From the NCBI GenBank assembly GCA_001800605.1, contig MGVS01000118.1, forward strand, positions 3,047 through 67,046: a DNA stretch of 64,000 nt, written 5' to 3'. The translations under genes and the position numbers were made by a program. The notes under the pieces are model-generated. The model did no database searches and was not told the origin of the DNA. It saw nothing but the letters and a program-made list of their open reading frames with translations. This stretch comes from Elusimicrobia bacterium RIFOXYD2_FULL_34_15 (GTDB lineage Bacteria > Elusimicrobiota > UBA8919). Positions within the stretch are counted from its first letter, which is position 1, and the number at the start of each line of letters is the position of its first letter. Shown piece after piece: positions 1 to 64,000 of the stretch.

Positions 1-3000
1 GCCTTTCATCGGATTGATGACGGTTTCTTTAGGATGTATCTCAGCATCTACTCCCACACCTACAACCGAAATTGTACTTATGGTTACATTACTGTTGAAT
101 GTTTTAAATGTACTTTCGGCTTGTGATTTTTGACCTGCGGTATCAGTAAGCACCGCTTTTATTTTATGTGAGCCATTTGTATATTTAGTAGTATCTAAAT
201 CCCAGCTCTGCCAACAATAAACTTCTCCTTCACCGGTTAGATGTAAATAATCGCCTACTCCGCCGATTTTATGTAAAATTCCGTCGACTCTATTCATGGT
301 TTTTTTCAACGAACCGTCTATATAAATTTGTAACTTACTGATTCCCTTATCATCTTCTACATAACAAACAATCCGTTTTATTCCGCTTACATTGGTTTCT
401 CCGTTATATGGAGACGATATATTTATTTTCGGTGGATTGTCAACTGTAGGAATTGAAATTGTCGTTCCGCTTGCAACATTGGATAAACCGGAAGTGTTAG
501 ATGCTTCATCCAATACTTTCATTGCAAAATAATACTGTGTATTGGCTGATAATCCGTTTATTGTCATTGTCTCTGCACTACCGGCTGTTCTCGGTGTTGG
601 TTCACCTGTTACCTGTGTTGCACTTGCAAAGTTTGCTTCGGTTATTTGTGTGATAGCGTATCTTATATCATAACTTGATGCTATTCCGGTATTACCATCA
701 TCACCTACCGAAGTCCAGCTAAGCTTCATTGAAGTTGCTGTTGCATTGCTGGTTGCAAGATTATTCACTGTTGCCGGTGCTGTAACATCTGATGCTGGTG
801 GAACGTATAATGTCTTAGTAACTACTACATTTGATACATTTGACCAATTTGGTACTTCATCCGCTACTTTCATTGCAAAATAATATGTAGAACTTGCTGA
901 CAGTCCATTTATTATTATACTCTGTGCGCTGCCGGATACTTGCGGTGCCGGTTCACCTGTTACCTGCGTTGCAGATGCAAAATTGCTTCCGGTTATTGGT
1001 GTATTCGCATATCTAATGTCGTATATAGTTGCAGTTCCTGTTATACCATCATCATCACCTGTTGCTGTCCAGTTAAGTGTTATTGAATTGACATTTATAT
1101 TACTCACTGCAAGATCATTCACCGCAGAAGGCGGTGTTGTGTCAGCCGAAGGTGTCGAAGGAAGTGTCGTTGCACTTGGACTATTGGAAACATTACTCCA
1201 ATTAACTACTTCATCTCCAACTTTTATAGCAAAGTAATAAAGTGTGTTTGCATTAAGTCCGTTAACAGTAAGTGCTTCTGCTCCACCTGCTGCTTTAGGT
1301 GCCGGTTCGTCGGTTACTTGTGTTGCGCTTGTAAAATTGCTGCTCGTTATCGGCGTTCCTGCCATGTACCTTACATCGTAACTTGTTGCTGTTCCGGTTG
1401 CACCATCATCACCTGTTGCTGTCCAGCTAAGTGTTATTGAATTAACAGTCGAATTACCCGCCGCAAGCGTGTTTATTGTTGCTGGTGCTATGGTGTCAGG
1501 TGCCGGTGGTGTTACATTGTTTACGGTTACCGATATTTGTGAATTTGTGGTTTGTGCTATTGTGTCAGTTGCTACTGCCTTTATTGTGTGTGCTCCGTTT
1601 ATATAGCCCGTTGTGTCTAAGCTATATGTATATGGAGATGTTGTATCTGTGTTCTTTAACACATCATCTACATAAAACACTACTGAACTAACACCGTTAT
1701 CATCGCTCGCAGTTGCCGTTATTGTTACACTGGCAGATACTGTTGCATTGTTTGCTGGTGCTGATATCGCAACTGTCGGTGGATTGTCAACAGATGGTAA
1801 TGCACTGGTTCTACCACTTGCTACATTTGAAAGTGAACTTGTGTTAGGTACTTCATCTGCAACTTTTATGGCAATGTAATACACCGTATCCGAAGTAAGT
1901 CCGTTTATTGTCATACTCTGTGCGCTGCCTGCTGCACTTGGTGACAGTTCGCCGGTTATCTGTGTTGCTGATGCCCAGTTGCTGCTTGTTATCGGCGTTC
2001 CCGCCATGTATCTTATATCATAACTTGTTGCGGTACCTGTTGTGCCATCATCCCCAACCGATGTCCAAGTCAATGTAATTGATGATGCAGTTATGTTGAA
2101 GGTTGAAAGATTACTTACTGTTGCAGGTGCCGTTGTATCAGCTGAAGGCGGTGCCGGTAATGTAGTTGCACTTGGACTATTGGAAACATTACTCCAATTT
2201 ACTACTTCGTCTCCTATTTTCATCGCAAAATAATAAAGTGTATTTGAATTAAGTCCATTAACTATAAGTGTTTCTGAACCACCACTTGCAATAGGTATTG
2301 GCTCGCCTATTACTTGTGTTGCACTCGCAAAGTTACCGCTAGTTATCGGTGTACCTGCTATATACCTTACATCATAAATTACTGCAGTACCAGTTGTTCC
2401 ATCATCACCAACTGCTGTCCAATTAAGTGTTATTGAGTTAACAGTCGGATTATTCATTACTAATGTGTTTACTTGAGCTGGTGGTGTTGTATCAATTGCT
2501 GGCGGCACCGTAGGTAATGTTTTACTACTTGCAACATTAGATAAAGTTGACCAATTTGGAACTTCATCCGCTACTTTCATTGCAAAATAATATGTCGTGT
2601 CTGCCGTTAGATTGCTTACTGTCAGTGTTTGTTGTGTGCCTGCTATTTGTGGCGTTGGTACTCCTGTTACAGGTGTTGCACTCGCAAAGTTACCGCTAGT
2701 TATAGATGTACCTGCTAGGTACCGTATGTCATAACTTGTCGCTGTGCCCGTTGTGCCGTCATCACCTACTGCTGTCCATGTTAACGTTATCGATGTTTGT
2801 GTTGGATTACTAGCTGCAAAAGTGTTTATTTGTGCCGGCGCAGTGGTGTCGGCTACAGCCGGTATATAGTGACTTAATACTTCAGCATCCGTTAATGCGC
2901 GGTTGTATATTTTTACTTCGTCTATTATTCCGCTAAATCTACCGGCACCCGATGGCTGTCTACCTATATTTAATGTTGTTGTGTTGGTGTCTATACTTCC

Positions 3001-6000
3001 CGTTGTTGCGGTTTGGTTTACTAATACTCCATCTTGATATAACTTTAGCGTTGCGCCGTCATATGTTCCTACAAGATGATGCCATACATTGACGTCTGCT
3101 GATGTCCATGTCTTTTCTACCGAGCTTGCTATTCCGCCTTTGAATATTTTAAAGTATGCCTTGTCACTCGCTCCTATTAAATATGCTCCTTTGTCTAGTA
3201 CTCTGCGTGTTGAACCATCTTGACTTATGTCTCCGCATTTTACCCATGCTTCTACACTTATTCCGGTTGTTAAATCTAAAATGTTACTGTCGGCTACGCT
3301 TACATATGTATTCAATCCGTCGAATTGTAACGATTTTCCTATTTTCCCATCTACCCAGGCAGGACTGCCGGTTAATGTTCCGGTATTACTATTCCCGGAA
3401 CTGTCGCTTGCACTGCTTCCGGTGCCTTCATCAAAATGCCATTCTGCCACTGTGCCGGCTTGTGATAATGTCCTGCCGCTGGCTATATTACTTATCGGAC
3501 TCCAATTCGGTATTTCATCGCCTGCTTTTATTGCAAAGTAATATTGCGTGTTTTCTGTTAATCCATTTATTACCATTGTTTCTGCGCCACCGTTTACTTT
3601 TGGCGCCGGTTCACCGGTTACAGGTGTTGCACTACCCCAGTTCGCATCGGTTATTTGCGTGTTGGAATATCTGATATCATAACTGGTCGCCGTGCCTGTT
3701 GTGCCATCATCTCCGACTGCGGTCCAACTTAATGTTATTGCTGTCTGCGTTGCACTGCCGGCACTAAGTGTGATTTGCGCAGGAGCTATTGCATCTGCAG
3801 GCGGTGCCGGTGTTGTGCCGCTTACTACATTGGATATTCCACTTTGATTAGCACCTTCATCAACTGCCTTTATTGCAAAATAATATTGCGTGTTACCATT
3901 TAAATTACTCACTGTCATCGTTTCACTGCCGCCGTTTGCTTTAGGTATCGGTGCTCCGCTTACAGCTATCGCACTTGCAAAGTTGCTGCTCGTTATCGGC
4001 GTTCCTGCCATGTACCTTACATCGTAACTTGTTGCTGTTCCCGTTGTTCCGTCGTCGCCGACTGCACTCCAATTTAATACTACACTGTTATATGTTATTG
4101 TTCCAGTTGCTAAGTCGTTTATTGCTGTCGGTGGAGTCGTATCTGAAGCACCAACAGTTATTTTTATTGTGTAGTCATTTAATCCGCTTACCGCTATTTT
4201 TACTATTACATCACCGGGCGTGGTCGTTGACCTTAACGTTGCTGTTGCTAAACCGTTACTGATACTCACTGTTGTCGCAGTTGTAAATTGTCCGCTGCCA
4301 CCTCCGCTGGTTATGCTAAATACCGCACTGCCGCTGTAATTTGTTTTCCTGCCCATCCTGTCTCTTATCTCTGCCGTGATTACACTTGTGCTGGTTCCAT
4401 TCGGCGGTAAACTTGCTACACTCGCACTGCCTTTTAGTTCTACACCGTTAAAAATACTTCCTAAATTTAATACCGCATTGCTTGCTGCCGAATTGTTTGT
4501 TGAATAACTTCCTTCAAATTTATCTATATTATTATATGTTTCTGTTATTGTATGATTAAGATTGGCACTCTTATTGTATAAACTGTATGCTTGTTTAGAG
4601 TTGGTTATCATGCTTGATACCTGGTCTACTAATATGTTTGTTGAATATCGTGGTGTTACTACTGTTACCGGTCTGGGTGCTATTGCCGCTATCACTTCAT
4701 TGAAGTCAAACGGCAGTCGGTTTTTGTTTGCATCATTCTGATATAAATCGTCATTTACAAAAAATCCCAACTTAGGTATTAAACCATGTAAGTGTGATAA
4801 TGCTCTAACCCCTTCTACTCCTAATGTAGCTGTACGAAGCGGTGTTACTCCGGCTAATGGTACAACTCCTGCAATCCTGTCATCATATAATGCCGACAAC
4901 AATGCTATTGCTCCGCCAGATACTCCATAACCACAGGTATATATCTGCTGTTTATTTATCGCTCCGCTTCTCGGATTTTGTGCTGAATCTAATAATGCTG
5001 TTATTATATATTGTACATCTTCTATGTTTTTGCCCATCGCTGTCCAATTTGGAAATCTCGAATAAAAATTCTGACCTTCTTCTATTCGTATTCCGGTCCA
5101 CATTACGTCATATCCTAGTACCGCTACCTTTTTGTTTATTACCATTTCTTCTAAGTATGGCCACATGAGTTCTCTGGTTGTACCGTTTGGAGAAAATCCA
5201 TTTGTATGTGAAGTGTTATTTATGAATATCACTGTTGAATATGTACTTCTGTCTGTCGGATAACATAGATAAGCATTAAGTATTTTACTTCCTGATGAGT
5301 TCTTTACAAGTATATTTTGCCGCCCTAAGGTCCCATATGCTATCGGTTTATAATTTTCCGAAGTACTTGTAATTCCATCGTGTGCACCGCCAAAATTGGT
5401 ATTGGAAGATGTAAAGCTACTATTAGCTGGACCGGTTCCTAATAACGCTGATATCTGCTGCTTTAATAATGTTTTCTTTTGTTCCCATTCTGATGTTGTC
5501 GTTATTGTTGCATTACTGCTGTTCTTTAATAAGTCGCTCATATCTGCCGGATGTGTTGCATAGTTTGCAGGATTAATTGTGTCATTCGGATGTGCTGCTT
5601 TCCAGCTATCAAATGTATAATTGAATCTAAATAAGTTTACGTATATGTCTGTAGGTAATGTTGTTGTTCTACCCCATGCCCAATTTAAAAATTGACAATA
5701 TGCATAAATCGCTGTAGAATCTATGTGATGTCCGCCCCAGTCCATTCTTACTCCTATTTTATTTGGTATCCCTAATAAATCAAACACTTTTTTTGCTGAC
5801 CGATATGATTGTTGTATACCCCATGGTCCTCCTAAAATATCATTTACTGCGGTTCCTAATATTACTGCTCTCGGTGCACAGATCGCAGCTAATGTGTTCT
5901 CATCTACCGGTAGTTTGTTCTCTCTGCCATGGAAATCAAAAAAACCTGTCGAATTCCCATCTATTAATCCACCAACATAGGTGTTTGGTCCGTATACTTC

Positions 6001-6726
6001 GGTATTATATTCATTAGTACTATATCTGAAAGGATTCTCACCACCAACTCCACCCATATTCGGCGCTCCGCCAGTAATTTCTTCAAAAAATGCTGCTGAC
6101 CATAATGCTACTTTCCCTGCTCTTGAGTGACCACAGGTTGCTATGTATCTGCTGTCTACCCAGCTTTGATTCTTTAGCCATTTAGCTACAGCACCTACCA
6201 CAAATGCACGACGCATTAAACCGCCCCAGCTATACCCGGGAAATGCGCTGGCTATATTACTCATGTTATCATCACCTATACTATTTACAACAACTCCTAC
6301 ATAGCCCATACTGGTTGCAGCATACACATCGTCCATCCAATTCCATGTTCCGATAAGTACAGGATATTTATTACCGCTAGTATAACTTGGATAACTGAAA
6401 GATAGACTTATTCCTACACCACCAACACTTATTGTTGTTGAACCAGTTCCCCACCCTACTGTTCCACTCATGCTTGGTAAGGATGGAAATGTCCCTGTAA
6501 TGCATGTTTTAAGTAAACCTACTAAATAATTCCTTTGTGTATTCCACTCGGACGAACTTGTAATCCTTGTACCGTCCGATTTCATTAATGGATCAGGTAA
6601 TAATCCAATTGACGGAAGGTTCTGTACATACGATCTTGGACTCGTTGTAAATGCTTGTAAATTATTAATTGGGTTAAGAATTATACTTATGATTGTTATT
6701 AGTGTTAAAAATATTTTTCTTGGCAT
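1..6726 (-). CDS. Giant secreted multidomain protein, 3' end cut by the window edge (>2,242 aa). Order: signal peptide, CE15-like esterase domain, second alpha/beta-hydrolase domain, Big-like Ig domain, 8 FN3-like repeats interrupted by a LamG domain and an Ig-like domain, then a further Ig-like domain.
   Basis: Missing from the ORF track (no stop inside the window). My minus-strand translation from ATG 6726 (GGAGG at 6734-6738) stays open to position 1 in frame (6726 = 3 x 2242). Motifs: MPRKIFLTLITIISIILNP; LPDPLMKSDGTRITSSSEW; CGHSRAGKVALW (G-x-S-R-x-G-K, CE15-type nucleophile, nt ~6120-6145); GYGVSGG (nt ~4905-4935); LamG-like WHHLVGTYDGATLKLYQDG...IDEVKIYNRALT (nt ~2870-3500); eight W[TS]A[VT]GDDGTTGTATSYD[IV]RY...YYFA[IM]K units. 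Confidence 0.85.
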   Translation of the reverse strand, partial: MPRKIFLTLITIISIILNPINNLQAFTTSPRSYVQNLPSIGLLPDPLMKSDGTRITSSSEWNTQRNYLVGLLKTCITGTFPSLPSMSGTVGWGTGSTTISVGGVGISLSFSYPSYTSGNKYPVLIGTWNWMDDVYAATSMGYVGVVVNSIGDDNMSNIASAFPGYSWGGLMRRAFVVGAVAKWLKNQSWVDSRYIATCGHSRAGKVALWSAAFFEEITGGAPNMGGVGGENPFRYSTNEYNTEVYGPNTYVGGLIDGNSTGFFDFHGRENKLPVDENTLAAICAPRAVILGTAVNDILGGPWGIQQSYRSAKKVFDLLGIPNKIGVRMDWGGHHIDSTAIYAYCQFLNWAWGRTTTLPTDIYVNLFRFNYTFDSWKAAHPNDTINPANYATHPADMSDLLKNSSNATITTTSEWEQKKTLLKQQISALLGTGPANSSFTSSNTNFGGAHDGITSTSENYKPIAYGTLGRQNILVKNSSGSKILNAYLCYPTDRSTYSTVIFINNTSHTNGFSPNGTTRELMWPYLEEMVINKKVAVLGYDVMWTGIRIEEGQNFYSRFPNWTAMGKNIEDVQYIITALLDSAQNPRSGAINKQQIYTCGYGVSGGAIALLSALYDDRIAGVVPLAGVTPLRTATLGVEGVRALSHLHGLIPKLGFFVNDDLYQNDANKNRLPFDFNEVIAAIAPRPVTVVTPRYSTNILVDQVSSMITNSKQAYSLYNKSANLNHTITETYNNIDKFEGSYSTNNSAASNAVLNLGSIFNGVELKGSASVASLPPNGTSTSVITAEIRDRMGRKTNYSGSAVFSITSGGGSGQFTTATTVSISNGLATATLRSTTTPGDVIVKIAVSGLNDYTIKITVGASDTTPPTAINDLATGTITYNSVVLNWSAVGDDGTTGTATSYDVRYMAGTPITSSNFASAIAVSGAPIPKANGGSETMTVSNLNGNTQYYFAIKAVDEGANQSGISNVVSGTTPAPPADAIAPAQITLSAGSATQTAITLSWTAVGDDGTTGTATSYDIRYSNTQITDANWGSATPVTGEPAPKVNGGAETMVINGLTENTQYYFAIKAGDEIPNWSPISNIASGRTLSQAGTVAEWHFDEGTGSSASDSSGNSNTGTLTGSPAWVDGKIGKSLQFDGLNTYVSVADSNILDLTTGISVEAWVKCGDISQDGSTRRVLDKGAYLIGASDKAYFKIFKGGIASSVEKTWTSADVNVWHHLVGTYDGATLKLYQDGVLVNQTATTGSIDTNTTTLNIGRQPSGAGRFSGIIDEVKIYNRALTDAEVLSHYIPAVADTTAPAQINTFAASNPTQTSITLTWTAVGDDGTTGTATSYDIRYLAGTSITSGNFASATPVTGVPTPQIAGTQQTLTVSNLTADTTYYFAMKVADEVPNWSTLSNVASSKTLPTVPPAIDTTPPAQVNTLVMNNPTVNSITLNWTAVGDDGTTGTAVIYDVRYIAGTPITSGNFASATQVIGEPIPIASGGSETLIVNGLNSNTLYYFAMKIGDEVVNWSNVSNSPSATTLPAPPSADTTAPATVSNLSTFNITASSITLTWTSVGDDGTTGTATSYDIRYMAGTPITSSNWASATQITGELSPSAAGSAQSMTINGLTSDTVYYIAIKVADEVPNTSSLSNVASGRTSALPSVDNPPTVAISAPANNATVSASVTITATASDDNGVSSVVFYVDDVLKNTDTTSPYTYSLDTTGYINGAHTIKAVATDTIAQTTNSQISVTVNNVTPPAPDTIAPATINTLAAGNSTVNSITLSWTATGDDGATGTATSYDVRYMAGTPITSSNFTSATQVTDEPAPKAAGGAEALTVNGLNANTLYYFAIKVGDEVVNWSNVSNSPSATTLPSTPSADTTPPSAVNDLAVSNINVNSITLNWTATGDDDGITGTATIYDIRYANTPITGSNFASATQVTGEPAPQVSGSAQSIIINGLSASSTYYFAMKVADEVPNWSNVSNVVVTKTLYVPPASDVTAPATVNNLATSNATATSMKLSWTSVGDDGNTGIASSYDIRYAITQITEANFASATQVTGEPTPRTAGSAETMTINGLSANTQYYFAMKVLDEASNTSGLSNVASGTTISIPTVDNPPKINISSPYNGETNVSGIKRIVCYVEDDKGISKLQIYIDGSLKKTMNRVDGILHKIGGVGDYLHLTGEGEVYCWQSWDLDTTKYTNGSHKIKAVLTDTAGQKSQAESTFKTFNSNVTISTISVVGVGVDAEIHPKETVINPMKG
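520..4090 (-). repeat. Eight tandem FN3-like coding repeats, period ~351-356 nt, interrupted by a LamG module (~2870-3500) and an Ig module (~1500-1790).
   Basis: The antisense signature tt[ct]at[ta]gcaaa[ag]taata (= YYFA[IM]K) recurs near 528, 878, 1230, 1872, 2226, 2582, 3533 and 3878. The plus-strand shadow ORFs ending ...SSP[TIA]FIAK reflect the same periodicity. Confidence 0.85.
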
Positions 6727-6740
6727 GTTTTTTCCTCCCT

Positions 6741-7439
6741 TTAAAGAATTGTAAACGGTATCTTCATTTTTTTAATTGTAGTTTTTTCTTTTTCCTGCAA
6801 TACCGCTTTTGCCTGCCAGTTACCTTGCTGTACTCCCTTAACGTAAACAGCAATTACATTTTCACCTCCGTCAAGGTTACCATGCCATATTATTTCTTTT
6901 TGTTCCATATCTACTTGTCCGTTTTTAAATGCTCTTACTCCGTTAGTTAATTCTATTTTTAATGTAACATTTTCCATTTTTTCTTCTGCTTTTATATTTA
7001 ATCTTATTACGCCCTGTTCATTTATGTTCATTACATTGAATGCCGATGCTTGCATAAGGATGTTATATTTTTTTGCCGTTAAAAAATTATAAACTATTGT
7101 AGTTACCGCAACTAATAAAAGACAAACTGCGGCTGCTGCAAATTTGAATTTCGGAAATACAAAATAACCCTTCAGCAATTCTTTATGGCGCATTTCCTGG
7201 TTTACTTTAACCATTTTTTGGTGTAATTCGCTTTCATAACCGGCAGGTAGTGCCTGGATTTGATATGATTTTAAGGATTCCATCATTTCTTTAACTAAAA
7301 CTAATTCTTTGGCACAACTTTCGCAGCTATCTATATGTTTCTTAATATATTTCATTTTTCTTTCTTCAAGGTTTCCTGTAAAATAAAGAAAAAGCTTCTT
7401 CTCCACGTCTCTGCAAACCATTTTTTTGATTATTTTCAT
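6741..7439 (-). CDS. Membrane-anchored anti-sigma factor: ZAS/zf-HC2 N-terminal domain, one TM helix, ~110-aa extracytoplasmic beta-rich domain.
   Basis: H-x3-C-x2-C motif in KKHIDSCESC. TM segment FKFAAAAVCLLLVAVTTIVYNFL. GGAGG at 7446-7450. Its stop lies 14 nt before the giant gene's start. Confidence 0.75.
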   Translation of the reverse strand: MKIIKKMVCRDVEKKLFLYFTGNLEERKMKYIKKHIDSCESCAKELVLVKEMMESLKSYQIQALPAGYESELHQKMVKVNQEMRHKELLKGYFVFPKFKFAAAAVCLLLVAVTTIVYNFLTAKKYNILMQASAFNVMNINEQGVIRLNIKAEEKMENVTLKIELTNGVRAFKNGQVDMEQKEIIWHGNLDGGENVIAVYVKGVQQGNWQAKAVLQEKEKTTIKKMKIPFTIL

Positions 7440-7459
7440 TTCATACCTCCACTCTACAT

Positions 7460-7486
7460 GACAACTTAAGCATTTAAATTGTTCCA
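7460..7486 (-). promoter_or_regulatory. ECF-type promoter candidate P1 (TGGAAC-N17-TGTC) upstream of the membrane anti-sigma gene.
   Basis: Minus-strand read: TGGAACAATTTAAATGCTTAAGTTGTC. It is followed about 10 nt later by GGAGG and the ATG at 7439. Confidence 0.55.
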
Positions 7487-7573
7487 GAAAATCAATTAAA
7501 AATTTAAAAACTTGTCTCGTTCTACGGGATTAAAAATTCAAAATTGTGGTTTTTATTATTTTATCTGTAAACT

Positions 7574-7771
7574 CTATCCCGCTATCACACTATCATGCTT
7601 TTCTTCCATCGCACTATACATTTGATACCAAAGTTCTGCACAATTATCGCAATGATTAACATGATCCAAAACAGATTCCATTTCATTTAATGTAAGTTTC
7701 TTTTCAAAAAAAGGATTTATGTTTTTCTGTACATTCTCACATACTGTTTTCTTTATATTAAATTCTGCCAT
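7574..7771 (-). CDS. Small soluble ZAS-type anti-sigma-domain protein (65 aa, no TM helix).
   Basis: LDHVNHCDNC fits H-x3-C-x2-C. I moved the start from the track's TTG at 7804 to ATG 7771, which is preceded by AGAGGTG; the upstream extension would overlap promoter P2. Confidence 0.6.
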   Translation of the reverse strand: MAEFNIKKTVCENVQKNINPFFEKKLTLNEMESVLDHVNHCDNCAELWYQMYSAMEEKHDSVIAG

Positions 7772-7794
7772 AATTATCACCTCTTGCATATAAT

Positions 7795-7821
7795 GACAAC
7801 ACAAACACTTAAATTGTTCCC
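7795..7821 (-). promoter_or_regulatory. ECF-type promoter candidate P2 upstream of the small ZAS gene.
   Basis: Minus-strand read: GGGAACAATTTAAGTGTTTGTGTTGTC, the same architecture as P1 and P3. Confidence 0.55.
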
Positions 7822-8015
7822 AAAATTCAATTAAAAATTAAAAATGCAAAATTGTGGTTTTTATTATTTTATCTATGCCTGCCCGCCTACGGTTTCTTGT
7901 CCAGCGTAGCTTTCTCGTTCTTCGAAGCTTTAGCGAAGGAGAAAGCGAAGTTGGAAGTGGCGGGAACTATGAACTACAAACCATGAACTTTCTGCCTCTC
8001 TACCTCTCTACCCTA

Positions 8016-8579
8016 TTACCTTCCGAAATTATAGATTTTCAATTTTTCTTTAAGCATGTTTCTACCGCGGTTAAGACGTGACTTTATAGTACCTATAGAA
8101 CACTTTGTTATCACTGCTATCTCATTATATGTAAACCCCTGAATATCATACATTACTACTGTAATACTATATTCCGGCGGTATTTTTGATAATGCATTTT
8201 TTATTTGTTTTTTCATATATGATTTTTCTACTTCATCTAAAGGATTACTATTGTCACTTAAATAATATGATACTGAATCTATCGAATCGGTGAGAGGTAC
8301 TTTTTTTTTGTATGATTTTTTACATTCATTCAAAAATGTGTTATGGACTATTCTCCATAACCAGCCGGAAAAAGAACTTTCACCTCTGAATGATTTTAGT
8401 TCTCTATATATTTTTATTAGAACTTCCTGGGATATGTCGCGGGCATCAGGTTCATTACCTGATAACTGGAGGGCAATATTGAAGATTTTCAATTGATAGT
8501 TGGAAATCAGCTGCTCGAAAGCAGTGACATCGCCGCTGACTGCTTTTTCTATTAGAATATTTTCTTCCATTAGTACCAT
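8016..8579 (-). CDS. ECF (sigma-70 family, group 4) RNA polymerase sigma factor.
   Basis: Region 2: FEQLISNYQLKIFNIALQLSGNEPDARDISQEVLIKIYR...WLWRIVHN. Region 4 HTH: FTYNEIAVITKCSIGTIKSRLNRGR. ATG at 8579, with an alternative at 8570. Confidence 0.9.
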   Translation of the reverse strand: MVLMEENILIEKAVSGDVTAFEQLISNYQLKIFNIALQLSGNEPDARDISQEVLIKIYRELKSFRGESSFSGWLWRIVHNTFLNECKKSYKKKVPLTDSIDSVSYYLSDNSNPLDEVEKSYMKKQIKNALSKIPPEYSITVVMYDIQGFTYNEIAVITKCSIGTIKSRLNRGRNMLKEKLKIYNFGR

Positions 8580-8609
8580 GTTCTAATTTTTTCCAGCTTC
8601 AACTATTAA

Positions 8610-8636
8610 GACAAACTAAACCTTATAAATGTTCCA
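8610..8636 (-). promoter_or_regulatory. ECF-type promoter candidate P3 upstream of the sigma gene (possible autoregulation).
   Basis: Minus-strand read: TGGAACATTTATAAGGTTTAGTTTGTC. Confidence 0.55.
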
Positions 8637-8784
8637 AGAAAAAAACAATTAAAAATTAAAAATGTAAAATTGTGGTATTTTATTATTTTGTTTTAAAGAC
8701 TTTACCTTTTCCTCCAATGACTTAGTGGCGGGCTACCTCTTTACCCGTTACTCATTACCCATTACTCGTTACTAGTTATATCAT

Positions 8785-8813
8785 TTGATATTACAATGGT
8801 TTTTTGATAGTAT
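8785..8813 (+). promoter_or_regulatory. Sigma-70-like promoter candidate for comEC, leaving a near-leaderless mRNA.
   Basis: TTGATA (8785-8790), 17-nt spacer, TAGTAT (8808-8813), then 11 nt to ATG 8825. No SD is visible. Confidence 0.35.
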
Positions 8814-8824
8814 ATTTTAATATT

Positions 8825-11005
8825 ATGAAAATTTCTTTAATTAAATTAACGGTTTTATATATTTTTGTAATCATTATACTTCAATTATTTGATGTATACA
8901 ATAGAATTCCTAATAATAATGTAGCGTTGAATGCATCTGGTAATATTGTTACTTTAACCGGTAAGATTATTACAGAACCTGAAAAAAGTGAAAATAAAAC
9001 ATCTTTCATTATAAAAACAGAACTTATTTCTAATGTTGCTACCAAAGGAATTGTCTTGGTTAATGTTTATGCAAAAACAAATATAGAATATGGAAATGTA
9101 GTCAAAGTAACAGGTAAATTCTTCATACCAAAAGCCCCAACGGTTCCGGGAACTTTTAATTACAAAAAGTATCTGTCCAGAAAAAAGATTTATTCAATAC
9201 TTTCAGTAACAAACAAAGAAAATATTAAGGTTTTGGGTAAAGACCCCTCCTATATTTGGCAGCTTTCATATAAACTAAGAAAAAATATTTTAGATTCTTA
9301 CGACAATAATCTTTCACCGGAACAATCCTCAGTTCTTTCCGGTATAACCATTGGGGAAAAATCCGGGCTTACCCCGTACATTCAAAAAATATTTGTAGAT
9401 GCGGGCGTTATGCATGTTCTTGTCGTAAGCGGTTCAAATGTCGCTTTTATCGCTTTAATATTTTTCTGGATTTTTAGGAATATTTTAGGAATTAAAAAAA
9501 AAGTAGCGTTCGGGCTTTTAATACCGGTTATTTTATTTTATGCAATGATTACCGGCGCCAATCCGCCTGTTGTCAGGGCAACCGTAATGACTCTAGTTGT
9601 AATAATTACGATGCTTTTATACAGGAATGTTGATATTTATCATAGTATTTTTTTATCAGCACTGATTATTTTAATTTATAATCCTGCTACGCTTTTCGAT
9701 GCCGGATTCCAGATGTCATTTGCCGCAACAATCGGAATAATATACTTTTACTCAAAATTCTTGTCATTATTGAACAAGTACAAACTACCCAAAGCTATCA
9801 ATTGGATTTTAAGTATTTTTTTGGTATCTTTAGCCGCACAGGTTGCAGTTGCGCCATTACTGGCCTATTATTTTAATAAGGTTTCAATAATAGCTCTTGT
9901 TTCAAACCTTATAATCCTTCCGCTTATTGAAATTGCACTCATATCCGGTTTTGTTTTATATCTTGCAAGTTTGATTGGCACACCTATATTATTTATTACT
10001 GCAAAACTTACAAACGGATTCGTTTCTCTGATAATATTTTTGGTTGATTATTTTGCAAATATTCCGCATTCTACAATAAGAGTTCCGACTCCGACTATAT
10101 ATTTCATTATATTGTTCTATATAATTATTATTGGATTACCTAAAATAAAATATAAAATATGGAAATGGATTGTAGTTTTTTCTATAATAATATTATCAAC
10201 TTTTCCATTAGTTAAAAATCTTTTAAGAAATAAAAATATCTTATCAATAACGTTTTTGGATGTCGGTTTGGGTAATTCAATCTACTGCGAATTTCCAAAT
10301 GGATCTAATATGCTTATAGATGGCGGCGGAAACTGGGATTCAAGATATGATATAGGTGAAAGTGTTTTGTCCCCATTTTTATGGAACAAAGGAGTAATGA
10401 AAATCGACACTATAATATTGACTAATCAGCATCTGAATCATTATAAAGGATTGATTTCAATATGTAAGAACTTTAGAATTGGTAGATTCTTAACGGAAGA
10501 TTTGGCATCTAAAGAAAGCGAACCCCTCTCCTCCGGTGAAAAACAATTACTTTTTGAGGAGCGGGGTGAATACTTTGAATTAATGAAAACCATTGTGGAT
10601 AATAAAATACCTATTGAAACAGTTACAGTCAATAATAGTTTTGAAATAGGAAAATCAAAAATACATATGCTATATTTTGATAATTCAATCACGTTAAATA
10701 TTAATTACAATGATTTTTCAGCTCTATTATGCGGTGATATCTCTAAGGAAACTCAAAATTTAATGGCGGTAAAATGCGGGCCGGCAAATATTTTACTTGT
10801 TCCTAATCATGGTAAAAAGATTCTTTCTAGAAATTTATTATTAAAAATCTCTCCGGAATTTGCTATAATATCAACCGATGAACCGGCACAAGGGGTATTG
10901 GCTCAGTTAAAACAATATAAAGAATTTTCGACATCAGAATCAGGGACAATAACTATTAATACTGACGGTGAAACAATAAAAATAGAGAAAAATTTAATAG
11001 AATAA
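8825..11005 (+). CDS. comEC: DNA internalization competence protein ComEC/Rec2, with a C-terminal metallo-beta-lactamase domain.
   Basis: Polytopic membrane protein. Competence-domain motif GVMHVLVVSGSNVAF. MBL part ITFLDVGLGNSIY...MLIDGGG...HLNHYKG. The track start at 8804 is TTG, so I prefer ATG 8825. Confidence 0.9.
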   Translation: MKISLIKLTVLYIFVIIILQLFDVYNRIPNNNVALNASGNIVTLTGKIITEPEKSENKTSFIIKTELISNVATKGIVLVNVYAKTNIEYGNVVKVTGKFFIPKAPTVPGTFNYKKYLSRKKIYSILSVTNKENIKVLGKDPSYIWQLSYKLRKNILDSYDNNLSPEQSSVLSGITIGEKSGLTPYIQKIFVDAGVMHVLVVSGSNVAFIALIFFWIFRNILGIKKKVAFGLLIPVILFYAMITGANPPVVRATVMTLVVIITMLLYRNVDIYHSIFLSALIILIYNPATLFDAGFQMSFAATIGIIYFYSKFLSLLNKYKLPKAINWILSIFLVSLAAQVAVAPLLAYYFNKVSIIALVSNLIILPLIEIALISGFVLYLASLIGTPILFITAKLTNGFVSLIIFLVDYFANIPHSTIRVPTPTIYFIILFYIIIIGLPKIKYKIWKWIVVFSIIILSTFPLVKNLLRNKNILSITFLDVGLGNSIYCEFPNGSNMLIDGGGNWDSRYDIGESVLSPFLWNKGVMKIDTIILTNQHLNHYKGLISICKNFRIGRFLTEDLASKESEPLSSGEKQLLFEERGEYFELMKTIVDNKIPIETVTVNNSFEIGKSKIHMLYFDNSITLNINYNDFSALLCGDISKETQNLMAVKCGPANILLVPNHGKKILSRNLLLKISPEFAIISTDEPAQGVLAQLKQYKEFSTSESGTITINTDGETIKIEKNLIE

Positions 11006-11034
11006 CAGCAGTTATTGAAAAAATCCCATTTGCC

Positions 11035-11113
11035 GTCATTGCGAGTGTTAACGAAGCAATCCCGATTTTTAAAACGAGATTACCACGGTCGCCTATGGCG
11101 ACCTCGTAATGAC
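11035..11113. repeat. GTCATTGCGAG...CTCGTAATGAC hairpin element (family 1 of the intergenic vocabulary).
   Basis: Terminal inverted arms gtcattgcgag / ctcgtaatgac, with an internal ggtcgcctatggcgacc palindrome. Sister copies lie at 52763-52882 and 63772-63879. Confidence 0.8.
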
Positions 11114-11116
11114 GAA

Positions 11117-11144
11117 TTGTAAGATTTTCAAGCAATCTCATAAT
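11117..11144 (+). promoter_or_regulatory. Sigma-70-like promoter candidate for nadK-recN.
   Basis: TTGTAA, 16-nt spacer, CATAAT, followed by GGAGGA and ATG 11164. Confidence 0.4.
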
Positions 11145-11163
11145 AGTATTACATGGAGGACAT

Positions 11164-11952
11164 ATGGATAACATTTTAATTATTGCTAACAAAGAAAAAC
11201 TCAAAGCAATTGAATTTTCAAGAAAGTTGTCAAGTTGGTTAAAAAAACAAAAAATCCCGGATTCTCTAAAGTTTGCTATTATTCTTGGTGGAGACGGTAT
11301 GATGCTAACCTCGGCAAGAAAACTTGCTACTAAAGGCATACCCCTTTTTGGTGTTAATCTCGGTAAATTAGGATTCCTTGCGGAAACCGATGTCAAAAAT
11401 GTATTTTCTGCATTAAAGAAAATACTTTCCGGTAATTATAAAATTGAAGAAAGAAACATGCTTGAAGTCAAAGTTTATAGAAATAAAAAACTAAAAAACA
11501 GTTTTATTGCTTTGAATGATGCTGTTATTAAAAATGGTAAAAGTGCAAGGGTAATAAAATTAAATCTTTCAATAAATCAAAAATCCATCACTGAGATTAT
11601 TGCTGATGGCCTGATTATTTCAACTCCTACGGGTTCAACTGCTTATTCTTTGTCTGTTGGCGGACCAATTGTTCATCCGGCAACAAAAAATATTCTAATA
11701 ACACCCATTGCACCCCATACTTTAACTCAAAGACCTGTAATCATTCCGAATAATTATATTGTAGATGTAAAAATAGATTCAAGTCTTGGCGATGTAATTT
11801 TATCCGTTGACGGACAAATTAATTTAAATCTTAGTAAAAATGATATTATTAAAATTCAAAATTCAGACATCCCGATAAAATTAATTACTATCGGAACAAA
11901 TGATTATTTTGAAGTTTTAAGAAAGAAACTTAATTGGGGCGTTAGAGGCTAA
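11164..11952 (+). CDS. nadK: NAD+ kinase.
   Basis: Motifs GGDGMML, NLGKLGFL and DGLIISTPTGSTAYSLSVGGPIVHP. Confidence 0.95.
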   Translation: MDNILIIANKEKLKAIEFSRKLSSWLKKQKIPDSLKFAIILGGDGMMLTSARKLATKGIPLFGVNLGKLGFLAETDVKNVFSALKKILSGNYKIEERNMLEVKVYRNKKLKNSFIALNDAVIKNGKSARVIKLNLSINQKSITEIIADGLIISTPTGSTAYSLSVGGPIVHPATKNILITPIAPHTLTQRPVIIPNNYIVDVKIDSSLGDVILSVDGQINLNLSKNDIIKIQNSDIPIKLITIGTNDYFEVLRKKLNWGVRG

Positions 11953-11954
11953 AG

Positions 11955-12116
11955 AGATAGGATACAGGATACAGTACACAGTATACAGCTTATGAAAGGC
12001 AGTACACAGGATAACAGCTCACAGGATTCAGCTCTATAAATTATGATAAACTGTATTCTGTATTCTGTGCTCTGAGTACTGCATTTTCACTGTATCCTGT
12101 ATCCTGAGTACTGACT
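11955..12116. repeat. ~150-nt composite long-hairpin element (GGATACAG / CTGTATCC arms), copy 1. Its internal site is empty.
   Basis: It fills the nadK-recN spacer. It is homologous to 27283-27436 (opposite orientation) and 45173-45291 (same orientation). Confidence 0.8.
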
Positions 12117-12121
12117 TTAAA

Positions 12122-13801
12122 ATGTTACAATCACTTTCTATAAAAAATTACGTAATAATTGATGAACTAACCGTTGAGTTCGGCGAGGGCCTTAATATTC
12201 TTACCGGAGAAACCGGTGCAGGAAAATCAATAATAATTTATGCATTAGGCCTTATTCTCGGAGACCGGGCAAATACTTCCGTAATAAGGAAAAATGCCGA
12301 GACTTGTGAATTAACCGCAGTCTTTAATATAAAAAACCTGCCTAAAATAAAGAAATTATTAAATGAAACAGGTATTCACTCCGAAGATTCCCTTATAATT
12401 AAACGTGAAATTACGTCTGACAGCAAAACAAAATGCTTTATAAACGGAACTTTTTCCACCCTAAAGATGCTTCAAGCTATCGGGGATGCACTTGTTGATA
12501 TACACGGCCAGAATGAACACCAGGCACTGATAAAAGTTGAAAACCAGAGAGATATGCTGGATAGCTATGGGAATCTTGAAGTATTAAGTGCTGAGGTCAG
12601 AGATACTTTTGAAAAATTTACAGCTCTTAAGAATCAGCTTGATGATTTAAAAAATTCCGAAAAAGACCATCTGCAAAAGCTTGATCTCTATAAATACCAG
12701 TTAAAAGAAATTGAAGGTGCAAAATTATCCGAAACAGATGAAACTGACCTTGAAAGTGAATATAACCGTTTGAATAATGCAGAAAAACTTTTCAATTATG
12801 CACAGGAAATCTATTCACTTTTGTATGATACAGAAGGAGCCGCGATTGAAACGTTGGGTAAAGCAAGGAAGCTGATGGAAAATCTTTCAGCTATTGATAA
12901 TTCAAATAGTGCAGAATTAAAAAATATTTCAACAATATTGGACGAAACAAAAGCTATTTCCGATACTTTTCTTAGATATAAAGAAAATATTGAATTTAGT
13001 CCGAAAAGACTTGAAGAAGTTATAAATAAAATAGAATTGATAAAAAATATGAAAAGGAAGTACGCACCGAATATCAAGGAAATCTTAGAATATGCCGATT
13101 ATATTAATAAACAGATAAATTTCTTTGAAAAATCTGACGAAAATACAGCAAGAATGGAAAAAGAACTAAAAATTTTAAAATCAAAACTTAATAAATTATC
13201 ACTCGAACTTTCAGAAAAAAGAATGATTTCGGCAAAAAGACTTTCCAAAGAAATAGAAAAGGAACTTTCAGAACTCGGAATGGCAAAATCAAAATTTTTT
13301 ATCATTGTTGAAAGAGAAATTGGCCCTGATGGTAATTATTCTTTTAACTCTTACGGTATCGATAATATTGAGTATGAAATTTCGACCAATGTAGGAGAAG
13401 AACTTAAGCCGTTAAAAATGGTCGCATCCGGCGGTGAAATGTCCAGAACAATGCTTGCAATTAAAACTGTTCTGGCAAAAGCGGATAAAACACCTACTCT
13501 GATTTTTGATGAAATTGATGCCGGGGTATCCGGCCCAATGGGACAAGTAGTCGGTAAAAAACTTAAAATGCTTTCAAAGAACCATCAGATATTATGTATT
13601 ACCCATCTCCCGCAACTTGCCGCTTTTTCAACAACTCACTTTTTTATTTCAAAAAGTGAAAAAGATGATAAAACAATTACATCTGTAGTAAAACTTGATG
13701 AAAGTAAAAAAACTGACGAAATTTCAAGAATGCTAGGCGGAGAAAAGAGTACTGAAACATCCCTAAAACATGCAAAAGAACTTATTAAACAAACAAAATG
13801 A
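12122..13801 (+). CDS. recN: DNA repair protein RecN.
   Basis: Walker A GETGAGKSII, long coiled coil, signature ASGGEMSR, Walker B LIFDEIDAGVSG. Confidence 0.95.
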   Translation: MLQSLSIKNYVIIDELTVEFGEGLNILTGETGAGKSIIIYALGLILGDRANTSVIRKNAETCELTAVFNIKNLPKIKKLLNETGIHSEDSLIIKREITSDSKTKCFINGTFSTLKMLQAIGDALVDIHGQNEHQALIKVENQRDMLDSYGNLEVLSAEVRDTFEKFTALKNQLDDLKNSEKDHLQKLDLYKYQLKEIEGAKLSETDETDLESEYNRLNNAEKLFNYAQEIYSLLYDTEGAAIETLGKARKLMENLSAIDNSNSAELKNISTILDETKAISDTFLRYKENIEFSPKRLEEVINKIELIKNMKRKYAPNIKEILEYADYINKQINFFEKSDENTARMEKELKILKSKLNKLSLELSEKRMISAKRLSKEIEKELSELGMAKSKFFIIVEREIGPDGNYSFNSYGIDNIEYEISTNVGEELKPLKMVASGGEMSRTMLAIKTVLAKADKTPTLIFDEIDAGVSGPMGQVVGKKLKMLSKNHQILCITHLPQLAAFSTTHFFISKSEKDDKTITSVVKLDESKKTDEISRMLGGEKSTETSLKHAKELIKQTK

Positions 13802-15132
13802 CAGAAATTAAAAAAACTGTAGGCCCTATAATTATAATAGCTTTATTTATGGGTATTTCTTCTTTGATATTTATATTACGCTCTAAAACACCTGATGTAT
13901 TTTCATTTTTTATTTTGCTGGTAATTCTCTCTTCTTTCACTACTGAAACAATCATAACCGATTTAATCGCACTTTTAATAACATTAATCGGTCTGATAGG
14001 TATGAGTTTCTCGGATGTTCCGGGTAGAATTATCCTTGTAATTGAAATCGCATCTATATGGTTTATTGTCTGGATATTGCTTCTTTTTACCGATAGAATC
14101 AAATATCAGCAGGCATCAAACAACCGTGAACTTAAAGATATTGAAACTGAAATTGAAAATACAAAAAAAGAACTTGCTTCAAACAAAAATAAGTTAGAAA
14201 AAATTTCAGTAAGAATCAGCCAATATAAAAATTTGACCGCTGCAACCAAAGAAATAGTAAAAGTTGCTAATCTGCAGGAACTGAAAGAAAAACTTTTAGT
14301 AATTATCAAACAAATACTAAATTCGGATAATGCACGGCTTATAACATTTTTACCTACTGATGATAGACCGCCTGATATTTTTGATGCATGGGTTGTAAAA
14401 AAACAGTCTTCGTTGCTAATACAGAATACTTTAAGGGATTACAGGTTTGATTATTCAAAAATACCTAATACAGTTAAATCAGTTATTGCAATACCCATGT
14501 TATACAACAAGAATATTATAGGAATAATAAGATTGGATTCCGATAAAGAAAACAGGTTTTCGCAGGAAGATATGTCTATTATTTCAATTTTGGTAAATGT
14601 TGCTGAAATGACAATTGAAAATTTCTCATTACTTGAAAAAACTAAAGAACTTTCAATAATAGACGGATTGACAGGTGTATATGTCAGGAAATTTTTTGAT
14701 GAACGGCTACAAGACGAAATTACCAGAGCATCCAGATTTAAAAAAACCGTTTGCCTCGCCCTTTCTGATATAGATCATTTTAAAAATTTTAACGATACTT
14801 ACGGCCATCAGCAGGGTGACGAAGCACTTAAAAGGTTTTCCCAGGTTTTAAAAAGAATTTGCCGTGAAACGGATATCATTTGCCGATACGGCGGTGAAGA
14901 ATTTTCCATCATATTTCCGGAAACTACAAAAGATGAATGCATGGGAATTGCTGAAGATTTAAGAATCGAATTTGGAAAAGAAATAATTAACGGTCAGCAT
15001 ATAACCGTTTCAATGGGTATATCTTCATTTCCCGAGGATGCGGTTGACCATAATCAGTTAATACGTAAAGCAGACGAAAGATTATATAAGGCAAAATCTA
15101 CAGGCAGAAACAGAGTGATATGGAAAGAATAA
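13798..15132 (+). CDS. Membrane-bound GAF-GGDEF diguanylate cyclase with an intact I-site.
   Basis: N-terminal TM helices, a coiled coil and a GAF-like region. RETD-IICRY-GGEEF gives RxxD five residues before GGEEF. It overlaps the recN stop (ATGA). Confidence 0.85.
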   Translation: MTEIKKTVGPIIIIALFMGISSLIFILRSKTPDVFSFFILLVILSSFTTETIITDLIALLITLIGLIGMSFSDVPGRIILVIEIASIWFIVWILLLFTDRIKYQQASNNRELKDIETEIENTKKELASNKNKLEKISVRISQYKNLTAATKEIVKVANLQELKEKLLVIIKQILNSDNARLITFLPTDDRPPDIFDAWVVKKQSSLLIQNTLRDYRFDYSKIPNTVKSVIAIPMLYNKNIIGIIRLDSDKENRFSQEDMSIISILVNVAEMTIENFSLLEKTKELSIIDGLTGVYVRKFFDERLQDEITRASRFKKTVCLALSDIDHFKNFNDTYGHQQGDEALKRFSQVLKRICRETDIICRYGGEEFSIIFPETTKDECMGIAEDLRIEFGKEIINGQHITVSMGISSFPEDAVDHNQLIRKADERLYKAKSTGRNRVIWKE

Positions 15133-16307
15133 TAATTATCGCGCCATTATTAACATTTTTTATCGGATATAATTTCGGAATAATTTTTTCACGAATGGTC
15201 GCTATCTTATCAATAATAGTTCTTATAATATTTTATCCATCGCATATAATTGCAAGCGCTGTAATCTGCGCATTATTACTAACCGAAATATTCCTTGAAA
15301 AATTCTACAAACAAATGAATTCTTTAAGGCAAAATTATAACGGAATATTAAACGGGCTTGTAAATGACCTGGCATCTTTAAAAAAAGATTCTGATATGGC
15401 TAAAATTAGTCTGTCCGGTAATGAAAAAGCAATAAAAAATATTCTGCATATTTACGAGTTATCCAAAGATATAGCTGGCTATGTGGATATAGAAAAAATG
15501 TTTAATTTAATTGTTAAATCTCTTGATGAACAATTTACAATTAAAGATATTTCTATGAGAATATTTGATAATAACAAACTTTTCCATAATGGGACACAAG
15601 TAAATATTGAAGAGAATGTAAAAAGTCAAAAAGTAGTAGGAAATGTAATTAATTTACCGTTATCCATAGGTGAGATATTTTTTGGAGTTATTGCAGTGAA
15701 AATTCCGGTATTGTATGAAAAAGATACCGAGTTTTTTGATGAGATATCCGCTTTTGTGGAAGAATTAAATATCGCAATTCAACGTGCAATATTACATTCA
15801 AAAGTAGAAGCAATGTCGCGGACTGATGGTTTGACGGGTCTTAACCGGCGTGGATACTTTAACGAAAGATTGAAAGAAGAAGAATTCAGGGCAAAACGCT
15901 GGAAAGGAAAATTCTCTATTTTAATGATGGATATCGATCATTTTAAAAATGTAAATGATACTTATGGGCATCAGGCAGGTGATACGGTACTAAAAACAAT
16001 ATCAGAAATATTAAAGAGTTTTATTTACGAAACGGATTTTGCTGCAAGATATGGCGGCGAAGAATTTGTTGTTATCTTCCCGCAAACCGACCCTTCAGGA
16101 CTTAAAATAAAAGTTGATAAAATTCGACAAAAAATTGAAGAAACAGAAATTATAGTTGGTTTAGAAAAATTAAAAGTTACCGCTTCATTCGGCATAGCAC
16201 ACTATCCTAAGGACGGCTTCACATCCGATGAAGTCCTTAAAAAAGCTGACATGTCTCTTTACAAATCCAAGGAAACCGGAAGGAATAAAGTAACGGAATG
16301 TGAATAA
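15120..16307 (+). CDS. Membrane-bound GGDEF diguanylate cyclase with a degenerate I-site.
   Basis: YETD-FAARY-GGEEF has Y in place of the I-site Arg. Also DGLTGLNRRGYF and DIDHFKNVNDTYGHQAGD. Confidence 0.85.
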   Translation: MERIIIIAPLLTFFIGYNFGIIFSRMVAILSIIVLIIFYPSHIIASAVICALLLTEIFLEKFYKQMNSLRQNYNGILNGLVNDLASLKKDSDMAKISLSGNEKAIKNILHIYELSKDIAGYVDIEKMFNLIVKSLDEQFTIKDISMRIFDNNKLFHNGTQVNIEENVKSQKVVGNVINLPLSIGEIFFGVIAVKIPVLYEKDTEFFDEISAFVEELNIAIQRAILHSKVEAMSRTDGLTGLNRRGYFNERLKEEEFRAKRWKGKFSILMMDIDHFKNVNDTYGHQAGDTVLKTISEILKSFIYETDFAARYGGEEFVVIFPQTDPSGLKIKVDKIRQKIEETEIIVGLEKLKVTASFGIAHYPKDGFTSDEVLKKADMSLYKSKETGRNKVTECE

Positions 16308-16421
16308 AATCAATTAAAAATGCAAAATGCAAAATTAAAAATTGTGGTATAAATTTATAAAATAAAAATTAAGTTGTAATTCCTACATTTTTAATTTTTA
16401 ATTATTAATTTTGAATTGCTT

Positions 16422-16856
16422 TTAGAACTTGATTAACTTTGTTAGATTATCCAGGTCAACGTCAGTATCTTCACAACCATCTTTGGAGAGAGGATAAAAA
16501 TAGACAGGTATTTTATTTTTCTCGCATATTTTAATTCCTTGCGTACCTTCAAAATAACAAGCAACTCCTAAAATAGCACCGGGATTCAATTCTTTAACCA
16601 TTTTTTTAACAATACTTCCGCCTTTCAATATCCTTAATCCCATAAATCCGTTTTCTTTAGCCATTTTTACGATTTTTGCTATTTTACAGCCGCCGCATTC
16701 TACACATAAATAATAACTTCCCAATTCCTTTGCTTTGCATTTTTTAATATTTCTCAGGCACTGCGGAACAAAAATAATTTTTTTGCTTGCGGGAATTTTG
16801 GCAAATTTTTCAAAATATTTTTTGTTTTTTTCAATGGTATATTTTTTGTTATCCAT
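16422..16856 (-). CDS. DUF116-like cysteine-rich protein.
   Basis: The pattern FVPQCLRN..C.A....CVECGGCKI...GGS...GVAC...GCEDTDVD matches my recollection of DUF116. No function is known. Confidence 0.55.
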   Translation of the reverse strand: MDNKKYTIEKNKKYFEKFAKIPASKKIIFVPQCLRNIKKCKAKELGSYYLCVECGGCKIAKIVKMAKENGFMGLRILKGGSIVKKMVKELNPGAILGVACYFEGTQGIKICEKNKIPVYFYPLSKDGCEDTDVDLDNLTKLIKF

Positions 16857-17144
16857 ATTAGATAAATGATTACGAGGATTTCAAAAACAGATTACGGGGA
16901 TTCAATCTTTTTTAATCACTGTAATTTATTTTTATTTTACACCGAGATTCTTTGTTATACTCCCGCCCGCATGGGCGAGGCTCGCCCATATAAATTTTAA
17001 TGGAAGACGGCAGGATGACTGCTGTTGACGTCATTCTGATCCCGATTTATCGGGTGAAGAATCTCTCAGTAGAACTTCTAAAACACGAGATGCTTCCCGC
17101 CACCAATCCGCCTCCGCCAGTTGGCGGATCGGCGGGTTATCTGC

Positions 17145-18131
17145 TTACATATTATCTTTTAGCGAGTTTACCTGTTCGGAATTGCCCATGACTATTATTT
17201 TATCTCCTACATTAACTACAGTGTTGTGTGACGGGTTAAAAGTGTAATTACCTTTTGAGAAAAGTGCAAGAATAAGAGCGCCTGATTTATGTGATTGGAT
17301 CACTGATAATTGTTTTGCATTATTTATAACTTCAACTTCCTCTACCCTTAAATCACCTTTACCTTCTTTTAACATCATATCAAGAAAAGATACAGCAGCA
17401 GGCCTAACCATCTCCGATGCCATTCTTAAACCGCCGATTAGATTCGGCTGAACCACAGAAGTGGCACCTGCACTGATAAGTTTTTTGGCTGATGTATCCA
17501 ATACTGATTTGGCTACTATTTTTATGTTTGAATTTATTTCCCGCGCAGTAATAATCAAAAAAATATTTTCCTCATCAGTTGAAAGTGTTGCAAAAAGTCC
17601 AGCAGCATTTTCAATTCCTGCTTCTTTAAGAACGTTTTCGTCAGTAGCATCACCGTTTATACAAAGATAATTACTAAGATTTTCCAATAATTCCTTATTT
17701 TTTTCAATAATTACAAACTCCCTTTTTGTTTTCGATAGTTCTGAAACCACATGGCTACCGATTTTCCCGATACCGCATACAATATAATGATTTTTTAATT
17801 GAGCTATTCGTTTTAGCATTTTTTTTCTCCTGAAAATCTGACTTAACTCGCCTTCTATGAAAAAAGAAGTAATTGAAGATACGGTAAAAAGTAAAATACT
17901 GATTCCTGATAATATCAAAATAATTGTAAATATTCTACCTGCAAAAGAAAGCGGATGAGTCTCACCGTACCCGACGGTAGCAAGTGTTATAACCGTCATA
18001 TATAATGCATCAAAGAAGTTCCATTTTTCAATGATGATATAACCGAATGTACCGAATAATAAAATTAATATAAGGATTAGAATTGTTCGGAAGAGTTTTT
18101 TATACATTTTTAATAGCGTTGAGAAAGCCAT
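17145..18131 (-). CDS. Potassium channel with a cytoplasmic RCK/TrkA-N and TrkA-C gating domain.
   Basis: Selectivity filter TLATVGYGE. Rossmann motif VCGIGKIGSHV. Confidence 0.85.
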   Translation of the reverse strand: MAFSTLLKMYKKLFRTILILILILLFGTFGYIIIEKWNFFDALYMTVITLATVGYGETHPLSFAGRIFTIILILSGISILLFTVSSITSFFIEGELSQIFRRKKMLKRIAQLKNHYIVCGIGKIGSHVVSELSKTKREFVIIEKNKELLENLSNYLCINGDATDENVLKEAGIENAAGLFATLSTDEENIFLIITAREINSNIKIVAKSVLDTSAKKLISAGATSVVQPNLIGGLRMASEMVRPAAVSFLDMMLKEGKGDLRVEEVEVINNAKQLSVIQSHKSGALILALFSKGNYTFNPSHNTVVNVGDKIIVMGNSEQVNSLKDNM

Positions 18132-18137
18132 CCCCGC

Positions 18138-18779
18138 TTAAGGATGATCGCTTAAATTTTCTGATTGGAAGTCGTATTTAAGGAAAGTTTCTACAATTTT
18201 TTGGTCGAATTGAGTGCCGCTATTTCTTTTTAATTCTGCAAATGATTCTTCAAGTGTCATCGGCTTTTTATAAGGACGTTCTGACATCATGGCATCAAAT
18301 GAATCAACAACCGCAAGTATTCTCGCACCTAGAGGAATATCGTCACCTTTAATCTTATCAGGATAACCGTTGCCATCCCACCTTTCATGATGGTGTTTTA
18401 CATACTGTGCTGCGCCTTTCATAAATGTTACACGACCAATAATATTTGCTCCGATTGTTGAATGATTCTTTATGATTTCATATTCTTCCGGTGTCAGTTT
18501 ACCCGGTTTCAAAAAAACCGATTTATCAATTCCTATCTTGCCTACATCGTGAAGAATCGCTGCCATTTCCAAATCTTTTAATTCTTGTTTTGACATTCCT
18601 AATTGCTGGCCGACAAAAGTAACAAATTTCACCATTCTTTCGGAGTGACCGCGAGTAGAATGATCTTTCGCCTCAATAGCCTCAGCTAAAGCGGAAAGAA
18701 CCTCTAAATAGATTTCTTCGTTCTGTTTGTAAAGCGGCCAACCCTTTTTGCAAAATAGATCTCTTAAGAATTTAAACAT
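18138..18779 (-). CDS. HD-GYP domain c-di-GMP phosphodiesterase.
   Basis: Motifs HSERM, AAILHDVGKIGI and HHERWDGNGYPD. Confidence 0.9.
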   Translation of the reverse strand: MFKFLRDLFCKKGWPLYKQNEEIYLEVLSALAEAIEAKDHSTRGHSERMVKFVTFVGQQLGMSKQELKDLEMAAILHDVGKIGIDKSVFLKPGKLTPEEYEIIKNHSTIGANIIGRVTFMKGAAQYVKHHHERWDGNGYPDKIKGDDIPLGARILAVVDSFDAMMSERPYKKPMTLEESFAELKRNSGTQFDQKIVETFLKYDFQSENLSDHP

Positions 18780-18971
18780 AGATTTTTTAATAACGATTGC
18801 GCTGATTTTGAAAGACTATTATTTACCCACTACGGTTCAGTGGCGGGCACAGATTTTAACACCTAAGATTATATATTGGTTTCTTCTTTTTTCTATCTGC
18901 TATCTCTCTGCCTTTCTACCTCTTTACCTTTTTACCTAATACGCTCTTTACTATGTAATGTTATAATTGTT

Positions 18972-18999
18972 ATTATACTAAATAATTGAAAAAATTCAA
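18972..18999 (-). promoter_or_regulatory. Sigma-70-like promoter candidate for the HD-GYP / K+ channel pair.
   Basis: Minus-strand read: TTGAAT, 16-nt spacer, TATAAT. The ~190-nt leader is built of repeat modules. Confidence 0.45.
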
Positions 19000-19011
19000 C
19001 TACCGGATTCT

Positions 19012-19932
19012 TTAGAACTTTGCATTTAAAGAAATTCTGTTATTACTGCTTAAATCGGTGTGTGAAATAAATGCATAATCAAGCTGGTAAGATTTCCAGC
19101 CAATTCCGAAACCTGCTGTAATCTGACTTAAATATGTTTTAAATCCTGCTCGGGGTATAAATGAAAATTTATCAGTGATAATCCAATTATATTCAGCACC
19201 TAAATTAACCGAAGGTGTAGAAAAATTGGTTAATGTTCTTAAATCTGTTGCTACCGTTAAATGTTTGAAATATGCATCTTTTACTGATAAACCCAAATCA
19301 AGTATTTTTCCCACTGCGACAGATTCATCAACATACTTTAAACTTCCGCCTATGTTTGATATTGCTAAACCCATATCCATTTTTTCCCAAAAAGGACATA
19401 CTCGCTGGAAACCTAAATCCACACCGAATCCCGATGCACTTTCGGTATCCAGATCTGAACTGATAAATTTCAATGTGATTCCGGCGTCTATATCATAATA
19501 TGTTTTCCTGCCATAACTTAATCCAACCGCTAAATCTCCGATACTAGCATTAGAATCCGGTTCTTCGGTATCGCCCGCTCTTTTTTCATATGTCGTAGAT
19601 AAATATGTGACGCTGATGCCTGCCGTACCTTTATTATCACTTAATGGATGAACATACGACGCATATTCGTGGCTTACATCCTCGTACCAGAATGTATGGG
19701 CCAGTAACGCTTGTTTTTGTGTCACCTTACTCAAACCTGCAGGATTCCAATATAATGAATATACATCATCGGCAACCGATGCAAATGCTTCGCCCATTCC
19801 GGCCGGACGCGCACCTGCACCTATTCTCAAAAATTCACCAGTCGTTGTTCCTGCATTTTCACTAATACTTACGGCGTTTGCAAAAGTAACAATTGTCAAA
19901 ATAATCACGGCTAAATAAAACACTTTCTTCAT
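19012..19932 (-). CDS. PorV/PorQ-like outer-membrane beta-barrel protein.
   Basis: Signal peptide MKKVFYLAVIILTIVTFANA. FLRIGAGARPAGMGEAFASVADDVYSLYWNPAGL. C-terminal ...ISLNAKF. Start moved to ATG 19932 (GGAGGC upstream). Confidence 0.65.
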   Translation of the reverse strand: MKKVFYLAVIILTIVTFANAVSISENAGTTTGEFLRIGAGARPAGMGEAFASVADDVYSLYWNPAGLSKVTQKQALLAHTFWYEDVSHEYASYVHPLSDNKGTAGISVTYLSTTYEKRAGDTEEPDSNASIGDLAVGLSYGRKTYYDIDAGITLKFISSDLDTESASGFGVDLGFQRVCPFWEKMDMGLAISNIGGSLKYVDESVAVGKILDLGLSVKDAYFKHLTVATDLRTLTNFSTPSVNLGAEYNWIITDKFSFIPRAGFKTYLSQITAGFGIGWKSYQLDYAFISHTDLSSNNRISLNAKF

Positions 19933-19968
19933 AAAAGCCTCCATTTTAAATATTATTTCATTCAAGGA

Positions 19969-22596
19969 CTAATATACCATTACTATTTTATTTTTTACTG
20001 TTTTATTCTTAGTTTCAGCTATAATGATATACACACCCGGGGCGCACAATTCGCCTTTTTGGTTTTTACCATCCCACTCAAGCGTATATGAAAATCCGCC
20101 TACCACATTATCATAGGAATTTTCTAATACAAGATCACCGGAAAGTGAATAAATCTTTAATTTCAAATCTTTTGTTTCCTGTGTCAAACTTAATTTTATA
20201 GTTGTATTCCCGCTTTTTTTCGGATTAAACGGATTAGGATAATTATATAGTTTTATATCTGTTCCGGAATATGCAGTGTATGTTGTAGTTGAAGTAGTTG
20301 TGCCTGTCGTAAAAGTAATATCAAATAATCCACATCCGCTGGTTGCCATAACTGAACCCCTGAACAGCCATGATACCGCCGTAGGCAAAAGTGCCACTGG
20401 TTTTAAAGGTGTCGCTCCCAAATCACTACTCATATAAATATAACCGGCATTCGTTCCATTATAAATTAAACCATCAAATATAAATGTTAGATCACTATAT
20501 AATCTATTCCCAGAACTTCTTGCAGGTAATCTTTTAGTAGCTAATTGTAATTTACCTTCATCTGTTGGAACTTCTGTTTTATTGTCACTTGGCTTCGGTG
20601 GTTCTTGATCCATATAAGTTAAATCTTCCCAGGTAACACCGCTATCCAGAGATATCGCGCATCCACCGCCAGTTTTTGAAGTATCTGTTGTAACTGTATG
20701 AACATATTGATAACCTACAATTAGATGCTCAGGTTTTGTAGGGTCTATAGAAATATTGGATATCCTAGTATCTGAAAATCCTATATTAGTCCAGGTTGAG
20801 CCGCCGTCAGTCGTCTTATACAAACCATCGCCATGTCCGGTAAAATTTCCGCCGTATTGGTTTTCGTCGCCACAAGCAACATACATCACACTTGGATTTG
20901 TAGTTGCCATTGCAATATAATAGATACCGTGATTTACGGGGAGTGATGTAATTTTATTCCAATTTGTTCCTGCATTTGTAGTTTTATACAAATAATTATC
21001 GGTAGTTGAAACAGCCGAAGAATTTGCAATACCTATATACATAATATTAGTATTTGTAGGATCAATAATTAGGTTAGTAGGAAATTGTGTCATAAAATTG
21101 TAGTTATATGGTGCTGCTGAAAAATCAACGAGTGTATTTGCAAAATTATCGGTGCCATTATCATTAGTATAATAAATCTTTAGATTAGCCATTAAGTAAA
21201 CTTTAGTTGCGCTATCCGGGGCAAAAGCCAGATACCTTACAAAGTCGGCACTCCCGCCTTTTTGAGGATAAACGCGCGACCAGCTGTCACCGTTATCATG
21301 GGAATAAAAGATATTATGATCCGCTAAAACATATAACCTGTTAGTACTTTTATCCTTTATCCCGTTCCTTATGTTTGGAGTAGTTATTCCTCTTTGTATT
21401 TGGAAATCATTAGAAGTAGTTGTACCAAGAGCGGTACTTGTAGTATAAAAAAAAGCCATCTCACTTTCTGCAACTCCCCAGTGACTGCCATCGGCATATC
21501 TAGAATCTACAACAATATCGTTAATAAACGAATTAATTTTTTCACGGTCTAATGCATCCGGAAGTGTTATATTATACCAGGAATTTGCCGGAAATCCGCC
21601 GGCAGCATCTGTACTTCTGCAAATTGAAGCGGAGGGTTGTGTACCGGTATTCGCATAAGCAAGCATCGAAGGTGGCGTTGTATCAGAATATAATATACCA
21701 ACGGGCCGATGACAACCGGCGGTTGTCCATAAAGGTACCGAAGACACCCTTACACCCCAGCTTGCACCGTCTGCACTACTATAAATATCGCCTTTACAGG
21801 TGATCATCCAAATTTTATTATTAGTACTATCCCAAGTCAATTGGTATGCAGGTTCTGTAAACGATGATGCTTGAGTAAAAGATACTCCGCTATTGGTACT
21901 ATAATAAACTTTTCCGGTTGTGGGATTATCTGCATTATCTCGGTTGAAACTTAAAAATTCATCTACAACACTTACAATTATTCTTCCGGCATTTGCACCG
22001 GAAGGTATTTGCAATACATCCGTTATACTTTCTGCACTGGTTACTGTTAATCCGGCTTCGGCCCATGTTAAACCGCCGTCCGTGCTCATATTTAAAACCG
22101 AAGCTTTGGCGTCTAAATCTTTGGTGCCGGTTTGGATAGCGGCAAAAAAATAATCACTATTATATAGTGATGATGTTACTATCGCGGCTCTTTTCCACAT
22201 TTCATTGGTTGCGCCGAGTGAAATACATGTCCAATTCTCTCCGCCGTCCGTACTTCGCCATAATGGCGACCATCCTTCATCTGCAACTAAAACAAGATTT
22301 GCATTTGATGAACTAACCGCTACTGAACCGGTATGGTGATTACCATATATAGTTGTCGTGCTCGCTGCTACAAAAGAATCACTTGGCTGCACGGAAGTCT
22401 TTCTTATCCATGTTTGTCCGCCGTCAGTACTTTTATACAGCCCGTAGCTTACCGCGTAAAAAGTACCCGGAGCACTGGGCGCTTCAACTATACGCCTTAC
22501 CCAGCCGCCGTCGATACTTTTAGGAACATACTCGGTAACAGAAAAAATTAATGATGGAACGACCAATAGTCCAATAAGAAATAATAGTTTTTTCAT
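19969..22596 (-). CDS. Secreted BNR/Asp-box beta-propeller protein with a FlgD-Ig / T9SS-type C-terminal domain.
   Basis: Asp-boxes STDGGQTW, STDGGENW, STDGGLTW, SHDNGDSW, TTNAGTNW, TTDGGSTW, SLDSGVTW. CTD NYPNPFNP...EWDGKNQKGELCAPGVY...KIVMVY. Start moved to ATG 22596 (GGAGGGAAAG upstream). Confidence 0.75.
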   Translation of the reverse strand: MKKLLFLIGLLVVPSLIFSVTEYVPKSIDGGWVRRIVEAPSAPGTFYAVSYGLYKSTDGGQTWIRKTSVQPSDSFVAASTTTIYGNHHTGSVAVSSSNANLVLVADEGWSPLWRSTDGGENWTCISLGATNEMWKRAAIVTSSLYNSDYFFAAIQTGTKDLDAKASVLNMSTDGGLTWAEAGLTVTSAESITDVLQIPSGANAGRIIVSVVDEFLSFNRDNADNPTTGKVYYSTNSGVSFTQASSFTEPAYQLTWDSTNNKIWMITCKGDIYSSADGASWGVRVSSVPLWTTAGCHRPVGILYSDTTPPSMLAYANTGTQPSASICRSTDAAGGFPANSWYNITLPDALDREKINSFINDIVVDSRYADGSHWGVAESEMAFFYTTSTALGTTTSNDFQIQRGITTPNIRNGIKDKSTNRLYVLADHNIFYSHDNGDSWSRVYPQKGGSADFVRYLAFAPDSATKVYLMANLKIYYTNDNGTDNFANTLVDFSAAPYNYNFMTQFPTNLIIDPTNTNIMYIGIANSSAVSTTDNYLYKTTNAGTNWNKITSLPVNHGIYYIAMATTNPSVMYVACGDENQYGGNFTGHGDGLYKTTDGGSTWTNIGFSDTRISNISIDPTKPEHLIVGYQYVHTVTTDTSKTGGGCAISLDSGVTWEDLTYMDQEPPKPSDNKTEVPTDEGKLQLATKRLPARSSGNRLYSDLTFIFDGLIYNGTNAGYIYMSSDLGATPLKPVALLPTAVSWLFRGSVMATSGCGLFDITFTTGTTTSTTTYTAYSGTDIKLYNYPNPFNPKKSGNTTIKLSLTQETKDLKLKIYSLSGDLVLENSYDNVVGGFSYTLEWDGKNQKGELCAPGVYIIIAETKNKTVKNKIVMVY

Positions 22597-22641
22597 CTTT
22601 CCCTCCGCATATCGCCTCGCCAACGGTTCAATGGCGGGCAA

Positions 22642-22738
22642 GTAGCGCCCTGCCTGCCGTCAGGCAGGCTCGCCAACGTTTTCTTGTCCGCCAAATTCGC
22701 CAGCTGGCGAATCAGTGGCGGAAGTGGCGGGCATCTTA
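22642..22738. repeat. Composite intergenic element between the two BNR paralogs.
   Basis: A 34-nt block (22642-22675, containing the hairpin cctgcctg-ccgt-caggcagg) and a 35-nt block (22724-22758) are identical to 25147-25180 and 25189-25223. About 48 nt of extra CCGCC/GGCGG modules lie between the blocks here. Confidence 0.85.
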
Positions 22739-25135
22739 TTATCTAACCAATACTATTTTATTTTTCACTTTCTCACCGTCGGCATCCGCAACCACAAAAT
22801 ATACTCCCGGAGCACACAGCTCGCCTTTCTGGTTTTTGCCGTCCCATTCAAACGTATACGAATTTCCGCCGGCATAGTTGTAATATCTATCCTCAGTTAT
22901 AAGGTCACCCGACATACTGTATATTTTCAATGTCAGTTTTTCTGCGGTTTCCCTCAAACCAAATTTTATCACTGTTTTTCCGTTTTTGGGATTGAACGGA
23001 TTGGGGTAATTATATAATGTGAAACTAGCGGAACCGGTGTATGTTGTTACTCCTGTCCAGTTAAGTCTGTAAATTCCTTTATTAGCACCTGAATACATCG
23101 AACCGACTATAAGGCACCTTATAGTGCCCAAATCAGTGCTGGTTGCCACCTGCTGAAAGGATACCGAAGGGTCAACCGTTGCATATACACCTTCCGAAGA
23201 AGCCAAATAGTATACGCCATCCGACCATTTAATATCTAAAGCATTGGGCGTCGAAGACATATTATAAACATAAACCTTACTCCAAGTTACTCCACTATCT
23301 TTGGAATAAAATGTAGCTCCATTGTAATGATAAGTTGAGGTATCAGTTCTGTCATGACAACTTGCCATAATAATTCCATCCGAAGAAACGGTTATTTTAT
23401 AAGGTAAATAGTCGGCAAGACCTATTTGGCTCCATGTCGGCGGATTAGTACCATCATCTATTATTTTCCATATTCCGCCATATGTCCAATTTGAAGAATA
23501 CATAGGAGAATTACCTAACCCGGCATAAATGATTGTAGGATTGGTTGGATCAATTGCCAATGTTTGAACGGCATTATCCGAGGTTAACCCTAGCTGCGTC
23601 CAAGTTGTGCTGGAACCGTAATTAGTTGTCTTATATATTGTCGCAGATGTTGCAGACATCGGTTTTTTTAATGAAAAATATCCTATTGCAGGATTTGTTT
23701 TATTAAATACTAAAGCTGAAAATGAAAGTTCATCGCCGGTAGTAACAGACGTAGAATAAACCATGTTCCATGTTATTCCGGTATCCGTACTTCGGTATAA
23801 ATCTCCGGCAGAACCCACAAAAACATTATTCACTTCAGGAGCAGCCACCGCACCGCCCATACTAAACTTGTGATGTTTATTTGTTGAACTATAAGACCGT
23901 TCCAAATCCGGACTAAAAACTCTTTTCCATACCGTACCGTTTACCGTGCCTTTATAAACACACATTGAACTCAAGACATATATATCGCCGTTGGGATCTT
24001 TACAGCCGGCATTTGCAACTAAACCCGCAAGACCGCTGTTTGCCGCTTTCCAGCTAAATCCGGTATCGGTGCTTTTCATTATACCGTCATCATTGCCGAG
24101 CCCGACACTGTTATTTCCGACCATATACATAGTATTTGGATTTGCCGGATCTATCAGCACATATCCGCCAAGAACATAACTGTTTGAATCTATAAGAACA
24201 GCATCATTCCAGCCGGTAGTAGACGATGTAATTATTGCAAAACCGTCCATTTTTGTCATATATATTTTTGTACCGTCAGGAGAAACGGTTATCTTGTCCT
24301 GACCTGTGACTTTTTTAAAACTAGCCCCCGCATTAGTACTAATATGAACGCCTTTGTCATTCCCATATTGCAGAGTTGATACTGCAAGTGTATTTGATGA
24401 AGTAGCCAGATATCTTGGGGCAGCGGTAAGAGTAAGAACCGTATTCCATGTATCGCCGCCATTTGAACTTTTCTTTATCCAGCCGTTAAACTCGCTCTCC
24501 CACTGAGGACCGGTATTCCCTGAACTAATCGCCTTATCCCCTATTGAGACATAAACATTATTATCTTTATCAACGCATAAATCCGACACGATTTTATTTC
24601 CGCTTGTAAATGCCGTTTTCGTCCAAGTCAAACCCGCGTCAATTGATTTATACACAACACCGTCAAGGTTTGTAAAATCCTGCCCTAATAAATAGAATGT
24701 ATCCGGAGCAGACGGTGAAGCAGCTATCTGTGTCACATTGACATTTTGCGAGGTAATTTCAGTACCTACCTTTGTCCATATTGTACCATAATCCACTGAA
24801 CGGTAAATATCGGTTGCAAAACTTCCAAAAGCGCCGCCGATTACAATATTAGGCGAAACAGGATGTACCGCTATTTTATCCAGACTATCATTCTGGGCAC
24901 CCAAACTTTTGATACTGCCTACAGCTGTCCATGTCGCAGCACCGTCTCTTGTAACAAATGTTCCCGAATACGTAGAACCGGCATATATTACTGTCGGACT
25001 GGACGGGCACATTGCAGCAACACTTATATCGCCGCCATAAACAGGCACTTTTGTAAAATTTGCAGCTAAAAGACAGGTAGATAGGTAAAGAGGTAAACAG
25101 ATAGATAGTAATAAAAAATAAAATGTTTTTTTCAT
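22739..25135 (-). CDS. Secreted BNR/Asp-box beta-propeller protein, a paralog of 19969-22596, with the same C-terminal domain.
   Basis: Asp-boxes TRDGAATW, SVDYGTIW, SIDAGLTW, SSNGGDTW, STDTGFSW, STDTGITW, SKDSGVTW. CTD NYPNPFNP...EWDGKNQKGELCAPGVY...KIVLVR. GGAGGAAAG before the ATG. Confidence 0.75.
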   Translation of the reverse strand: MKKTFYFLLLSICLPLYLSTCLLAANFTKVPVYGGDISVAAMCPSSPTVIYAGSTYSGTFVTRDGAATWTAVGSIKSLGAQNDSLDKIAVHPVSPNIVIGGAFGSFATDIYRSVDYGTIWTKVGTEITSQNVNVTQIAASPSAPDTFYLLGQDFTNLDGVVYKSIDAGLTWTKTAFTSGNKIVSDLCVDKDNNVYVSIGDKAISSGNTGPQWESEFNGWIKKSSNGGDTWNTVLTLTAAPRYLATSSNTLAVSTLQYGNDKGVHISTNAGASFKKVTGQDKITVSPDGTKIYMTKMDGFAIITSSTTGWNDAVLIDSNSYVLGGYVLIDPANPNTMYMVGNNSVGLGNDDGIMKSTDTGFSWKAANSGLAGLVANAGCKDPNGDIYVLSSMCVYKGTVNGTVWKRVFSPDLERSYSSTNKHHKFSMGGAVAAPEVNNVFVGSAGDLYRSTDTGITWNMVYSTSVTTGDELSFSALVFNKTNPAIGYFSLKKPMSATSATIYKTTNYGSSTTWTQLGLTSDNAVQTLAIDPTNPTIIYAGLGNSPMYSSNWTYGGIWKIIDDGTNPPTWSQIGLADYLPYKITVSSDGIIMASCHDRTDTSTYHYNGATFYSKDSGVTWSKVYVYNMSSTPNALDIKWSDGVYYLASSEGVYATVDPSVSFQQVATSTDLGTIRCLIVGSMYSGANKGIYRLNWTGVTTYTGSASFTLYNYPNPFNPKNGKTVIKFGLRETAEKLTLKIYSMSGDLITEDRYYNYAGGNSYTFEWDGKNQKGELCAPGVYFVVADADGEKVKNKIVLVR

Positions 25136-25203
25136 CTTTCCTCCACGTAGCGCCCTGCCTGCCGTCAGGCAGGCTCGCCATTTTCTAAGTGGCGGGCATC
25201 TTA

Positions 25204-25224
25204 TTATCTAACCAATACTATTTC
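25204..25224 (-). pseudogene. Relic 3' end (last ~6 codons plus stop, ...EIVLVR*) of a lost third BNR/CTD paralog.
   Basis: The 35 nt at 25189-25223 are identical to 22724-22758, which spans the stop and last codons (KIVLVR*) of gene 22739-25135. Confidence 0.6.
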
Positions 25225-25237
25225 ATTTATCGGTAAG

Positions 25238-25265
25238 ATTTTACAAAAAAAACCAAAAATGTCAA
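25238..25265 (-). promoter_or_regulatory. Near-consensus sigma-70 promoter for the BNR-BNR-PorV operon.
   Basis: Minus-strand read: TTGACA (25265-25260), 16-nt spacer, TAAAAT (25243-25238). Confidence 0.55.
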
Positions 25266-25465
25266 GACTTTTTATCTTGATTAGAAAAGGTTAAAGATTG
25301 GATATAAGAAAGAATGATTTATTAGGTTAGAAGTTTAAGGTTTAAATTAAGTCTTTTTTAATTTTTACTTTTAATTTATACTTTTTCCGCCATTAAGGCT
25401 TCGGTGGAACTTGCCTGACGGCAGTCAGGTCCGCCAGCCAGCGATTAGGTGGCGGAAACTTGCTT

Positions 25466-26038
25466 TTATTTATATTCATTAAAACTTAAAATATCGTCGA
25501 TTGGTTTTCTTGTTTCGGAGCCTGCGTGCCTGCGGATTGGGTCTTTTGTTTTGTAACTTTCATCGGGATAACCCATACATATAATGGAAGGAATCTCTAA
25601 GTTTTTAGGTATATTCAATACTTTCCTTACTGCATTTTCATTAAACCAACCAACATAGCAGGACCCTAGTCCAAATTCTGTCGCCTGTAATACTATATGT
25701 TCGCAAACTATGCCGATATCTATTAGGTAAAATCTTGTGTTTCTAACCAGAGAACCTGCTCTTGACAAGAAACTTCCTTTATCTGCCAATACCAATATTA
25801 TTACGGGTGCCTCGTGAACGAATTTGCTCATTCTGTAAATCCCGGAAGTGGCTGCTTCCGCAACTTTTTTTCTCATTTCAGGATTATCAACTACTATAAA
25901 TTTCCAGGGCTGAGCATTGCACGCAGAAGGTGAAACGCGGGCTGATTCAATACATCGAATTATTTTTTCTTTCTCAACTGGTGTATTGCTAAATTTCCTG
26001 CAACTGTACCTTTTTAATACCAATTCTTTAAATTCCAT
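25466..26038 (-). CDS. Nitroreductase-family protein.
   Basis: RYSCRKF...SPSACNAQPWKFIVV; ~190 aa, typical of the NfnB/NfsA-like fold. Confidence 0.8.
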   Translation of the reverse strand: MEFKELVLKRYSCRKFSNTPVEKEKIIRCIESARVSPSACNAQPWKFIVVDNPEMRKKVAEAATSGIYRMSKFVHEAPVIILVLADKGSFLSRAGSLVRNTRFYLIDIGIVCEHIVLQATEFGLGSCYVGWFNENAVRKVLNIPKNLEIPSIICMGYPDESYKTKDPIRRHAGSETRKPIDDILSFNEYK

Positions 26039-26163
26039 AGATATTCTCCATAAATCAAACTTCGTGAGATAGCGCGGTAGTGCGGTTGTGCGATGGTGCA
26101 GTGTTTAAATTAATTTTTTAGCCATTGCCCAGCTTGTACCGCCACATCGGGATTACTCGTTAC

Positions 26164-27276
26164 TTACTTTTCTATTATTATTTTTACTATTTCTGAACGT
26201 GAGAAAAGCCGCATCGGCGGGCCCCATGTGCCTGTTCCAAATGTTGTATATATATAAGATGAATTCTTTTTATGAAATCCATATGAATATTTATAAATTA
26301 ATGTTACTAATAAATCCACAGGCGGTATTTGTCCGGCATGGGTATGGCCTGACAACTGTAAATCAACACCTGATTTAACAGCGTCTTTGAACATCGTCGG
26401 CCGATGAGCTAGCAGAATCACCGGTTTTTTGAAATCACAATTTTTTAATGCTAAATTTAAATCTGGCCCACCGCCGGAGAACCTTTTACCTTCTTCATCA
26501 TTGACGCCTGCAAGTTCTATACAATTAGCAATTGTAACTTTTTCATTTCTTAAAACATTTATATTACTGTTTTTGCATATATCTAAAAATGTTTCAAGCC
26601 CGGTATAGTATTCGTGATTACCTGTAATCGCATAAACGCCATATTTTGACTTTAGTTTTGTTAGCAATTCACAATGATCATCTATATTGCATAAATTCGT
26701 ATCAATCAAATCACCGGTAATAACAATAATATCGGGATTTAGTGCGTTCGTTTTCTCAACAACATCATTGAACCATTTTCTATTTTTAAGAAAATCTAAG
26801 TGCAAATCTGATAACTGAACAATCGAAAATTTTGATAAATTTTTTGGTAACTTTTCAGTTTTTAATTTTATTTCTTTTATTCTTATTCCACGGGATACGT
26901 TATAAATTGAAAATATGGTTAGAAGCGTTATGGCAGAAATTGAATAAATCGTAGAATAATATCTGAATTGCTGTGAATTAAAAAATACTCTTAAAATATC
27001 TGCAATTAAAAATACCGAGATTGAAATTGAAATTACCCCTAACCAGAGTGTTCCAAAATGAGCAAATGGTTTTATCCAGGATGAAATTACATGCCTGCTT
27101 AAAAATTCGCTTAAAACAAAAGATAATGCTGCAATTAAAAAGAAAAATCTAAGATAATTAGTAACAGGTGCTGAGAGTAATAGTCCGCTTACAATACGGG
27201 TATACACATAGTAGTGCATCCCTAAATATGTCGAAGAAATAAGTATGATAAAAATTATGATATATATTAGTGCCAT
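26164..27276 (-). CDS. Membrane-anchored metallophosphoesterase.
   Basis: About four N-terminal TM helices, then QLSDLHLD, ITGDLID, GNHEY and GHTHAGQ. Confidence 0.8.
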   Translation of the reverse strand: MALIYIIIFIILISSTYLGMHYYVYTRIVSGLLLSAPVTNYLRFFFLIAALSFVLSEFLSRHVISSWIKPFAHFGTLWLGVISISISVFLIADILRVFFNSQQFRYYSTIYSISAITLLTIFSIYNVSRGIRIKEIKLKTEKLPKNLSKFSIVQLSDLHLDFLKNRKWFNDVVEKTNALNPDIIVITGDLIDTNLCNIDDHCELLTKLKSKYGVYAITGNHEYYTGLETFLDICKNSNINVLRNEKVTIANCIELAGVNDEEGKRFSGGGPDLNLALKNCDFKKPVILLAHRPTMFKDAVKSGVDLQLSGHTHAGQIPPVDLLVTLIYKYSYGFHKKNSSYIYTTFGTGTWGPPMRLFSRSEIVKIIIEK

Positions 27277-27282
27277 TTTTTT

Positions 27283-27436
27283 AGTACTCAGGATACAGTA
27301 TACAGAATACAGTTATTGATAATTTATAAAACTTAATCCTGCATGTCCGCCAACGTCTCAGTGGAGGATGAGCTATTATCCTGTGCACCGCCATTCATAA
27401 GCTGTATCCTGAATCCTGTATACTGTGTGCTTGCCT
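27283..27436. repeat. ~150-nt composite long-hairpin element, copy 2, with its internal site filled by a 27-nt CCGCC/GGAGG module.
   Basis: Arms agtactcaggatacagtatacagaatacag / ctgtatcctgaatcctgtatactgtgt. The nested insert lies within 27335-27370. The element ends exactly at the stop codon of the MFS gene. Confidence 0.8.
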
Positions 27437-28630
27437 CTAAACGAATTCTTTCCTAATCATTATTGTTATAACTAAACATATCACACCGCCGATTACTACT
27501 GTAGCAGGTGCTGTTAACTTAGATGCTAAAAATCCCGCAAGGATACTGCCAAGCGGAGCTAAGCCCATAAAAGACATTGTAAAAAAACCCATTATTTTTC
27601 CGCGCATATCATCAGGCACCGTTATTTGTAAAAATGTATTGCTTAATACCATCTGTGAAACTAAAAAGTAACCTGTAAAAACTAGAAACAATATGGATAA
27701 AATTATATTTTTTGAAACTCCGAAAGCAATCACAAACAGGCCTAAAAATAACGCCGAATTAACTATAGTTTTCTTTATTCCGCTATTTTTACTATTATAA
27801 GCGATACTAAATGTTCCGATAAGTGCTCCTACACCTATAGCAGACATGAAAATACCTAAACCACCGGCATCTAATTTATAAATATCTTTAACAAACACCG
27901 GCATCAATATCGTAGGAAATACACCGATTATTCCGGTGATTGAAACCAATAAAAGAACATATATTATAATTCTTTTACTGCGTATGTATTTAATCCCTAG
28001 TATCAATTCCTGAAAAATTGATAGGCCATTATTATTATAGTTTGTTGATAATGGTTTTATAAATAACAAAGCAATTATAACTGCAAGAAAACTTATTCCG
28101 TTCAAAATAAAGCATAAACCTTCACCAAAAGAAGCAATCAGAATTCCGGCGATTGCTGGACCTATAAAACGCGCACCGTTAAACATAAAAGAATTTAACG
28201 CTATAGCATTGGTTAAATCTTCTTTACCAACCATCTCGTGAATAAAAGACTGCCGGGTAGGCATATCAAATGCGTTTACTATACCTACAAAAACTGCTAA
28301 TACAATTATATGCCATATATGCAGCTTCCCGGAAATAGTAAGCACTCCAAGAATTATTGCCTGTATCATCGCAAGCGTTTGGGTTATAATTAAAATTTTT
28401 TTTCGGTTGTATCGGTCTGCAACCGCACCGGCATATGGGGCAAGAATCAAAATAGGGATTTGACTCAAAAACCCTACAAGTCCTAACAGTAAAGATGATG
28501 AAGTAAGATGATAGACAAGCCATGGCATTGCTGTCAACTGCAACCATGTTCCTATTACGGAAATCAGCTGGCCAATAAAAAATAATTTAAAATTTTTATG
28601 TTTAAATGATTTGAAAATTTCTTTATTCAT
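27437..28630 (-). CDS. MFS transporter.
   Basis: About 12 TM helices. PWLVYHLTSS...PYAGAVADRYNRKK. The track start at 28639 is TTG, so I prefer ATG 28630. Confidence 0.8.
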   Translation of the reverse strand: MNKEIFKSFKHKNFKLFFIGQLISVIGTWLQLTAMPWLVYHLTSSSLLLGLVGFLSQIPILILAPYAGAVADRYNRKKILIITQTLAMIQAIILGVLTISGKLHIWHIIVLAVFVGIVNAFDMPTRQSFIHEMVGKEDLTNAIALNSFMFNGARFIGPAIAGILIASFGEGLCFILNGISFLAVIIALLFIKPLSTNYNNNGLSIFQELILGIKYIRSKRIIIYVLLLVSITGIIGVFPTILMPVFVKDIYKLDAGGLGIFMSAIGVGALIGTFSIAYNSKNSGIKKTIVNSALFLGLFVIAFGVSKNIILSILFLVFTGYFLVSQMVLSNTFLQITVPDDMRGKIMGFFTMSFMGLAPLGSILAGFLASKLTAPATVVIGGVICLVITIMIRKEFV

Positions 28631-28641
28631 AACAAACAATT

Positions 28642-28670
28642 ATTATACTTAAAAAACTATCTGGCACCAA
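28642..28670 (-). promoter_or_regulatory. Sigma-70-like promoter candidate for the MFS gene, leaving a near-leaderless mRNA.
   Basis: Minus-strand read: TTGGTG, 17-nt spacer, TATAAT, then 11 nt to ATG 28630. Confidence 0.35.
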
Positions 28671-28895
28671 GATGTGGGGTATTAAGGTAACTGCACATAC
28701 AGTTTCCGGTCCCCGTAATTCCAAAAACTGTAGCTGCAGAGCCTGACTGCCGTCAGGCAGGCGATAGCTCTGCTAAAACATAGCAAAGCTTACGCTTTGC
28801 TGCTACAAAATAAAAAATAAAATATATTCATTGATAGTTGTTAAAGGTTATTTGGCTAGGAAAACAAAAAAAATAATATTATAAACTACAATATT

Positions 28896-30887
28896 CTACT
28901 CGTACCGTAAAGCTTCAATTGGATTCAACAGAGATGCTTTCCTTGCGGGCCATGTACCAAAAATTAAACCGACAAGCACAGAAAAAGTGGATGCCAGTAA
29001 AATAGATGAAAATGACACCTCGGTTTGCCAGCCGGCAAACATTGATAGTGATATTGAAATTAATGAACCTAAAATTATTCCAATCAATCCGCCCATAACA
29101 CAAATTACGACTGATTCTATCATAAATTGAAACAAAATATCTTTGTTATTAGCACCTATCGCTTTTCTTAAACCTATCTCGCGGGTTCTTTCTGTAACCG
29201 AAACAAGCATAATATTCATAATTCCTATTCCGCCAACCAATAAACTAATGAAAGCAACCGATCCTAAAAGATAAGCGAATGTTTTCATCGTAGATGCAAC
29301 GGTTTCCTGAATGTCAGCCAAATTTCTTATATTTATTGTATTAGTATTTGATTCCGGCTGCCGGTGAAGCTGAAGTATAAGTTTTATAATTCTTTTACTT
29401 ACATCATCCATTACGCTCTCATCTATTGTCTGAACATCCATAGAATCAATATATTCTTTTCCTAATACCCGAAACATAGCGGTATTGATAGGCATCTGAA
29501 CTTTATCATCCTCATCACGAAACCCGCTTGAACCTTTCGTAGGTAAAATACCTATCACCTGAAAATCTATCTTATTTATCTTAACAAATTCTCCGAGTGG
29601 ATTAGTATCTACAAATAGTTGGTCCTTAACGGTCTTACCTATAACAACCACTTTGGCTCTCGTAGTGGTCTCTTCATCAGTAAAATATCTGCCTTGTACA
29701 GGTACAGCATTTCTCAAATATTGATAATTACCAGTTGTAGCTTCTATTCGTGTATTCCAATTTTTTCCGTTATACACTATTTGCACCCGGCCTGTAACAT
29801 AAGGTGCAACCATTTTAACACCCGGAACTTTTTCTTTAATCTCGGTAACATCCTGCAAAGTAAACCTGGTAACTGTACCAGCACCCAAAGATACTCCGCC
29901 ACGCATACTTGAACCGGGCATAACCATTAAAATATTTGAACCTAAATTAGCTAACTGTTTCCTTGTTGTTTCCTGAGCACCACGCCCCAATGCAAGCATT
30001 GCGATTAAACCAGTTACGCCTATTAATACTCCTAAAATCGAAAGCGCAGAACGGGTTTTGTTTGACATCAATGCCCGTATTGCCTGGAAAAAATAATCTT
30101 TGATACGATTCAATTTAAATATGTGATGACTAATATTTTTACTAAATCCTTCCGCACTTACTATCACTTTTTTATTAATTTCTTTCTTATTTTTTTTATC
30201 CGAAATTATTACACCGTCCTGAAGCGTAATAGTTCTTGTTGCTGCCTGCGCCAAATCCGCTTCATGAGTAACCATTACAATCGTGATTCCGGAATCGTTA
30301 AGTTCTTTAAGTATTTCTATTATTTCTGCAGATGATTTACTGTCTAAATTTCCCGTAGGTTCATCTGCAAGAATTAACGTCGGATTATTAATAAGTGCCC
30401 TGGCTATCGCTACTCTTTGTTGCTGCCCGCCGGATAACTCATTTGATTTATGATTTATTCTATCACCTAATCCTACTTTTTCAAGAAATTTAATTGCATT
30501 ATTATGATTTTTTTTTATAAAACTACTGTCTTTTTTACCATTCTCGGAATATACCAACGGCATAAGTACATTTTCCAAAGCTGACATTCTTGGTAAAAGA
30601 TTAAAACTTTGAAAAACAAATCCAAGAAATTTATTTCTTACAGTTGCTAATTGGGCATCTGATAAATGCGACACTTCATTTGACGCTAATGTATAAGTTC
30701 CGGAACTTGGCTTATCCAAAAGTCCCAGAATATTTAAAAGCGTGGATTTCCCGCTACCCGAATGTCCCATAATTGCAATAAACTCACCCTCTGTAACATC
30801 CAAAGAAATATTATGCAAAACAGGAACATCTACCTTTTCTAAATGATATGTTTTCGATATATTTTTTAACTCAATAATTTTTGCCAT
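28896..30887 (-). CDS. macB: MacB-type ABC transporter (fused ATPase and FtsX-like permease).
   Basis: GHSGSGKST, LSGGQQQRVAIARAL, LILADEPTGNLD, and a C-terminal four-TM FtsX domain. Start moved to MAKIIELKNISKTY; the track's 16-aa extension is repeat-encoded. Confidence 0.9.
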   Translation of the reverse strand: MAKIIELKNISKTYHLEKVDVPVLHNISLDVTEGEFIAIMGHSGSGKSTLLNILGLLDKPSSGTYTLASNEVSHLSDAQLATVRNKFLGFVFQSFNLLPRMSALENVLMPLVYSENGKKDSSFIKKNHNNAIKFLEKVGLGDRINHKSNELSGGQQQRVAIARALINNPTLILADEPTGNLDSKSSAEIIEILKELNDSGITIVMVTHEADLAQAATRTITLQDGVIISDKKNKKEINKKVIVSAEGFSKNISHHIFKLNRIKDYFFQAIRALMSNKTRSALSILGVLIGVTGLIAMLALGRGAQETTRKQLANLGSNILMVMPGSSMRGGVSLGAGTVTRFTLQDVTEIKEKVPGVKMVAPYVTGRVQIVYNGKNWNTRIEATTGNYQYLRNAVPVQGRYFTDEETTTRAKVVVIGKTVKDQLFVDTNPLGEFVKINKIDFQVIGILPTKGSSGFRDEDDKVQMPINTAMFRVLGKEYIDSMDVQTIDESVMDDVSKRIIKLILQLHRQPESNTNTINIRNLADIQETVASTMKTFAYLLGSVAFISLLVGGIGIMNIMLVSVTERTREIGLRKAIGANNKDILFQFMIESVVICVMGGLIGIILGSLISISLSMFAGWQTEVSFSSILLASTFSVLVGLIFGTWPARKASLLNPIEALRYE

Positions 30888-30898
30888 TTTACCTTTTA

Positions 30899-30952
30899 CT
30901 TGTCCTGTCCTGAGTGTAATCGAAGGATTACTCATTACCCATTACTCGTTAC
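30899..30952. repeat. GTAACGAGTAA / TCCTTCGAT..CACTCAGGACAGG composite module, non-coding copy.
   Basis: It is the reverse complement of the element found in frame at 38656-38705, and it lies in the adaptor-macB spacer. Confidence 0.8.
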
Positions 30953-30958
30953 TTTTTT

Positions 30959-31918
30959 TTATCTTCCCCTGCCGCCACCGCCAAAAATACCACCTATGCC
31001 ACCACGGATTTGAGGTGAACTATCTACCTTATTATTATTCATTTTTAGAATAACAATAATATCTTTTTCAGTTATTCCTGATATAATCTCTACATTTTTA
31101 CCGTTGTTTATACCGGTTATTATTTTTGTACGTTCAAAACGTCCATTTTTTTCTTTTTTAATTAAAACATATTTTTCATTATTATTGGATGAAATAGCAT
31201 CTACAGGTAATAATAATATATCGTTCTTCTGCTCAGCTTTTATTTCTATAGTTGCTGTCATACCAGAACGAAAATTTATAGGTGGATTCTCCGGTCTGAT
31301 TTTTACTTCATAAACCGTAACATTGTTAACTATGGTCGACTCATATGCTATGTGTTCTACTATACCATCAAAATATTTATCAGGATAAGCGTCCAGAAAA
31401 ATTTTTACTTTCTGTTCTAATTTAATGTATCTTAAATCTGTTTCATCAACATTCGAAGCGATAATAAGAACATCCGCCATAACAACAATAGTATCGTTTA
31501 CACTCACAGTTTGTCCGGGTTCTTTATTTCTTACAACAATAAATCCGTTAAGCGGAGCTATTACAGGAGTTGGCTTATATGTATCTTCCCATTTTTTTAC
31601 CTCTTCTTCACTTTGAGATCTTGCTGCGTCTAAAAGAGCTGCCCTATCCGTTGAACTCATCCAAGCAAGTATTTCTCCCTTCTTTATCTTTTGCCCCTCA
31701 ACAACTAAAATATCCTCTATACGACCCGAAACCTGCGGCTTTATTTCCAACCGATTTCTTGGTTGTACTTCACCTGTTTCACGAAATTCAATTGCAATGG
31801 AACCCCTTTGCGGATAAACTTCTTGATTTTTAGGACTCTTCTTTTTATTTTTGAATATAAATATTACCCCGGTAATAATTAAAACCAAAACAACAACTGA
31901 AATTATTATTTTTTTCAT
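30959..31918 (-). CDS. HlyD/MacA-family periplasmic adaptor.
   Basis: N-terminal anchor, lipoyl/beta-barrel pattern ISGRIEDILVVEGQKIKKGEILA, glycine-rich tail. Confidence 0.8.
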   Translation of the reverse strand: MKKIIISVVVLVLIITGVIFIFKNKKKSPKNQEVYPQRGSIAIEFRETGEVQPRNRLEIKPQVSGRIEDILVVEGQKIKKGEILAWMSSTDRAALLDAARSQSEEEVKKWEDTYKPTPVIAPLNGFIVVRNKEPGQTVSVNDTIVVMADVLIIASNVDETDLRYIKLEQKVKIFLDAYPDKYFDGIVEHIAYESTIVNNVTVYEVKIRPENPPINFRSGMTATIEIKAEQKNDILLLPVDAISSNNNEKYVLIKKEKNGRFERTKIITGINNGKNVEIISGITEKDIIVILKMNNNKVDSSPQIRGGIGGIFGGGGRGR

Positions 31919-32025
31919 AATATTATCCCCTTTAAAAACAATTCAAAATATAAAATTCAAAATTAAAAATTTTAAATCTTTAGCTGAATCCTGTATCCTG
32001 TTTACTGTATCCTGATAACCTGCCT

Positions 32026-33261
32026 TTATTCACCTAATCCCAGGAAATTCTTCCAGGATATTTCAGATATTACAGCATTTCTTCTTGAATTAAGAAATGC
32101 CCGCTTGGAACTAATATAATCATTTTCCGACGTATACCAGTCCTGGTAAGAAACCAGTCCGTTCACATATTTTGTGGTTCTTATTTTTGACTGCTGTTCT
32201 GACGCGTTAAAATATTTCTCACTTACCTTTACATTTTCTGTTGCATCCACAAAATCGTTCCAGACTGATTCTAATCTAGCCATCAGCTGCTGTCTTATAG
32301 ATTTAAAAGTTTCCTCGGAAATTTTTTTATTTGTTTTTGCTATTTTTAAATCATAAATATTCTTTCCACCCGGGAAAAAAGGATATGAAAGATTTAAACT
32401 CAAGGACTGCTTTTCATTATCCGGTATCCATTTTTCACCTGAATTAGATATACTTCCTGAAATAGACAAATCCGGATAAAACTCGCTTCTTGCAATTTTA
32501 ACGCTGTATTCGCTTTTTTCCAGATTTTTTTCTGCAATTAAATAATCAGGTATTTCTCTAAGAAGTTTATATGACGGTTCTATGGTAGTTGACATATACA
32601 CATTAAAACTTGCTGTAACGGTAATTACTTCAAATTCATCCCTGCCTATGTCTCGTAATACCTGTGCTGATGCAGTTTTTAAATTTCTTTTTGCTTTGGC
32701 GAGGTCATATTCGGCCTGAAATTTATCGGCTTCAACTCTGAGAAGCGAACCTTTATCTTCAAGACCGGCATCATATTTAAATTTTACTAGATCATAATTC
32801 TCGCTTCTTCTTTTCAATATTTCTTCGGATAACCCGATCGTTTCCTGCGCCCATAAAAGCCCGATAAAACTAGTTTTTAAATTATAAATTACATCTGCTA
32901 AAATTCTTTTATATTCAAGTTCGGCAATTTTTAAATCAATATTTTTCGATTTAAGCTGACTACTGTCACTAAAACCTGAAAATAACGAGAGTCGGCCCGA
33001 AAGACCAAGTGAGTATTGTTCCGGAGAATCCGTGCCATCTGTCTTAGATTTATTTACTCCCGCATTTGCGGATAATTGAGGTAAGAAATTAGTATAAGAA
33101 TTATAGTAACTTAAACGCGCATTTTTTACAGAATCTTCCGCTTTTATCAATTCCGGATTATTTTTTTTTGCTTCAGATAAAACGTCCTGCCATATAAGAG
33201 GTGCAGAAAATGCATCCCCTGCAAAAATAAGAAATAGTATAATTCTATAAATAATTTTCAT
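32026..33261 (-). CDS. TolC-family outer-membrane efflux protein.
   Basis: Two repeated OEP halves. Signal peptide MKIIYRIILFLIFAGDAFS. Start moved from TTG 33288 to ATG 33261. Confidence 0.8.
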   Translation of the reverse strand: MKIIYRIILFLIFAGDAFSAPLIWQDVLSEAKKNNPELIKAEDSVKNARLSYYNSYTNFLPQLSANAGVNKSKTDGTDSPEQYSLGLSGRLSLFSGFSDSSQLKSKNIDLKIAELEYKRILADVIYNLKTSFIGLLWAQETIGLSEEILKRRSENYDLVKFKYDAGLEDKGSLLRVEADKFQAEYDLAKAKRNLKTASAQVLRDIGRDEFEVITVTASFNVYMSTTIEPSYKLLREIPDYLIAEKNLEKSEYSVKIARSEFYPDLSISGSISNSGEKWIPDNEKQSLSLNLSYPFFPGGKNIYDLKIAKTNKKISEETFKSIRQQLMARLESVWNDFVDATENVKVSEKYFNASEQQSKIRTTKYVNGLVSYQDWYTSENDYISSKRAFLNSRRNAVISEISWKNFLGLGE

Positions 33262-36200
33262 GTAACTTTCCTTTTTTTCTTTCTTCAAACAATGAATAAA
33301 TCACAGGAACAATTAGAAGAGTAATAAACATCGATACTATAAGCCCACCGATGATTGTCACTGCAAGCGGCGTCCAGCTTTCGGAACCTTGGCCTCTTGA
33401 CAGGGCTAACGGAAGCATACCCAAAATCGTAGTCATTGAAGTCATCAAAATAGGTCTAATCCTGACTCTGCCTGATTCCAGCAATGCAGTATGAATTACC
33501 ACGCCTTTGTTTTTCTGCTGTATAGTATAGTCAATAAATACAATCGCGTTATTAACAACTATACCGACAAGCATAATAATTCCTATAAATGACGCTATGT
33601 TGAGTGTCTGGCCCGTAATCAGCAAAGCCCATATAACCCCTACTATCCCAAACGGAACCGAGAACATAACTATGAAAGGATCGCGCCAGGATTCAAATTG
33701 CGCTGCCATAACCATATAGGTAAGCATCATACCAAGCAGAAAAGCCAGCATCAAGTCCGCGAAAGCATCCTTTTGTTCTTTTATTGAACCGCCGTATTCA
33801 ATTGTAATATCTCTGGGAAGCGGAATTTTGGAAATTTTACTTTTCAACTCTTCCGCAACTTTACCAAGCGATCGTCCTGTTATATTAGCTCCGACTTTAA
33901 TAATCCTTACCTGGTCTTTTCTATCAATAGTTACAGGACCAAGCGCCTGCTCAATTTTAACAAAATTCTTTATAGGTATTTTATGGCCCGTCATATTTCT
34001 TACCTCAATTCCTTCTAAATCCTGTATATTGCTTCTGTCTTTAGATTGTAATCTTACAAAAACATCATACTCATGACCGGCTTCACGGTAAACAGTAGCC
34101 GTTTTGCCTGCAAACGAAGTATTTATCGTATCTGCAATAGTTTGTATAGAAAAACCTAAAGATGCTGCTTTGGTTTTATCGATTTTTACTATGTATTCCG
34201 GCTGGGCTTTTTCTCTTGATATAGTTATATCCCTTAAACCTTTTGTTTTTTCCATTATATCCCTAATTTTTTTTGTTACGATATCAAGTTGTTCAAAATC
34301 AAGCCCCAATATTTCAATTGATATCGGACTGCCTGTGCCAAACATGTTTTGCTGCATCGGATCGGCTGTCGAAACATTAAATTTATAAATACCGGGAATT
34401 TTCTTTATCTCGTCTCTTATTATTTCGGCTATATCCTTAATGCCTCTCTTCCTTTTATCTTTTTTTACAACCATGCCCCAAAAATAACCGGTTGCAGCAG
34501 TTTCTTTTTGCCCTGACATACCCCTGGAACTTCCCGCAGTTTGTCCGCTTCTGCTGAGAAACATGACTTTTTCCGGAACTTTTTTATCAAAAATATTTTC
34601 TATTTTGCTTATGGCTTCATTTGTTACCTCAAGATTAGTTCCGGCAGGCATATTGACCTGCATTGTCAGTCCTCCTGTATCTTCTTCAGGAAAGAATTCG
34701 GTTCCGATAACAGGAATTAGCAATAAACTTCCGATAAATATACCGGTGAATATCCATATGGTTTTCCATCTATGTTTTAAAGAATATTCAAGAAGAAAAT
34801 TATATTCTCTGTGAATCCAGGCAAAAAACTTGTCACTTATATCGGTTAAAAATACTTTTTTCCTTTTATCTTTGACAATGCGCGCTGCCATAAGCGGCGA
34901 AAGCGTCATTGAAACAAGAAGCGATACGAGCAATGTCAGGGATATAATCATTCCGAGTTGTTTGAACATAATGCCGGATATACCTTTTGTAAAAATAAGC
35001 GGTAAAAAAACAACGACATTAGTAAATATTGATGCTGAAATGGCAAGCCCTACTTCATTTGTACCGTTTATTGCTGCCATTATCTTGCTTTCTTTTAATT
35101 CTTCTCTATGACGGACTATGTTCTCCAACACTACTATGGCACAATCCACAACCTGCCCTATCGCTAACGACAATGCAGAAAGCGACATTATATTTATTGT
35201 ATAGCCCATAACATATAAAAACAGAAATGCAATAATCAAAGAAGCAGGAATTGTTATAAGAATTACCGCACTCGCAAGCCAGTCTAATAAAAAAAAGTAA
35301 GTAATTAAAATTACCAGAATTCCGCCAATAATAACCGTATCTCTCAGATTATTTATCATCAATCTGATATCTTCTGAACTGTCCATTATTACTTTCAACT
35401 GAATATCCGGCGGAAGTTTTTTCTTAATTTCTTCTAATCTTTCTTTTATGGTTTCGCCGACCCTTACTGTATTTGCGCCCGATTTTTTCTGGACTATAAG
35501 CATAGCCGCCTTTTTCAGGTTTGCTCTTATATATTCTGTTTGTTCCTTAAAAGAATCGGAAACAACGGCTACATTCTTTAGATATATGTTCTGGCCTTTA
35601 GAATTACCGACCGGTATATTCGATATTTCCGATACTTTTTCAAATTCACCGGGAACTCTTAGAAGGTATTCTTTGCTTGCAATATTCATTGAACCCGCGG
35701 GCAAAGTTACGTTATTCATGCGGAATGAATTTACTATATCAGACATAGTAAGGCCTCTGGATTGCAGTTTAAACTTGTCAACTTCTACATTAATCTGCCT
35801 TTCAAGAGGGCTTCTTACAAAAACATTTCCGACACCCGGAATTCTTTTAAGCGGTTCTATCAATTTATCATCTAATATTTCCTTTATTTTTGGATAAGAT
35901 TCATCCGCTGTCGCGGTTATAAACATAATCGGTATCATGTTCGTGTCAAATTTCATAAGCTGCGGTTTATCGGCATCTTCCGGCAGAAATCTCTTTGCCA
36001 AATCCAACCTGTCTCTCACATCATTTGATATGTTATCCAGGTCTATCCCCCAATTGAATATAAGAGTTATTACAGAACCGTTTTCCTGCGAAATAGACTG
36101 CATTTCTTTCAGGTTTGGCGTTAATGATAGTTGCGATTCCAATACCTTTGTAACCTTCAACTCTACTTCTTCAGGACCGGCTCCGCTATAAACTGTTGTA

Positions 36201-36340
36201 ACCGTTAAAGCAGGCATAGTAATTTCAGGAAGTAAATCAATTGCAAGTTTTGAAAGAGCAACAATTGATAAAACAAATATCGCAATATAAAAAACTATTG
36301 TAGCAACCGGTTTTTTAACTGAAAATTCAACAAGGTTCAT
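33245..36340 (-). CDS. RND efflux permease (AcrB/CzcA family).
   Basis: 1,031 aa with 12-TM architecture and typical N-terminus NLVEFSVKKPVATIVFYIAIFVLS. Confidence 0.95.
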   Translation of the reverse strand: MNLVEFSVKKPVATIVFYIAIFVLSIVALSKLAIDLLPEITMPALTVTTVYSGAGPEEVELKVTKVLESQLSLTPNLKEMQSISQENGSVITLIFNWGIDLDNISNDVRDRLDLAKRFLPEDADKPQLMKFDTNMIPIMFITATADESYPKIKEILDDKLIEPLKRIPGVGNVFVRSPLERQINVEVDKFKLQSRGLTMSDIVNSFRMNNVTLPAGSMNIASKEYLLRVPGEFEKVSEISNIPVGNSKGQNIYLKNVAVVSDSFKEQTEYIRANLKKAAMLIVQKKSGANTVRVGETIKERLEEIKKKLPPDIQLKVIMDSSEDIRLMINNLRDTVIIGGILVILITYFFLLDWLASAVILITIPASLIIAFLFLYVMGYTINIMSLSALSLAIGQVVDCAIVVLENIVRHREELKESKIMAAINGTNEVGLAISASIFTNVVVFLPLIFTKGISGIMFKQLGMIISLTLLVSLLVSMTLSPLMAARIVKDKRKKVFLTDISDKFFAWIHREYNFLLEYSLKHRWKTIWIFTGIFIGSLLLIPVIGTEFFPEEDTGGLTMQVNMPAGTNLEVTNEAISKIENIFDKKVPEKVMFLSRSGQTAGSSRGMSGQKETAATGYFWGMVVKKDKRKRGIKDIAEIIRDEIKKIPGIYKFNVSTADPMQQNMFGTGSPISIEILGLDFEQLDIVTKKIRDIMEKTKGLRDITISREKAQPEYIVKIDKTKAASLGFSIQTIADTINTSFAGKTATVYREAGHEYDVFVRLQSKDRSNIQDLEGIEVRNMTGHKIPIKNFVKIEQALGPVTIDRKDQVRIIKVGANITGRSLGKVAEELKSKISKIPLPRDITIEYGGSIKEQKDAFADLMLAFLLGMMLTYMVMAAQFESWRDPFIVMFSVPFGIVGVIWALLITGQTLNIASFIGIIMLVGIVVNNAIVFIDYTIQQKNKGVVIHTALLESGRVRIRPILMTSMTTILGMLPLALSRGQGSESWTPLAVTIIGGLIVSMFITLLIVPVIYSLFEERKKGKLHENYL

Positions 36341-36499
36341 CTTTTTCTCCTAATTATGTATTAGATGCGCTAATTTTGGTAAAGTTTACCCCGTTAAGAG
36401 GCAAGTTATAAGTTATAGGCTAAAAGTTAAAATTTTGTTTCTTTAATTCCAATTATTTACTTCTTATTTTAACTTATAACTTTTTACTTGCCTTTAAAA

Positions 36500-37387
36500 C
36501 TATTCTGCTATTACCACTTTTGCTCCTTCTGACAAATTCTGCCAGCCTAATAGTACCACACTGTCATTTTGATCAATACCGCTTATAACTTCAATGTGAT
36601 TATTCTGACGAATCAATGTTTTTATATCTTTCCTGTTTGCTATAGAATTTTCAACAACATAAACATATTTTTTAGAATCATATTCGCCGATAGCATCAAC
36701 CGGTATTGTTAAAACGTTTTCATGAACTGATAGTATCAATTCTACCTTAGCAAACATACCCGGTTTTAACAAATCGCTTTCATTTGACACCGATATTTCA
36801 ACCGGTACCGTACGCGTTTGCAGATCAATAGATTGTCCTATCTTTGATATTCCACCTCGAAAAACTTTGCTAGGATATGAATCAACAATAAATCTCACGG
36901 GTAAGTCTTTTTTTACCTTTGTAATATCCTGTTCGGTAATATTAACAACAACCTTTACTTTATCAATAGTTGCAACCTCAAAAATAGGCGTTTGAGGCGT
37001 AACCATCTCACCTATATCAAGAAAATACTGGGTTATTACTCCGTTTAAAGGTGAATTTACTTCTGACATTTTAAATTCAAGTGCCGGCTCGTCCCTGTCA
37101 ACCAGTGCAACAGCCTCGTTTTTTGAAACTATTTCTCCGACATCCTTCCTTTTTTCGTGCAATTTTCCTGTAACTTTGGAATAAACCTTCGCTTCAGAAA
37201 GGCCCCTTATATCCCCTGTAAGATTAATAATCTCTTCAACATCTTTATAAACAGGTTTTACTATTTTTACAGGAATTATATTTTCTGCTTTTATAGGTTT
37301 TTTTATAAAAAATTTTGAAATACGCACTAAAATAACCGCCGCCAAAATTATGCCGATAAATAAAATTGTTTTTTTTCTTTTACTCAT
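36500..37387 (-). CDS. RND periplasmic adaptor subunit.
   Basis: Membrane anchor plus lipoyl/barrel-sandwich motifs. Start moved to ATG 37387 (GGAGGT upstream). Confidence 0.85.
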   Translation of the reverse strand: MSKRKKTILFIGIILAAVILVRISKFFIKKPIKAENIIPVKIVKPVYKDVEEIINLTGDIRGLSEAKVYSKVTGKLHEKRKDVGEIVSKNEAVALVDRDEPALEFKMSEVNSPLNGVITQYFLDIGEMVTPQTPIFEVATIDKVKVVVNITEQDITKVKKDLPVRFIVDSYPSKVFRGGISKIGQSIDLQTRTVPVEISVSNESDLLKPGMFAKVELILSVHENVLTIPVDAIGEYDSKKYVYVVENSIANRKDIKTLIRQNNHIEVISGIDQNDSVVLLGWQNLSEGAKVVIAE

Positions 37388-37409
37388 TTTACCTCCAAAA
37401 ATAATTTCA

Positions 37410-38777
37410 TTATTTACCAACCGCTTTATCTAAAGAAGCTATTGCAATATTATAATCATATAATGCCTGCACGTAATTTGTCTCTGCCTGGGTTAAATCA
37501 AGTTGTGCATCCCTGACTTCCAAATCCGACATAAGCCCCAAATTAAACCTTTTCTGGGCGGTTGTTAAATTTTCTTTCGCAGCTTTTACATTCTCTTTAT
37601 TTGCTTCAATCGAATCTTTCGCCTGTTTAAAATTTAAATATGCCGCACGGACTTCAAATTTTACACCCTCTTCCAGCAATTCTTTATTTGCAATTATCTG
37701 ATTAAGATTAGCTTTGGCTTGCTTAGTCCTGTTATATGTTGAAAAACCGTCAAATATAGGAATATTTAAAACCGCAAGCGCCATCCATGTATTATACCAA
37801 TCCGTAGTTTCGAATGCCGTATTCTGCCATTCAGCAGTACCCGTAAGCAGTATATTAGGTTTATTGCCGGTTGAAGCTAATTTTACCAGTGATTTAGAAA
37901 TATCTTCTTGTAAAAGGATCTGCTTTATCTCCGAACGGTTTTCCATGGCTTTCATTATCAAATCTTCTAAATCCTTTTCTTCCGGAACATACTCTAATTC
38001 TCCTGTAAATTCAATATCCTTATTTTTAATGTTCAAAACATTAATAAGTGTCTCCCTTGACAATTCCAAACCATTGTTTGAACGGATAAAGTTAGTTTTA
38101 GAATTTGCAACCAATACTTTCGCACGGGACACATCATAGGACGATGCTTTTCCTTCCTGATAAAACCTTTCAACTGATTTTAAGTGATATTCGTTCACAT
38201 CGGAAGCTTCTTTTGCAATAGAAACCATTTGTTTAGCAAGAATAAAGTTATAAAAAGCATTTTTTACGCTGTATACTATATTCCGTCTTGTTTTTATGTA
38301 ATCTTCTTCATAATATTTATAATTTAATTTTGCCTGTCTATTGGATTGGTATATCTTTCCCCACATAAAAATTGGCTGAGTTAATGAAAGTTTTGAATCA
38401 TATATCTCATCTGCAAAAGATAGTCTAAAACTCGGTGAAACTGATGTCAAGCTGCCTAGTGCATCCAAACCCTCTACTTCATTTTTCTTAAGATAACTGA
38501 AGCTACCGGAAACATTTGGAAGATACCCGGAAAATGCTTCCGCTCTCTTTGCTTTTGCAGATATACGGTTCTGTTCCGCAATTTTCATTTGTGGATTTTC
38601 TTTCAAGGCTATTCCTAGGCATTGTTCCAGGTTTAGTGTTTCAGAATAAAGATAAGTAACGAGTAATCCTTCGATCCCACTCAGGACAGGCAGGGTAACG
38701 GGTAAAATGTAAAAAATAATAAAAATTAATCCTAAATTTTTAACTTTTAACTTTAAATTTATACTTGATTTTTTCAT
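37410..38777 (-). CDS. TolC-family outer-membrane efflux protein carrying a repeat-derived insertion in its signal-peptide region.
   Basis: Mature part starts LNLEQCLGIALKENPQMKIAEQ. ATG 38777 overlaps the TetR stop (ATGA). No alternative in-frame start would retain a signal peptide. Confidence 0.8.
   Translation of the reverse strand: MKKSSINLKLKVKNLGLIFIIFYILPVTLPVLSGIEGLLVTYLYSETLNLEQCLGIALKENPQMKIAEQNRISAKAKRAEAFSGYLPNVSGSFSYLKKNEVEGLDALGSLTSVSPSFRLSFADEIYDSKLSLTQPIFMWGKIYQSNRQAKLNYKYYEEDYIKTRRNIVYSVKNAFYNFILAKQMVSIAKEASDVNEYHLKSVERFYQEGKASSYDVSRAKVLVANSKTNFIRSNNGLELSRETLINVLNIKNKDIEFTGELEYVPEEKDLEDLIMKAMENRSEIKQILLQEDISKSLVKLASTGNKPNILLTGTAEWQNTAFETTDWYNTWMALAVLNIPIFDGFSTYNRTKQAKANLNQIIANKELLEEGVKFEVRAAYLNFKQAKDSIEANKENVKAAKENLTTAQKRFNLGLMSDLEVRDAQLDLTQAETNYVQALYDYNIAIASLDKAVGK
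38656..38705. repeat. The same composite module as 30899-30952, here read in frame inside the TolC gene (encodes ILPVTLPVLSGIEGLLVT).
   Basis: The sequence gtaacgagtaatccttcgatcccactcaggacaggcagggtaacgggtaa matches the reverse complement of 30899-30952, apart from a 14-nt gtaatgagtaa-type unit. Confidence 0.8.
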
Positions 38778-39376
38778 TTTGCTATCCCCCCTAAAAAGAC
38801 ATCCCATATGAATTTCGGTGTAATATCTATTTTCATCATTTTATTTTTATCATGCATATCAACTTTTTGATGCATATTAACAAACATAAAAGATAAATAT
38901 AACATAGCTAACGAAGATGAAGGATAATTTTTAAATTCTTTTTTTCTTATACCTTCATCTATAATTTTTATAATTACATTCAACAATTCACCGAATTTTA
39001 TATGCAATTCCTGTTGACATTTTTTCTCGTGTGATCCCAGGTTTTGTCTAACTGATAAGAAAATATTTCTGTATCTTCCTATAAAATCCGAATGTTTTTT
39101 TAAAAATAAAGGTAATTTTTGACTTGCAGGTATATTTTTTTTCTGAATTTCGTCTGCCATTTCCCATACTTTATCCATTAACATAAAAAGTATTGAAAAG
39201 TACAGTTCTTCTTTACTCTTAAAATATAGATATATCGTTCCTTTTGCAACACCTGCTTTTCGTGCGATTTCACCTATAGGACTTGCATAGTATTCCTTTT
39301 GATTTAGAATTTCAATTGCTGCGTCAAGAATCTTTTGTCTTTTGATTTCCGGATTCCAACCTTTTGACTTTGCCAT
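38774..39376 (-). CDS. TetR/AcrR-family transcriptional repressor.
   Basis: N-terminal HTH: YYASPIGEIARKAGVAKGTIYLYFKSKEELY. Confidence 0.85.
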   Translation of the reverse strand: MAKSKGWNPEIKRQKILDAAIEILNQKEYYASPIGEIARKAGVAKGTIYLYFKSKEELYFSILFMLMDKVWEMADEIQKKNIPASQKLPLFLKKHSDFIGRYRNIFLSVRQNLGSHEKKCQQELHIKFGELLNVIIKIIDEGIRKKEFKNYPSSSLAMLYLSFMFVNMHQKVDMHDKNKMMKIDITPKFIWDVFLGGIAK

Positions 39377-39478
39377 TTTTATTCTCCAGAGAATAGCGAC
39401 AACACTTAATCAGCATCAGAACCATAGAGCAGTAGAACTTCAGAACGCCCTTTACCCAATATCCCCATACTATGCACA

Positions 39479-39528
39479 TATGACTGACTGGTCAGTCATA
39501 ATATACCATATTATAATATCCTTGTCAA
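39479..39528 (-). promoter_or_regulatory. Sigma-70 promoter with a palindromic operator for the TetR-efflux operon.
   Basis: Minus-strand read: TTGACA (39528-39523), 17-nt spacer, TATATT (39505-39500). This is directly followed by the perfect inverted repeat TATGACTGAC-CA-GTCAGTCATA (39500-39479). Confidence 0.6.
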
Positions 39529-39529
39529 T

Positions 39530-39588
39530 AGTTTTCTTACTTTATATTTTTTACAACTGCTTCGGACATCAGGTTAATCGGCGGTTTA
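39530..39588 (-). pseudogene. Duplicated copy (left part) of the 3' end of gene 40938-43085. It continues at 39802-39826 after two MITE insertions.
   Basis: 39553-39588 is identical to 40954-40989 (36/36). 39802-39826 matches 40990-41014 (24/25). Confidence 0.8.
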
Positions 39589-39708
39589 CCCCGTACGAGA
39601 TAGGAAGCATTTTCGAATGCTTCCGTAACTCTTAAATAAATCTTTATTATTTTATTACACTTAAATGTCAAATATGTATATAAGCTTACAAACCAATCTC
39701 TGACGGGG
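39589..39708. mobile_element. MITE-like element, copy a (120 nt).
   Basis: Ends CCCCGTACGAGA...TCTCTGACGGGG are imperfect 12-bp terminal inverted repeats. Internal perfect hairpin ggaagcatt-ttcg-aatgcttcc. Flanked by TTTA on both sides. Confidence 0.75.
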
Positions 39709-39712
39709 TTTA

Positions 39713-39797
39713 CCCCGTATGAAAATGAACTTACATAATACTAATTAAATACTGTTTGACTTTAAAAGGTACCTAATTACAACATTTTCTAGCGGGG
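39713..39797. mobile_element. MITE-like element, copy b (85 nt, lacks the internal hairpin), in tandem with copy a.
   Basis: Ends CCCCGTATGAAA...TTTCTAGCGGGG. Flanked by TTTA on both sides. Confidence 0.6.
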
Positions 39798-39878
39798 TTT
39801 ATGCGGAATGTTTGCTTCTTGTTCGTGAAATTATCGTTTACAATTTACAAAATCCTGCTCAATAAGATAAGTTATATT

Positions 39879-40304
39879 CTATTTTATCAGTCCTTTTGAC
39901 TTGTCAATAAATTCTTCAGCAATTTTTAATAATTTTTCGCACCCTTGTTTTGTCCATCTGCTGTAATAATCGGCTTCCTCTCTCAAAGTTTTAGCTTCCT
40001 GTAAACCTTCAAGGAGATGAAGCGGCAATTTATTTTTATTGACATATAATTCTCTTATAGCCGTAAGAAGACAAAAATGGCTATGCTCACGCAAATTCTC
40101 CTTATATAACAATGCTCTGGCGCTGTGAAACATAGCATAATATAGTTGTATTACCGCCCATTTATAGTCCCCTTCGCTATATGTTTTCCTTGCACGCTCA
40201 AAATCTAATATCGCCTCTTCCAGTTCCTTATTTGACAATTCTTTACCTCTTGAAAACGGTTTAATTTTTCCTCTTTTTAAACAATCATCATAATTTAAAC
40301 TCAT
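39879..40304 (-). CDS. HEPN-domain protein (putative toxin of a HEPN-MNT pair).
   Basis: The pattern ...YYAMFHSARALLYKENLREHSHFCLL...LREEADYYSRW is typical of PF05168-type HEPN. ATG 40304 overlaps the MNT stop (ATGA); the track start at 40319 is TTG. Confidence 0.7.
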   Translation of the reverse strand: MSLNYDDCLKRGKIKPFSRGKELSNKELEEAILDFERARKTYSEGDYKWAVIQLYYAMFHSARALLYKENLREHSHFCLLTAIRELYVNKNKLPLHLLEGLQEAKTLREEADYYSRWTKQGCEKLLKIAEEFIDKSKGLIK

Positions 40305-40849
40305 TCTTTTTGCTCCCAAATAATTATGCCTCTGTCAACTTCGCTATAAAATACTTTCTCGCTTTCTTTCATTTCATAAAACTGAATAGGAGTTTTAATA
40401 ATCGCCTGTATTTTTCTTTCAATTTTTAACATACTTATTTGCTTTTTTACTTCTTCCGGATTCCTAGTAATAATAAGCAAATCAAAATCGCTACCCCATG
40501 TGTCTTCGCCCCTGCCTGCACTTCCGTACAATATTATTTTCACTGCTATTAGTTTTAATTTAGTAATTATTTTTTTCAAAGCTAACATATTTCTTAATAC
40601 TTTAAACTGTTTTACTATAAAATTATTGTAATCGAGCTTATATAAGAAGAATTTACCACGTTGCTCTCTATTTATCATACCTTGTTTTTCTAATTCTTGC
40701 AAAGCAATATATACGCCTACTTTACTAAGAGTAGTAGCTTTTTGTATTTCACTGCTCAAGAGTTCTTTACCAGGATTCTCCACAAGAAAAGACAATACCT
40801 TTAGTATACTTGTGGACTGAAATATATCTGAATAATTACTTCGCTTCAT
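40301..40849 (-). CDS. Winged-helix plus minimal nucleotidyltransferase (MNT) protein (putative antitoxin).
   Basis: ILYGSAGRGEDTWGSDFDLLII fits GSxxRGxxxxxSDxDLL. The N-terminal ~70 aa resemble an ArsR/MarR-like wHTH. Confidence 0.8.
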   Translation of the reverse strand: MKRSNYSDIFQSTSILKVLSFLVENPGKELLSSEIQKATTLSKVGVYIALQELEKQGMINREQRGKFFLYKLDYNNFIVKQFKVLRNMLALKKIITKLKLIAVKIILYGSAGRGEDTWGSDFDLLIITRNPEEVKKQISMLKIERKIQAIIKTPIQFYEMKESEKVFYSEVDRGIIIWEQKE

Positions 40850-40869
40850 AACGCCACCTCATATATAAT

Positions 40870-40919
40870 AAATTAAACGTTTGTTTAATTTATTATACTC
40901 ATACCAATATTTATGTCAA
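40870..40919 (-). promoter_or_regulatory. Consensus sigma-70 promoter plus inverted-repeat operator of the MNT-HEPN cassette.
   Basis: Minus-strand read: TTGACA (40919-40914), 16-nt spacer, TATAAT (40897-40892). Then AAATTAAAC-AAAC-GTTTAATTT (40891-40870), then GAGGTGG and ATG 40849. Confidence 0.65.
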
Positions 40920-40937
40920 GAAAAAAGTGTTCTTCTA

Positions 40938-43085
40938 TTACTTAATATTTTTGACAACTGCTTCGGACATCAGGTTAATCGGCGGTTTATGCGGAATGTT
41001 TGCTTCCTGTTCGGATAGTATTTCATATACAGCTACACGGTTTACAAAATTACCATTTTGTGCTTCATCTTTATAAAATATTTCCTTTACGTATTTTTTC
41101 CAAAAATCATTATATACAGAAAGGGATTGATCATCCCACTGAAACATTTTGTAGCTTTTTCCCAGGCGAATCGCCTCTCCGACGTTAAAGAAAATATGTG
41201 TTATCCCCTGTTCTTTCATTTTGTTATACAGCTCATCCCCGCTTTTAGATAACTTCGCATATTCTACTATCGGGGTTAAATCGTGAGCCGAGGAAACAAC
41301 CGGAATCCTTTCAACATAAAAACTTCTGCCCTCACCAACAAACAAAACCTTTGCATCCTTAGGTAAATTTTTATTTATAAATTCCATTCCGGCATAATAA
41401 CCATACGGATAAGATGAGTGTGTGGTACTTAAAAAATTGGATTTTGTATCCTTACCGAAAACAACTCTCCACCCGCCTTGAATATAAGATATCCAGCCGG
41501 ACCAATATATACCGGTAACACAAGTAATCAAAATTACCCATGCTAAAACTTTTTTTACTGATTTATAGTTACCGGTATTATTATAATTAGAAATAATCAG
41601 CCCAATAACAGGGAATGCCGGCATCATAAATCTAATCATTGTAGTTGAAAATGACCAAGTCAGCCATACAATAATACTATAAACAATCCCGTAACCTAAA
41701 ATAAGCGGAGGTTTTCCAAAAAGAAACAATAACGGTATTAAAAATAGAAAAAGCGGCGTAAAATTTTCCGAATTAGAAATTTTACCCATAGTTATATCCC
41801 AAGGATGTTTAAGCCAATTTCCCAGTTCAAATTTACTTGATTGTCTTGCCTCTGCAATAAAACCATTAAGTTTTGTATAGTCCGAGTACGGATCTTTCGG
41901 GAAAATATTACTTAAATAAGGATAGACAGGATTTTTTTTGTAAACGTAATTTTTAATTAGCCACGGGCTGACTATTAGCGATGAAATAAATATAAAAATT
42001 ACTACTTTTTTTATAATTTCCAGCGAGAATTTCCTATTAACAGTTAAATAAGCAAAAATTACGCCGATTGCTGCAAAAATACCCGTATATTTAACGCCCA
42101 TGGTTAATCCCGCAAATATGCTTGATATAATTAACCAATTTTTCTGTTCTAAATTATAATTCATAATAGCATATAACGAAAGAATTGAAAAATACACTAA
42201 AATAGTTTCTGTTCCGCATGACCAGGAACTAAGCATTACATGTGTAATTGCATAAAATATTAAAGATGCCCATATCCCGATTTTTAAATTAAAATATCTT
42301 TTCGAAATAGATAACAATGTTATACAACAAAACAATGCCGCTGAATAATTTATTAATTTTGATATAATTTCATCTTTTATCAGAAGCCCTGTAGTAAAAA
42401 GCATGCTCGCTACCGCAGGAAGGTTTGAGAGGAAAACATAAGGCATGTTGACTACCTTGTGGTTTAATTTATAGTAATTCGGAACCGCTAAATGATAAAC
42501 AAGTGAATCATAAAATATTTCCGGGCTTAAAGCGCCTGCTAAATTTAATAGCAATGCAAATACTAAAATAATTAAAGCACATATATCTGCAAAAGGCAAT
42601 TTTTCTTTTTCAAATATTGCTTTCATCGGTTTTTTCTTTAAATCTACAAAACCGATAATTGCAACTAAAAATATCATTATTCGTATTAATGAACTATAAA
42701 GCAACCCAAGTATACCTATAAAAAAAACTAAATATGCTATAATCCCGAACCCAAAACCAACCGAAAATACTAATTCTTCCAAAGAATTGAAAAAATTTAT
42801 CTTAAATATTCTAAAAAATAATCTTCCAAAACTGAATGCAGAAAATAAAAATATCAAAGCAAGTAAAATATTGAATAAATGTTTAAATAATAACAGATTT
42901 CCCAAATTTAATATGCCTAGATATTGGTCAATGGACAACATCATCCCTAGATTGTCAGAATTTATTTTAAAAGTACCGTAATAATTTTTTAATACAATTA
43001 ATCCCCATACACCGGTTATAATCCATACAATCCATCCCGGAATAATCTTTTTCTGTTCAACTTTCTTTATTTTGTTTTTTTGCAT
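40938..43085 (-). CDS. Polytopic membrane protein, GT-C-like (ArnT/PMT-type) putative glycosyltransferase with a C-terminal soluble domain.
   Basis: 715 aa with more than 12 predicted TM helices, a first-loop motif EIFYDSLVYHLAVPNYY, and a ~170-aa C-terminal non-membrane domain. The family call comes from architecture and context only. Confidence 0.5.
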   Translation of the reverse strand: MQKNKIKKVEQKKIIPGWIVWIITGVWGLIVLKNYYGTFKINSDNLGMMLSIDQYLGILNLGNLLLFKHLFNILLALIFLFSAFSFGRLFFRIFKINFFNSLEELVFSVGFGFGIIAYLVFFIGILGLLYSSLIRIMIFLVAIIGFVDLKKKPMKAIFEKEKLPFADICALIILVFALLLNLAGALSPEIFYDSLVYHLAVPNYYKLNHKVVNMPYVFLSNLPAVASMLFTTGLLIKDEIISKLINYSAALFCCITLLSISKRYFNLKIGIWASLIFYAITHVMLSSWSCGTETILVYFSILSLYAIMNYNLEQKNWLIISSIFAGLTMGVKYTGIFAAIGVIFAYLTVNRKFSLEIIKKVVIFIFISSLIVSPWLIKNYVYKKNPVYPYLSNIFPKDPYSDYTKLNGFIAEARQSSKFELGNWLKHPWDITMGKISNSENFTPLFLFLIPLLFLFGKPPLILGYGIVYSIIVWLTWSFSTTMIRFMMPAFPVIGLIISNYNNTGNYKSVKKVLAWVILITCVTGIYWSGWISYIQGGWRVVFGKDTKSNFLSTTHSSYPYGYYAGMEFINKNLPKDAKVLFVGEGRSFYVERIPVVSSAHDLTPIVEYAKLSKSGDELYNKMKEQGITHIFFNVGEAIRLGKSYKMFQWDDQSLSVYNDFWKKYVKEIFYKDEAQNGNFVNRVAVYEILSEQEANIPHKPPINLMSEAVVKNIK

Positions 43086-43765
43086 ATATTTATTATAGAT
43101 AAACCAAATGGAATTCTAACTATTGTATCAATGAAAATAAATAACGGTGTTAAAAAATTGAAAGTTATTAAAAGGTCTTTATTCAATTCCTTTCTTTTAA
43201 GGATTTTTCCCGTAACAAACCAGCCCATAGCACCGATAATATTTATATTGAATTGTTTTTCAATACTAAAACCTGCCTGCAACAATTTATCTTTAATATC
43301 TTTTTTCGAATATCTTCTATGATGACCAAGATTTTTATCTAAATCGCTAAATAAAGCATTACCAAATGGGACTAAAAGCACTAAATGGCCGTCTTTTTTT
43401 AAAAGCTTGTTCATATTTTTCAATGCATTAACATCATCCAAAATATGTTCCAAAACATTTGAACAAACAATTGTATCAAAACTATCTTCTTTGAGAGAAC
43501 CGTCAAGCTCCTTTTCGATATCTAAAATCTGTGCCCGGAATTTTTTTGAATAACCGAATCTTTCTTTTACTATGTTTACATATTCTGAAGATATATCAAC
43601 GGCGGTAACATCACATTTATCAACACAGTATTGGGTTATACTTCCGATACCGCATCCAATTTCGAGTATACTACCGCTTAAATATTTAATAAATTTATTG
43701 ATAATCCACTTGTTATAATTATTCATCCTGTCCATTAACTGCAGTGTAAAATGCCCTATATCCAT
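43067..43765 (-). CDS. Class I SAM-dependent methyltransferase.
   Basis: SAM motif ILEIGCGIGS, plus DTIVCSNVLEHI. Start moved from TTG 43780 to ATG 43765. Confidence 0.8.
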   Translation of the reverse strand: MDIGHFTLQLMDRMNNYNKWIINKFIKYLSGSILEIGCGIGSITQYCVDKCDVTAVDISSEYVNIVKERFGYSKKFRAQILDIEKELDGSLKEDSFDTIVCSNVLEHILDDVNALKNMNKLLKKDGHLVLLVPFGNALFSDLDKNLGHHRRYSKKDIKDKLLQAGFSIEKQFNINIIGAMGWFVTGKILKRKELNKDLLITFNFLTPLFIFIDTIVRIPFGLSIINICKKTK

Positions 43766-43766
43766 A

Positions 43767-45143
43767 TTAATTCCTTGCAATACCTAATAATGTTGAGACG
43801 CCGTCTATAACATCAGATAAATTTCTTATTTTTAACACCCTGTTTAATAAATATCCGGGACGCATATAAAAATCCTTGTACGCTTTATCATAATACTTTT
43901 TTACGTTTTCAGGACTCACTGTAGGCAAATTCATTATTGGTTTTGACAAATCATATTCATCCCAATTTTCCGTTATAATAATATTTTTTTCTTTTGCCCA
44001 TTTGAACATTTCGGTGCCCGGGTACGGTGTAGTAATATTGAAAATAGCAACATCGGGATTAAGCTTTATTGCATAATCGATTGTTCTTTGCATTGTTTCT
44101 GTTGTTTCCCCGGGATTTCCAAACATAAATGCCGCCCTTACTTCTATTCCCGTATTTTTAGTTATATTTACTATTTTTTCCACTTTTTCAAAAGAAATCT
44201 TCTTATTAATATTTTTCAATATTCCTTCATCGCCGGATTCTATACCGTACATTATTTGATGGCATCCTGCAGATTTCATTATTTTTAGCAATTCTTCATC
44301 AACAAAATCCACTCTTGCAAAACATGACCAGCTGATATCAAATTTTTCGCTTATAATTTTTTCACACAATTTTTTAACATTGTCTTTTTTTGTTGTAAAA
44401 GTATCATCGTAAAAACTTACTTCCTTAATTCCGTATTTATTCTTTAGTAATAAAATTTCCTCAAATATTTTTTCAGCTGAACGAACTCTTATTTTTTCAC
44501 CAAGATAATTGCCTAAACAAAATGTGCATCTACCGGGGCATCCCCGGCCTGTCATCATTCCCATTGCAGGAAGCTTTTTATAACTGCCTTTTGCCGGAAA
44601 ATACTTATTCATTGGCAAAAGGTGATACGCCGGCATCGGAAGAGTATCTAAATTTTGTATAACCGGACGTTCCTGATTATGAATTATTCTTCCGTCTTTT
44701 TTATAAGAAAGCCCTGATATTTTTTCGATTTCAATCCCTGAAATCAATTCTTTTATAGTTTTTTCGCCTTCGCAACGAACAACAAAATCAACAGATTCTT
44801 CTTTTAACACTTCATCTGCCATGACTGACGGATGAACGCCGCCTAAAACGACTTTCGTACCGGGTAAAACGGTTTTAGATATTTTTGCTATATTTAATGC
44901 TGAAGAAATTATTGGGGTAGATGCAGTTATACCGACAAAACTGGGATTTTTCTGGACTAATATACTCTTAATTTCATCATAATCAAGCTTCAGAGCATCC
45001 GCATCTAATATTTCAACATTTATTTGGTAACTTTCAAGATATGAGGCAATTCCAGCCAACCCGAACGGAGGCATGCAGCTTGCAATATTTTCCCATATGC
45101 CGCCTTTTGTCATCCATGGCGGATTTATCAATATGATCTTCAT
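43767..45143 (-). CDS. B12-binding-domain radical SAM protein.
   Basis: N-terminal cobalamin-binding-like Rossmann region (ILINPPW...FGLAGIASYLE). Cluster motif GRGCPGRCTFC. Confidence 0.85.
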   Translation of the reverse strand: MKIILINPPWMTKGGIWENIASCMPPFGLAGIASYLESYQINVEILDADALKLDYDEIKSILVQKNPSFVGITASTPIISSALNIAKISKTVLPGTKVVLGGVHPSVMADEVLKEESVDFVVRCEGEKTIKELISGIEIEKISGLSYKKDGRIIHNQERPVIQNLDTLPMPAYHLLPMNKYFPAKGSYKKLPAMGMMTGRGCPGRCTFCLGNYLGEKIRVRSAEKIFEEILLLKNKYGIKEVSFYDDTFTTKKDNVKKLCEKIISEKFDISWSCFARVDFVDEELLKIMKSAGCHQIMYGIESGDEGILKNINKKISFEKVEKIVNITKNTGIEVRAAFMFGNPGETTETMQRTIDYAIKLNPDVAIFNITTPYPGTEMFKWAKEKNIIITENWDEYDLSKPIMNLPTVSPENVKKYYDKAYKDFYMRPGYLLNRVLKIRNLSDVIDGVSTLLGIARN

Positions 45144-45172
45144 ATTTTTTTATTATAAAACTAATTGGAATT

Positions 45173-45291
45173 GTACTCAGTATAGAGAATATCCTCCACT
45201 GAAACGTCGGCGGACAAGCAGGATTCAGCTGTATTTTTAAATATAAATTATTTAAAACTGTATTCTGTGTACTGTATCCTGTTTACTGCCT
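45173..45291. repeat. ~150-nt composite long-hairpin element, copy 3, with its internal site filled.
   Basis: Contains atcctccactgaaacgtcggcggacaagcaggatt (45191-45225), the reverse complement of the insert in copy 2. The element ends at the stop codon of the GT2 gene. Confidence 0.8.
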
Positions 45292-45975
45292 TTATGAGAT
45301 TCTGCACTTAAGCAGCGTCCATAACGCTGTTATACCGTCTTTCCATCCGATTTTTTTACCTTCATTGTAGCTTCTGCTTTTATATGAAATCGGCAGTTCA
45401 AGTATTTTAATTTTTCTTTTAAGAATTTTTGCCGTTACTTCCGGCTCAAATTCAAATCTTTTCGCTTTTAAATTCAATGATAATATAACATCTTTTTTAA
45501 AAACTTTATAACAAGTTTCCATATCGGTTATCTTTGAATTATAAATTATATTAGTTAAAAAGTTTAATAATTTATTTCCCATATAATGTAACATATATTT
45601 TTTTTCTTTCAATTCCAGGAACCTAGAACCATAAACAACCGATGCTTCATTATTATTTATCGGTTCAACAAGGTTTGCAATCTCGTCCGGATTATATTCC
45701 AAATCCGCATCCTGAATAGTTACGATATCTCCCGACATATATTTTAGTCCGGTTCTTATAGCCGCACCTTTACCTTGATTTTTATCATGAAAAATAATTT
45801 TTATTTTATCGCTTTTGATTTTTTCAAGCACATCCCTTGTCCCATCACTTGAGCCATCATCAACTAAAATAATTTCGTGCGGGGAAAGTGAAATTATTTT
45901 ATCTATAACCTTTTTTATAGTATTTTTTTCGTTGAAAACCGGCATGATTATGGAAACATTATCTAGTTTAGACAT
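45292..45975 (-). CDS. GT2-family glycosyltransferase (polyprenyl-phosphate sugar synthase-like, DPM1/ArnC type).
   Basis: Motifs IIMPVFNE, VDDGSSDGT and QDADLEY. Confidence 0.85.
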   Translation of the reverse strand: MSKLDNVSIIMPVFNEKNTIKKVIDKIISLSPHEIILVDDGSSDGTRDVLEKIKSDKIKIIFHDKNQGKGAAIRTGLKYMSGDIVTIQDADLEYNPDEIANLVEPINNNEASVVYGSRFLELKEKKYMLHYMGNKLLNFLTNIIYNSKITDMETCYKVFKKDVILSLNLKAKRFEFEPEVTAKILKRKIKILELPISYKSRSYNEGKKIGWKDGITALWTLLKCRIS

Positions 45976-46093
45976 TTAAAATAGACCTCTTTATAGCATT
46001 TTTAGCTGTATACTGCCTGCCCGCCTACAGTTTCTTGTCCGCCAAAGTTTCAGTGGCGGAAGTGGCGGGTATTCTGTATCCTGTGTACTGACT

Positions 46094-47233
46094 TTAGAGA
46101 AATTCCCTAAAAACATGATTTGCATACATAATACCTTTATTGCTAAGTTTTAATATATTATCCTGCTCAATTAATAAATCTAATTTTTTCAAATTACTTA
46201 TATTTTGAGAATATTTTTTTCTCACAACCTCAGATATTTCGAATCCCTTTGTTAACCGCAAACCTAACATTAAATCTTCAGATATTTTTTTGTCTTCATC
46301 AAGTTGTTCAAACTCAAGATGAAATTTTTCGCCCAAATATTCTTTTATATTTTCAGTATTTTTTATTCTTTTGCCTTTAATATATGAAGTTGCTCCTAAA
46401 CCAAAACCAAAATACTGCCGGTTTTCCCAATAATTTATATTATGCAGGCATTCAAAACCATTTTTAGAAAAATTTGATATCTCATAATGATGATAACCAT
46501 TTTCTTTCAAAAAATCAATTGCAAATTTATACATATCTGCTGATAAATCATCATTTACTGATATTCCATCACTGTGAAATTTAGTTCCGTTTTCAATAGT
46601 TAATCCATAAACGGAAATATGTTCGGGATTCAAATTTAGAGTTTTAGTCAATGTTTCTTTCCAATCGTCTAACGTCTGCTCGGGAATGCCAAAAATCAAA
46701 TCAATATTTATATTATCAAATCCTAAATTTCTTGCTAAATCATACGATTTAGAAAAATCGTTTACAGTATGGATTCTACCAAGATATCTTAATATACTAT
46801 CATCAAACGATTGCAGCCCAAAACTCAAACGATTAACCCCATATATTTTTAATATCTTCAATTTACTTAATGTTATTGATTCCGGGTTCATCTCAAACGT
46901 AATTTCAATATTTCCGCCGCAATTTTGTTTACTGAAATGTTTATATAAATTTTCAAATAAAAATACAATTTGCTTTTCTGATAAAACTGATGGCGTACCA
47001 CCGCCGATATAAATAGTTTTTGGAAAATAGCTGTTAACTGCAGATAAGGAAGCAGATATTTCCTTAGATAAAACTTGTAAATAATTTTCTATAAAATTAG
47101 AATTGTCATCTGCAACACTTGTAAAATCACAATAATTACACCTTTTTTTACAAAAAGGTATGTGAATATAAATTCCAAAGGGGAGATATTCATCTCCCCT
47201 TTTATCTTCAAAATTTATAATTTCTTCAGTCAT
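46094..47233 (-). CDS. hemW: Radical SAM heme chaperone HemW (HemN-like).
   Basis: YIHIPFCKKRCNYCDF, with a C-terminal HemN_C-like region. Confidence 0.85.
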   Translation of the reverse strand: MTEEIINFEDKRGDEYLPFGIYIHIPFCKKRCNYCDFTSVADDNSNFIENYLQVLSKEISASLSAVNSYFPKTIYIGGGTPSVLSEKQIVFLFENLYKHFSKQNCGGNIEITFEMNPESITLSKLKILKIYGVNRLSFGLQSFDDSILRYLGRIHTVNDFSKSYDLARNLGFDNINIDLIFGIPEQTLDDWKETLTKTLNLNPEHISVYGLTIENGTKFHSDGISVNDDLSADMYKFAIDFLKENGYHHYEISNFSKNGFECLHNINYWENRQYFGFGLGATSYIKGKRIKNTENIKEYLGEKFHLEFEQLDEDKKISEDLMLGLRLTKGFEISEVVRKKYSQNISNLKKLDLLIEQDNILKLSNKGIMYANHVFREFL

Positions 47234-47242
47234 TAATTTTTA

Positions 47243-47361
47243 TCCCGTTAGAGATAGGAAGCATTTCTTAATGCTTCCGTGTATTGCTAATAATATATTT
47301 TCGTATATTTTATCATTCTTTTAAATAACATGTATGGTAAATAAAATTATCTCTAATGGGA
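47243..47361. mobile_element. MITE-like element, copy c (119 nt). It fills the whole stomatin-hemW spacer.
   Basis: Ends TCCCGTTAGAGA...TCTCTAATGGGA. Hairpin ggaagcatt-tctt-aatgcttcc. Preceded by TTTA. Confidence 0.75.
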
Positions 47362-48252
47362 CTATTTCTTTTCTTCTTTTTTATCTTTAAAAAGTTCGGA
47401 AATACCTGCTATAGAACCCAGCACTCCGGATGTTTCCATAGGCAAAAATATCTTAGTCGCCTGACCATCGGCAATTTTTTCAAGTGTTTCAAGATATTTT
47501 ATAGCAATTAAATCGGTAGTCGGTTTTCCGGAATGAATTGCATTATATACAATTTCAATCTGGTATTTTTCTGCATCCGCAACTCTTTTAATCGCTTCGG
47601 CTTTTCCTTCTGCTGATAAAATTGCGGATTGTTTTTCACCTTCTGCACGGTTTATAGCAGCTTGTCTTACACCCTCAGCTTCAAGTATAACCGCTCTTTT
47701 TTCACGTTCCGCTTTCATCTGTTTACTCATAGCGGCCGTAATATCAATTGGGGGATCAATTTTTTGTATTTCCACGCGGGTAACTTTTACACCCCAGGTA
47801 TCAGTTGCTTCGTCAAGAACCTGCCTTAATGTTAAATTAATTTTTTCGCGCGAGGTTAAAGTTTCATCTAAAAGCATATTGCCTATAACGTTTCTTAAAT
47901 TGGTCTGGGCAAGCTTAGTTGCGGCAAGAATAAAGTTTGCAACATTATATACAACCTTAAAAGGATCTGTGATTTTAAAATATATAACTACGTCGACAGT
48001 AACAGATACATTGTCTTTTGTTATAACATCCTGCGGAGGAACATCTAAAACCTGTTCACGCATATCTACTTTTCTGATTGTTTCAAAGAATGGAATAATA
48101 AATGCTAAACCGGAATCTACAGTTCTATTGAACTTACCCAGGAATTCAACAAGTCCTTTCTCAAACGGCCTTATTATTCTAAGTGCTGTCTTTGCAAAAA
48201 TGAACAACAAAACTACTATTACAATTATCAATGGCACAGGAATCTGTTGCAT
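47362..48252 (-). CDS. SPFH/band-7 (stomatin-like) protein.
   Basis: N-terminal TM helix plus a PHB domain ([17 protein letters not shown]...[13 protein letters not shown]) and an Ala/Glu-rich coiled coil. Confidence 0.9.
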
Positions 48253-48324
48253 AAGTACCTCCAGAATCTGGTTATAGAGTTTTAGGGTTTTAGCGTTAAC
48301 TGCTTACCTATTACCCGTTACCCG

Positions 48325-48756
48325 TTACTCGTTACTTGTTTTCTCAACTATTAAACGGACACCTTTTACTTCTTTTATTTTCACCCAAACTTTTTCAGGA
48401 ATTTCCTCAGTTGATTCGGCAAGCCATTCTTCACCTTCAATTTTTACTCTGCCAAACTTGGTTGGTTTTATTTCTTCCAAAACGTAAGCTCTTTGATTAA
48501 TCAAAGCATCTACATTTGCAGAACGTGAAGGAGATTTTACAAGTTTATTTACCAATGGCCTTGAAAATATAACAAGAAGAAAGGAAGATACTATAAAAAC
48601 AGACCAGGGTAACCATAAAATATGAAAAAAAGTTGAAACTGATGCAAAAATAGCGCCGACACCTAAACATGCAAAGAAAAATGCTGTGGGCGAACCTATC
48701 TCAATAACAAAAAATATAATTGCAAATATTGCCCAGGCAAGCCAATTATTAAACAT
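48325..48756 (-). CDS. NfeD-family membrane protein (stomatin operon partner).
   Basis: Three TM helices plus a C-terminal OB-fold (GRVKIEGEEWLAES). The last codons and stop lie inside a GTTACTCGTTAC repeat. Confidence 0.8.
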   Translation of the reverse strand: MFNNWLAWAIFAIIFFVIEIGSPTAFFFACLGVGAIFASVSTFFHILWLPWSVFIVSSFLLVIFSRPLVNKLVKSPSRSANVDALINQRAYVLEEIKPTKFGRVKIEGEEWLAESTEEIPEKVWVKIKEVKGVRLIVEKTSNE

Positions 48757-48773
48757 AATTTTTCCTAAACAAC

Positions 48774-48857
48774 GATTGCACAGATTTTAGAAGACGATTA
48801 CACAGATACTACTGTTTTGCCTTAATCTGTGTAATCTGGTTTTTAATCGGTGTAATC
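48774..48857. repeat. GATTACACAGAT x2 / ATCTGTGTAATC x2 hairpin element, copy 1.
   Basis: Two direct and two inverted 12-13-mers at 48774, 48796, 48824 and 48845. Same layout as 53391-53480. Confidence 0.8.
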
Positions 48858-48880
48858 AGAGATTGTTGGTTTTTACAATC

Positions 48881-49687
48881 TCACTTAACTAATCTAACTC
48901 TTTTCGGTGGCCAATAAATCAAAAGCGGTTTACCTTTTATATACTTTTCGTCTAGCGTACCCCAATAACGTGAATCCTTGCTATTATCCCTGTTATCACC
49001 CATCATAAAATAACTGCCTTCGGGAACAGTAAGCGGTCCGAATTTATCACGTGTCATAATATTGTCATTATAAATATCCGAGATTATTACATAAGATTCT
49101 TTCTGTAAAACATCATTTATATATAATTTCTTTTTTTTGACTTCAATTGTGTCGCCGGGTATACCAATACATCTTTTTACAAAATCCTTTTTGATTCCGG
49201 CTTCTCTTTCCTGCGGTTCAAGTGCCTGCGGAGGCGCCGCAAAAACAACAATATCACCGCGTTTAGGTTTTTTGATTACCAAAACCCTTTTCATTTTAAT
49301 TTTTATAGTTGAATCGGAAATAATCGGGTAAAAAATGCGGGTACCGTAAACGAATTTATTTACAAAAAGATGGTCTCCTTCCAGAAGCGTATTTCGCATC
49401 GAACCTGAAGGTATTTTGAATGCCTGAAGGAAAAAATACATTATTAAAAATGCAAATACTCCTGACCATATCAGAGTATCCGCCCATTCAATTGCTTCAA
49501 TAACCGCTTTCTTTAAAAAACCTTTAGCTTTTTTACCGATTTTTCTTAAAACTATAGCTACAATAATCGAAACAGCCACTATTATTCCGAGTTTTAACTC
49601 CATCGGATATTCCTGCATCTTCAAAAAAACGTAGCCAATAGTTCCAATTTCCAAACAAGCAAATATCAAAAATAATAATAAATTCAT
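48881..49687 (-). CDS. lepB: Signal peptidase I.
   Basis: Motifs PSGSMRNTL, KRCIGIPGD and GDNRDNSKDSRYWG. Confidence 0.9.
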   Translation of the reverse strand: MNLLLFLIFACLEIGTIGYVFLKMQEYPMELKLGIIVAVSIIVAIVLRKIGKKAKGFLKKAVIEAIEWADTLIWSGVFAFLIMYFFLQAFKIPSGSMRNTLLEGDHLFVNKFVYGTRIFYPIISDSTIKIKMKRVLVIKKPKRGDIVVFAAPPQALEPQEREAGIKKDFVKRCIGIPGDTIEVKKKKLYINDVLQKESYVIISDIYNDNIMTRDKFGPLTVPEGSYFMMGDNRDNSKDSRYWGTLDEKYIKGKPLLIYWPPKRVRLVK

Positions 49688-49694
49688 GATTTAT

Positions 49695-49722
49695 ATTATA
49701 TAAAATTATTAGTAAAAATCAA
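49695..49722 (-). promoter_or_regulatory. Sigma-70 promoter positioned to give a leaderless lepB mRNA.
   Basis: Minus-strand read: TTGATT, 16-nt spacer, TATAAT, then 7 nt to ATG 49687. No SD is possible. Confidence 0.5.
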
Positions 49723-49859
49723 CCCATTCGACTATCCTTCGACTTGGTTCGACAGAGTTTACACTGAGCTTGTCGAAAGTGCTCACCACGAGCCGCTCAG
49801 GATAAACGCTCAGGGTTTATATTGAGAACCGCAGAATGTACAATAAAATACTTTGTAAT

Positions 49860-51182
49860 TCAAATTATCCAGCCATTTCTTATTTTTTCTTCCTGAATTA
49901 CTTTTTTAGCATTTGAAATTACTTCGGAAGGAATATCGGGAGGTTGTAACTTACAAATATTATTAATTGCAATTATCGCCGTTTTTTTAACTTCGACGTC
50001 CTTATCATTTAGTAGACTTAATAATATCTTAAATGTGTCAACTGTTAAAATATTTTCAATTACTTTAACACAATCATATCTTAGCCGTGATTGGTCACTT
50101 TTTGAAAGATTTAATATATTTTCCAATGCAGCCGTTTTATTTATATTCATGATGGTTTTTATGGAAATTATCATTTTCTGTATAATTTGCCTGGAATATT
50201 CTTCTTTTTTCACAGCATTTGCTATATCATCCAATATTATGTTTTCTTGAATGGTTTCTTCGAATTTTTGCTGGGCATTTTTGCTGTCACTTTCAGTAAC
50301 TAATTTTTTTTCTAAAGTTTGAATTTTCAAAATTGATTCTACTTCTCCTTTTTGTCTTTCTTCGTCAATTATTTTTATTTTAGCCGATTGCCTTAATTTA
50401 TTTCTTTCTTCAATCTGCAGATTATTTTTCATTTTTTCCATTTTTTTTAAATTTTTAACAGTCCTATAATAAAACACTATAAACAAACCGGCAATTATAA
50501 CCACAAATATAATCAAAATAATAAAATACATTTTATAATTGTCTTCTACTTTTTCATTTTTGACCGATTCAATAAAATTCTCTGCTATTTTTGGTTTTTC
50601 TACAATATCCTCCTTATTGGTAGGATTAATTTTTTTCCCCATGGGTACCGAATTAACATTTTTTTTAACAGATTCTCTTTTTTGAGTTGTTTCTTGTACT
50701 GTTCTATTTTCATTAATAACCGGTTCTTTTTTAGTCGGTCCTCCTGATATAACTTTCAATAACTCGTTTACTTTTGTATCTTCCGGAGATACTACTTTTG
50801 CTTTTTCAATATAAATTTTTGCTTTATGGTAATTACTCACTAAAACCTGTTTTTCAGCAGCTTCGATCAAAACCCTCACTAAAAAATTTTCTACTTTTTG
50901 ATTTTGCGGATTTTGCGACAATATTTTCTCAAACAATTCTATAGCACCTTCATAATCACCTTTTACATATTTATCTATAGCAGAATTAAAATAAATATCC
51001 GGATTTGTTTGTGAATAAAGATAAGTATCGGGTAACGAGTAACGAGTAACGGGAAATAGGTAACAAATAGAAAGAATTAACAGAAAAAGTTTTAATCTGT
51101 GCCCGCCACTGAATCTTTGGCGGGTAAATAATCTTTTTCTAAAATCTGTGCAAACTTGTCCTGAGCATAGTCGAAGGATCAT
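49860..51182 (-). CDS. TPR / single-TM / HEAT-repeat protein. The N-terminal ~55 codons are encoded by repeat modules, so the start is uncertain.
   Basis: TPR: DKYVKGDYEGAIELFEKILSQNPQN. TM: YFIILIIFVVIIAGLFIVFYY. C-terminal HEAT-like LLNDKDVEVKKTAIIAINNI. The only in-frame ATG upstream of the TPR is 51182 (ATGA overlap with the upstream gene). Confidence 0.55.
   Translation of the reverse strand: MILRLCSGQVCTDFRKRLFTRQRFSGGHRLKLFLLILSICYLFPVTRYSLPDTYLYSQTNPDIYFNSAIDKYVKGDYEGAIELFEKILSQNPQNQKVENFLVRVLIEAAEKQVLVSNYHKAKIYIEKAKVVSPEDTKVNELLKVISGGPTKKEPVINENRTVQETTQKRESVKKNVNSVPMGKKINPTNKEDIVEKPKIAENFIESVKNEKVEDNYKMYFIILIIFVVIIAGLFIVFYYRTVKNLKKMEKMKNNLQIEERNKLRQSAKIKIIDEERQKGEVESILKIQTLEKKLVTESDSKNAQQKFEETIQENIILDDIANAVKKEEYSRQIIQKMIISIKTIMNINKTAALENILNLSKSDQSRLRYDCVKVIENILTVDTFKILLSLLNDKDVEVKKTAIIAINNICKLQPPDIPSEVISNAKKVIQEEKIRNGWII
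51010..51182. repeat. Mosaic of four vocabulary modules lying inside the 5' end of ORF 49860-51182.
   Basis: Modules: cttgtcctgagcatagtcgaaggat; aatctgtgcaaac; cccgccactgaatctttggcgggt; gtaacgagtaacgagtaacggg. Each also occurs in non-coding spacers elsewhere in the window. Confidence 0.75.
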
Positions 51183-52732
51183 TTTACCTCCATGACATCT
51201 ATAGTTGTTTGAATTCTTCTTAAAAGATCGATTATATCTTTACTTTCCGGATTCATTTTGACTGCTTCAACAAGCTCATATTTTGCATCCTGAAATCTTT
51301 TCTGTGAAATATAGTTTTGTGCTTTTGACAGCCGGATTAATACCTGAGCTTCAGTATAATTTTGTTCTATCTTTATTGCTTCATCAGCCTTAAATATTGC
51401 ATCGGTATATTTTCCCTGATCGTAAAATTCCATCGCTTTTAAATATTTTTCTTTGGCAGCAGTAGAGGACGTCATTTCTATAATTTTTCTTGAAAGCTGC
51501 AGCGCCTGACCATTCTGAGGATCTTCTTTAAGCACTTTATTTACATTATCCCGCGAGTCACTATATTCTTTTTTATCAAAATATTCCTGTGCATTTAGCA
51601 GCAATTGAGATATTTCTTGTTTTCTTTTAGTATTTTCAAGTTCAAGAGTTATTTGTTCTCTTTCTGTTTTAATCCTTTTCCATTCTTTCTTTAATTTTTC
51701 GTCACTTAACAGAAGTTTTTCAACTTTTTCTTTTTCATTATTGAATACCATAATATCTCTTTCAAGATTTCTACTTTCCAGAGTAATCCGTTTTTCTTCT
51801 TTTTCAATTTTCCCTTTGTTATCTTCAAGCAATTTAACAGCGCGTTTTTCTGTTTCTGTGGGCTCAACCCCAAATCTTAAGGCAATTGAAAATCTATGTT
51901 GAATATCTAATGTATGGAATGAAACTGAATAATTAAGAGAAAATTTTTCCTCCTGGACACCAAAACCGCAGGAAAGTTCTTTGTAATTTATCCCGGTTCT
52001 TAAAAAATATACTTTATAATTATATTCTGCTCCAAAAAATAACCTTTTAATCGATTTTGCAAATATATTATCAAATGCGACATCCCCGCTCAATGCAAGT
52101 TTGTCATAAATCTTTTGTGTTAGTCCTATCCGCAAAGATACCGGAAGTTTATCTTCCCCGAACTTAACAGGTATAATATTTTTTAAAGCAATTCCATATT
52201 GAGTATCTCCTTTGTCAGAACCAAGACCGATATCTGCGGAAAACGAGCGAATCGAGTAATCGTCAATACTTTGTGAAAGCATTTTTAAACCTATCCCGCC
52301 ATTAGTTGAATCGTCTAAACCGCCGGCATATGCAAAATTGAAAACTAAATCCTGGGAAGAAAAATCATAAAGTGTTTCTCCAATAGAATTGGTTTTTTCA
52401 ATATCTCCCATTGTAAGAACACCTATTGAACCCGCGATTGATTCTCTCGGTCCCAAAGGATTTGAATATCCGATGTAAGTGTATTTTCCTCCATAAAAAA
52501 GCGGCGTATAAAAAAATGAAATTTCATTATAAAAATCTGATGCTATACCTGCAGGATTATAATAGATAGAAGAAACGCTCCCTGAATGAGAAGTTGCAGC
52601 ACCTCCCATTGCGGAACTTCTGGCATCAGGATAAAATGTCAAAAGATATTCCGCAGCAAGACCGGAATCATCCTTTGCTAAAATGATACTATAAGTGAAA
52701 AGTAAATAGAAAATAATAAATATTTTTTTCAT
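51179..52732 (-). CDS. PorV/PorQ-like beta-barrel domain fused to a C-terminal coiled coil and TPR repeats.
   Basis: N-terminal AAEYLLTFYPDARSSAMGGAATSHSGSVSSIYYNPAGIA with beta-strand periodicity to about aa 290. Then Lys/Glu-rich heptads, then TPR (YFDKKEYSDSRDNVNKVLKEDPQN; FYDQGKYTDAIFKADEAIKIEQN). Confidence 0.6.
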   Translation of the reverse strand: MKKIFIIFYLLFTYSIILAKDDSGLAAEYLLTFYPDARSSAMGGAATSHSGSVSSIYYNPAGIASDFYNEISFFYTPLFYGGKYTYIGYSNPLGPRESIAGSIGVLTMGDIEKTNSIGETLYDFSSQDLVFNFAYAGGLDDSTNGGIGLKMLSQSIDDYSIRSFSADIGLGSDKGDTQYGIALKNIIPVKFGEDKLPVSLRIGLTQKIYDKLALSGDVAFDNIFAKSIKRLFFGAEYNYKVYFLRTGINYKELSCGFGVQEEKFSLNYSVSFHTLDIQHRFSIALRFGVEPTETEKRAVKLLEDNKGKIEKEEKRITLESRNLERDIMVFNNEKEKVEKLLLSDEKLKKEWKRIKTEREQITLELENTKRKQEISQLLLNAQEYFDKKEYSDSRDNVNKVLKEDPQNGQALQLSRKIIEMTSSTAAKEKYLKAMEFYDQGKYTDAIFKADEAIKIEQNYTEAQVLIRLSKAQNYISQKRFQDAKYELVEAVKMNPESKDIIDLLRRIQTTIDVMEVK

Positions 52733-52762
52733 TTTAATACAGTTGAAAAATATTTTTTACTG

Positions 52763-52882
52763 GTCATTGCGAGCGATCCGCCAACTGGCGGTGAGCCTGC
52801 CTACCGGACAGGCAGGCGTGGCAATCTCTTTTACCGACGAGATTGCTTCGTCGGTCGCCGCGGCGACCTTCCTCGCAATGAC
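52763..52882. repeat. GTCATTGCGAG...CTCGCAATGAC hairpin element with two nested modules.
   Basis: The nested modules are ccgccaactggcgg and gcctgcctaccggacaggcaggc. The spurious ORF 52743-52937 translates this element. Confidence 0.8.
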
Positions 52883-52990
52883 ACCATTGGTCTCAAAATA
52901 CCATTCAAAAAGTGTCTTTAGAAGTAACAACAAATAAAATATTAGTAAAACCTCAATTTTTAACTTTTAATTTTGAATTTTTAATTGTTT

Positions 52991-53362
52991 TTATGTGGTG
53001 AATACATTCTTGATTTTTTCTAAAAGTTCCTGCATCTGAAACGGTTTTTCAAGATAATCTACTATTGTAACGTCCTTTCTTGCAGTTATAATTTCTCTTA
53101 GGTGCCCTTTTCCTGTCATTACAATTACGGGTATATCCCGCGTATGAGGATTTTCTTTTAACCTTATGTTTAAAGAATGTCCGTCTAATTTCGGCATCAT
53201 AACATCAAGAATAACTAAATCCGGCCTTTCATTTGTAATTTTTTCCAGTGCTTCAAGTCCGTCAAATGCATTTGTTACCTCATAATCCTCTTTTTCAAGA
53301 TACATAGTAATTACTTCTACAACATCTTTTTCATCATCGACAACAAGAATTTTTTTAGCCAT
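52991..53362 (-). CDS. Stand-alone CheY-like response regulator.
   Basis: ILVVDDEKD...DLVILDVMMPKLDG...VIVMTGK. Confidence 0.9.
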   Translation of the reverse strand: MAKKILVVDDEKDVVEVITMYLEKEDYEVTNAFDGLEALEKITNERPDLVILDVMMPKLDGHSLNIRLKENPHTRDIPVIVMTGKGHLREIITARKDVTIVDYLEKPFQMQELLEKIKNVFTT

Positions 53363-53390
53363 AATACCCCCAATAATATGAATTATATTT

Positions 53391-53480
53391 GATTACACAG
53401 ATTTTTAACATCGATTACACTGATTAGAATCTAATCCTTTTAATAGAATCTGTGTAATCTGTCTTCTAATCTGTGTAATC
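53391..53480. repeat. GATTACACAGAT x2 / ATCTGTGTAATC x2 hairpin element, copy 2.
   Basis: Units at 53391, 53413, 53447 and 53468. Confidence 0.8.
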
Positions 53481-53488
53481 AGACATCC

Positions 53489-56400
53489 CTAATCTTTTAT
53501 TATCGCTATTTTTCTTATGTCTTTATCCTTACCTGATTTAATCTCAAGAATATATATTCCGTTTGCTGCTTTAACTCCGTTGCCATTCTTACCATCCCAG
53601 GTAATTTCATTAGTGTATCCTTCGGGTGAACCTATCGCTCCCTCGTCCCCGGCATTTATACTTCTATCATAAACCGCATCACCCACAAGATTAAAAATAC
53701 GGATTGATATATCGTGCACACTTGTCAAAACATATTTTATTGTTGTACTTTCTTTATCGGGATTGAATGGATTAGGAAAATTTACTATATTTGAAACTGC
53801 TTTTTTTGGGACAACCGATGCTACTGTTGTAAAATAAGATAAATGTTCAATATTTACTTTTATTGTTTTTTCTATTTTATTAATAACCTGCTGTGTTTTT
53901 GGAAACTCCCAGTTATTTTTAGATTCGTTTAAATTGGCAATACGTATATTATCAATTTTCATATTAGTTTCGTCTTCGTAACCATCGTTGTTGTCATCTT
54001 TATATTTGAATCTGACATTACCTTTAATAGTTATATTTTGAGGAATATTATTCTTATCATAAACCTGTATCTTATATGCAGATTTATTAAGACATTTAAT
54101 TAATCTATCCGAGATAGAATTATTTAAGGCAACAGAAAAATTTACATCTGTATTTTCAACTTTGACATAAGATCCTATAGGCAACCCTTCTGTAATTTCA
54201 ATACGAACATTGCTATCATCAGAATCATCCCTGCTCCAGGACACAGAGAAACTGTGTATATCTGAAATTGTTTCGTAACTGAAGGGATCTATCGCGACTA
54301 CTTTCCAGTAATATTTAGTATTTTCGATTAAGTTTTTGGGTATATATTCTGTTTCTGTGAATCCGCCTATAACTGTTGCATTAACAAAAAACTCGTTTGT
54401 CGAATAGCATAAGGTATAGGTTAAATAATCTTCCGGATTTGGGTCTGTAGACTTTTGCCAGACAAACATCAGTGTTCCCATTGTGTTAAAAGAATCATTC
54501 AGAGGTAAATTAAGCACGGGTGTGGAAGGAACTTTATTATTATTGTTCACTTCAAAATCATTTTCACTTTTATCCTCATTTGATAAATTCGGATTTCCGT
54601 CATCTGTTGCAACTACTTTTATACGATATTTGGGTGAATTCGGAAAAAGTGCCGTATTCCAAATATAATTATTCGTAATTATATTTTCCGCAATTTTTAT
54701 ATCGTAAGAAAAACCTGAGTTTGTTGAAGCAAATATTGTGAAGCTCTGATTATCAGATAGGTTTTCATCTGAGACAGAGAAACTTATTGTTTGATTACCT
54801 GTTATTTTTTCCGAACCATTTGGCGAGTTCATAGTAACAATAGGTGCTACATTTGGGTTATTTACTGTAAAAACATTATCGGAAATATCATAACCCTCTA
54901 ACCCTCTTGAATCGGTTGCGACAATTTTTATTTTATGTTGTGCAGTATTTCTGCTTCTTTTTGTATCCCAGATGTAATAAGTCGTACCGTTTGGGAGGTT
55001 TGAAACAATCAGAGTTGAAAAATTTGTACCATCTAATGAATCATAAATTGAAAATGTTCTCGTATCATTAGACGGATACGGATCGCCCGACTCCCAGGAA
55101 ATATTTTTAGTTCCTAAAAAAGTTTCAAAACCATTTGGAGATTTTACTAAAACAACAGGAGAAGTATTTGTCATACACACCGGGGAAACCGAGGAAATTG
55201 CGGATATATTACCGGCCTCGTCCTGTGTTTTTACAGAAAAATAATAGGTTGTTCCATTGTTCAGATTATCAATGGTTAGTGTCTGTATTTCGTTTTGTAT
55301 AATTGCGGATTTTGAAATAGTCTTTTCAGAAGACAAACTATTTTGCCAATCCGTTTCCGCAAGAACTGGATAAGTTGCATATCTTACATAATATTTTCCG
55401 GAAGATATATCACCGGTTAAACCATTGTTGCCGGGTGCGTTCCAAGAAAGGTTTACTGTTCCGTTATAGGATCCTATAACCGCATTAAATGAAGCAACCG
55501 AAGCAGGCGGTATTAAATCAACTAAAAATGTAAATGTGGATGACCATGAAGAAAATTTTAATCCATCTGCTGCTAAAACATGCCAAAAATATGTTCCATG
55601 CCCTAATTCTGTTGTTGGAGTATATCCGGTACCTGCAATATTTGAAGATGTAATAATAAGAGATGAAAAATTGTTATTGTCATCAACTTCTATTTTGTAA
55701 GTTAATGAATCGTTATCTTCATCCGATGCCGGATACCACTGAAATTCAGGGGTGGTATCGTTCGTAGAAAAAACTTGTGTCGGATAAGTAAGAGAAGGCC
55801 TCGACGGAGTTCTATTGAAACTAACGGTAACACTATTTAACTTACCTGATATAGGCGGTTCAGTTGTTTCAAAAAAGAACCTCAACTTTAAATATCTTTT
55901 ATTATCATTGGAATTACTTATTGATATCGGCGTGTTGGTGTATTCAAAATACGTATTTGATGTCCCCTCCCAGCCTGTAAAATTAGAATATGTCGAATTA
56001 TTAGCAGATGACGCTATTTGAAATTTCAATACCGTATTTGCAGGAATCCCGCTTCTTGTTGGTGCTTCTATTGTTAACCAGTATAATTCTGTTGAAAACG
56101 GCGTATCAAAAAATACAGTCGTATAAATACCTGATGAGCGAAAAATATAATTGTAAAAATCATTTTTTAACCCATAATTATCATTTCCGCCAAATATAAA
56201 TGCCTTCTCAATAGAGTTTATATAACTCATGCTAAAACCGTATCTTGCAGATGCCCCCTGGGATGGCTGCTCATTAGACCATACATTTGTATTAAATGAA
56301 TAAAACCATATATCATCATAATTACCGGTGCTAGACTTGCCTCCGTACAAAACATTTCTTTTGTTTCTTGAATCATAAAACATAGAACATTCGCTTCTGG

Positions 56401-57217
56401 ATGGTACGCTACCGGACGGATTTAAATTCGTCCAAGTATTATTGGCATAATTATAGGACCATGTGTCTGAAAGATAGTTATTAAAACCATTTCCTTCACC
56501 GCCAAAAATCAGGATTTTTTTATATTCGGAATTATAACTTATGGCTGTGCCTTTTCTTGCCGGAAGCCCAAATGCACCTTGAGTCCATGATGAACCATCT
56601 ATATTATAAATCCAGGTTGCCGCAGATTTAATTAATCCGTCTTCCGATTGACCGCCAAAAAGTATTATTTTATTGTTATCTTCATCATAATCAGCGGATG
56701 AAAATCCAAGAACCGGCGGTGAAGAAACAGCAGATATTTGCGACCAATTGTCTGTATCAAGATTATATTCCCAGGTATCATTTAAATAACCGGTTTCATT
56801 ATATCCGCCAAATAAAATAACTTTATTTGTTCCGGACCGGACTAAAACATGCCCATATCTTCCCGGCGGATTATTAACAGGCGTCTTTTGTGACCACTGT
56901 TCAGTATGGGAATCATAAACCCATGTATCATTAAGAGAATTATTACCGTCAAAACCGCCAAATAAAACTATCTTATCTTTTAATTGATTATATGTAATCG
57001 CATGCCATTTTCGCGATGAAGGTTTGGTTAGATTGGTAATATTGTAAAAATTATTTTCTAAACCAACATATGCTGATATACCTGAACCAAAAGTGATAGT
57101 ATTATTGTGATTTCCGGCATTGAGTTGCATATCTGTAGTATATGTAGTGGAAGAACCGGCATAAAGGCAGGGACAAAGTATAAAGTATAAAGTATAAATT
57201 ATTGATTTTTTTTTCAT
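53489..57217 (-). CDS. Secreted Kelch beta-propeller / multi-FN3 and Ig-like protein with a FlgD-Ig / T9SS-type C-terminal domain.
   Basis: Six or more Kelch-like units (...ILFGG....LNDTW.Y). FN3 modules (LSWNAPGNNG...TYYFSVKTQDEAGNIS). CTD VNFPNPFNP...ITWDGKNGNGVKAANGIYILEI. Start taken at MKKKSIIY. Confidence 0.75.
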   Translation of the reverse strand: MKKKSIIYTLYFILCPCLYAGSSTTYTTDMQLNAGNHNNTITFGSGISAYVGLENNFYNITNLTKPSSRKWHAITYNQLKDKIVLFGGFDGNNSLNDTWVYDSHTEQWSQKTPVNNPPGRYGHVLVRSGTNKVILFGGYNETGYLNDTWEYNLDTDNWSQISAVSSPPVLGFSSADYDEDNNKIILFGGQSEDGLIKSAATWIYNIDGSSWTQGAFGLPARKGTAISYNSEYKKILIFGGEGNGFNNYLSDTWSYNYANNTWTNLNPSGSVPSRSECSMFYDSRNKRNVLYGGKSSTGNYDDIWFYSFNTNVWSNEQPSQGASARYGFSMSYINSIEKAFIFGGNDNYGLKNDFYNYIFRSSGIYTTVFFDTPFSTELYWLTIEAPTRSGIPANTVLKFQIASSANNSTYSNFTGWEGTSNTYFEYTNTPISISNSNDNKRYLKLRFFFETTEPPISGKLNSVTVSFNRTPSRPSLTYPTQVFSTNDTTPEFQWYPASDEDNDSLTYKIEVDDNNNFSSLIITSSNIAGTGYTPTTELGHGTYFWHVLAADGLKFSSWSSTFTFLVDLIPPASVASFNAVIGSYNGTVNLSWNAPGNNGLTGDISSGKYYVRYATYPVLAETDWQNSLSSEKTISKSAIIQNEIQTLTIDNLNNGTTYYFSVKTQDEAGNISAISSVSPVCMTNTSPVVLVKSPNGFETFLGTKNISWESGDPYPSNDTRTFSIYDSLDGTNFSTLIVSNLPNGTTYYIWDTKRSRNTAQHKIKIVATDSRGLEGYDISDNVFTVNNPNVAPIVTMNSPNGSEKITGNQTISFSVSDENLSDNQSFTIFASTNSGFSYDIKIAENIITNNYIWNTALFPNSPKYRIKVVATDDGNPNLSNEDKSENDFEVNNNNKVPSTPVLNLPLNDSFNTMGTLMFVWQKSTDPNPEDYLTYTLCYSTNEFFVNATVIGGFTETEYIPKNLIENTKYYWKVVAIDPFSYETISDIHSFSVSWSRDDSDDSNVRIEITEGLPIGSYVKVENTDVNFSVALNNSISDRLIKCLNKSAYKIQVYDKNNIPQNITIKGNVRFKYKDDNNDGYEDETNMKIDNIRIANLNESKNNWEFPKTQQVINKIEKTIKVNIEHLSYFTTVASVVPKKAVSNIVNFPNPFNPDKESTTIKYVLTSVHDISIRIFNLVGDAVYDRSINAGDEGAIGSPEGYTNEITWDGKNGNGVKAANGIYILEIKSGKDKDIRKIAIIKD

Positions 57218-57394
57218 AAAACAATACATAGATATTGTTGAAAACCATGCTTTTTACCATTTTATCTATATGAAGAAATTTTTAATCCTTCGATTTCACT
57301 CGGGACAAGTTTTTTAATTTTAAGTTTTTCATTGTTTTTCATTAAATTAAATCAACAATTTTAACTTTTAACTTTTAATTTTAACTTGCCTTTA

Positions 57395-58507
57395 TTATAT
57401 CGGTAATGTAAATATAAATTTCGAACCCTTTGCTAAACCCTCAGATTCTACCCAAATTTTTCCATTATGAAGTTCAATAATCTTATGGCATATTGATAAT
57501 CCCAAACCAAATCCTCCTGATTCTCTTGTCAGAGATTGATCAACCCTATAGAATTTTTCAAATATTTTATCCAAATTTTCCTTAGCAATTCCAACGCCGG
57601 TATCTTCAACAACACATCTTATTTCATCTCCTACTTTATCAAAAACAATTGAAACTTTTCCATTTTCCTGCGTATACTTAATTGAATTTGACAGCAAATT
57701 TGTAATAACTCTTTTTATATATTCATAATCGCAATTTATATTTTCAGAACAAATTTTTTGTGTAATTTCTATTTTCTTTGTTTCCGCCAATGGTTTAATC
57801 TCATCTATAACTTCTTGTACTAACTTTTTTATTGGTATATTTTCTTTTTTTAGCTCAATAAATCCTGCTTCCATTTTTGTAAAATCAAGAAGATTATTGA
57901 CAAGCTCTTTCATTTTTTTAGTTTGTCGGCCTATTATTGAAAGAAGTTTATGCATATCCTTATCAATTTGACGTCTGAATCCACCCCTCTTTTCATCTTC
58001 TACTTTCTCTCTTTCATAAAGAATTTCAATAGCGCCGGAAATTGCAGTAAGCGGTGTTCGTAGTTCATGAGAAACTGTTGACATAAACTCATCTTTTAAT
58101 TTTTCCAGTTCTTTCATACTTACAAGCTGTGCCTTGAGTTCTATTACTCTGATTGCTTTTTCAATCGTTGCAAAAAGCTCCGCTATCTCAAATGGTTTTA
58201 TTAAATATTCAATTGCTCCTTTTCTGAGACATTCTAATGCCGTTTCAAGTGTTGCATTTGCAGTCATAATAATTACTTCTACCTTAGAATAATTTTTTTT
58301 GATTATTTCCAGAAGTTCCATACCATCCATCCCGGGCATTTTAAGGTCAAGCAGTACAATGTCGAAATTATTCTTTTTCAGAATATTTTCTGCTTCTAAT
58401 GGTTCATTCGTTACCTTAACAAAATAATTATTTTTTTGAAATGCCTTTTCAATAAATCTTAAAATTTCAATTTCATCATCCACAACAAGAATTTTTTTCT
58501 GTTCCAT
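57395..58507 (-). CDS. Hybrid REC-HisKA-HATPase histidine kinase.
   Basis: ILVVDDE...LLDLKMPGMDG; H-box SHELRTPLTAI; G-boxes DTGVGI and GGFGLGLSI. Confidence 0.9.
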   Translation of the reverse strand: MEQKKILVVDDEIEILRFIEKAFQKNNYFVKVTNEPLEAENILKKNNFDIVLLDLKMPGMDGMELLEIIKKNYSKVEVIIMTANATLETALECLRKGAIEYLIKPFEIAELFATIEKAIRVIELKAQLVSMKELEKLKDEFMSTVSHELRTPLTAISGAIEILYEREKVEDEKRGGFRRQIDKDMHKLLSIIGRQTKKMKELVNNLLDFTKMEAGFIELKKENIPIKKLVQEVIDEIKPLAETKKIEITQKICSENINCDYEYIKRVITNLLSNSIKYTQENGKVSIVFDKVGDEIRCVVEDTGVGIAKENLDKIFEKFYRVDQSLTRESGGFGLGLSICHKIIELHNGKIWVESEGLAKGSKFIFTLPI

Positions 58508-58533
58508 ATAATTCTCCTTATTCTACCTTTTTA

Positions 58534-60090
58534 CTATAAAGTAGAAGTTATCGGAAGTTTAATAATAAACTCTGCCCCTTTTCCTTCACCTTCAGATTGA
58601 ACCGATATTTCTCCGTTGTGTTGTTTTATTATGCCAAATGAAACGGAAAGTCCGAGCCCTGTTCCATTTTTATGAGTTGTAAAAAATGGTTCAAAGATTC
58701 TTTTCACATTTTCTTTGGAAATCCCAATACCTGTATCTTTAAAAGATATCGTGATACTCTTCTTTTCGTTGGGCATTATAGCAGTAGTAACTGTAATTAT
58801 TCCGCCATTCGGCATCGCATGTTGTGCATTGATAATAAGATTTAAAAATATTTGCTCTATATGTGACGGTGACAATTTTATATTTGGTAAATTTTTTTGG
58901 TAATTTCTAATAACTTCTATATTTTTAAATTTTAATTGTTTACCATATAATAAAAATGTTTTATCTATAATATTATTAATATCCACAACAGCAAATTTCA
59001 TTTCTTTTTGCCTAGAAAAATCTAAAAGATTGTCTATAATATTCTTTGTACGAAGTGATGCATCTTTAATCGCCAGCAGTTCTTCGGATTTATTATCCAT
59101 AAGCAATAAATCAACATTGCCCAAAATTGCCTGCAAAGGATTCCCTATTTCATGCGCCAAACCGGAAGCGAGTTCACCGATAGAAGCAAGTTTTGCCTGA
59201 CGAATATATTGTTCTTGAACCATCTCGATTTTCTTGTATAAGTTTGCATTTTCAAGAGATAGGGTTACTAGCGAAACAAAGATATTAGCTTTATGTAAAT
59301 CGTTTTCTGTAAAATGTTCCGGTATGTTTTTTCTATTTATATTAAGTACTCCTAACAAACCCGCTTTTCCTTTCAACGGCAGAACAAGAGATGATTTTAT
59401 ATCTTCTCTCGGTTCTATACCTTTAAATCTTTCATCATTCTTTAAGCCATCAATTAGAAGAATGGGTTGTTCTTTTTTTGCTACCCAGCCTGCAACACGT
59501 TCCCCGACAGTCAATCTTGTCTGCTTCTGAATTTCTTCACTTAACCCATATGAAACGGCAATAAATAATTTTCCATTATCATCAAATAACATTAAGGAAG
59601 CATCGTCTGCGATGAGTACTTTCATTGTTGAATCAATAATAACCTTTAAGAGTTCTTCTAACTTTATTGTAGAAAAAACTGCCTTACTTAATTCATACAA
59701 TACTATTGTCTCTTTAAATTGGGATTTTTCCAGTGCTTTTTCTATTACAATGACAACTTCGTCAATATTAAATGGCTTATTAACATAATCAAAAGCACCT
59801 TTTCTTAAACTTTCAATAACCGTTTCCATTGTTCCATATCCTGTTGCCATAATTACTTCTATTTCAGGATTTATTTTTTTAATCTCACCAAGAACTGTCA
59901 CACCATCCATCCCGGGCATCTTTATATCACTAATTACTACATCAAATTTTTTTTCTGTTACTTTTTTAATACCTTCTTTTCCATTCATCGCTGCAATTAT
60001 TTCGTACCCTTGCTGGGATAATGCGTAAGAAAGCATTTCTCTTATTCCTTGCTCATCATCAATTACCAGTATTTTTGCTTTAGTTTTCAT
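58534..60090 (-). CDS. Hybrid REC-GAF-HisKA-HATPase histidine kinase.
   Basis: ILVIDDEQGIR...SDIKMPGMDG; a GAF region; H-box AHEIGNPLQAI; DTGIGI and GTGLGLSVS. Confidence 0.9.
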   Translation of the reverse strand: MKTKAKILVIDDEQGIREMLSYALSQQGYEIIAAMNGKEGIKKVTEKKFDVVISDIKMPGMDGVTVLGEIKKINPEIEVIMATGYGTMETVIESLRKGAFDYVNKPFNIDEVVIVIEKALEKSQFKETIVLYELSKAVFSTIKLEELLKVIIDSTMKVLIADDASLMLFDDNGKLFIAVSYGLSEEIQKQTRLTVGERVAGWVAKKEQPILLIDGLKNDERFKGIEPREDIKSSLVLPLKGKAGLLGVLNINRKNIPEHFTENDLHKANIFVSLVTLSLENANLYKKIEMVQEQYIRQAKLASIGELASGLAHEIGNPLQAILGNVDLLLMDNKSEELLAIKDASLRTKNIIDNLLDFSRQKEMKFAVVDINNIIDKTFLLYGKQLKFKNIEVIRNYQKNLPNIKLSPSHIEQIFLNLIINAQHAMPNGGIITVTTAIMPNEKKSITISFKDTGIGISKENVKRIFEPFFTTHKNGTGLGLSVSFGIIKQHNGEISVQSEGEGKGAEFIIKLPITSTL

Positions 60091-60105
60091 ATTAATTCCC
60101 CTTTA

Positions 60106-60228
60106 CCCCGTACGAGATAGGAAGCATTTCCTAATGCTTCCGTGGTAATTTTAATATTTTTGTACAACTGATTATATTCTTTATTCATTAACATGTATGT
60201 ATAGCATACTAACTAATCTCTAATGGGG
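60106..60228. mobile_element. MITE-like element, copy d (123 nt). Its right end supplies the last two codons and the stop of gene 60220-60600.
   Basis: Ends CCCCGTACGAGA...TCTCTAATGGGG. Hairpin ggaagcatt-tcct-aatgcttcc. Preceded by TTTA. Confidence 0.75.
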
Positions 60229-60600
60229 GTTCTCTAATGCTTTATTTATTATATCCAGTATTTCATTTACGTCCATTGGTTTATATATACAAGTATAGGC
60301 ACCAAGTTCCTTTGCTTTTGATTCAAATAAATGATTTGGATCCGAACTGCTGCTAAAAATTATCACAACATGTGTAGGTTTCATTTCTTTAATAATTTTT
60401 AATACTTCGGGACCCTGCATCTTGGGCATATGGACATCAAGAAAAATAATATCAAACTCACTCTTTTTTACCATCTCAATACCTTCCAACCCATCACATG
60501 CGGCAAAAACCTGATAACCCAATGGCTCTAACAAAAACTTAAATAAGTCCCTTATTCCTTGCTCATCATCAATCACTAGTATTTTTGCTTTAGTTTTCAT
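60220..60600 (-). CDS. Stand-alone CheY-like response regulator.
   Basis: MKTKAKILVIDDEQGIR...IFLDVHMPKMQG. Its first 50 nt are 48/50 identical to the start of gene 58534-60090. Confidence 0.9.
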   Translation of the reverse strand: MKTKAKILVIDDEQGIRDLFKFLLEPLGYQVFAACDGLEGIEMVKKSEFDIIFLDVHMPKMQGPEVLKIIKEMKPTHVVIIFSSSSDPNHLFESKAKELGAYTCIYKPMDVNEILDIINKALENPH

Positions 60601-62872
60601 AGTTATCTACTCCCACCGGCAATTTTATTATAAACGTCGTACCTTTTCCGATTTCCTTGCCCTCCGTAGCTTTATTGTCCGCCAACGGTGTAGTGGCGGA
60701 AGCGAAGGCGGGACTTTCCACTTCTATTGTGCCATTGTGTTTCTGTATTATCTCATAACTTAAACTTAACCCTAATCCCGTTCCTTTACCCACTTCCTTT
60801 GTTGTAAAATATGGTTCAAATATTTTGCTTTTTATTTCATTAGGAATACCTTCCCCGGTATCTGATATCCTAATTATTATATAATTTATATACCTATTGT
60901 CTATTTCAATATTACTACTTATCTTTATCTCTCCGCCTTTAGGCATAGCATCCATTGCATTGTTACATAGATTTACTATAACTTGTTGTATTTGATTACT
61001 GTTTACCATAATCATAGGTAATCCCTCACTATACTTTTTGATAATTTCTACTTTTTTTAATTTTGCTTGTGCCTCAATCAATGATATTGTTCCATCTATT
61101 ACAATATTTATATTTACTAGTTCCACCTTAGATTTCTCCTTTCTTGAAAATACTAATAAATCATTTATTAAATTTTTACACCTTACTGCCTCTCGTTCTA
61201 TTGATTTTAACGGCATATATAACAAATCCCCTTCCTTTATATTCTTAACTACACTTTGAGCAAAACCTAATATTACCCCCATTGGATTATTTATTTCATG
61301 TGCCACCCCGCCTGCTAACTGTCCTACTGCTGCCATCTTTTCGATCTGTAAAAATTGAGCTTGTAGCTTCTCTTTTTCTTGTTCCATATATTTACGATTA
61401 ATAATACTCGCTAAAACATTTGCTATAGAATTAAGAAATCTTTCTGCCTCTACATTACGAGAACTTCCGGCTTTTATATATATATTTATTACACCTAAAA
61501 CCTTATCCATAAAGGTTATTGGAACACAGTAATGACCATGTTTGACCATATTTTCATATCTGGTAGTATGCCTTTCGTCAAGACAATCAGTAAATTGTAT
61601 TTCTTTTTTTAATGCTGCCAAACCGCAAAGACATTTACCGAAATTAATCTTTGAACATGCTAAACAAATAGGTTCTCCTACATTTTTCTGAGCTTTCATC
61701 ACTAAAATTGATGGTTCTTCTGTAATAAATATTGCTCCTTTTGATTCAAAAGAAAGCCATGGAATATCAAGAATACTATCCAATGTTTTCTCAAGGATTT
61801 TATTTAGTGAAACATTTTCTACCTGAAGCTTTAAAAGTGTGTTTAAAACATATTGAATATCATAATTTTGTTGTATTTCTTGCTCTGCATGTTTAATTTC
61901 AGACATATCTTTTGCCATTAAAACAATATTACCATTATTACCCTTGATAACCGATATACTTAACATCATCGGAATTATATCTCCGATTTTAGAAAAATAA
62001 TTAATTTCAAAATTATTAATAAACCTATTTATATTCAGTTCTTTTATTTTTTCTTTCCCCAAAAGAGAACTTGCAAATAGTAAAAAATCGCTTTTTTCTT
62101 CTTTTTGAGTTACTCTAAAAACTATTTCTATATGTTTCCCTATAATCTCATCTTCTCTATATCCTAATAAATTTAAAGTTGCTTTGTTTACTTTCTCTAT
62201 TATTCCTTCCGGATTTACTATAATTAAACTGTCTATCATACTATTAATTATGTTATCTGAAAATTCTTTCGCTACAGTGATTTGGTTTTTGGCAATCAAT
62301 AGTTCTTTGTTTTGAGATTCTATTCTCTTATAAACCTGGTCAACTTCTAATTCTATCGCTGATTTTAAAGTAATATCCTGAATGAATAAAGTAGCACCCA
62401 ATATCTTATTTTGATTATCTTTTAACGATCCGGCAATTACATTTAATCTAACTTTAGATTCTTCTAATTCTACTTCTTTAACGGTTACTTCCTGTTCTTG
62501 GTTAAGAACTGAGTCTACTATTTCTTTTAATCCCATTTCATCTAAAACCTGATATATTTTATTATCATCGGACAAATCTTTCCCTTTTAATAATAAAAAT
62601 TTCTTGGCAGATGTATTTAACGAAATAATCTTTCCATTACTATCAAAAGATATTTTACCGCCACCTATTGTTTCTAATGTTTCATCGTTCCTTATAAACT
62701 TTTTCAATTTCGGAAGAACTTCTTCATTTATTATTATTCTCATCTGACTTGGTGTTACTTCATAAGGATTTGCGCCAAGTTTTTCTAACCCCATATCGAC
62801 GATTGCTTTGGCAAACATCGGCGTAATCAAAGCAATTTTGGATACTACGCTATCGTATAAGTCTTTTCCCAT
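60590..62872 (-). CDS. Sensor histidine kinase (PAS, Cys-rich GAF-like domain, HisKA, HATPase) with a repeat-derived insertion in the ATPase domain.
   Basis: H-box AHEINNPMGVI; DTGEGI; GTGLGLSLS. The C-terminus reads IEVES[PAFASATTPLADNKATEGK]EIGKGTTFIIKLPV. Confidence 0.9.
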   Translation of the reverse strand: MGKDLYDSVVSKIALITPMFAKAIVDMGLEKLGANPYEVTPSQMRIIINEEVLPKLKKFIRNDETLETIGGGKISFDSNGKIISLNTSAKKFLLLKGKDLSDDNKIYQVLDEMGLKEIVDSVLNQEQEVTVKEVELEESKVRLNVIAGSLKDNQNKILGATLFIQDITLKSAIELEVDQVYKRIESQNKELLIAKNQITVAKEFSDNIINSMIDSLIIVNPEGIIEKVNKATLNLLGYREDEIIGKHIEIVFRVTQKEEKSDFLLFASSLLGKEKIKELNINRFINNFEINYFSKIGDIIPMMLSISVIKGNNGNIVLMAKDMSEIKHAEQEIQQNYDIQYVLNTLLKLQVENVSLNKILEKTLDSILDIPWLSFESKGAIFITEEPSILVMKAQKNVGEPICLACSKINFGKCLCGLAALKKEIQFTDCLDERHTTRYENMVKHGHYCVPITFMDKVLGVINIYIKAGSSRNVEAERFLNSIANVLASIINRKYMEQEKEKLQAQFLQIEKMAAVGQLAGGVAHEINNPMGVILGFAQSVVKNIKEGDLLYMPLKSIEREAVRCKNLINDLLVFSRKEKSKVELVNINIVIDGTISLIEAQAKLKKVEIIKKYSEGLPMIMVNSNQIQQVIVNLCNNAMDAMPKGGEIKISSNIEIDNRYINYIIIRISDTGEGIPNEIKSKIFEPYFTTKEVGKGTGLGLSLSYEIIQKHNGTIEVESPAFASATTPLADNKATEGKEIGKGTTFIIKLPVGVDNYEN
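60661..60715. repeat. GC-rich CCGCC/GGCGG palindromic module inserted in frame in the kinase gene.
   Basis: ttgtccgccaacggtgtagtggcggaagcgaaggcggg aligns with the intergenic ttgtccgccaaagtttcagtggcggaagtggcggg (46036-46070) and with 22684-22729. Confidence 0.8.
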
Positions 62873-62958
62873 AAAACACTCCCATTTAAGCCATGTTTTA
62901 GCAGAGTTATGGCTCTGCAGCTATCTGCCCCGATACACATTAGGCGAGGCCACAATCA

Positions 62959-63642
62959 TTATTTAGGAAATAACTCCGGATGTTTATCTTTATATTCTTT
63001 TATATAACCTTCGATTTTATTTGGTTGCCCCATAATAAAACGACAATATTTATCACCTTTAGCCCGGCAAAGAATCTCCTTTGCTATAAGATTAATACCA
63101 AAACTAATCTCACACCATCCGGATGAATAACCGGAATTCATAAAACAAACACAAGAATTAGTAACTTTATTCATACTAATCCAAGAATCAGCTTCAAATG
63201 ATTGTGGATGATCATAAATTAAATAATAATTCTCATCAGGCGATGGTTTGCTTTCTTCAAATATATCAACGTAAGCCCAACCTGTATAGGCGAAGTGAAT
63301 AGGCCCTGTTGAAAGTTTAGCTATAGGATCTTTAACGTTCATTGCTTTGTGAAATGCTTTAGCATCAGCTATTCCTAAAGCATGAGATATATCAAAGAGT
63401 ATACTTCCCGATGCTCTATATGCATCAGTTTCTTCTAGACCGGGATATAATGTCTTAATAAACTCTAAAAAATTTACTGACATTGAAGCAGCTCTCACCA
63501 AGATATATCTCTCTCCACCGATTGTAATAATTCCTTTTGTGGGGTCTTCAACTCTTTTACTAAAATACTCTTTTACGTATTCCTGGGCTTTTTCAAAAAG
63601 CGGTTCCATTGCCCTCGGTACTTTTACTGTAGAAATACTCAT
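62959..63642 (-). CDS. V4R (4-vinyl-reductase / XylR-N-like) domain protein, a putative small-molecule sensor.
   Basis: The C-terminal pattern GYSSGWCEISFGINLIAKEILCRAKGDKYCRFIM is typical of V4R (E..C...G...C.F). Confidence 0.6.
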   Translation of the reverse strand: MSISTVKVPRAMEPLFEKAQEYVKEYFSKRVEDPTKGIITIGGERYILVRAASMSVNFLEFIKTLYPGLEETDAYRASGSILFDISHALGIADAKAFHKAMNVKDPIAKLSTGPIHFAYTGWAYVDIFEESKPSPDENYYLIYDHPQSFEADSWISMNKVTNSCVCFMNSGYSSGWCEISFGINLIAKEILCRAKGDKYCRFIMGQPNKIEGYIKEYKDKHPELFPK

Positions 63643-63668
63643 TTTTTTATCCTCCTTTTTTTATTCGT

Positions 63669-63689
63669 AATGTCAAAAATCTTTTGACA
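63669..63689. promoter_or_regulatory. Perfect 9-bp inverted repeat ATGTCAAAA-ATC-TTTTGACAT upstream of the V4R gene (operator candidate).
   Basis: It lies 27 nt upstream of ATG 63642. It presents TTGACA on both strands. Confidence 0.4.
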
Positions 63690-63771
63690 TTTTTGTTTTT
63701 TATTTATATAATTTATTGACGATAGAATAATTAACAAATTTCTGCGTCGTCGGATACTTCCCTATTTTGAA

Positions 63772-63879
63772 GTCATTGCGAACGACCAAAGGGAGTGTGG
63801 CAATCCCGATGAGATTACTTCGTCGCCCCTCATTTACAATCGGGACTCCCTGCCTACCGATAGGCAGGCTCGTAATGAC
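63772..63879. repeat. GTCATTGCGA...CTCGTAATGAC hairpin element with a nested cctgcctaccgataggcagg module.
   Basis: Third member of the family seen at 11035 and 52763. Confidence 0.8.
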
Positions 63880-64000
63880 AGCTCATTTATCACGTTTATA
63901 CTAAATACTTAAAAAATTCATCATTTTTATCATTTTCTTCCTTTCATATTCTTTCATAACATTTTTGACAGTACCTTTTTATTTAATTGGCAATTTTATT

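Follow-up and report, generated by a model that had tools for sequence, protein, structure and literature searches.

A putative ECF sigma/ZAS anti-sigma module with a recurring promoter motif and a probable truncated anti-sigma copy beside a large surface protein gene in an uncultured Elusimicrobia bacterium

The window, by which we mean the whole 64-kb stretch of DNA analysed here, stems from an uncultured groundwater Elusimicrobia bacterium and carries on its minus strand four genes that run in the order ECF sigma (8016..8579), a 65-aa ZAS-only ORF (7574..7771), a membrane ZAS anti-sigma (6741..7439) and a cargo gene (1..6726). Domain searches bear out the protein assignments of the original prediction, namely an ECF sigma, two ZAS-type proteins and an esterase/FN3 cargo, and the gene order and sizes it gave are correct as well. 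The sequencing runs that carry the locus contain DNA only and derive from groundwater and soil metagenomes, while the RNA runs searched for its sequence gave no match. An Rfam search of the window locus and three related loci returned no known RNA family.

Members of the ECF (group IV) family possess sigma regions 2 and 4 only, span about 170–220 aa and recognise promoters of the AAC(-35)/CGT(-10) type, usually including their own; the general architecture of such promoters is AAC/(C)GTC. The 187-aa sigma encoded in the window has this make-up, with Pfam matches to Sigma70_r2 (E 9e-14) and Sigma70_r4_2 (E 4e-12) only and a length within the family range, and it scores 99.8 bits against the NCBIfam model sigma70-ECF (TIGR02937; cut-off 42.9). 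The adjacent cognate anti-sigma gene that is expected of an ECF system is present in the form of the zf-HC2 membrane protein encoded downstream of sigma.

The membrane anti-sigma (232 aa) scores 24.8 bits against zf-HC2 (cut-off 22.2). The ZAS signature, H-x3-C-x2-C together with an upstream Cys or His, is provided by C9, H35, C39 and C42, all of which are invariant in the family. An AlphaFold2 model built from 7 sequences (mean pLDDT 74; a model from a 2-sequence alignment with pLDDT 44 was discarded) predicts helices at 2–21, 26–38, 40–57 and 68–93 that make up a four-helix N-terminal domain, and an Ig-like beta-sandwich at about 135–231 that forms the C-terminus; a transmembrane helix lies between them at about 99–122. 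Foldseek searches with the model returned complement MG domains, CARDB and RhoGDI, and the putative sensor domain matched no Pfam family at E < 0.03, carbohydrate-binding families included. The Ig-like domain is common to about 51 relatives and most of those listed share its length and position (14 sequences inspected). We regard the locus as defining a small, previously undescribed family of ZAS anti-sigmas with an Ig-like sensor domain, whose members in Elusimicrobia consistently accompany genes for sorting-domain cargo and PorV/PorQ-like proteins. Bacillus subtilis RsiW shares with the membrane anti-sigma the N-terminal H-x3-C-x2-C domain, the single transmembrane helix and the extracytoplasmic C-terminal domain; RsiW and its partner SigW are associated with an AAC-N16/17-CGT-type promoter, and RsiW is controlled by regulated intramembrane proteolysis. 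It differs from the protein described here in its C-terminal domain, which in the latter is the Ig-like sandwich of that small family of about 51 representatives.

The cargo gene starts 14 nt after the anti-sigma stop codon and runs off the window after 2,242 aa; in L001 it is complete, at 2,326 aa. Its N-terminus is signal-peptide-like and its Pfam domains comprise GCE_fung (E 8e-24), fn3, Laminin_G_3 and Big_7, with CE15 structures in the PDB matched at E 3e-20 to 1e-7. CE15 glucuronoyl esterases carry the nucleophile motif G-C-S-R-x-G, of which the cargo has the variant GHSRAG at 199–204, and the protein is CE15-like by sequence similarity. The C-terminal sorting domain TIGR04183 is recognised in the full-length L001 protein with a marginal score (23.2 bits against a cut-off of 23), such that the two marks of T9SS-type cargo, a signal peptide and a C-terminal sorting domain, are both found, the second only just above threshold; in the cargos of relatives FlgD_ig was recorded. 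The gene adjoining the cargo is PorV/PorQ-like (29.2 bits against a Pfam cut-off of 27 in L001), and the PorV-like gene of a relative scores 155 bits against 90 for NF033709.

Each of the three regulator genes is preceded on the minus strand by a 27-nt block, exactly as originally predicted. P3 (TGGAACA-N16-TGTC, 8610..8636), a putative autoregulatory promoter, stands 33 nt ahead of the ATG of sigma; P2 (GGGAACA-N16-TGTC, 7795..7821) stands 23 nt ahead of that of the small ZAS ORF; and P1 (TGGAACA-N16-TGTC, 7460..7486), a putative conserved internal promoter, 20 nt ahead of that of the membrane anti-sigma. The 64 kb contain exactly three copies of the shared core GGAAC-N17-TGTC, each of them 20–33 nt upstream of a regulator start codon, and the relaxed form GGAAC-N16-18-YGTC, searched on both strands of the window (128 kb), recovers only these same three sites. 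All three fall within 1.2 kb on one strand and have the identical N17 spacing. By chance 0.91 matches to the relaxed motif are expected in the whole window and at least three were reached in 8 of 100 shuffles; as the copies are related by duplication, however, the meaningful test is conservation in other species and not chance statistics. The three window copies have a common ancestry, and their similarity alone is no proof of function.

Orthologues of the sigma are found in three Elusimicrobia species (77, 55 and 51% identity), and the synteny of sigma and anti-sigma is conserved in all four species including that of the window; the order sigma, anti-sigma, sorting-domain cargo and PorV/PorQ-like gene is common to the three relatives. 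In every one of these (3/3) the anti-sigma gene is directly preceded by xxAAC-N16/17-CGTC, with sites orthologous to P1 that overlap the 3' end of sigma and lie about 20–45 nt before the anti-sigma ATG: TTGGAAC-N17-CGTC in the closest relative (L086:2855), and TAAAC-N16-CGTC (L203:1059) and TGAAC-N16-CGTC (L206:5936) in the two more distant species. Judged from this sequence comparison, the putative internal anti-sigma promoter of the P1 type is ancestral and present in all four species. The closest relative, whose sigma is 77–80% identical to that of the window, contains GGAAC-N17-CGTC in four places. One is the P3 orthologue TGGAACATATTTTGAGGTTAAGTCGTC (L086:2246-2272), 30 nt before its sigma ATG; the copy before the anti-sigma gene overlaps the sigma stop codon; another stands before a second cargo gene that is itself preceded by a remnant of an anti-sigma 3' end; and an orphan copy is followed by a remnant of a sigma start. 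The DNA flanking these copies bears no relation to its counterpart in the window. In the two more distant species the anti-sigmas are 46–49% identical, the same four-gene order is kept, and the motif is absent upstream of the sigma genes; autoregulation is therefore not universal in this sigma family. The original assignment of GGAAC-N17-(C/T)GTC to the locus sigma gains from the retention of the motif, without its flanks, at orthologous positions in three species, and GGAAC-N17-YGTC is a well-supported candidate for the promoter of this sigma.

Separate promoter copies before each of two anti-sigma paralogues had been singled out as a non-standard layout, but a promoter site of its own before the anti-sigma gene is found in all four species, appears to be ancestral and has a precedent in Escherichia coli, where the sigmaE-dependent promoter rseA P3 inside rpoE drives a separate anti-sigma transcript (PMC8595263). 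The rpoE-rseABC operon and the Elusimicrobia locus have in common an ECF sigma gene followed by a membrane anti-sigma gene, a sigma-dependent promoter before sigma and a second one within the sigma gene or at its end, both of these putative in our case. In contrast, RseA does not belong to the ZAS proteins, rseA P3 is placed 228 nt ahead of rseA, and the E. coli operon has neither a second anti-sigma paralogue nor a cargo gene fused to it.

Upstream of each promoter motif lies an AT-rich block made of repeated words: copy 3 (..AATAATAAAATACCACAATTTTACATTTTTAATTTTTAATTG) at 8646..8692, copy 2 at 7828..7874 and copy 1 at 7493..7566, all on the minus strand. The shared block of about 45 nt and the extra insert at P1 are thus real; the insert, which interrupts copy 1 at about 7505-7531, measures 27 nt and not 26. 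The notion that the block forms part of a promoter cassette did not survive comparison, since it is missing from the promoters of the relatives and is a widespread, generic intergenic repeat. A scan of metagenome contigs found it at 113 unrelated loci, none of which (0/113) has the promoter motif after it, and near-copies of 7488-7554 occur on other contigs in the same metagenomes. From their sequence distribution we take the AT-rich blocks to be generic intergenic repeat words and not promoter parts, and any definition of the regulon should rest on GGAAC-N17-YGTC only, the AT-rich half of the ‘cassette’ being unsuitable. The regulon was examined in the 64 kb and a few flanking stretches; the core holds about 27 bits of information, at which a metagenome-wide scan would be expected to yield thousands of chance matches. 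Neither a sigma54 nor a Bacteroidetes-type promoter could be read into the AT block by eye, the spacing and key bases being wrong for them.

The small ZAS-only ORF is 65 aa long when read from the ATG that is preceded, at 5 nt, by the Shine-Dalgarno sequence AGAGGTGA; gene callers start it at 71 aa. It has no transmembrane segment. Its score against Pfam zf-HC2 (E 9e-4, 19.8 bits) is under the 22.2-bit cut-off, and its only NCBIfam match is the RsrA model (E 0.004). Despite the sub-threshold score the ZAS signature is complete, with zinc ligands C11, H37, C41 and C44 in alignment columns that are invariant. A complete four-helix anti-sigma domain is not present, the ORF ending where the LPxGYxxELHxKL helix 4 of the family begins, and a 41-aa stretch of it shares 34% identity with the N-terminal part of the membrane anti-sigma. 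The gene is absent from all three relatives, which also have no counterpart of P2, and among 5.8 billion proteins no homologue was found apart from itself. It is known from one species, with at least 99.7% DNA identity across assemblies; metagenome contigs aligned to the region have no variant letters, and other contigs matched repeat words only.

P1 and P2 are 335 bp apart, and the units that they head align with 48/49 identical positions in the AT block (with the 27-nt insert set aside), 26/33 in the promoter and 112/195 in the coding DNA. Going by this alignment, P2 and the small ZAS gene look like a lineage-specific partial tandem duplication of the anti-sigma gene start. A segment of about 335 bp that took in the promoter and the start of the anti-sigma coding region would have given rise to P2 and the 65-aa ORF, the words of the AT-rich block being copied along with it; the ORF retains all four zinc ligands together with a good site for ribosome binding, but has neither helix 4 nor a membrane anchor nor the sensor domain. 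Streptomyces RsrA, which acts with SigR, is a small cytoplasmic ZAS protein encoded beside its sigma under a sigma-dependent promoter (PMC4960319), and the small ORF shares with it the ZAS motif, the sigma-adjacent gene and the putative sigma-dependent promoter. Unlike RsrA (about 105 aa), the small ORF has 65 aa, stops short of a fourth helix, is accompanied by a membrane ZAS paralogue that would act on the same sigma, and occurs in one species only. Cases in which a single ECF sigma is acted on by two or more anti-sigma paralogues are documented for RsiA1/RsiA2 in Sinorhizobium and for the multiple NepR proteins of Methylobacterium (PMC6180224, PMC4814048); those are NepR-type (class II) proteins of a partner-switch system and not ZAS proteins, and they are not truncated tandem copies with a promoter copy of their own.

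Taken as a whole, the locus is best explained as a canonical ECF sigma/class-I zinc-type (ZAS) anti-sigma module of an uncultured Elusimicrobia bacterium that would control a large surface or secreted CE15-type esterase with FN3, LamG, Ig and T9SS-type sorting domains, a reading to which we give a probability of about two-thirds. We infer that the promoters are active, that sigma could be bound by either ZAS protein and that an external signal acts through proteolysis. Free sigma would direct RNA polymerase to GGAAC-N17-YGTC promoters; P3 would provide positive autoregulation of the sigma gene, and P1, the old conserved internal promoter, would produce a second transcript encoding the membrane anti-sigma and the cargo. 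Output and negative feedback would in this way be made together, with the anti-sigma in excess over sigma. The membrane protein would hold sigma by means of its four-helix N-terminal domain until it is inactivated, presumably from outside and most likely by regulated proteolysis triggered through the Ig-like extracytoplasmic domain. The small ZAS protein, if functional, would be a soluble inhibitor that is induced by sigma and blind to the signal, and would thereby close a second loop of negative feedback. It had been proposed that the three promoters allow the products to be dosed independently, but all of them would answer to one sigma, and a search of the coding strand between the genes of the locus detected no terminator-like site; this makes it likely that nested transcripts add up, in the order sigma < small ZAS < anti-sigma/cargo. 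If the promoters are active, the locus represents a clean comparative example of ECF circuit rewiring, in which an internal anti-sigma promoter has long been kept and copies of ‘promoter plus gene start’ made by tandem duplication have become decaying remnants in the relative or a potentially functional truncated anti-sigma in the window. It also suggests that individual surface proteins of Elusimicrobia, to our knowledge a phylum with almost no experimental genetics, are expressed under sigma control.

The most credible alternative, which we nevertheless hold to be unlikely, is an ordinary two-promoter operon (P3 and P1) in which partial tandem duplication left P2 and the 65-aa ORF behind as sequence without a function, the peptide being unmade or non-binding and the segment decaying. 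The confinement of the gene to one species, its lack of homologues, its sub-threshold Pfam score and the loss of helix 4 all agree with this, as do the decayed promoter-plus-gene-start remnants at the locus of the closest relative, from which it follows that such duplications arise and decay often in the lineage. Set against it are the four retained zinc ligands, the strong Shine-Dalgarno sequence at the correct spacing, the intact -35 and -10 elements of P2, and a 65-codon frame that has stayed open in sequence of about 31–35% GC while the coding DNA diverged to 57% identity, an outcome for which we estimate a chance of roughly 0.5% under neutrality.

A bolder version of the regulatory reading, and one that we think distinctly improbable, treats the four-gene unit of Elusimicrobia as a cargo-dedicated, secretion-coupled, T9SS-like regulatory cassette outside Bacteroidota. 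The Ig-like domain would then monitor the cargo or the PorV-like shuttle and not an environmental chemical, and the window species would have added a newly born three-helix soluble ZAS buffer that is sigma-induced and signal-blind. Were this true, a new feedback loop would have been caught in the act of arising through a duplicated promoter and gene 5' end. An ECF sigma linked to T9SS gene expression is known from the PorXY-SigP system of Porphyromonas gingivalis (PMC4800418, PMC7712824); SigP differs in being activated via a two-component system and not through a cognate ZAS anti-sigma, in controlling machinery genes and not an adjacent cargo, and in belonging to another phylum.

Little probability attaches to the suggested link with sigmaI/RsgI, according to which sigma is set free once the polysaccharide on which the esterase acts has bound to the extracytoplasmic part of the anti-sigma. 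The CE15 glucuronoyl-esterase-like domain of the cargo and the conserved extracytoplasmic beta-sandwich of the anti-sigma speak for it, and a few weaker fold matches are carbohydrate-binding Wzt domains (ranks 28 and 50). However, the sigma is of the plain ECF type, a Pfam scan of the membrane anti-sigma found zf-HC2 only and no RsgI_N, and neither an extracellular carbohydrate-binding nor a glycoside-hydrolase module, as SigmaI/RsgI systems have, was recognised in it; the best fold matches of the sensor are generic Ig-like domains. Moreover, the same sensor domain is paired in the three relatives with cargos in which the esterase is missing and LamG, FN3 and Big_7 domains are found instead, so that sensor and enzyme do not go together.

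That the 27-nt and AT-rich blocks are a mere intergenic repeat module devoid of promoter function is scarcely credible, for while the intergenic regions of this repeat-rich genome are mosaics of repeated words and the AT-rich block is itself such a repeat, widespread in unrelated contigs, the GGAAC-N17-YGTC core is separable from it, missing from its other copies and from the rest of the window, conserved exactly in spacing and in its place ahead of the same genes in three species whose flanks differ, and in keeping with the general ECF architecture. Another repeat at the locus is a REP-like element (cccgccac...ggacaagaaaccgtaggcgggcaggca) on the minus strand at 7876..7964, within the spacer that separates sigma from the small ZAS gene. 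The RNA fold of this spacer is not above shuffled sequence in stability (z = +0.97) and terminator-like sites are absent from its minus strand; repeats of the same family recur in the window at 22663, 46014 and 60654.

At this locus a lineage-specific, truncated paralogue of the zinc-type anti-sigma (ZAS) protein, with a putative promoter of its own, has been added to an otherwise canonical ECF/ZAS operon whose putative internal promoter is conserved. Four genes follow one another on the minus strand: an ECF sigma factor (8016-8579, 187 aa), a small ZAS ORF (7574-7771; 65 aa if read from the ATG that follows a Shine-Dalgarno sequence, 71 aa according to gene finders), a membrane anti-sigma (6741-7439, 232 aa) and the cargo, a giant esterase/FN3 protein whose ATG lies at 6726, 14 nt past the anti-sigma stop codon, and whose gene leaves the window; on a longer contig (L001) it encodes 2,326 aa. 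The sigma factor comprises regions 2 and 4 only, which denotes the ECF type, and the zinc anti-sigma motif H-x3-C-x2-C is present in both downstream regulators. Against the Pfam zf-HC2 threshold the membrane protein passes and the 65-aa ORF falls slightly short; the four ligands of the latter (C11, H37, C41 and C44) stand in alignment columns that are invariant in the family. The module belongs to the ECF sigma/class-I ZAS anti-sigma kind.

An AlphaFold2 model of the membrane anti-sigma, built with seven homologues as input (mean pLDDT 74), predicts four N-terminal helices, a transmembrane helix (residues 99-122) and a C-terminal beta-sandwich (135-231). This sensor domain matched no Pfam family, and the top structural matches of the model are generic Ig-like folds including complement MG domains, CARDB and RhoGDI. 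An exhaustive profile search recovered about 51 relatives; most among those listed are about 200-250 aa long with the domain at the C-terminus, and the 14 sequences inspected mostly combine a ZAS motif, a transmembrane segment and the sensor domain. The sensor-domain proteins therefore constitute a small, real anti-sigma family.

Upstream of the three regulatory genes lie 27-nt blocks, exactly where the original prediction placed them: P3 before sigma (8610-8636), P2 before the small ZAS ORF (7795-7821) and P1 before the membrane anti-sigma (7460-7486). All are N17 and on the coding strand, 33, 23 and 20 nt before the respective start codons, and they are the only matches to GGAAC-N16-18-YGTC when the whole 64-kb window is searched on both strands (0.91 expected by chance in that length). 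The layout as a whole was correctly described, including the gene order, the three motif copies, the AT-rich block common to them and the additional insert that its P1 copy carries.

The motif recurs in other species. The window belongs to an uncultured member of the Elusimicrobia known from metagenomes of groundwater and soil. Its closest relative (UBA9627 and matching contigs; sigma 77-80% and anti-sigma 72% identical to the window) lacks the small ZAS gene in its locus and has a gap of just 34 nt between sigma and anti-sigma. It carries GGAAC-N17-CGTC before the sigma gene (L086:2247) and again at L086:2855, across the sigma stop codon and 20 nt ahead of the ATG of the anti-sigma. A third copy (L006:2950) precedes a second cargo gene, which has a vestigial anti-sigma C-terminus of 55 aa in front of it (L006:2950-3200), and a fourth, orphan copy (L086:8636) is followed by the truncated sigma start ATGGTAATGGAGTGA. 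Past these, the same region (L086:8636-8790) holds a further half-promoter, TTGGATATAAGTCGTC. Evidently, promoter-plus-gene-start segments have been duplicated and have decayed repeatedly in this lineage. The flanks of its motif copies, AT-rich block included, have nothing in common with those in the window. In two more distant species (anti-sigma 46-49%, sigma 51-55% identical; one record is annotated Elusimicrobia bacterium RIFOXYD2_FULL_34_15) the order is sigma, anti-sigma, a LamG/FN3/Big_7 cargo with a FlgD_ig-type tail and a PorV-like gene; TAAAC-N16-CGTC or TGAAC-N16-CGTC stands immediately 5' of the anti-sigma gene, and the ECF motif is found before sigma in neither. Because position and spacing are kept across four species while the surroundings change, the GGAAC-N17-YGTC-type motif is the putative promoter of the window's sigma factor, this conservation being the strongest available evidence, and the anti-sigma/cargo unit appears to be its most conserved target.

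The AT-rich block next to each promoter (7493-7566, 7828-7874 and 8646-8692) behaves differently. In a scan of metagenome contigs ACCACAATTTTNNATTTTTAAT, in fuller form ACCACAATTTTNNATTTTTAAT(TTTTAATTG), occurs at 113 loci of GC 0.18 to 0.65, many of them not Elusimicrobia-like, often directly 3' of a short hairpin that differs in sequence from contig to contig; GGAAC-N16-18-YGTC follows within 90 nt at none of the 113. Nor is there a consistent link between the 78 distinct copies and gene starts: 12 precede a start on their own strand, 19 adjoin the 3' end of an ORF on the other strand, and 22 are inside ORFs called by a simple ORF finder. The block is thus a generic repeat, which may be a repeated word, a DNA element with a structural role or a signal for processing, and since it occurs elsewhere without a promoter or a fixed relation to genes, the proposed cassette separates into a conserved ECF promoter core and an adjoining lineage-specific repeat word. 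The intergenic regions of the window are mosaics of such words, including the REP-like cccgccac...gtaggcgggcaggca (also cccgccac...ggcggacaagaaaccgtaggcgggcaggca), gtaacgagtaatgggtaa, gattacacagatta, AATTTTTAATTTTTAATTG and aggatacag words (families at 7876-7964, 22663-22689, 46014-40, 60654-80; 8734-8783, 30914, 48283; 12060-12119, 27404, 31986, 45267, 46069), and near-copies of the P1 block occur on other contigs of the same metagenomes. One 2.1-kb contig (L004) departs from the window at about 8738, with an efp gene upstream of the sigma promoter region in place of the divergent ComEC-like gene; the breakpoint sits within repeat words, and either the DNA has truly been rearranged or the assembly is chimeric.

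P1 and P2 lie 335 bp apart, and their units are identical at 48/49 positions in the AT block (27-nt insert set aside), 26/33 in the promoter, 15/23 in the 5' UTR and 112/195 in the coding part. The small ORF aligns to residues 1 to ~67 of the membrane anti-sigma (34% protein identity over 41 aa) and ends just short of the conserved helix 4 (LPxGYxxELHxKL). P2 and the small ZAS gene are most simply read as the product of a partial tandem duplication, restricted to the window lineage, that copied the internal promoter and the anti-sigma 5' end. Near-identical AT blocks beside diverged coding DNA point to recent copying or conversion of the repeat word, and not to selection on a promoter element. 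The sigma C-terminal ends also differ, ..KIYNFGR (8016-8030) in the window against ..KKIGTF (L086:2845-2870) in the relative, where the stop codon and the -35 element of the internal promoter overlap; ..TTCGGAAGGTAA.. at the sigma end in the window may be a vestige of that ancestral -35 element and, if so, would mark the entry point of the ~530-bp insertion with P2 and the small ZAS gene.

If made, the small ZAS protein would be a sigma-induced inhibitor in the cytoplasm, unable to receive an envelope signal. In favour of a function, its frame is open despite heavy divergence (at this base composition, an estimated neutral chance of ~0.5%), none of the four ligands has been lost, the Shine-Dalgarno sequence is good and the -35 and -10 elements of P2 are intact. 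The rival reading, a relic, is favoured by its occurrence in one species only, by the loss of helix 4 and by the decay of like promoter-plus-gene-start remnants in the closest relative's locus.

Free sigma would transcribe its own gene from P3, and the anti-sigma and cargo from P1, possibly on into the PorV-like gene, coupling output to negative feedback. No terminator-like hairpin with a T-run occurs on the coding strand between the genes and the predicted fold of the REP-like spacer does not surpass that of shuffled sequence, so the transcripts are probably nested and additive. 'Independent dosing' of the products is the wrong description because one sigma would serve all three putative promoters; more likely, read-through and the strength of each promoter set fixed ratios. 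Single-pass ZAS anti-sigmas usually release sigma upon proteolysis triggered at the extracytoplasmic domain, and the same presumably applies here. P1 would be a second transcription source for the anti-sigma, as is P3 of E. coli rseA, an internal sigma-dependent anti-sigma promoter (PMC8595263). Soluble anti-sigmas are reported in 10 ECF groups (PMC7826278) and a soluble example, RsrA, has been described (PMC4960319); paralogous anti-sigmas for one ECF sigma (PMC6180224, PMC4814048) and an ECF sigma factor linked to T9SS genes (PMC4800418) are already known.

The cargo begins with a signal peptide and includes a CE15 glucuronoyl-esterase-like domain (PDB matches to E 3e-20; variant nucleophile motif GHSRAG), numerous FN3, LamG and Ig domains and a marginal match to a T9SS type-A sorting domain; the next gene is PorV/PorQ-like. 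The suggested resemblance to sigmaI/RsgI sensing fails: the RsgI_N domain that defines those systems is absent from the window anti-sigma, which has no recognisable carbohydrate-binding module, and relatives pair the same sensor domain with non-esterase cargos. The original prediction is accordingly supported in part, for the promoter core and not for the AT-block cassette, independent dosing or this analogy. Most worth pursuing are the small Ig-domain ZAS anti-sigma family, which in Elusimicrobia goes together with sorting-domain cargo and PorV-like genes, and the possible role of the 65-aa protein as a regulator of recent origin.

A second cargo, cargo, PorV-like cluster lies on the minus strand at 19012-25135, without a sigma or anti-sigma gene or the GGAAC-N17-YGTC motif; it encodes an 890-aa and a 798-aa BNR/sortilin-like protein, both ending in a sorting domain of the FlgD_ig/CHU_C type, then a 317-aa PorV-like protein. 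Both distant species share a conserved sigma leader of ~200 nt (L203:250-490, L206:5130-5370) with a long-range inverted repeat (cccgttagaagaatagc ... attctaacggg) and no Rfam match, which may be a structured regulatory RNA. In one of them another GGAAC-N17-CGTC (L203:5265-5290), downstream of the PorV-like gene, stands ~180 nt upstream of a 190-aa gene that matches no Pfam family and is a candidate for a further regulon member in that species.

Follow-up and report, generated by a model that had tools for sequence, protein, structure and literature searches.

How a sensor histidine kinase gene of an AT-rich bacterium came to carry a GC-rich palindromic block of the kind that otherwise lies between genes is the question raised by this locus. 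The DNA analyzed, here called the window, is a 64-kb stretch of Elusimicrobia bacterium RIFOXYD2_FULL_34_15 (assembly GCA_001800605.1, contig MGVS01000118.1, positions 3,047-67,046), an uncultured, AT-rich member of the Elusimicrobiota without kinship to Rickettsia. The kinase gene (60590..62872, minus strand, called from its ORF and Pfam matches) encodes 760 amino acids, and its stop codon is overlapped by a response-regulator gene called in the same way (60220..60600, minus strand). All kinase domains were detected by Pfam, namely PAS, GAF, HisKA (E = 7e-12) and HATPase_c (E = 4e-25). The protein is a HisKA-type kinase, with a HisKA phospho-acceptor and a HATPase_c domain carrying the N, G1, F and G2 motifs, and N134, D167-G169-G171 and G195-G197 do not vary across the alignment. 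The HATPase_c domain spans 129 residues for 107 Pfam profile positions, which is consistent with an insertion.

The insert and its site in the ATP-binding domain

The extra sequence (60656..60712, minus strand) is the single gap relative to the ortholog L003, and the DNA alignment with L003 leaves its boundaries ambiguous by 1-3 nt. It comprises exactly 57 nt, or 19 codons, encoding residues P721-K739 (PAFASATTPLADNKATEGK); the C-terminal end of the protein reads ...HNGTIEVES-PAFASATTPLADNKATEGK-EIGKGTTFIIKLPVGVDNYEN, and the insert lies 56-112 nt upstream of the response-regulator start. Because its length is a multiple of three and its frame contains no stop codon, the kinase gene stays open. 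A first-pass annotation had described about 19 extra in-frame codons at 60661-60715 with a GC content far above that of the gene. That placement was essentially right and is refined here, the frame is preserved across the gap, and the GC content is 61% in the insert against 32% in the gene and surrounding region. As read from the alignment and composition, a 57-nt GC-rich repeat copy is now part of the kinase coding sequence. Comparison with L003 (dN = 0.094, dS = 0.46, dN/dS of about 0.2) indicates that the host gene is under purifying selection.

The insert has the architecture of a two-level nested hairpin, in which an inner module, GTCCGCC...GGCGGA, sits in the loop of an outer module, CCCTCC...GGCGGG. 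The inner hairpin core (GTCCGCCAACGGTGTAGTGGCGGA, 60677..60700, plus strand) has a 7-bp stem and is an exact match to the pattern taken from an intergenic copy: over its 24 bases, 18 of 18 specified positions agree with the copy at 46037. The nested hairpin is also the predicted fold of the insert (-23.3 kcal/mol), though as an RNA fold it is not clearly exceptional, with a z-score of only -1.55 relative to dinucleotide shuffles. At the filled kinase site at most AAG is duplicated, and there is no convincing target-site duplication.

In the AlphaFold model of the kinase (mean pLDDT 84) the kinase fold is retained and matches the DHp-CA structures of ZraS, CckA and HK853. The insertion site is positioned in the turn between the last two β-strands of HATPase_c, three residues before the GKGT motif, and the insert is modeled as coil (pLDDT 54-59) between strands 211-215 and 242-249. 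The protein would thereby gain a 19-residue loop at its surface, probably disordered, with many Pro, Ala, Ser and Thr residues. The published location of the ATP lid in kinase ATP-binding domains (PMC12314577) places the insert outside the lid, which corrects the earlier expectation of a loop near the lid. Detection of the kinase peptide stretch ...IEVESPAFASATTPLADNK... would mark translation of the insert.

Empty and filled sites in related kinases

The first-pass annotation had proposed that an insertion-free allele be looked for among relatives, and L003 provides one. This syntenic ortholog shares the gene order of V4R protein, kinase, response regulator and RR-GAF kinase, and its DNA is 82-93% identical to the window over 5.5 kb, with exactly 57 nt missing in the single gap. 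The insert is absent from every homolog among the best 60 protein matches that ends in the kinase domain; the many hybrid kinases among these matches end in a receiver domain, which puts the site outside view. Among metagenome relatives whose C terminus could be read, L108, identical to the paralog L057, is the only one that carries it. About 90 homologs have a fixed turn of 3-4 residues at the insertion site, and two other kinases in the window share the ..ESE.. site, both of them empty. A homologous segment across distant lineages would have marked an ancestral loop, but among the homologs compared a counterpart was seen in a single paralog. These comparisons show that the segment was inserted, relative to the ortholog, rather than inherited from an ancestor. 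The filled and empty alleles form a natural pair on which the tolerance of a Bergerat-fold kinase for a 19-residue loop near the nucleotide pocket can be tested.

The filled site recurs in L057, a UBA9627 kinase that was considered as an ortholog and rejected: its N-terminal domains and gene context differ from those of the window kinase, and it is therefore called a paralog. The insert is present in the window and absent in L003 for the first kinase (kinase A), and present in L057 (= L108) and absent in L109 for the second (kinase B). Its occurrence in L057 but not in the L057 ortholog L109 implies a history of more than one simple insertion. Between the window and L057 the insert differs at 5 of 57 positions and the flanks at 53 of 198 (p = 0.004); the insert core GTCCGCCAACGGTGTAGTGGCGGA is 100% conserved, and all five insert changes are non-synonymous, with no synonymous change. 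Neutral passenger status does not by itself explain this low divergence. Additionally, a second HATPase_c loop, which separates the N and G1 boxes, contains in-frame palindromic modules of other kinds in L003/L057, L109, L115 and L116.

A family of nested hairpins

The window was searched with the pattern GTCCGCCAA-N6-AGTGGCGGA, allowing up to 3 mismatches, and 6 matches were found against 0.02 expected. The best match to the insert is a full-length nested intergenic copy at 46018..46070 (plus strand, family D6; outer arms CCCGCC/GGCGGG, inner arms GTCCGCC/GGCGGA), which is 76% identical over 45 ungapped nucleotides and has an identical hairpin stem. A second intergenic copy (22667..22733, plus strand) has a third hairpin (TTCGCCAGCTGGCGAA) within the loop of its inner module, and a third (7880..7965, plus strand) has a different inner module and shares the outer arms only. 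All three intergenic matches cited in the first-pass annotation are real, the last in its outer arms alone. Single hairpins matching the pattern are found between genes at 27345..27368 (plus strand, within a repeat of about 150 nt), at 45192..45215 (minus strand, labeled I8) and, in degenerate form, at 8709..8732 (plus strand), and in the 5' end of the ORF at 49860-51182, where the copy (51102..51125, minus strand) reads ..TRQRFSGGH... Apart from this copy and the one in the kinase, the GC-rich hairpins of the family type in the window are intergenic, with about 10 in roughly 5 kb of intergenic DNA versus 2 in roughly 58 kb of ORF sequence.

The hairpin unit measures 24-25 nt, and the insert consists of two modules of roughly 27-30 nt. 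The nested architecture is repeated at 46018, 22667 and 7880 as well as in L028 and L044, and nested copies occupy one fixed spot in the host loop (...TTTC TT[inner]AGT...). Scored by Smith-Waterman against the whole of the intergenic DNA, the insert falls within the top 0.8% of 8194 coding 57-mers, and only 1 of 290 GC-rich 57-mers reaches its score. When the insert was compared with the window by pairwise BLAST, the best pair gave E = 0.2, too weak to be taken as proof. No Rfam family was matched anywhere in the window at gathering thresholds.

Beyond the window, the hairpin was found in at least 103 stretches of public genomes; among the matches listed, about 43 are labeled Elusimicrobia or Elusimicrobiota and about 25 Omnitrophota. 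These pattern matches show the predicted hairpin family to be spread through Elusimicrobiota and Omnitrophota genomes. A loop position left free by the search is G in 99 of the 106 copies listed, as it is in the kinase copy, and many external copies are adjacent inverted pairs. The earlier concern that the similarity to intergenic copies might not exceed the background is answered by the 6 pattern matches and the more than 100 external hairpins rather than by BLAST. Together, the empty ortholog site and the more than 100 external copies give decisive support to reading the segment as an inserted copy of the repeat.

Other ORFs with the module in frame had also been suggested as a check, and several were found. 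The hairpin is read in one frame, S-A-T-x-x-L-A-D, within unrelated proteins elsewhere, its hosts being a UBA9627 Lnt acyltransferase, a β-lactamase-fold protein, a C11 peptidase and an endonuclease I signal peptide. For annotators, GC-rich spikes in AT-rich genes of these lineages can be genuine coding insertions, and repeat-derived peptides such as SATTxLAD will recur across unrelated proteins.

What moves the repeat was sought in its surroundings. No transposase of any kind was detected by Pfam among 42 ORFs of the 64-kb window, RAYT (Y1/HUH) was not found among them, and no recurrent neighbor appeared at the 103 external loci, where all-against-all clustering of 1666 ORFs returned only housekeeping families (such as LptB-like ATPase, PilT, RodA and RNase PH). 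Mobility is accordingly a deduction from the copy distribution and from presence and absence at orthologous sites. Phage was rejected as a vector, as the hairpin pattern occurs a single time in a viral contig collection. The family is modular and self-nesting, with a loop conserved across phyla and no transposase seen alongside. No description of palindromic repeats of this kind in Elusimicrobia was found in the literature searched, and the family seems to be undescribed so far.

Origin of the insert and comparison with known repeats

We consider it likely that a non-coding stem-loop repeat became part of a working kinase gene by in-frame insertion. The repeat would spread as a non-autonomous element of REP or MITE type, or by recombination between copies, and the encoded peptide would be a tolerated passenger rather than an adaptation. 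The kinase may owe its copy to gene conversion, with a paralogous kinase that already carried the insert as donor; this refinement, to which we give somewhat less than an even chance, has the element enter another paralog first and reach the host gene by conversion or recombination between similar DHp-CA modules. It is consistent with presence and absence of the insert in both kinases A and B, and with a stretch of about 130 nt over which L003 and L057 are 98-100% identical, inside flanks of about 60-90% identity. The kinase has, moreover, diverged from L003 far more in its C-terminal third (dS 1.03 over the last 270 codons) than toward its N terminus (dS 0.28 over the first 500), and the window and L057 copies share the unusual loop CGGTGT and spacer AG[CT]GAA. 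At both edges of the insert, however, divergence between the window and L057 jumps to about 20-27%, so that a conversion tract would need to match the insert almost exactly, and no paralog from the window genome is at hand as donor. Single-strand transposition of the HUH/Y1 (IS200/RAYT) type leaves no duplication and permits precise excision. A target-specific element using such a mechanism could have inserted independently at the same codon of the two paralogous kinases, which would fit presence plus absence in both lineages, the missing target-site duplication, an insert less diverged than its flanks and the fixed position of nested copies in the host loop. We regard this as improbable, given that neither Y1 nor any other transposase was found in the window or near the external hairpins, that the two other window kinases with the ..ESE.. 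site are empty, and that the idiosyncrasies shared by both copies favor a single origin.

The hairpin might instead be kept for a function of the nucleic acid, for instance by stabilizing the mRNA, by serving as a processing site or by modulating how translation is coupled to the response-regulator gene 56 nt downstream, with the peptide as a by-product. The loop sequence conserved across phyla, the stable predicted fold (-23.3 kcal/mol) and the lack of synonymous changes point in this direction, as does the distribution of changes between the window and L057, with 0/24 in the core, 5/33 in the remaining insert (a difference not significant alone) and about 27% in the flanks. The modest fold z-score, the lack of a downstream response regulator at L057 and the insert-free orthologs, which evidently manage without the hairpin, make such a role an equally poor prospect. 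That the segment is an ancestral loop lost by relatives, a chance match to intergenic DNA or an assembly artifact could be argued from the BLAST E value of 0.2 and from the 0.8% of coding 57-mers that score as well against intergenic DNA. These readings have almost no probability in the face of the 3-4 residue turn of about 90 homologs, the exact 18-position pattern in intergenic and more than 100 external copies, the 61% GC in a 32% GC gene and the identical kinase protein on 6 contigs, the two shown coming from different assemblies. Beyond the insertion of a stem-loop repeat that we favor, a joint reading of the observations, bold and on balance unlikely, would take the hairpin (stem TCCGCC/GGCGGA, loop AA[AC]G-n-T-[TG][TC]-AGT) as the unit of an undescribed self-nesting module system of Elusimicrobiota, Omnitrophota and neighboring lineages. 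Its movement would be site-directed, duplication-free and precisely reversible, and it would repeatedly colonize the same two kinase ATP-domain loops and other proteins in one preferred frame. If so, it would supply signaling proteins with loop variants continually rather than by occasional accident.

Palindromic repeats that colonize proteins in frame became widely known through Rickettsia, whose elements (families RPE-1 to RPE-10) measure about 100-150 bp. RPEs lie both between genes and in frame inside genes, at about 150 bp (PMC10969869), and intragenic REPs encoding 20-30 residues are known in several species (Di Nocera et al. 2013, PMC3733652). By analogy, the insertion described here is a further case of the type known from Rickettsia RPEs and intragenic REPs. 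The Elusimicrobiota element resembles RPEs in being both intergenic and in frame within unrelated ORFs with the frame unbroken, in using one reading frame across different host proteins and in occupying a fold-compatible loop. It differs in its length of 57 nt, in its Elusimicrobiota host and in a hairpin core common to at least two phyla. The suggestion of an RPE-like phenomenon in an unrelated AT-rich genome thus stands as a likeness, whereas palindromic in-frame repeats are not peculiar to Rickettsia. This case extends in-frame palindromic colonization to free-living, AT-rich, uncultured Elusimicrobiota, within a very well-known catalytic fold.

MITEs, including intragenic ERIC, BOX and Anabaena MITEs, also form in-frame fusions with host ORFs (PMC10969869). 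The element is likewise small and non-autonomous, its outer arms CCCTCC/GGCGGG are complementary, and a host ORF can run through it. It lacks the target-site duplication expected of a MITE, the window contains no related autonomous insertion sequence, and typical MITEs are much longer. For REPIN families, lineage specificity and a link to a single-copy RAYT have been reported (bioRxiv 10.1101/2022.05.22.493013). As with REPINs, the hairpins are often adjacent inverted pairs and are chromosomal, almost absent from viral contigs, but the same hairpin occurs across phyla, and RAYT was not found among the window ORFs or as a recurrent neighbor of the external copies. REPs are multicopy stem-loops of 20-40 bp, found chiefly between co-directional genes (PMC3733652), and Elusimicrobia are without mention in that paper. 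The present repeat is similarly a short imperfect palindrome in many copies, predominantly extragenic with some wholly inside ORFs; unlike REPs, it has no consistent GTAG/CGTC tag at the palindrome end, and its modules nest inside each other's loops. A RAYT gene was seen neither among the window ORFs nor as a recurrent neighbor at the 103 external loci. Assignment to the GTAG-REP class was rejected, because GTAG is inconsistent, occurring in 28 of the 106 copies listed and there within the loop, adjacent to the 3' arm and not outside the palindrome. REP copies at the N-terminal ends of ORFs are of doubtful coding status (PMC3733652), and the copy at 51102, at the 5' end of its ORF, is like them.

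Host kinase and the insertion-free site

ORF 60590–62872 (minus strand) encodes a 760-residue protein with PAS, GAF, HisKA and HATPase_c domains (Pfam), and its C-terminal end reads ...HNGTIEVES-PAFASATTPLADNKATEGK-EIGKGTTFIIKLPVGVDNYEN. The HATPase_c hit aligns 129 residues to 107 profile positions, leaving ~20 surplus residues; at the equivalent site the window's two neighbouring kinases have ..IWVESEGLAKGSKF.. and ..ISVQSEGEGKGAEF.. The first-pass annotation had taken this segment for an insertion that preserves the reading frame rather than an ancestral loop, and alignment with orthologous kinases bears this out. The closest homolog, P0002 (80% identity across 100% of the length), sits in a syntenic block (V4R-domain protein, kinase, response regulator, RR-GAF kinase) on a contig 82–93% identical to the window DNA across 5.5 kb, and reads ..IEVES-EVGKGTTF.. 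at this site. The DNA alignment contains one gap, flanked by GAAAG(T/C) and GA(A/G) and exactly 57 nt long, which places the in-frame insert at 60656–60712 of the minus-strand kinase gene (residues P721–K739). Among the 60 best protein hits the turn is unexpanded in every homolog that ends in the kinase domain; the hybrid kinases in this set end in a receiver domain, and the insert site is not visible there. No insert was found at this site in metagenome relatives with a readable C-terminus, except in L108, a contig identical to the Elusimicrobia bacterium UBA9627 locus L057.

The inserted DNA has a GC content of 61%, against 32% in the surrounding region. An identical insert-bearing protein is on record from 6 contigs, the two shown belonging to different assemblies, and an assembly artefact was therefore rejected as the source of the insert. 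Purifying selection acts on the kinase gene overall (dN/dS ~0.2).

An AlphaFold2 model of residues 505–760, built with 35 homologs (mean pLDDT 84, pTM 0.68), matches the DHp-CA structures of ZraS, CckA and HK853 with E = 1e-20 to 1e-14. Strands are modelled at 211–215 (TIEVE) and 242–249 (TTFIIKLP), and all that lies between them, including the insert (model residues 217–235), is coil with pLDDT 54–59. In ZraS, β6 and β7 bound the nucleotide pocket, the N, G1, F, G2 and G3 boxes line it, and the ATP lid falls between the F box and the G2 box (PMC12314577). The modelled strands and this pocket layout place the insert in the β6–β7 turn, three residues before the GKGT motif. The expected position in a HATPase_c loop near the ATP lid thus holds as to the loop, but the lid itself is not the site.

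The hairpin repeat within and beyond the window

The element is a nested hairpin, composed of an outer stem CCCGCC...GGCGGG, a spacer TACAGTTTCTT and an inner hairpin GTCCGCC-AAAGTTTCAGT-GGCGGA, followed by AGT. The kinase copy retains both hairpin levels, with a slightly degenerate outer stem; the intergenic copy at 22667–22733 has a third hairpin within the inner loop, and in that at 7880–7965 the outer arms enclose a different inner module. The similarity to intergenic copies claimed in the first-pass annotation stands: the insert core GTCCGCCAACGGTGTAGTGGCGGA (60677–60700) agrees with an intergenic copy at 46037–46060 at all 18 specified positions, and the core pattern, with ≤3 mismatches, has 6 matches in the window against 0.02 expected. 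Across 46018–46062 the insert is 76% identical over 45 ungapped nucleotides (family D6). Pairwise statistics alone are modest for this match: BLAST of the insert within the window gives E = 0.2, and in a Smith-Waterman comparison with all intergenic DNA 0.8% of coding 57-mers reach its score, as does 1 of 290 GC-rich 57-mers, several of the top scorers being other repeats themselves. The case for a repeat copy is carried by the exact pattern match, the insertion-free site of the ortholog and the copies in other genomes. A scan of the window for perfect GC-rich 6-bp stems found the family-type hairpins to be intergenic with two exceptions, the kinase copy and a copy at 51102, at the 5′ end of another ORF. 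The kinase insert is an intergenic-type, self-nesting hairpin repeat, in frame within a constrained gene.

A search of one genome per species with the exact hairpin pattern, leaving six loop positions unconstrained, returned at least 103 stretches. By record title, ~43 of the matches listed are Elusimicrobia/Elusimicrobiota and ~25 are Omnitrophota, including Candidatus Velamenicoccus archaeovorus; 21 further are unlabelled bacteria and the rest are scattered. The window itself belongs to the former phylum, as its RecN is 66–71% identical to proteins labelled Elusimicrobia/Elusimicrobiota. Among the matches listed, 99 of 106 copies have G at the second loop position, and the consensus for the loop reads AA[AC]G-n-T-[TG][TC]-AGT, which the kinase loop CGGTGT fits. 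Conservation at these free positions argues that the external copies are related sequences and not chance hairpins. They adjoin tRNA and housekeeping genes, often lie beside an inverted partner, and in one genome form tandem 25-nt arrays; a viral contig collection yielded one contig with the pattern. Three loci of Elusimicrobia bin N2.88 (L052, L059, L106) carry head-to-tail hairpin arrays of 25-nt period flanked by CCATTACTACATCGGTG-type units. At eight Omnitrophota loci (L006, L011, L025, L032, L038, L070, L083, L105) the hairpin sits in the conserved context gtgcgctgtt...aacagcgcacRga[hairpin]cggtcaaNtttc..tcgatt, a longer unit repeated on several contigs of one genome; this unit is a separate composite repeat or else a structured RNA.

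Several external copies are contained in genuine ORFs, with the same orientation and reading frame as the kinase copy (S-A-T-x-x-L-A-D). The hairpin is found between the LNT_N and CN_hydrolase domains of an apolipoprotein N-acyltransferase from UBA9627, within the domain of a beta-lactamase-fold protein, after the signal peptide of a C11 peptidase, and in the signal peptide of an endonuclease I. The window copy at 51102 reads ..TRQRFSGGH.. within a TPR protein's N-terminal extension, the only one available, and its status as coding sequence is uncertain. This 5′ extension (51032–51182) of the TPR ORF 49860–51182 contains three distinct repeat modules (CCTTCGACTATGCTCAGGACAAG, the CCCGCC hairpin and GTAACGAGTAACGAGTAACGGG), which precede a signal-peptide-like hydrophobic stretch and may be translated; the ATG of the ORF overlaps the upstream stop codon.

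History and spread of the insert

The L057 kinase contains the same insert (..IEVES-PTFTSATTPLADKKVTDGK-EVGKGTTF..) and is a paralog of the window kinase, with 890 residues, a membrane-spanning N-terminus, different PAS blocks and no response regulator downstream. Its ortholog at locus L109 is without the insert, so both paralog lineages have insert-bearing and insert-free members. The two inserts differ at 5 of 57 positions and their flanks at 53 of 198 (Fisher p = 0.004); every one of the five substitutions in the insert is non-synonymous and lies outside the 24-nt core. Unusual details, the loop CGGTGT and the spacer AG[CT]GAA, are common to both. L057 and L003, the contig of the syntenic insert-free ortholog of the window kinase, share a tract of ~130 nt at 98–100% identity between flanks at ~60–90%, and dS between the window kinase and its ortholog is 0.28 in the first 500 codons and 1.03 in the last 270. 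The DHp-CA modules are mosaic, and the history of the insert is more than one simple event. We read the data as one origin followed by gene conversion between the paralogs; independent site-specific insertion into both kinases is a less probable alternative. The hairpin may in addition have been homogenised to some extent or been under constraint. The insert persists in two lineages whose flanks are ~27% different.

A second HATPase_c loop, which joins the N-box strand to the G1 box, has 37 residues (LCNNAMDAM to DTGxG) in the shortest relatives and is longer in several relatives from AT-rich loci. At L003 and L057 (52 residues) it contains an in-frame full copy of a ~62-nt three-stem element (TTGTAGCnGCAGAGC...GCTCTGC...GCAAAG...CTTTGC..GCTACAA), of which intergenic copies occur at window 28727–28812 and L107 5238–5300; a 20-nt CTGACTGCCGTCAGGCAGGC module is nested in the first loop of the window copy and is missing from that of L107. 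The L109 loop (54 residues) holds an in-frame perfect palindrome, CCTGCCTGCCGGCAGGCAGG, translated APACRQAG and also present as an intergenic module at window 22649 and 25154. In kinases of other AT-rich uncultured bacteria this loop contains long in-frame arrays of palindromes: three TCCCCCTTTTTCAAAGGGGGA hairpins at L115 (78 residues; array 1260–1493), and nested GC-rich palindromes at L116 (69 residues; array 3427–3633) that include CCACCGTAGCTTTAGCGAAGGCGG, the un-nested form of the window insert's outer module. No module was found in this loop of the window kinase. The features that stand out are the repeated colonisation of two loops of one catalytic domain, the cross-phylum conservation of the hairpin, the nesting of modules in one another, and the existence of alleles with and without the insert for experimental comparison.

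We propose that the repeat would multiply as a non-autonomous element, and that surviving genic copies would be those of a length divisible by three, with a stop-free frame, in tolerant loops. No transposase was found among the window ORFs (Pfam) or near the external copies, and the repeat matched no Rfam family. Alignment with the ortholog revealed no target-site duplication at the insert, which therefore falls outside the MITE pattern. Insertion that leaves no duplication, together with the fixed nesting point ...TTTC-TT[inner]AGT, would be compatible, speculatively, with a single-strand HUH/Y1 mechanism. Rickettsia palindromic elements (RPEs) are the classic in-frame palindromic repeats (PMC10969869), and in-frame GTAG- or CGTC-tagged REPs encoding 20–30 residues occur in Opitutus terrae, Thauera, Xanthomonas and others (PMC3733652). 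The window insert works likewise as an in-frame palindromic repeat, but the hairpin copies have no consistent GTAG or CGTC tag, and the insert differs from RPEs in the defining features of size and host. The proposed equivalence with RPEs is thus retained for the in-frame mode only; the observation behind it is confirmed and its interpretation supported with these corrections. A literature search found no paper on this repeat family in Elusimicrobia.

Other repeats in the window

A 140-nt composite GC-rich element (52757–52896; predicted fold −70 kcal/mol), positioned between a response-regulator gene and a TPR gene, has an outer stem GTCATTGCGAG...CTCGCAATGAC around four separate hairpins. 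A ~120–150-nt repeat with GTATCCTGTATCCTG-type ends (27283–27431, and inverted at 45191–45287 and 11964–12080) has a central CCGCC hairpin in two of its three copies and resembles a MITE. Positions 1–6700 (GC 39–43%) contain at least six tandem 354-nt (118-codon) repeats of 62–81% identity, which probably belong to a very large, repetitive surface protein that extends beyond the window.

A ~40-nt AT-rich motif (AATTAAAAATTAAAAATGCAAAATTGTGGT...), intergenic near gene starts at 7529, 7837, 8655, 16305 and 31933 and inverted at 16387, 38722, 52950 and 57333, may be a promoter or regulatory motif. The 42-nt repeat TTTACCCCGTACGAGATAGGAAGCATTTnnnAATGCTTCCGT (39585–39626, 47239–47280 and 60102–60143; 86–95% identity) contains a hairpin, follows closely on gene ends, as in the gap separating the response regulator from the next kinase, and looks like a terminator. 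The 3′ end of ORF 40938–43085 (40938–40989) is duplicated at 39537–39588 (52 nt, 96% identity), within a 500-nt non-coding stretch (39377–39878) adjoining a HEPN/nucleotidyltransferase gene pair (39879–40849).
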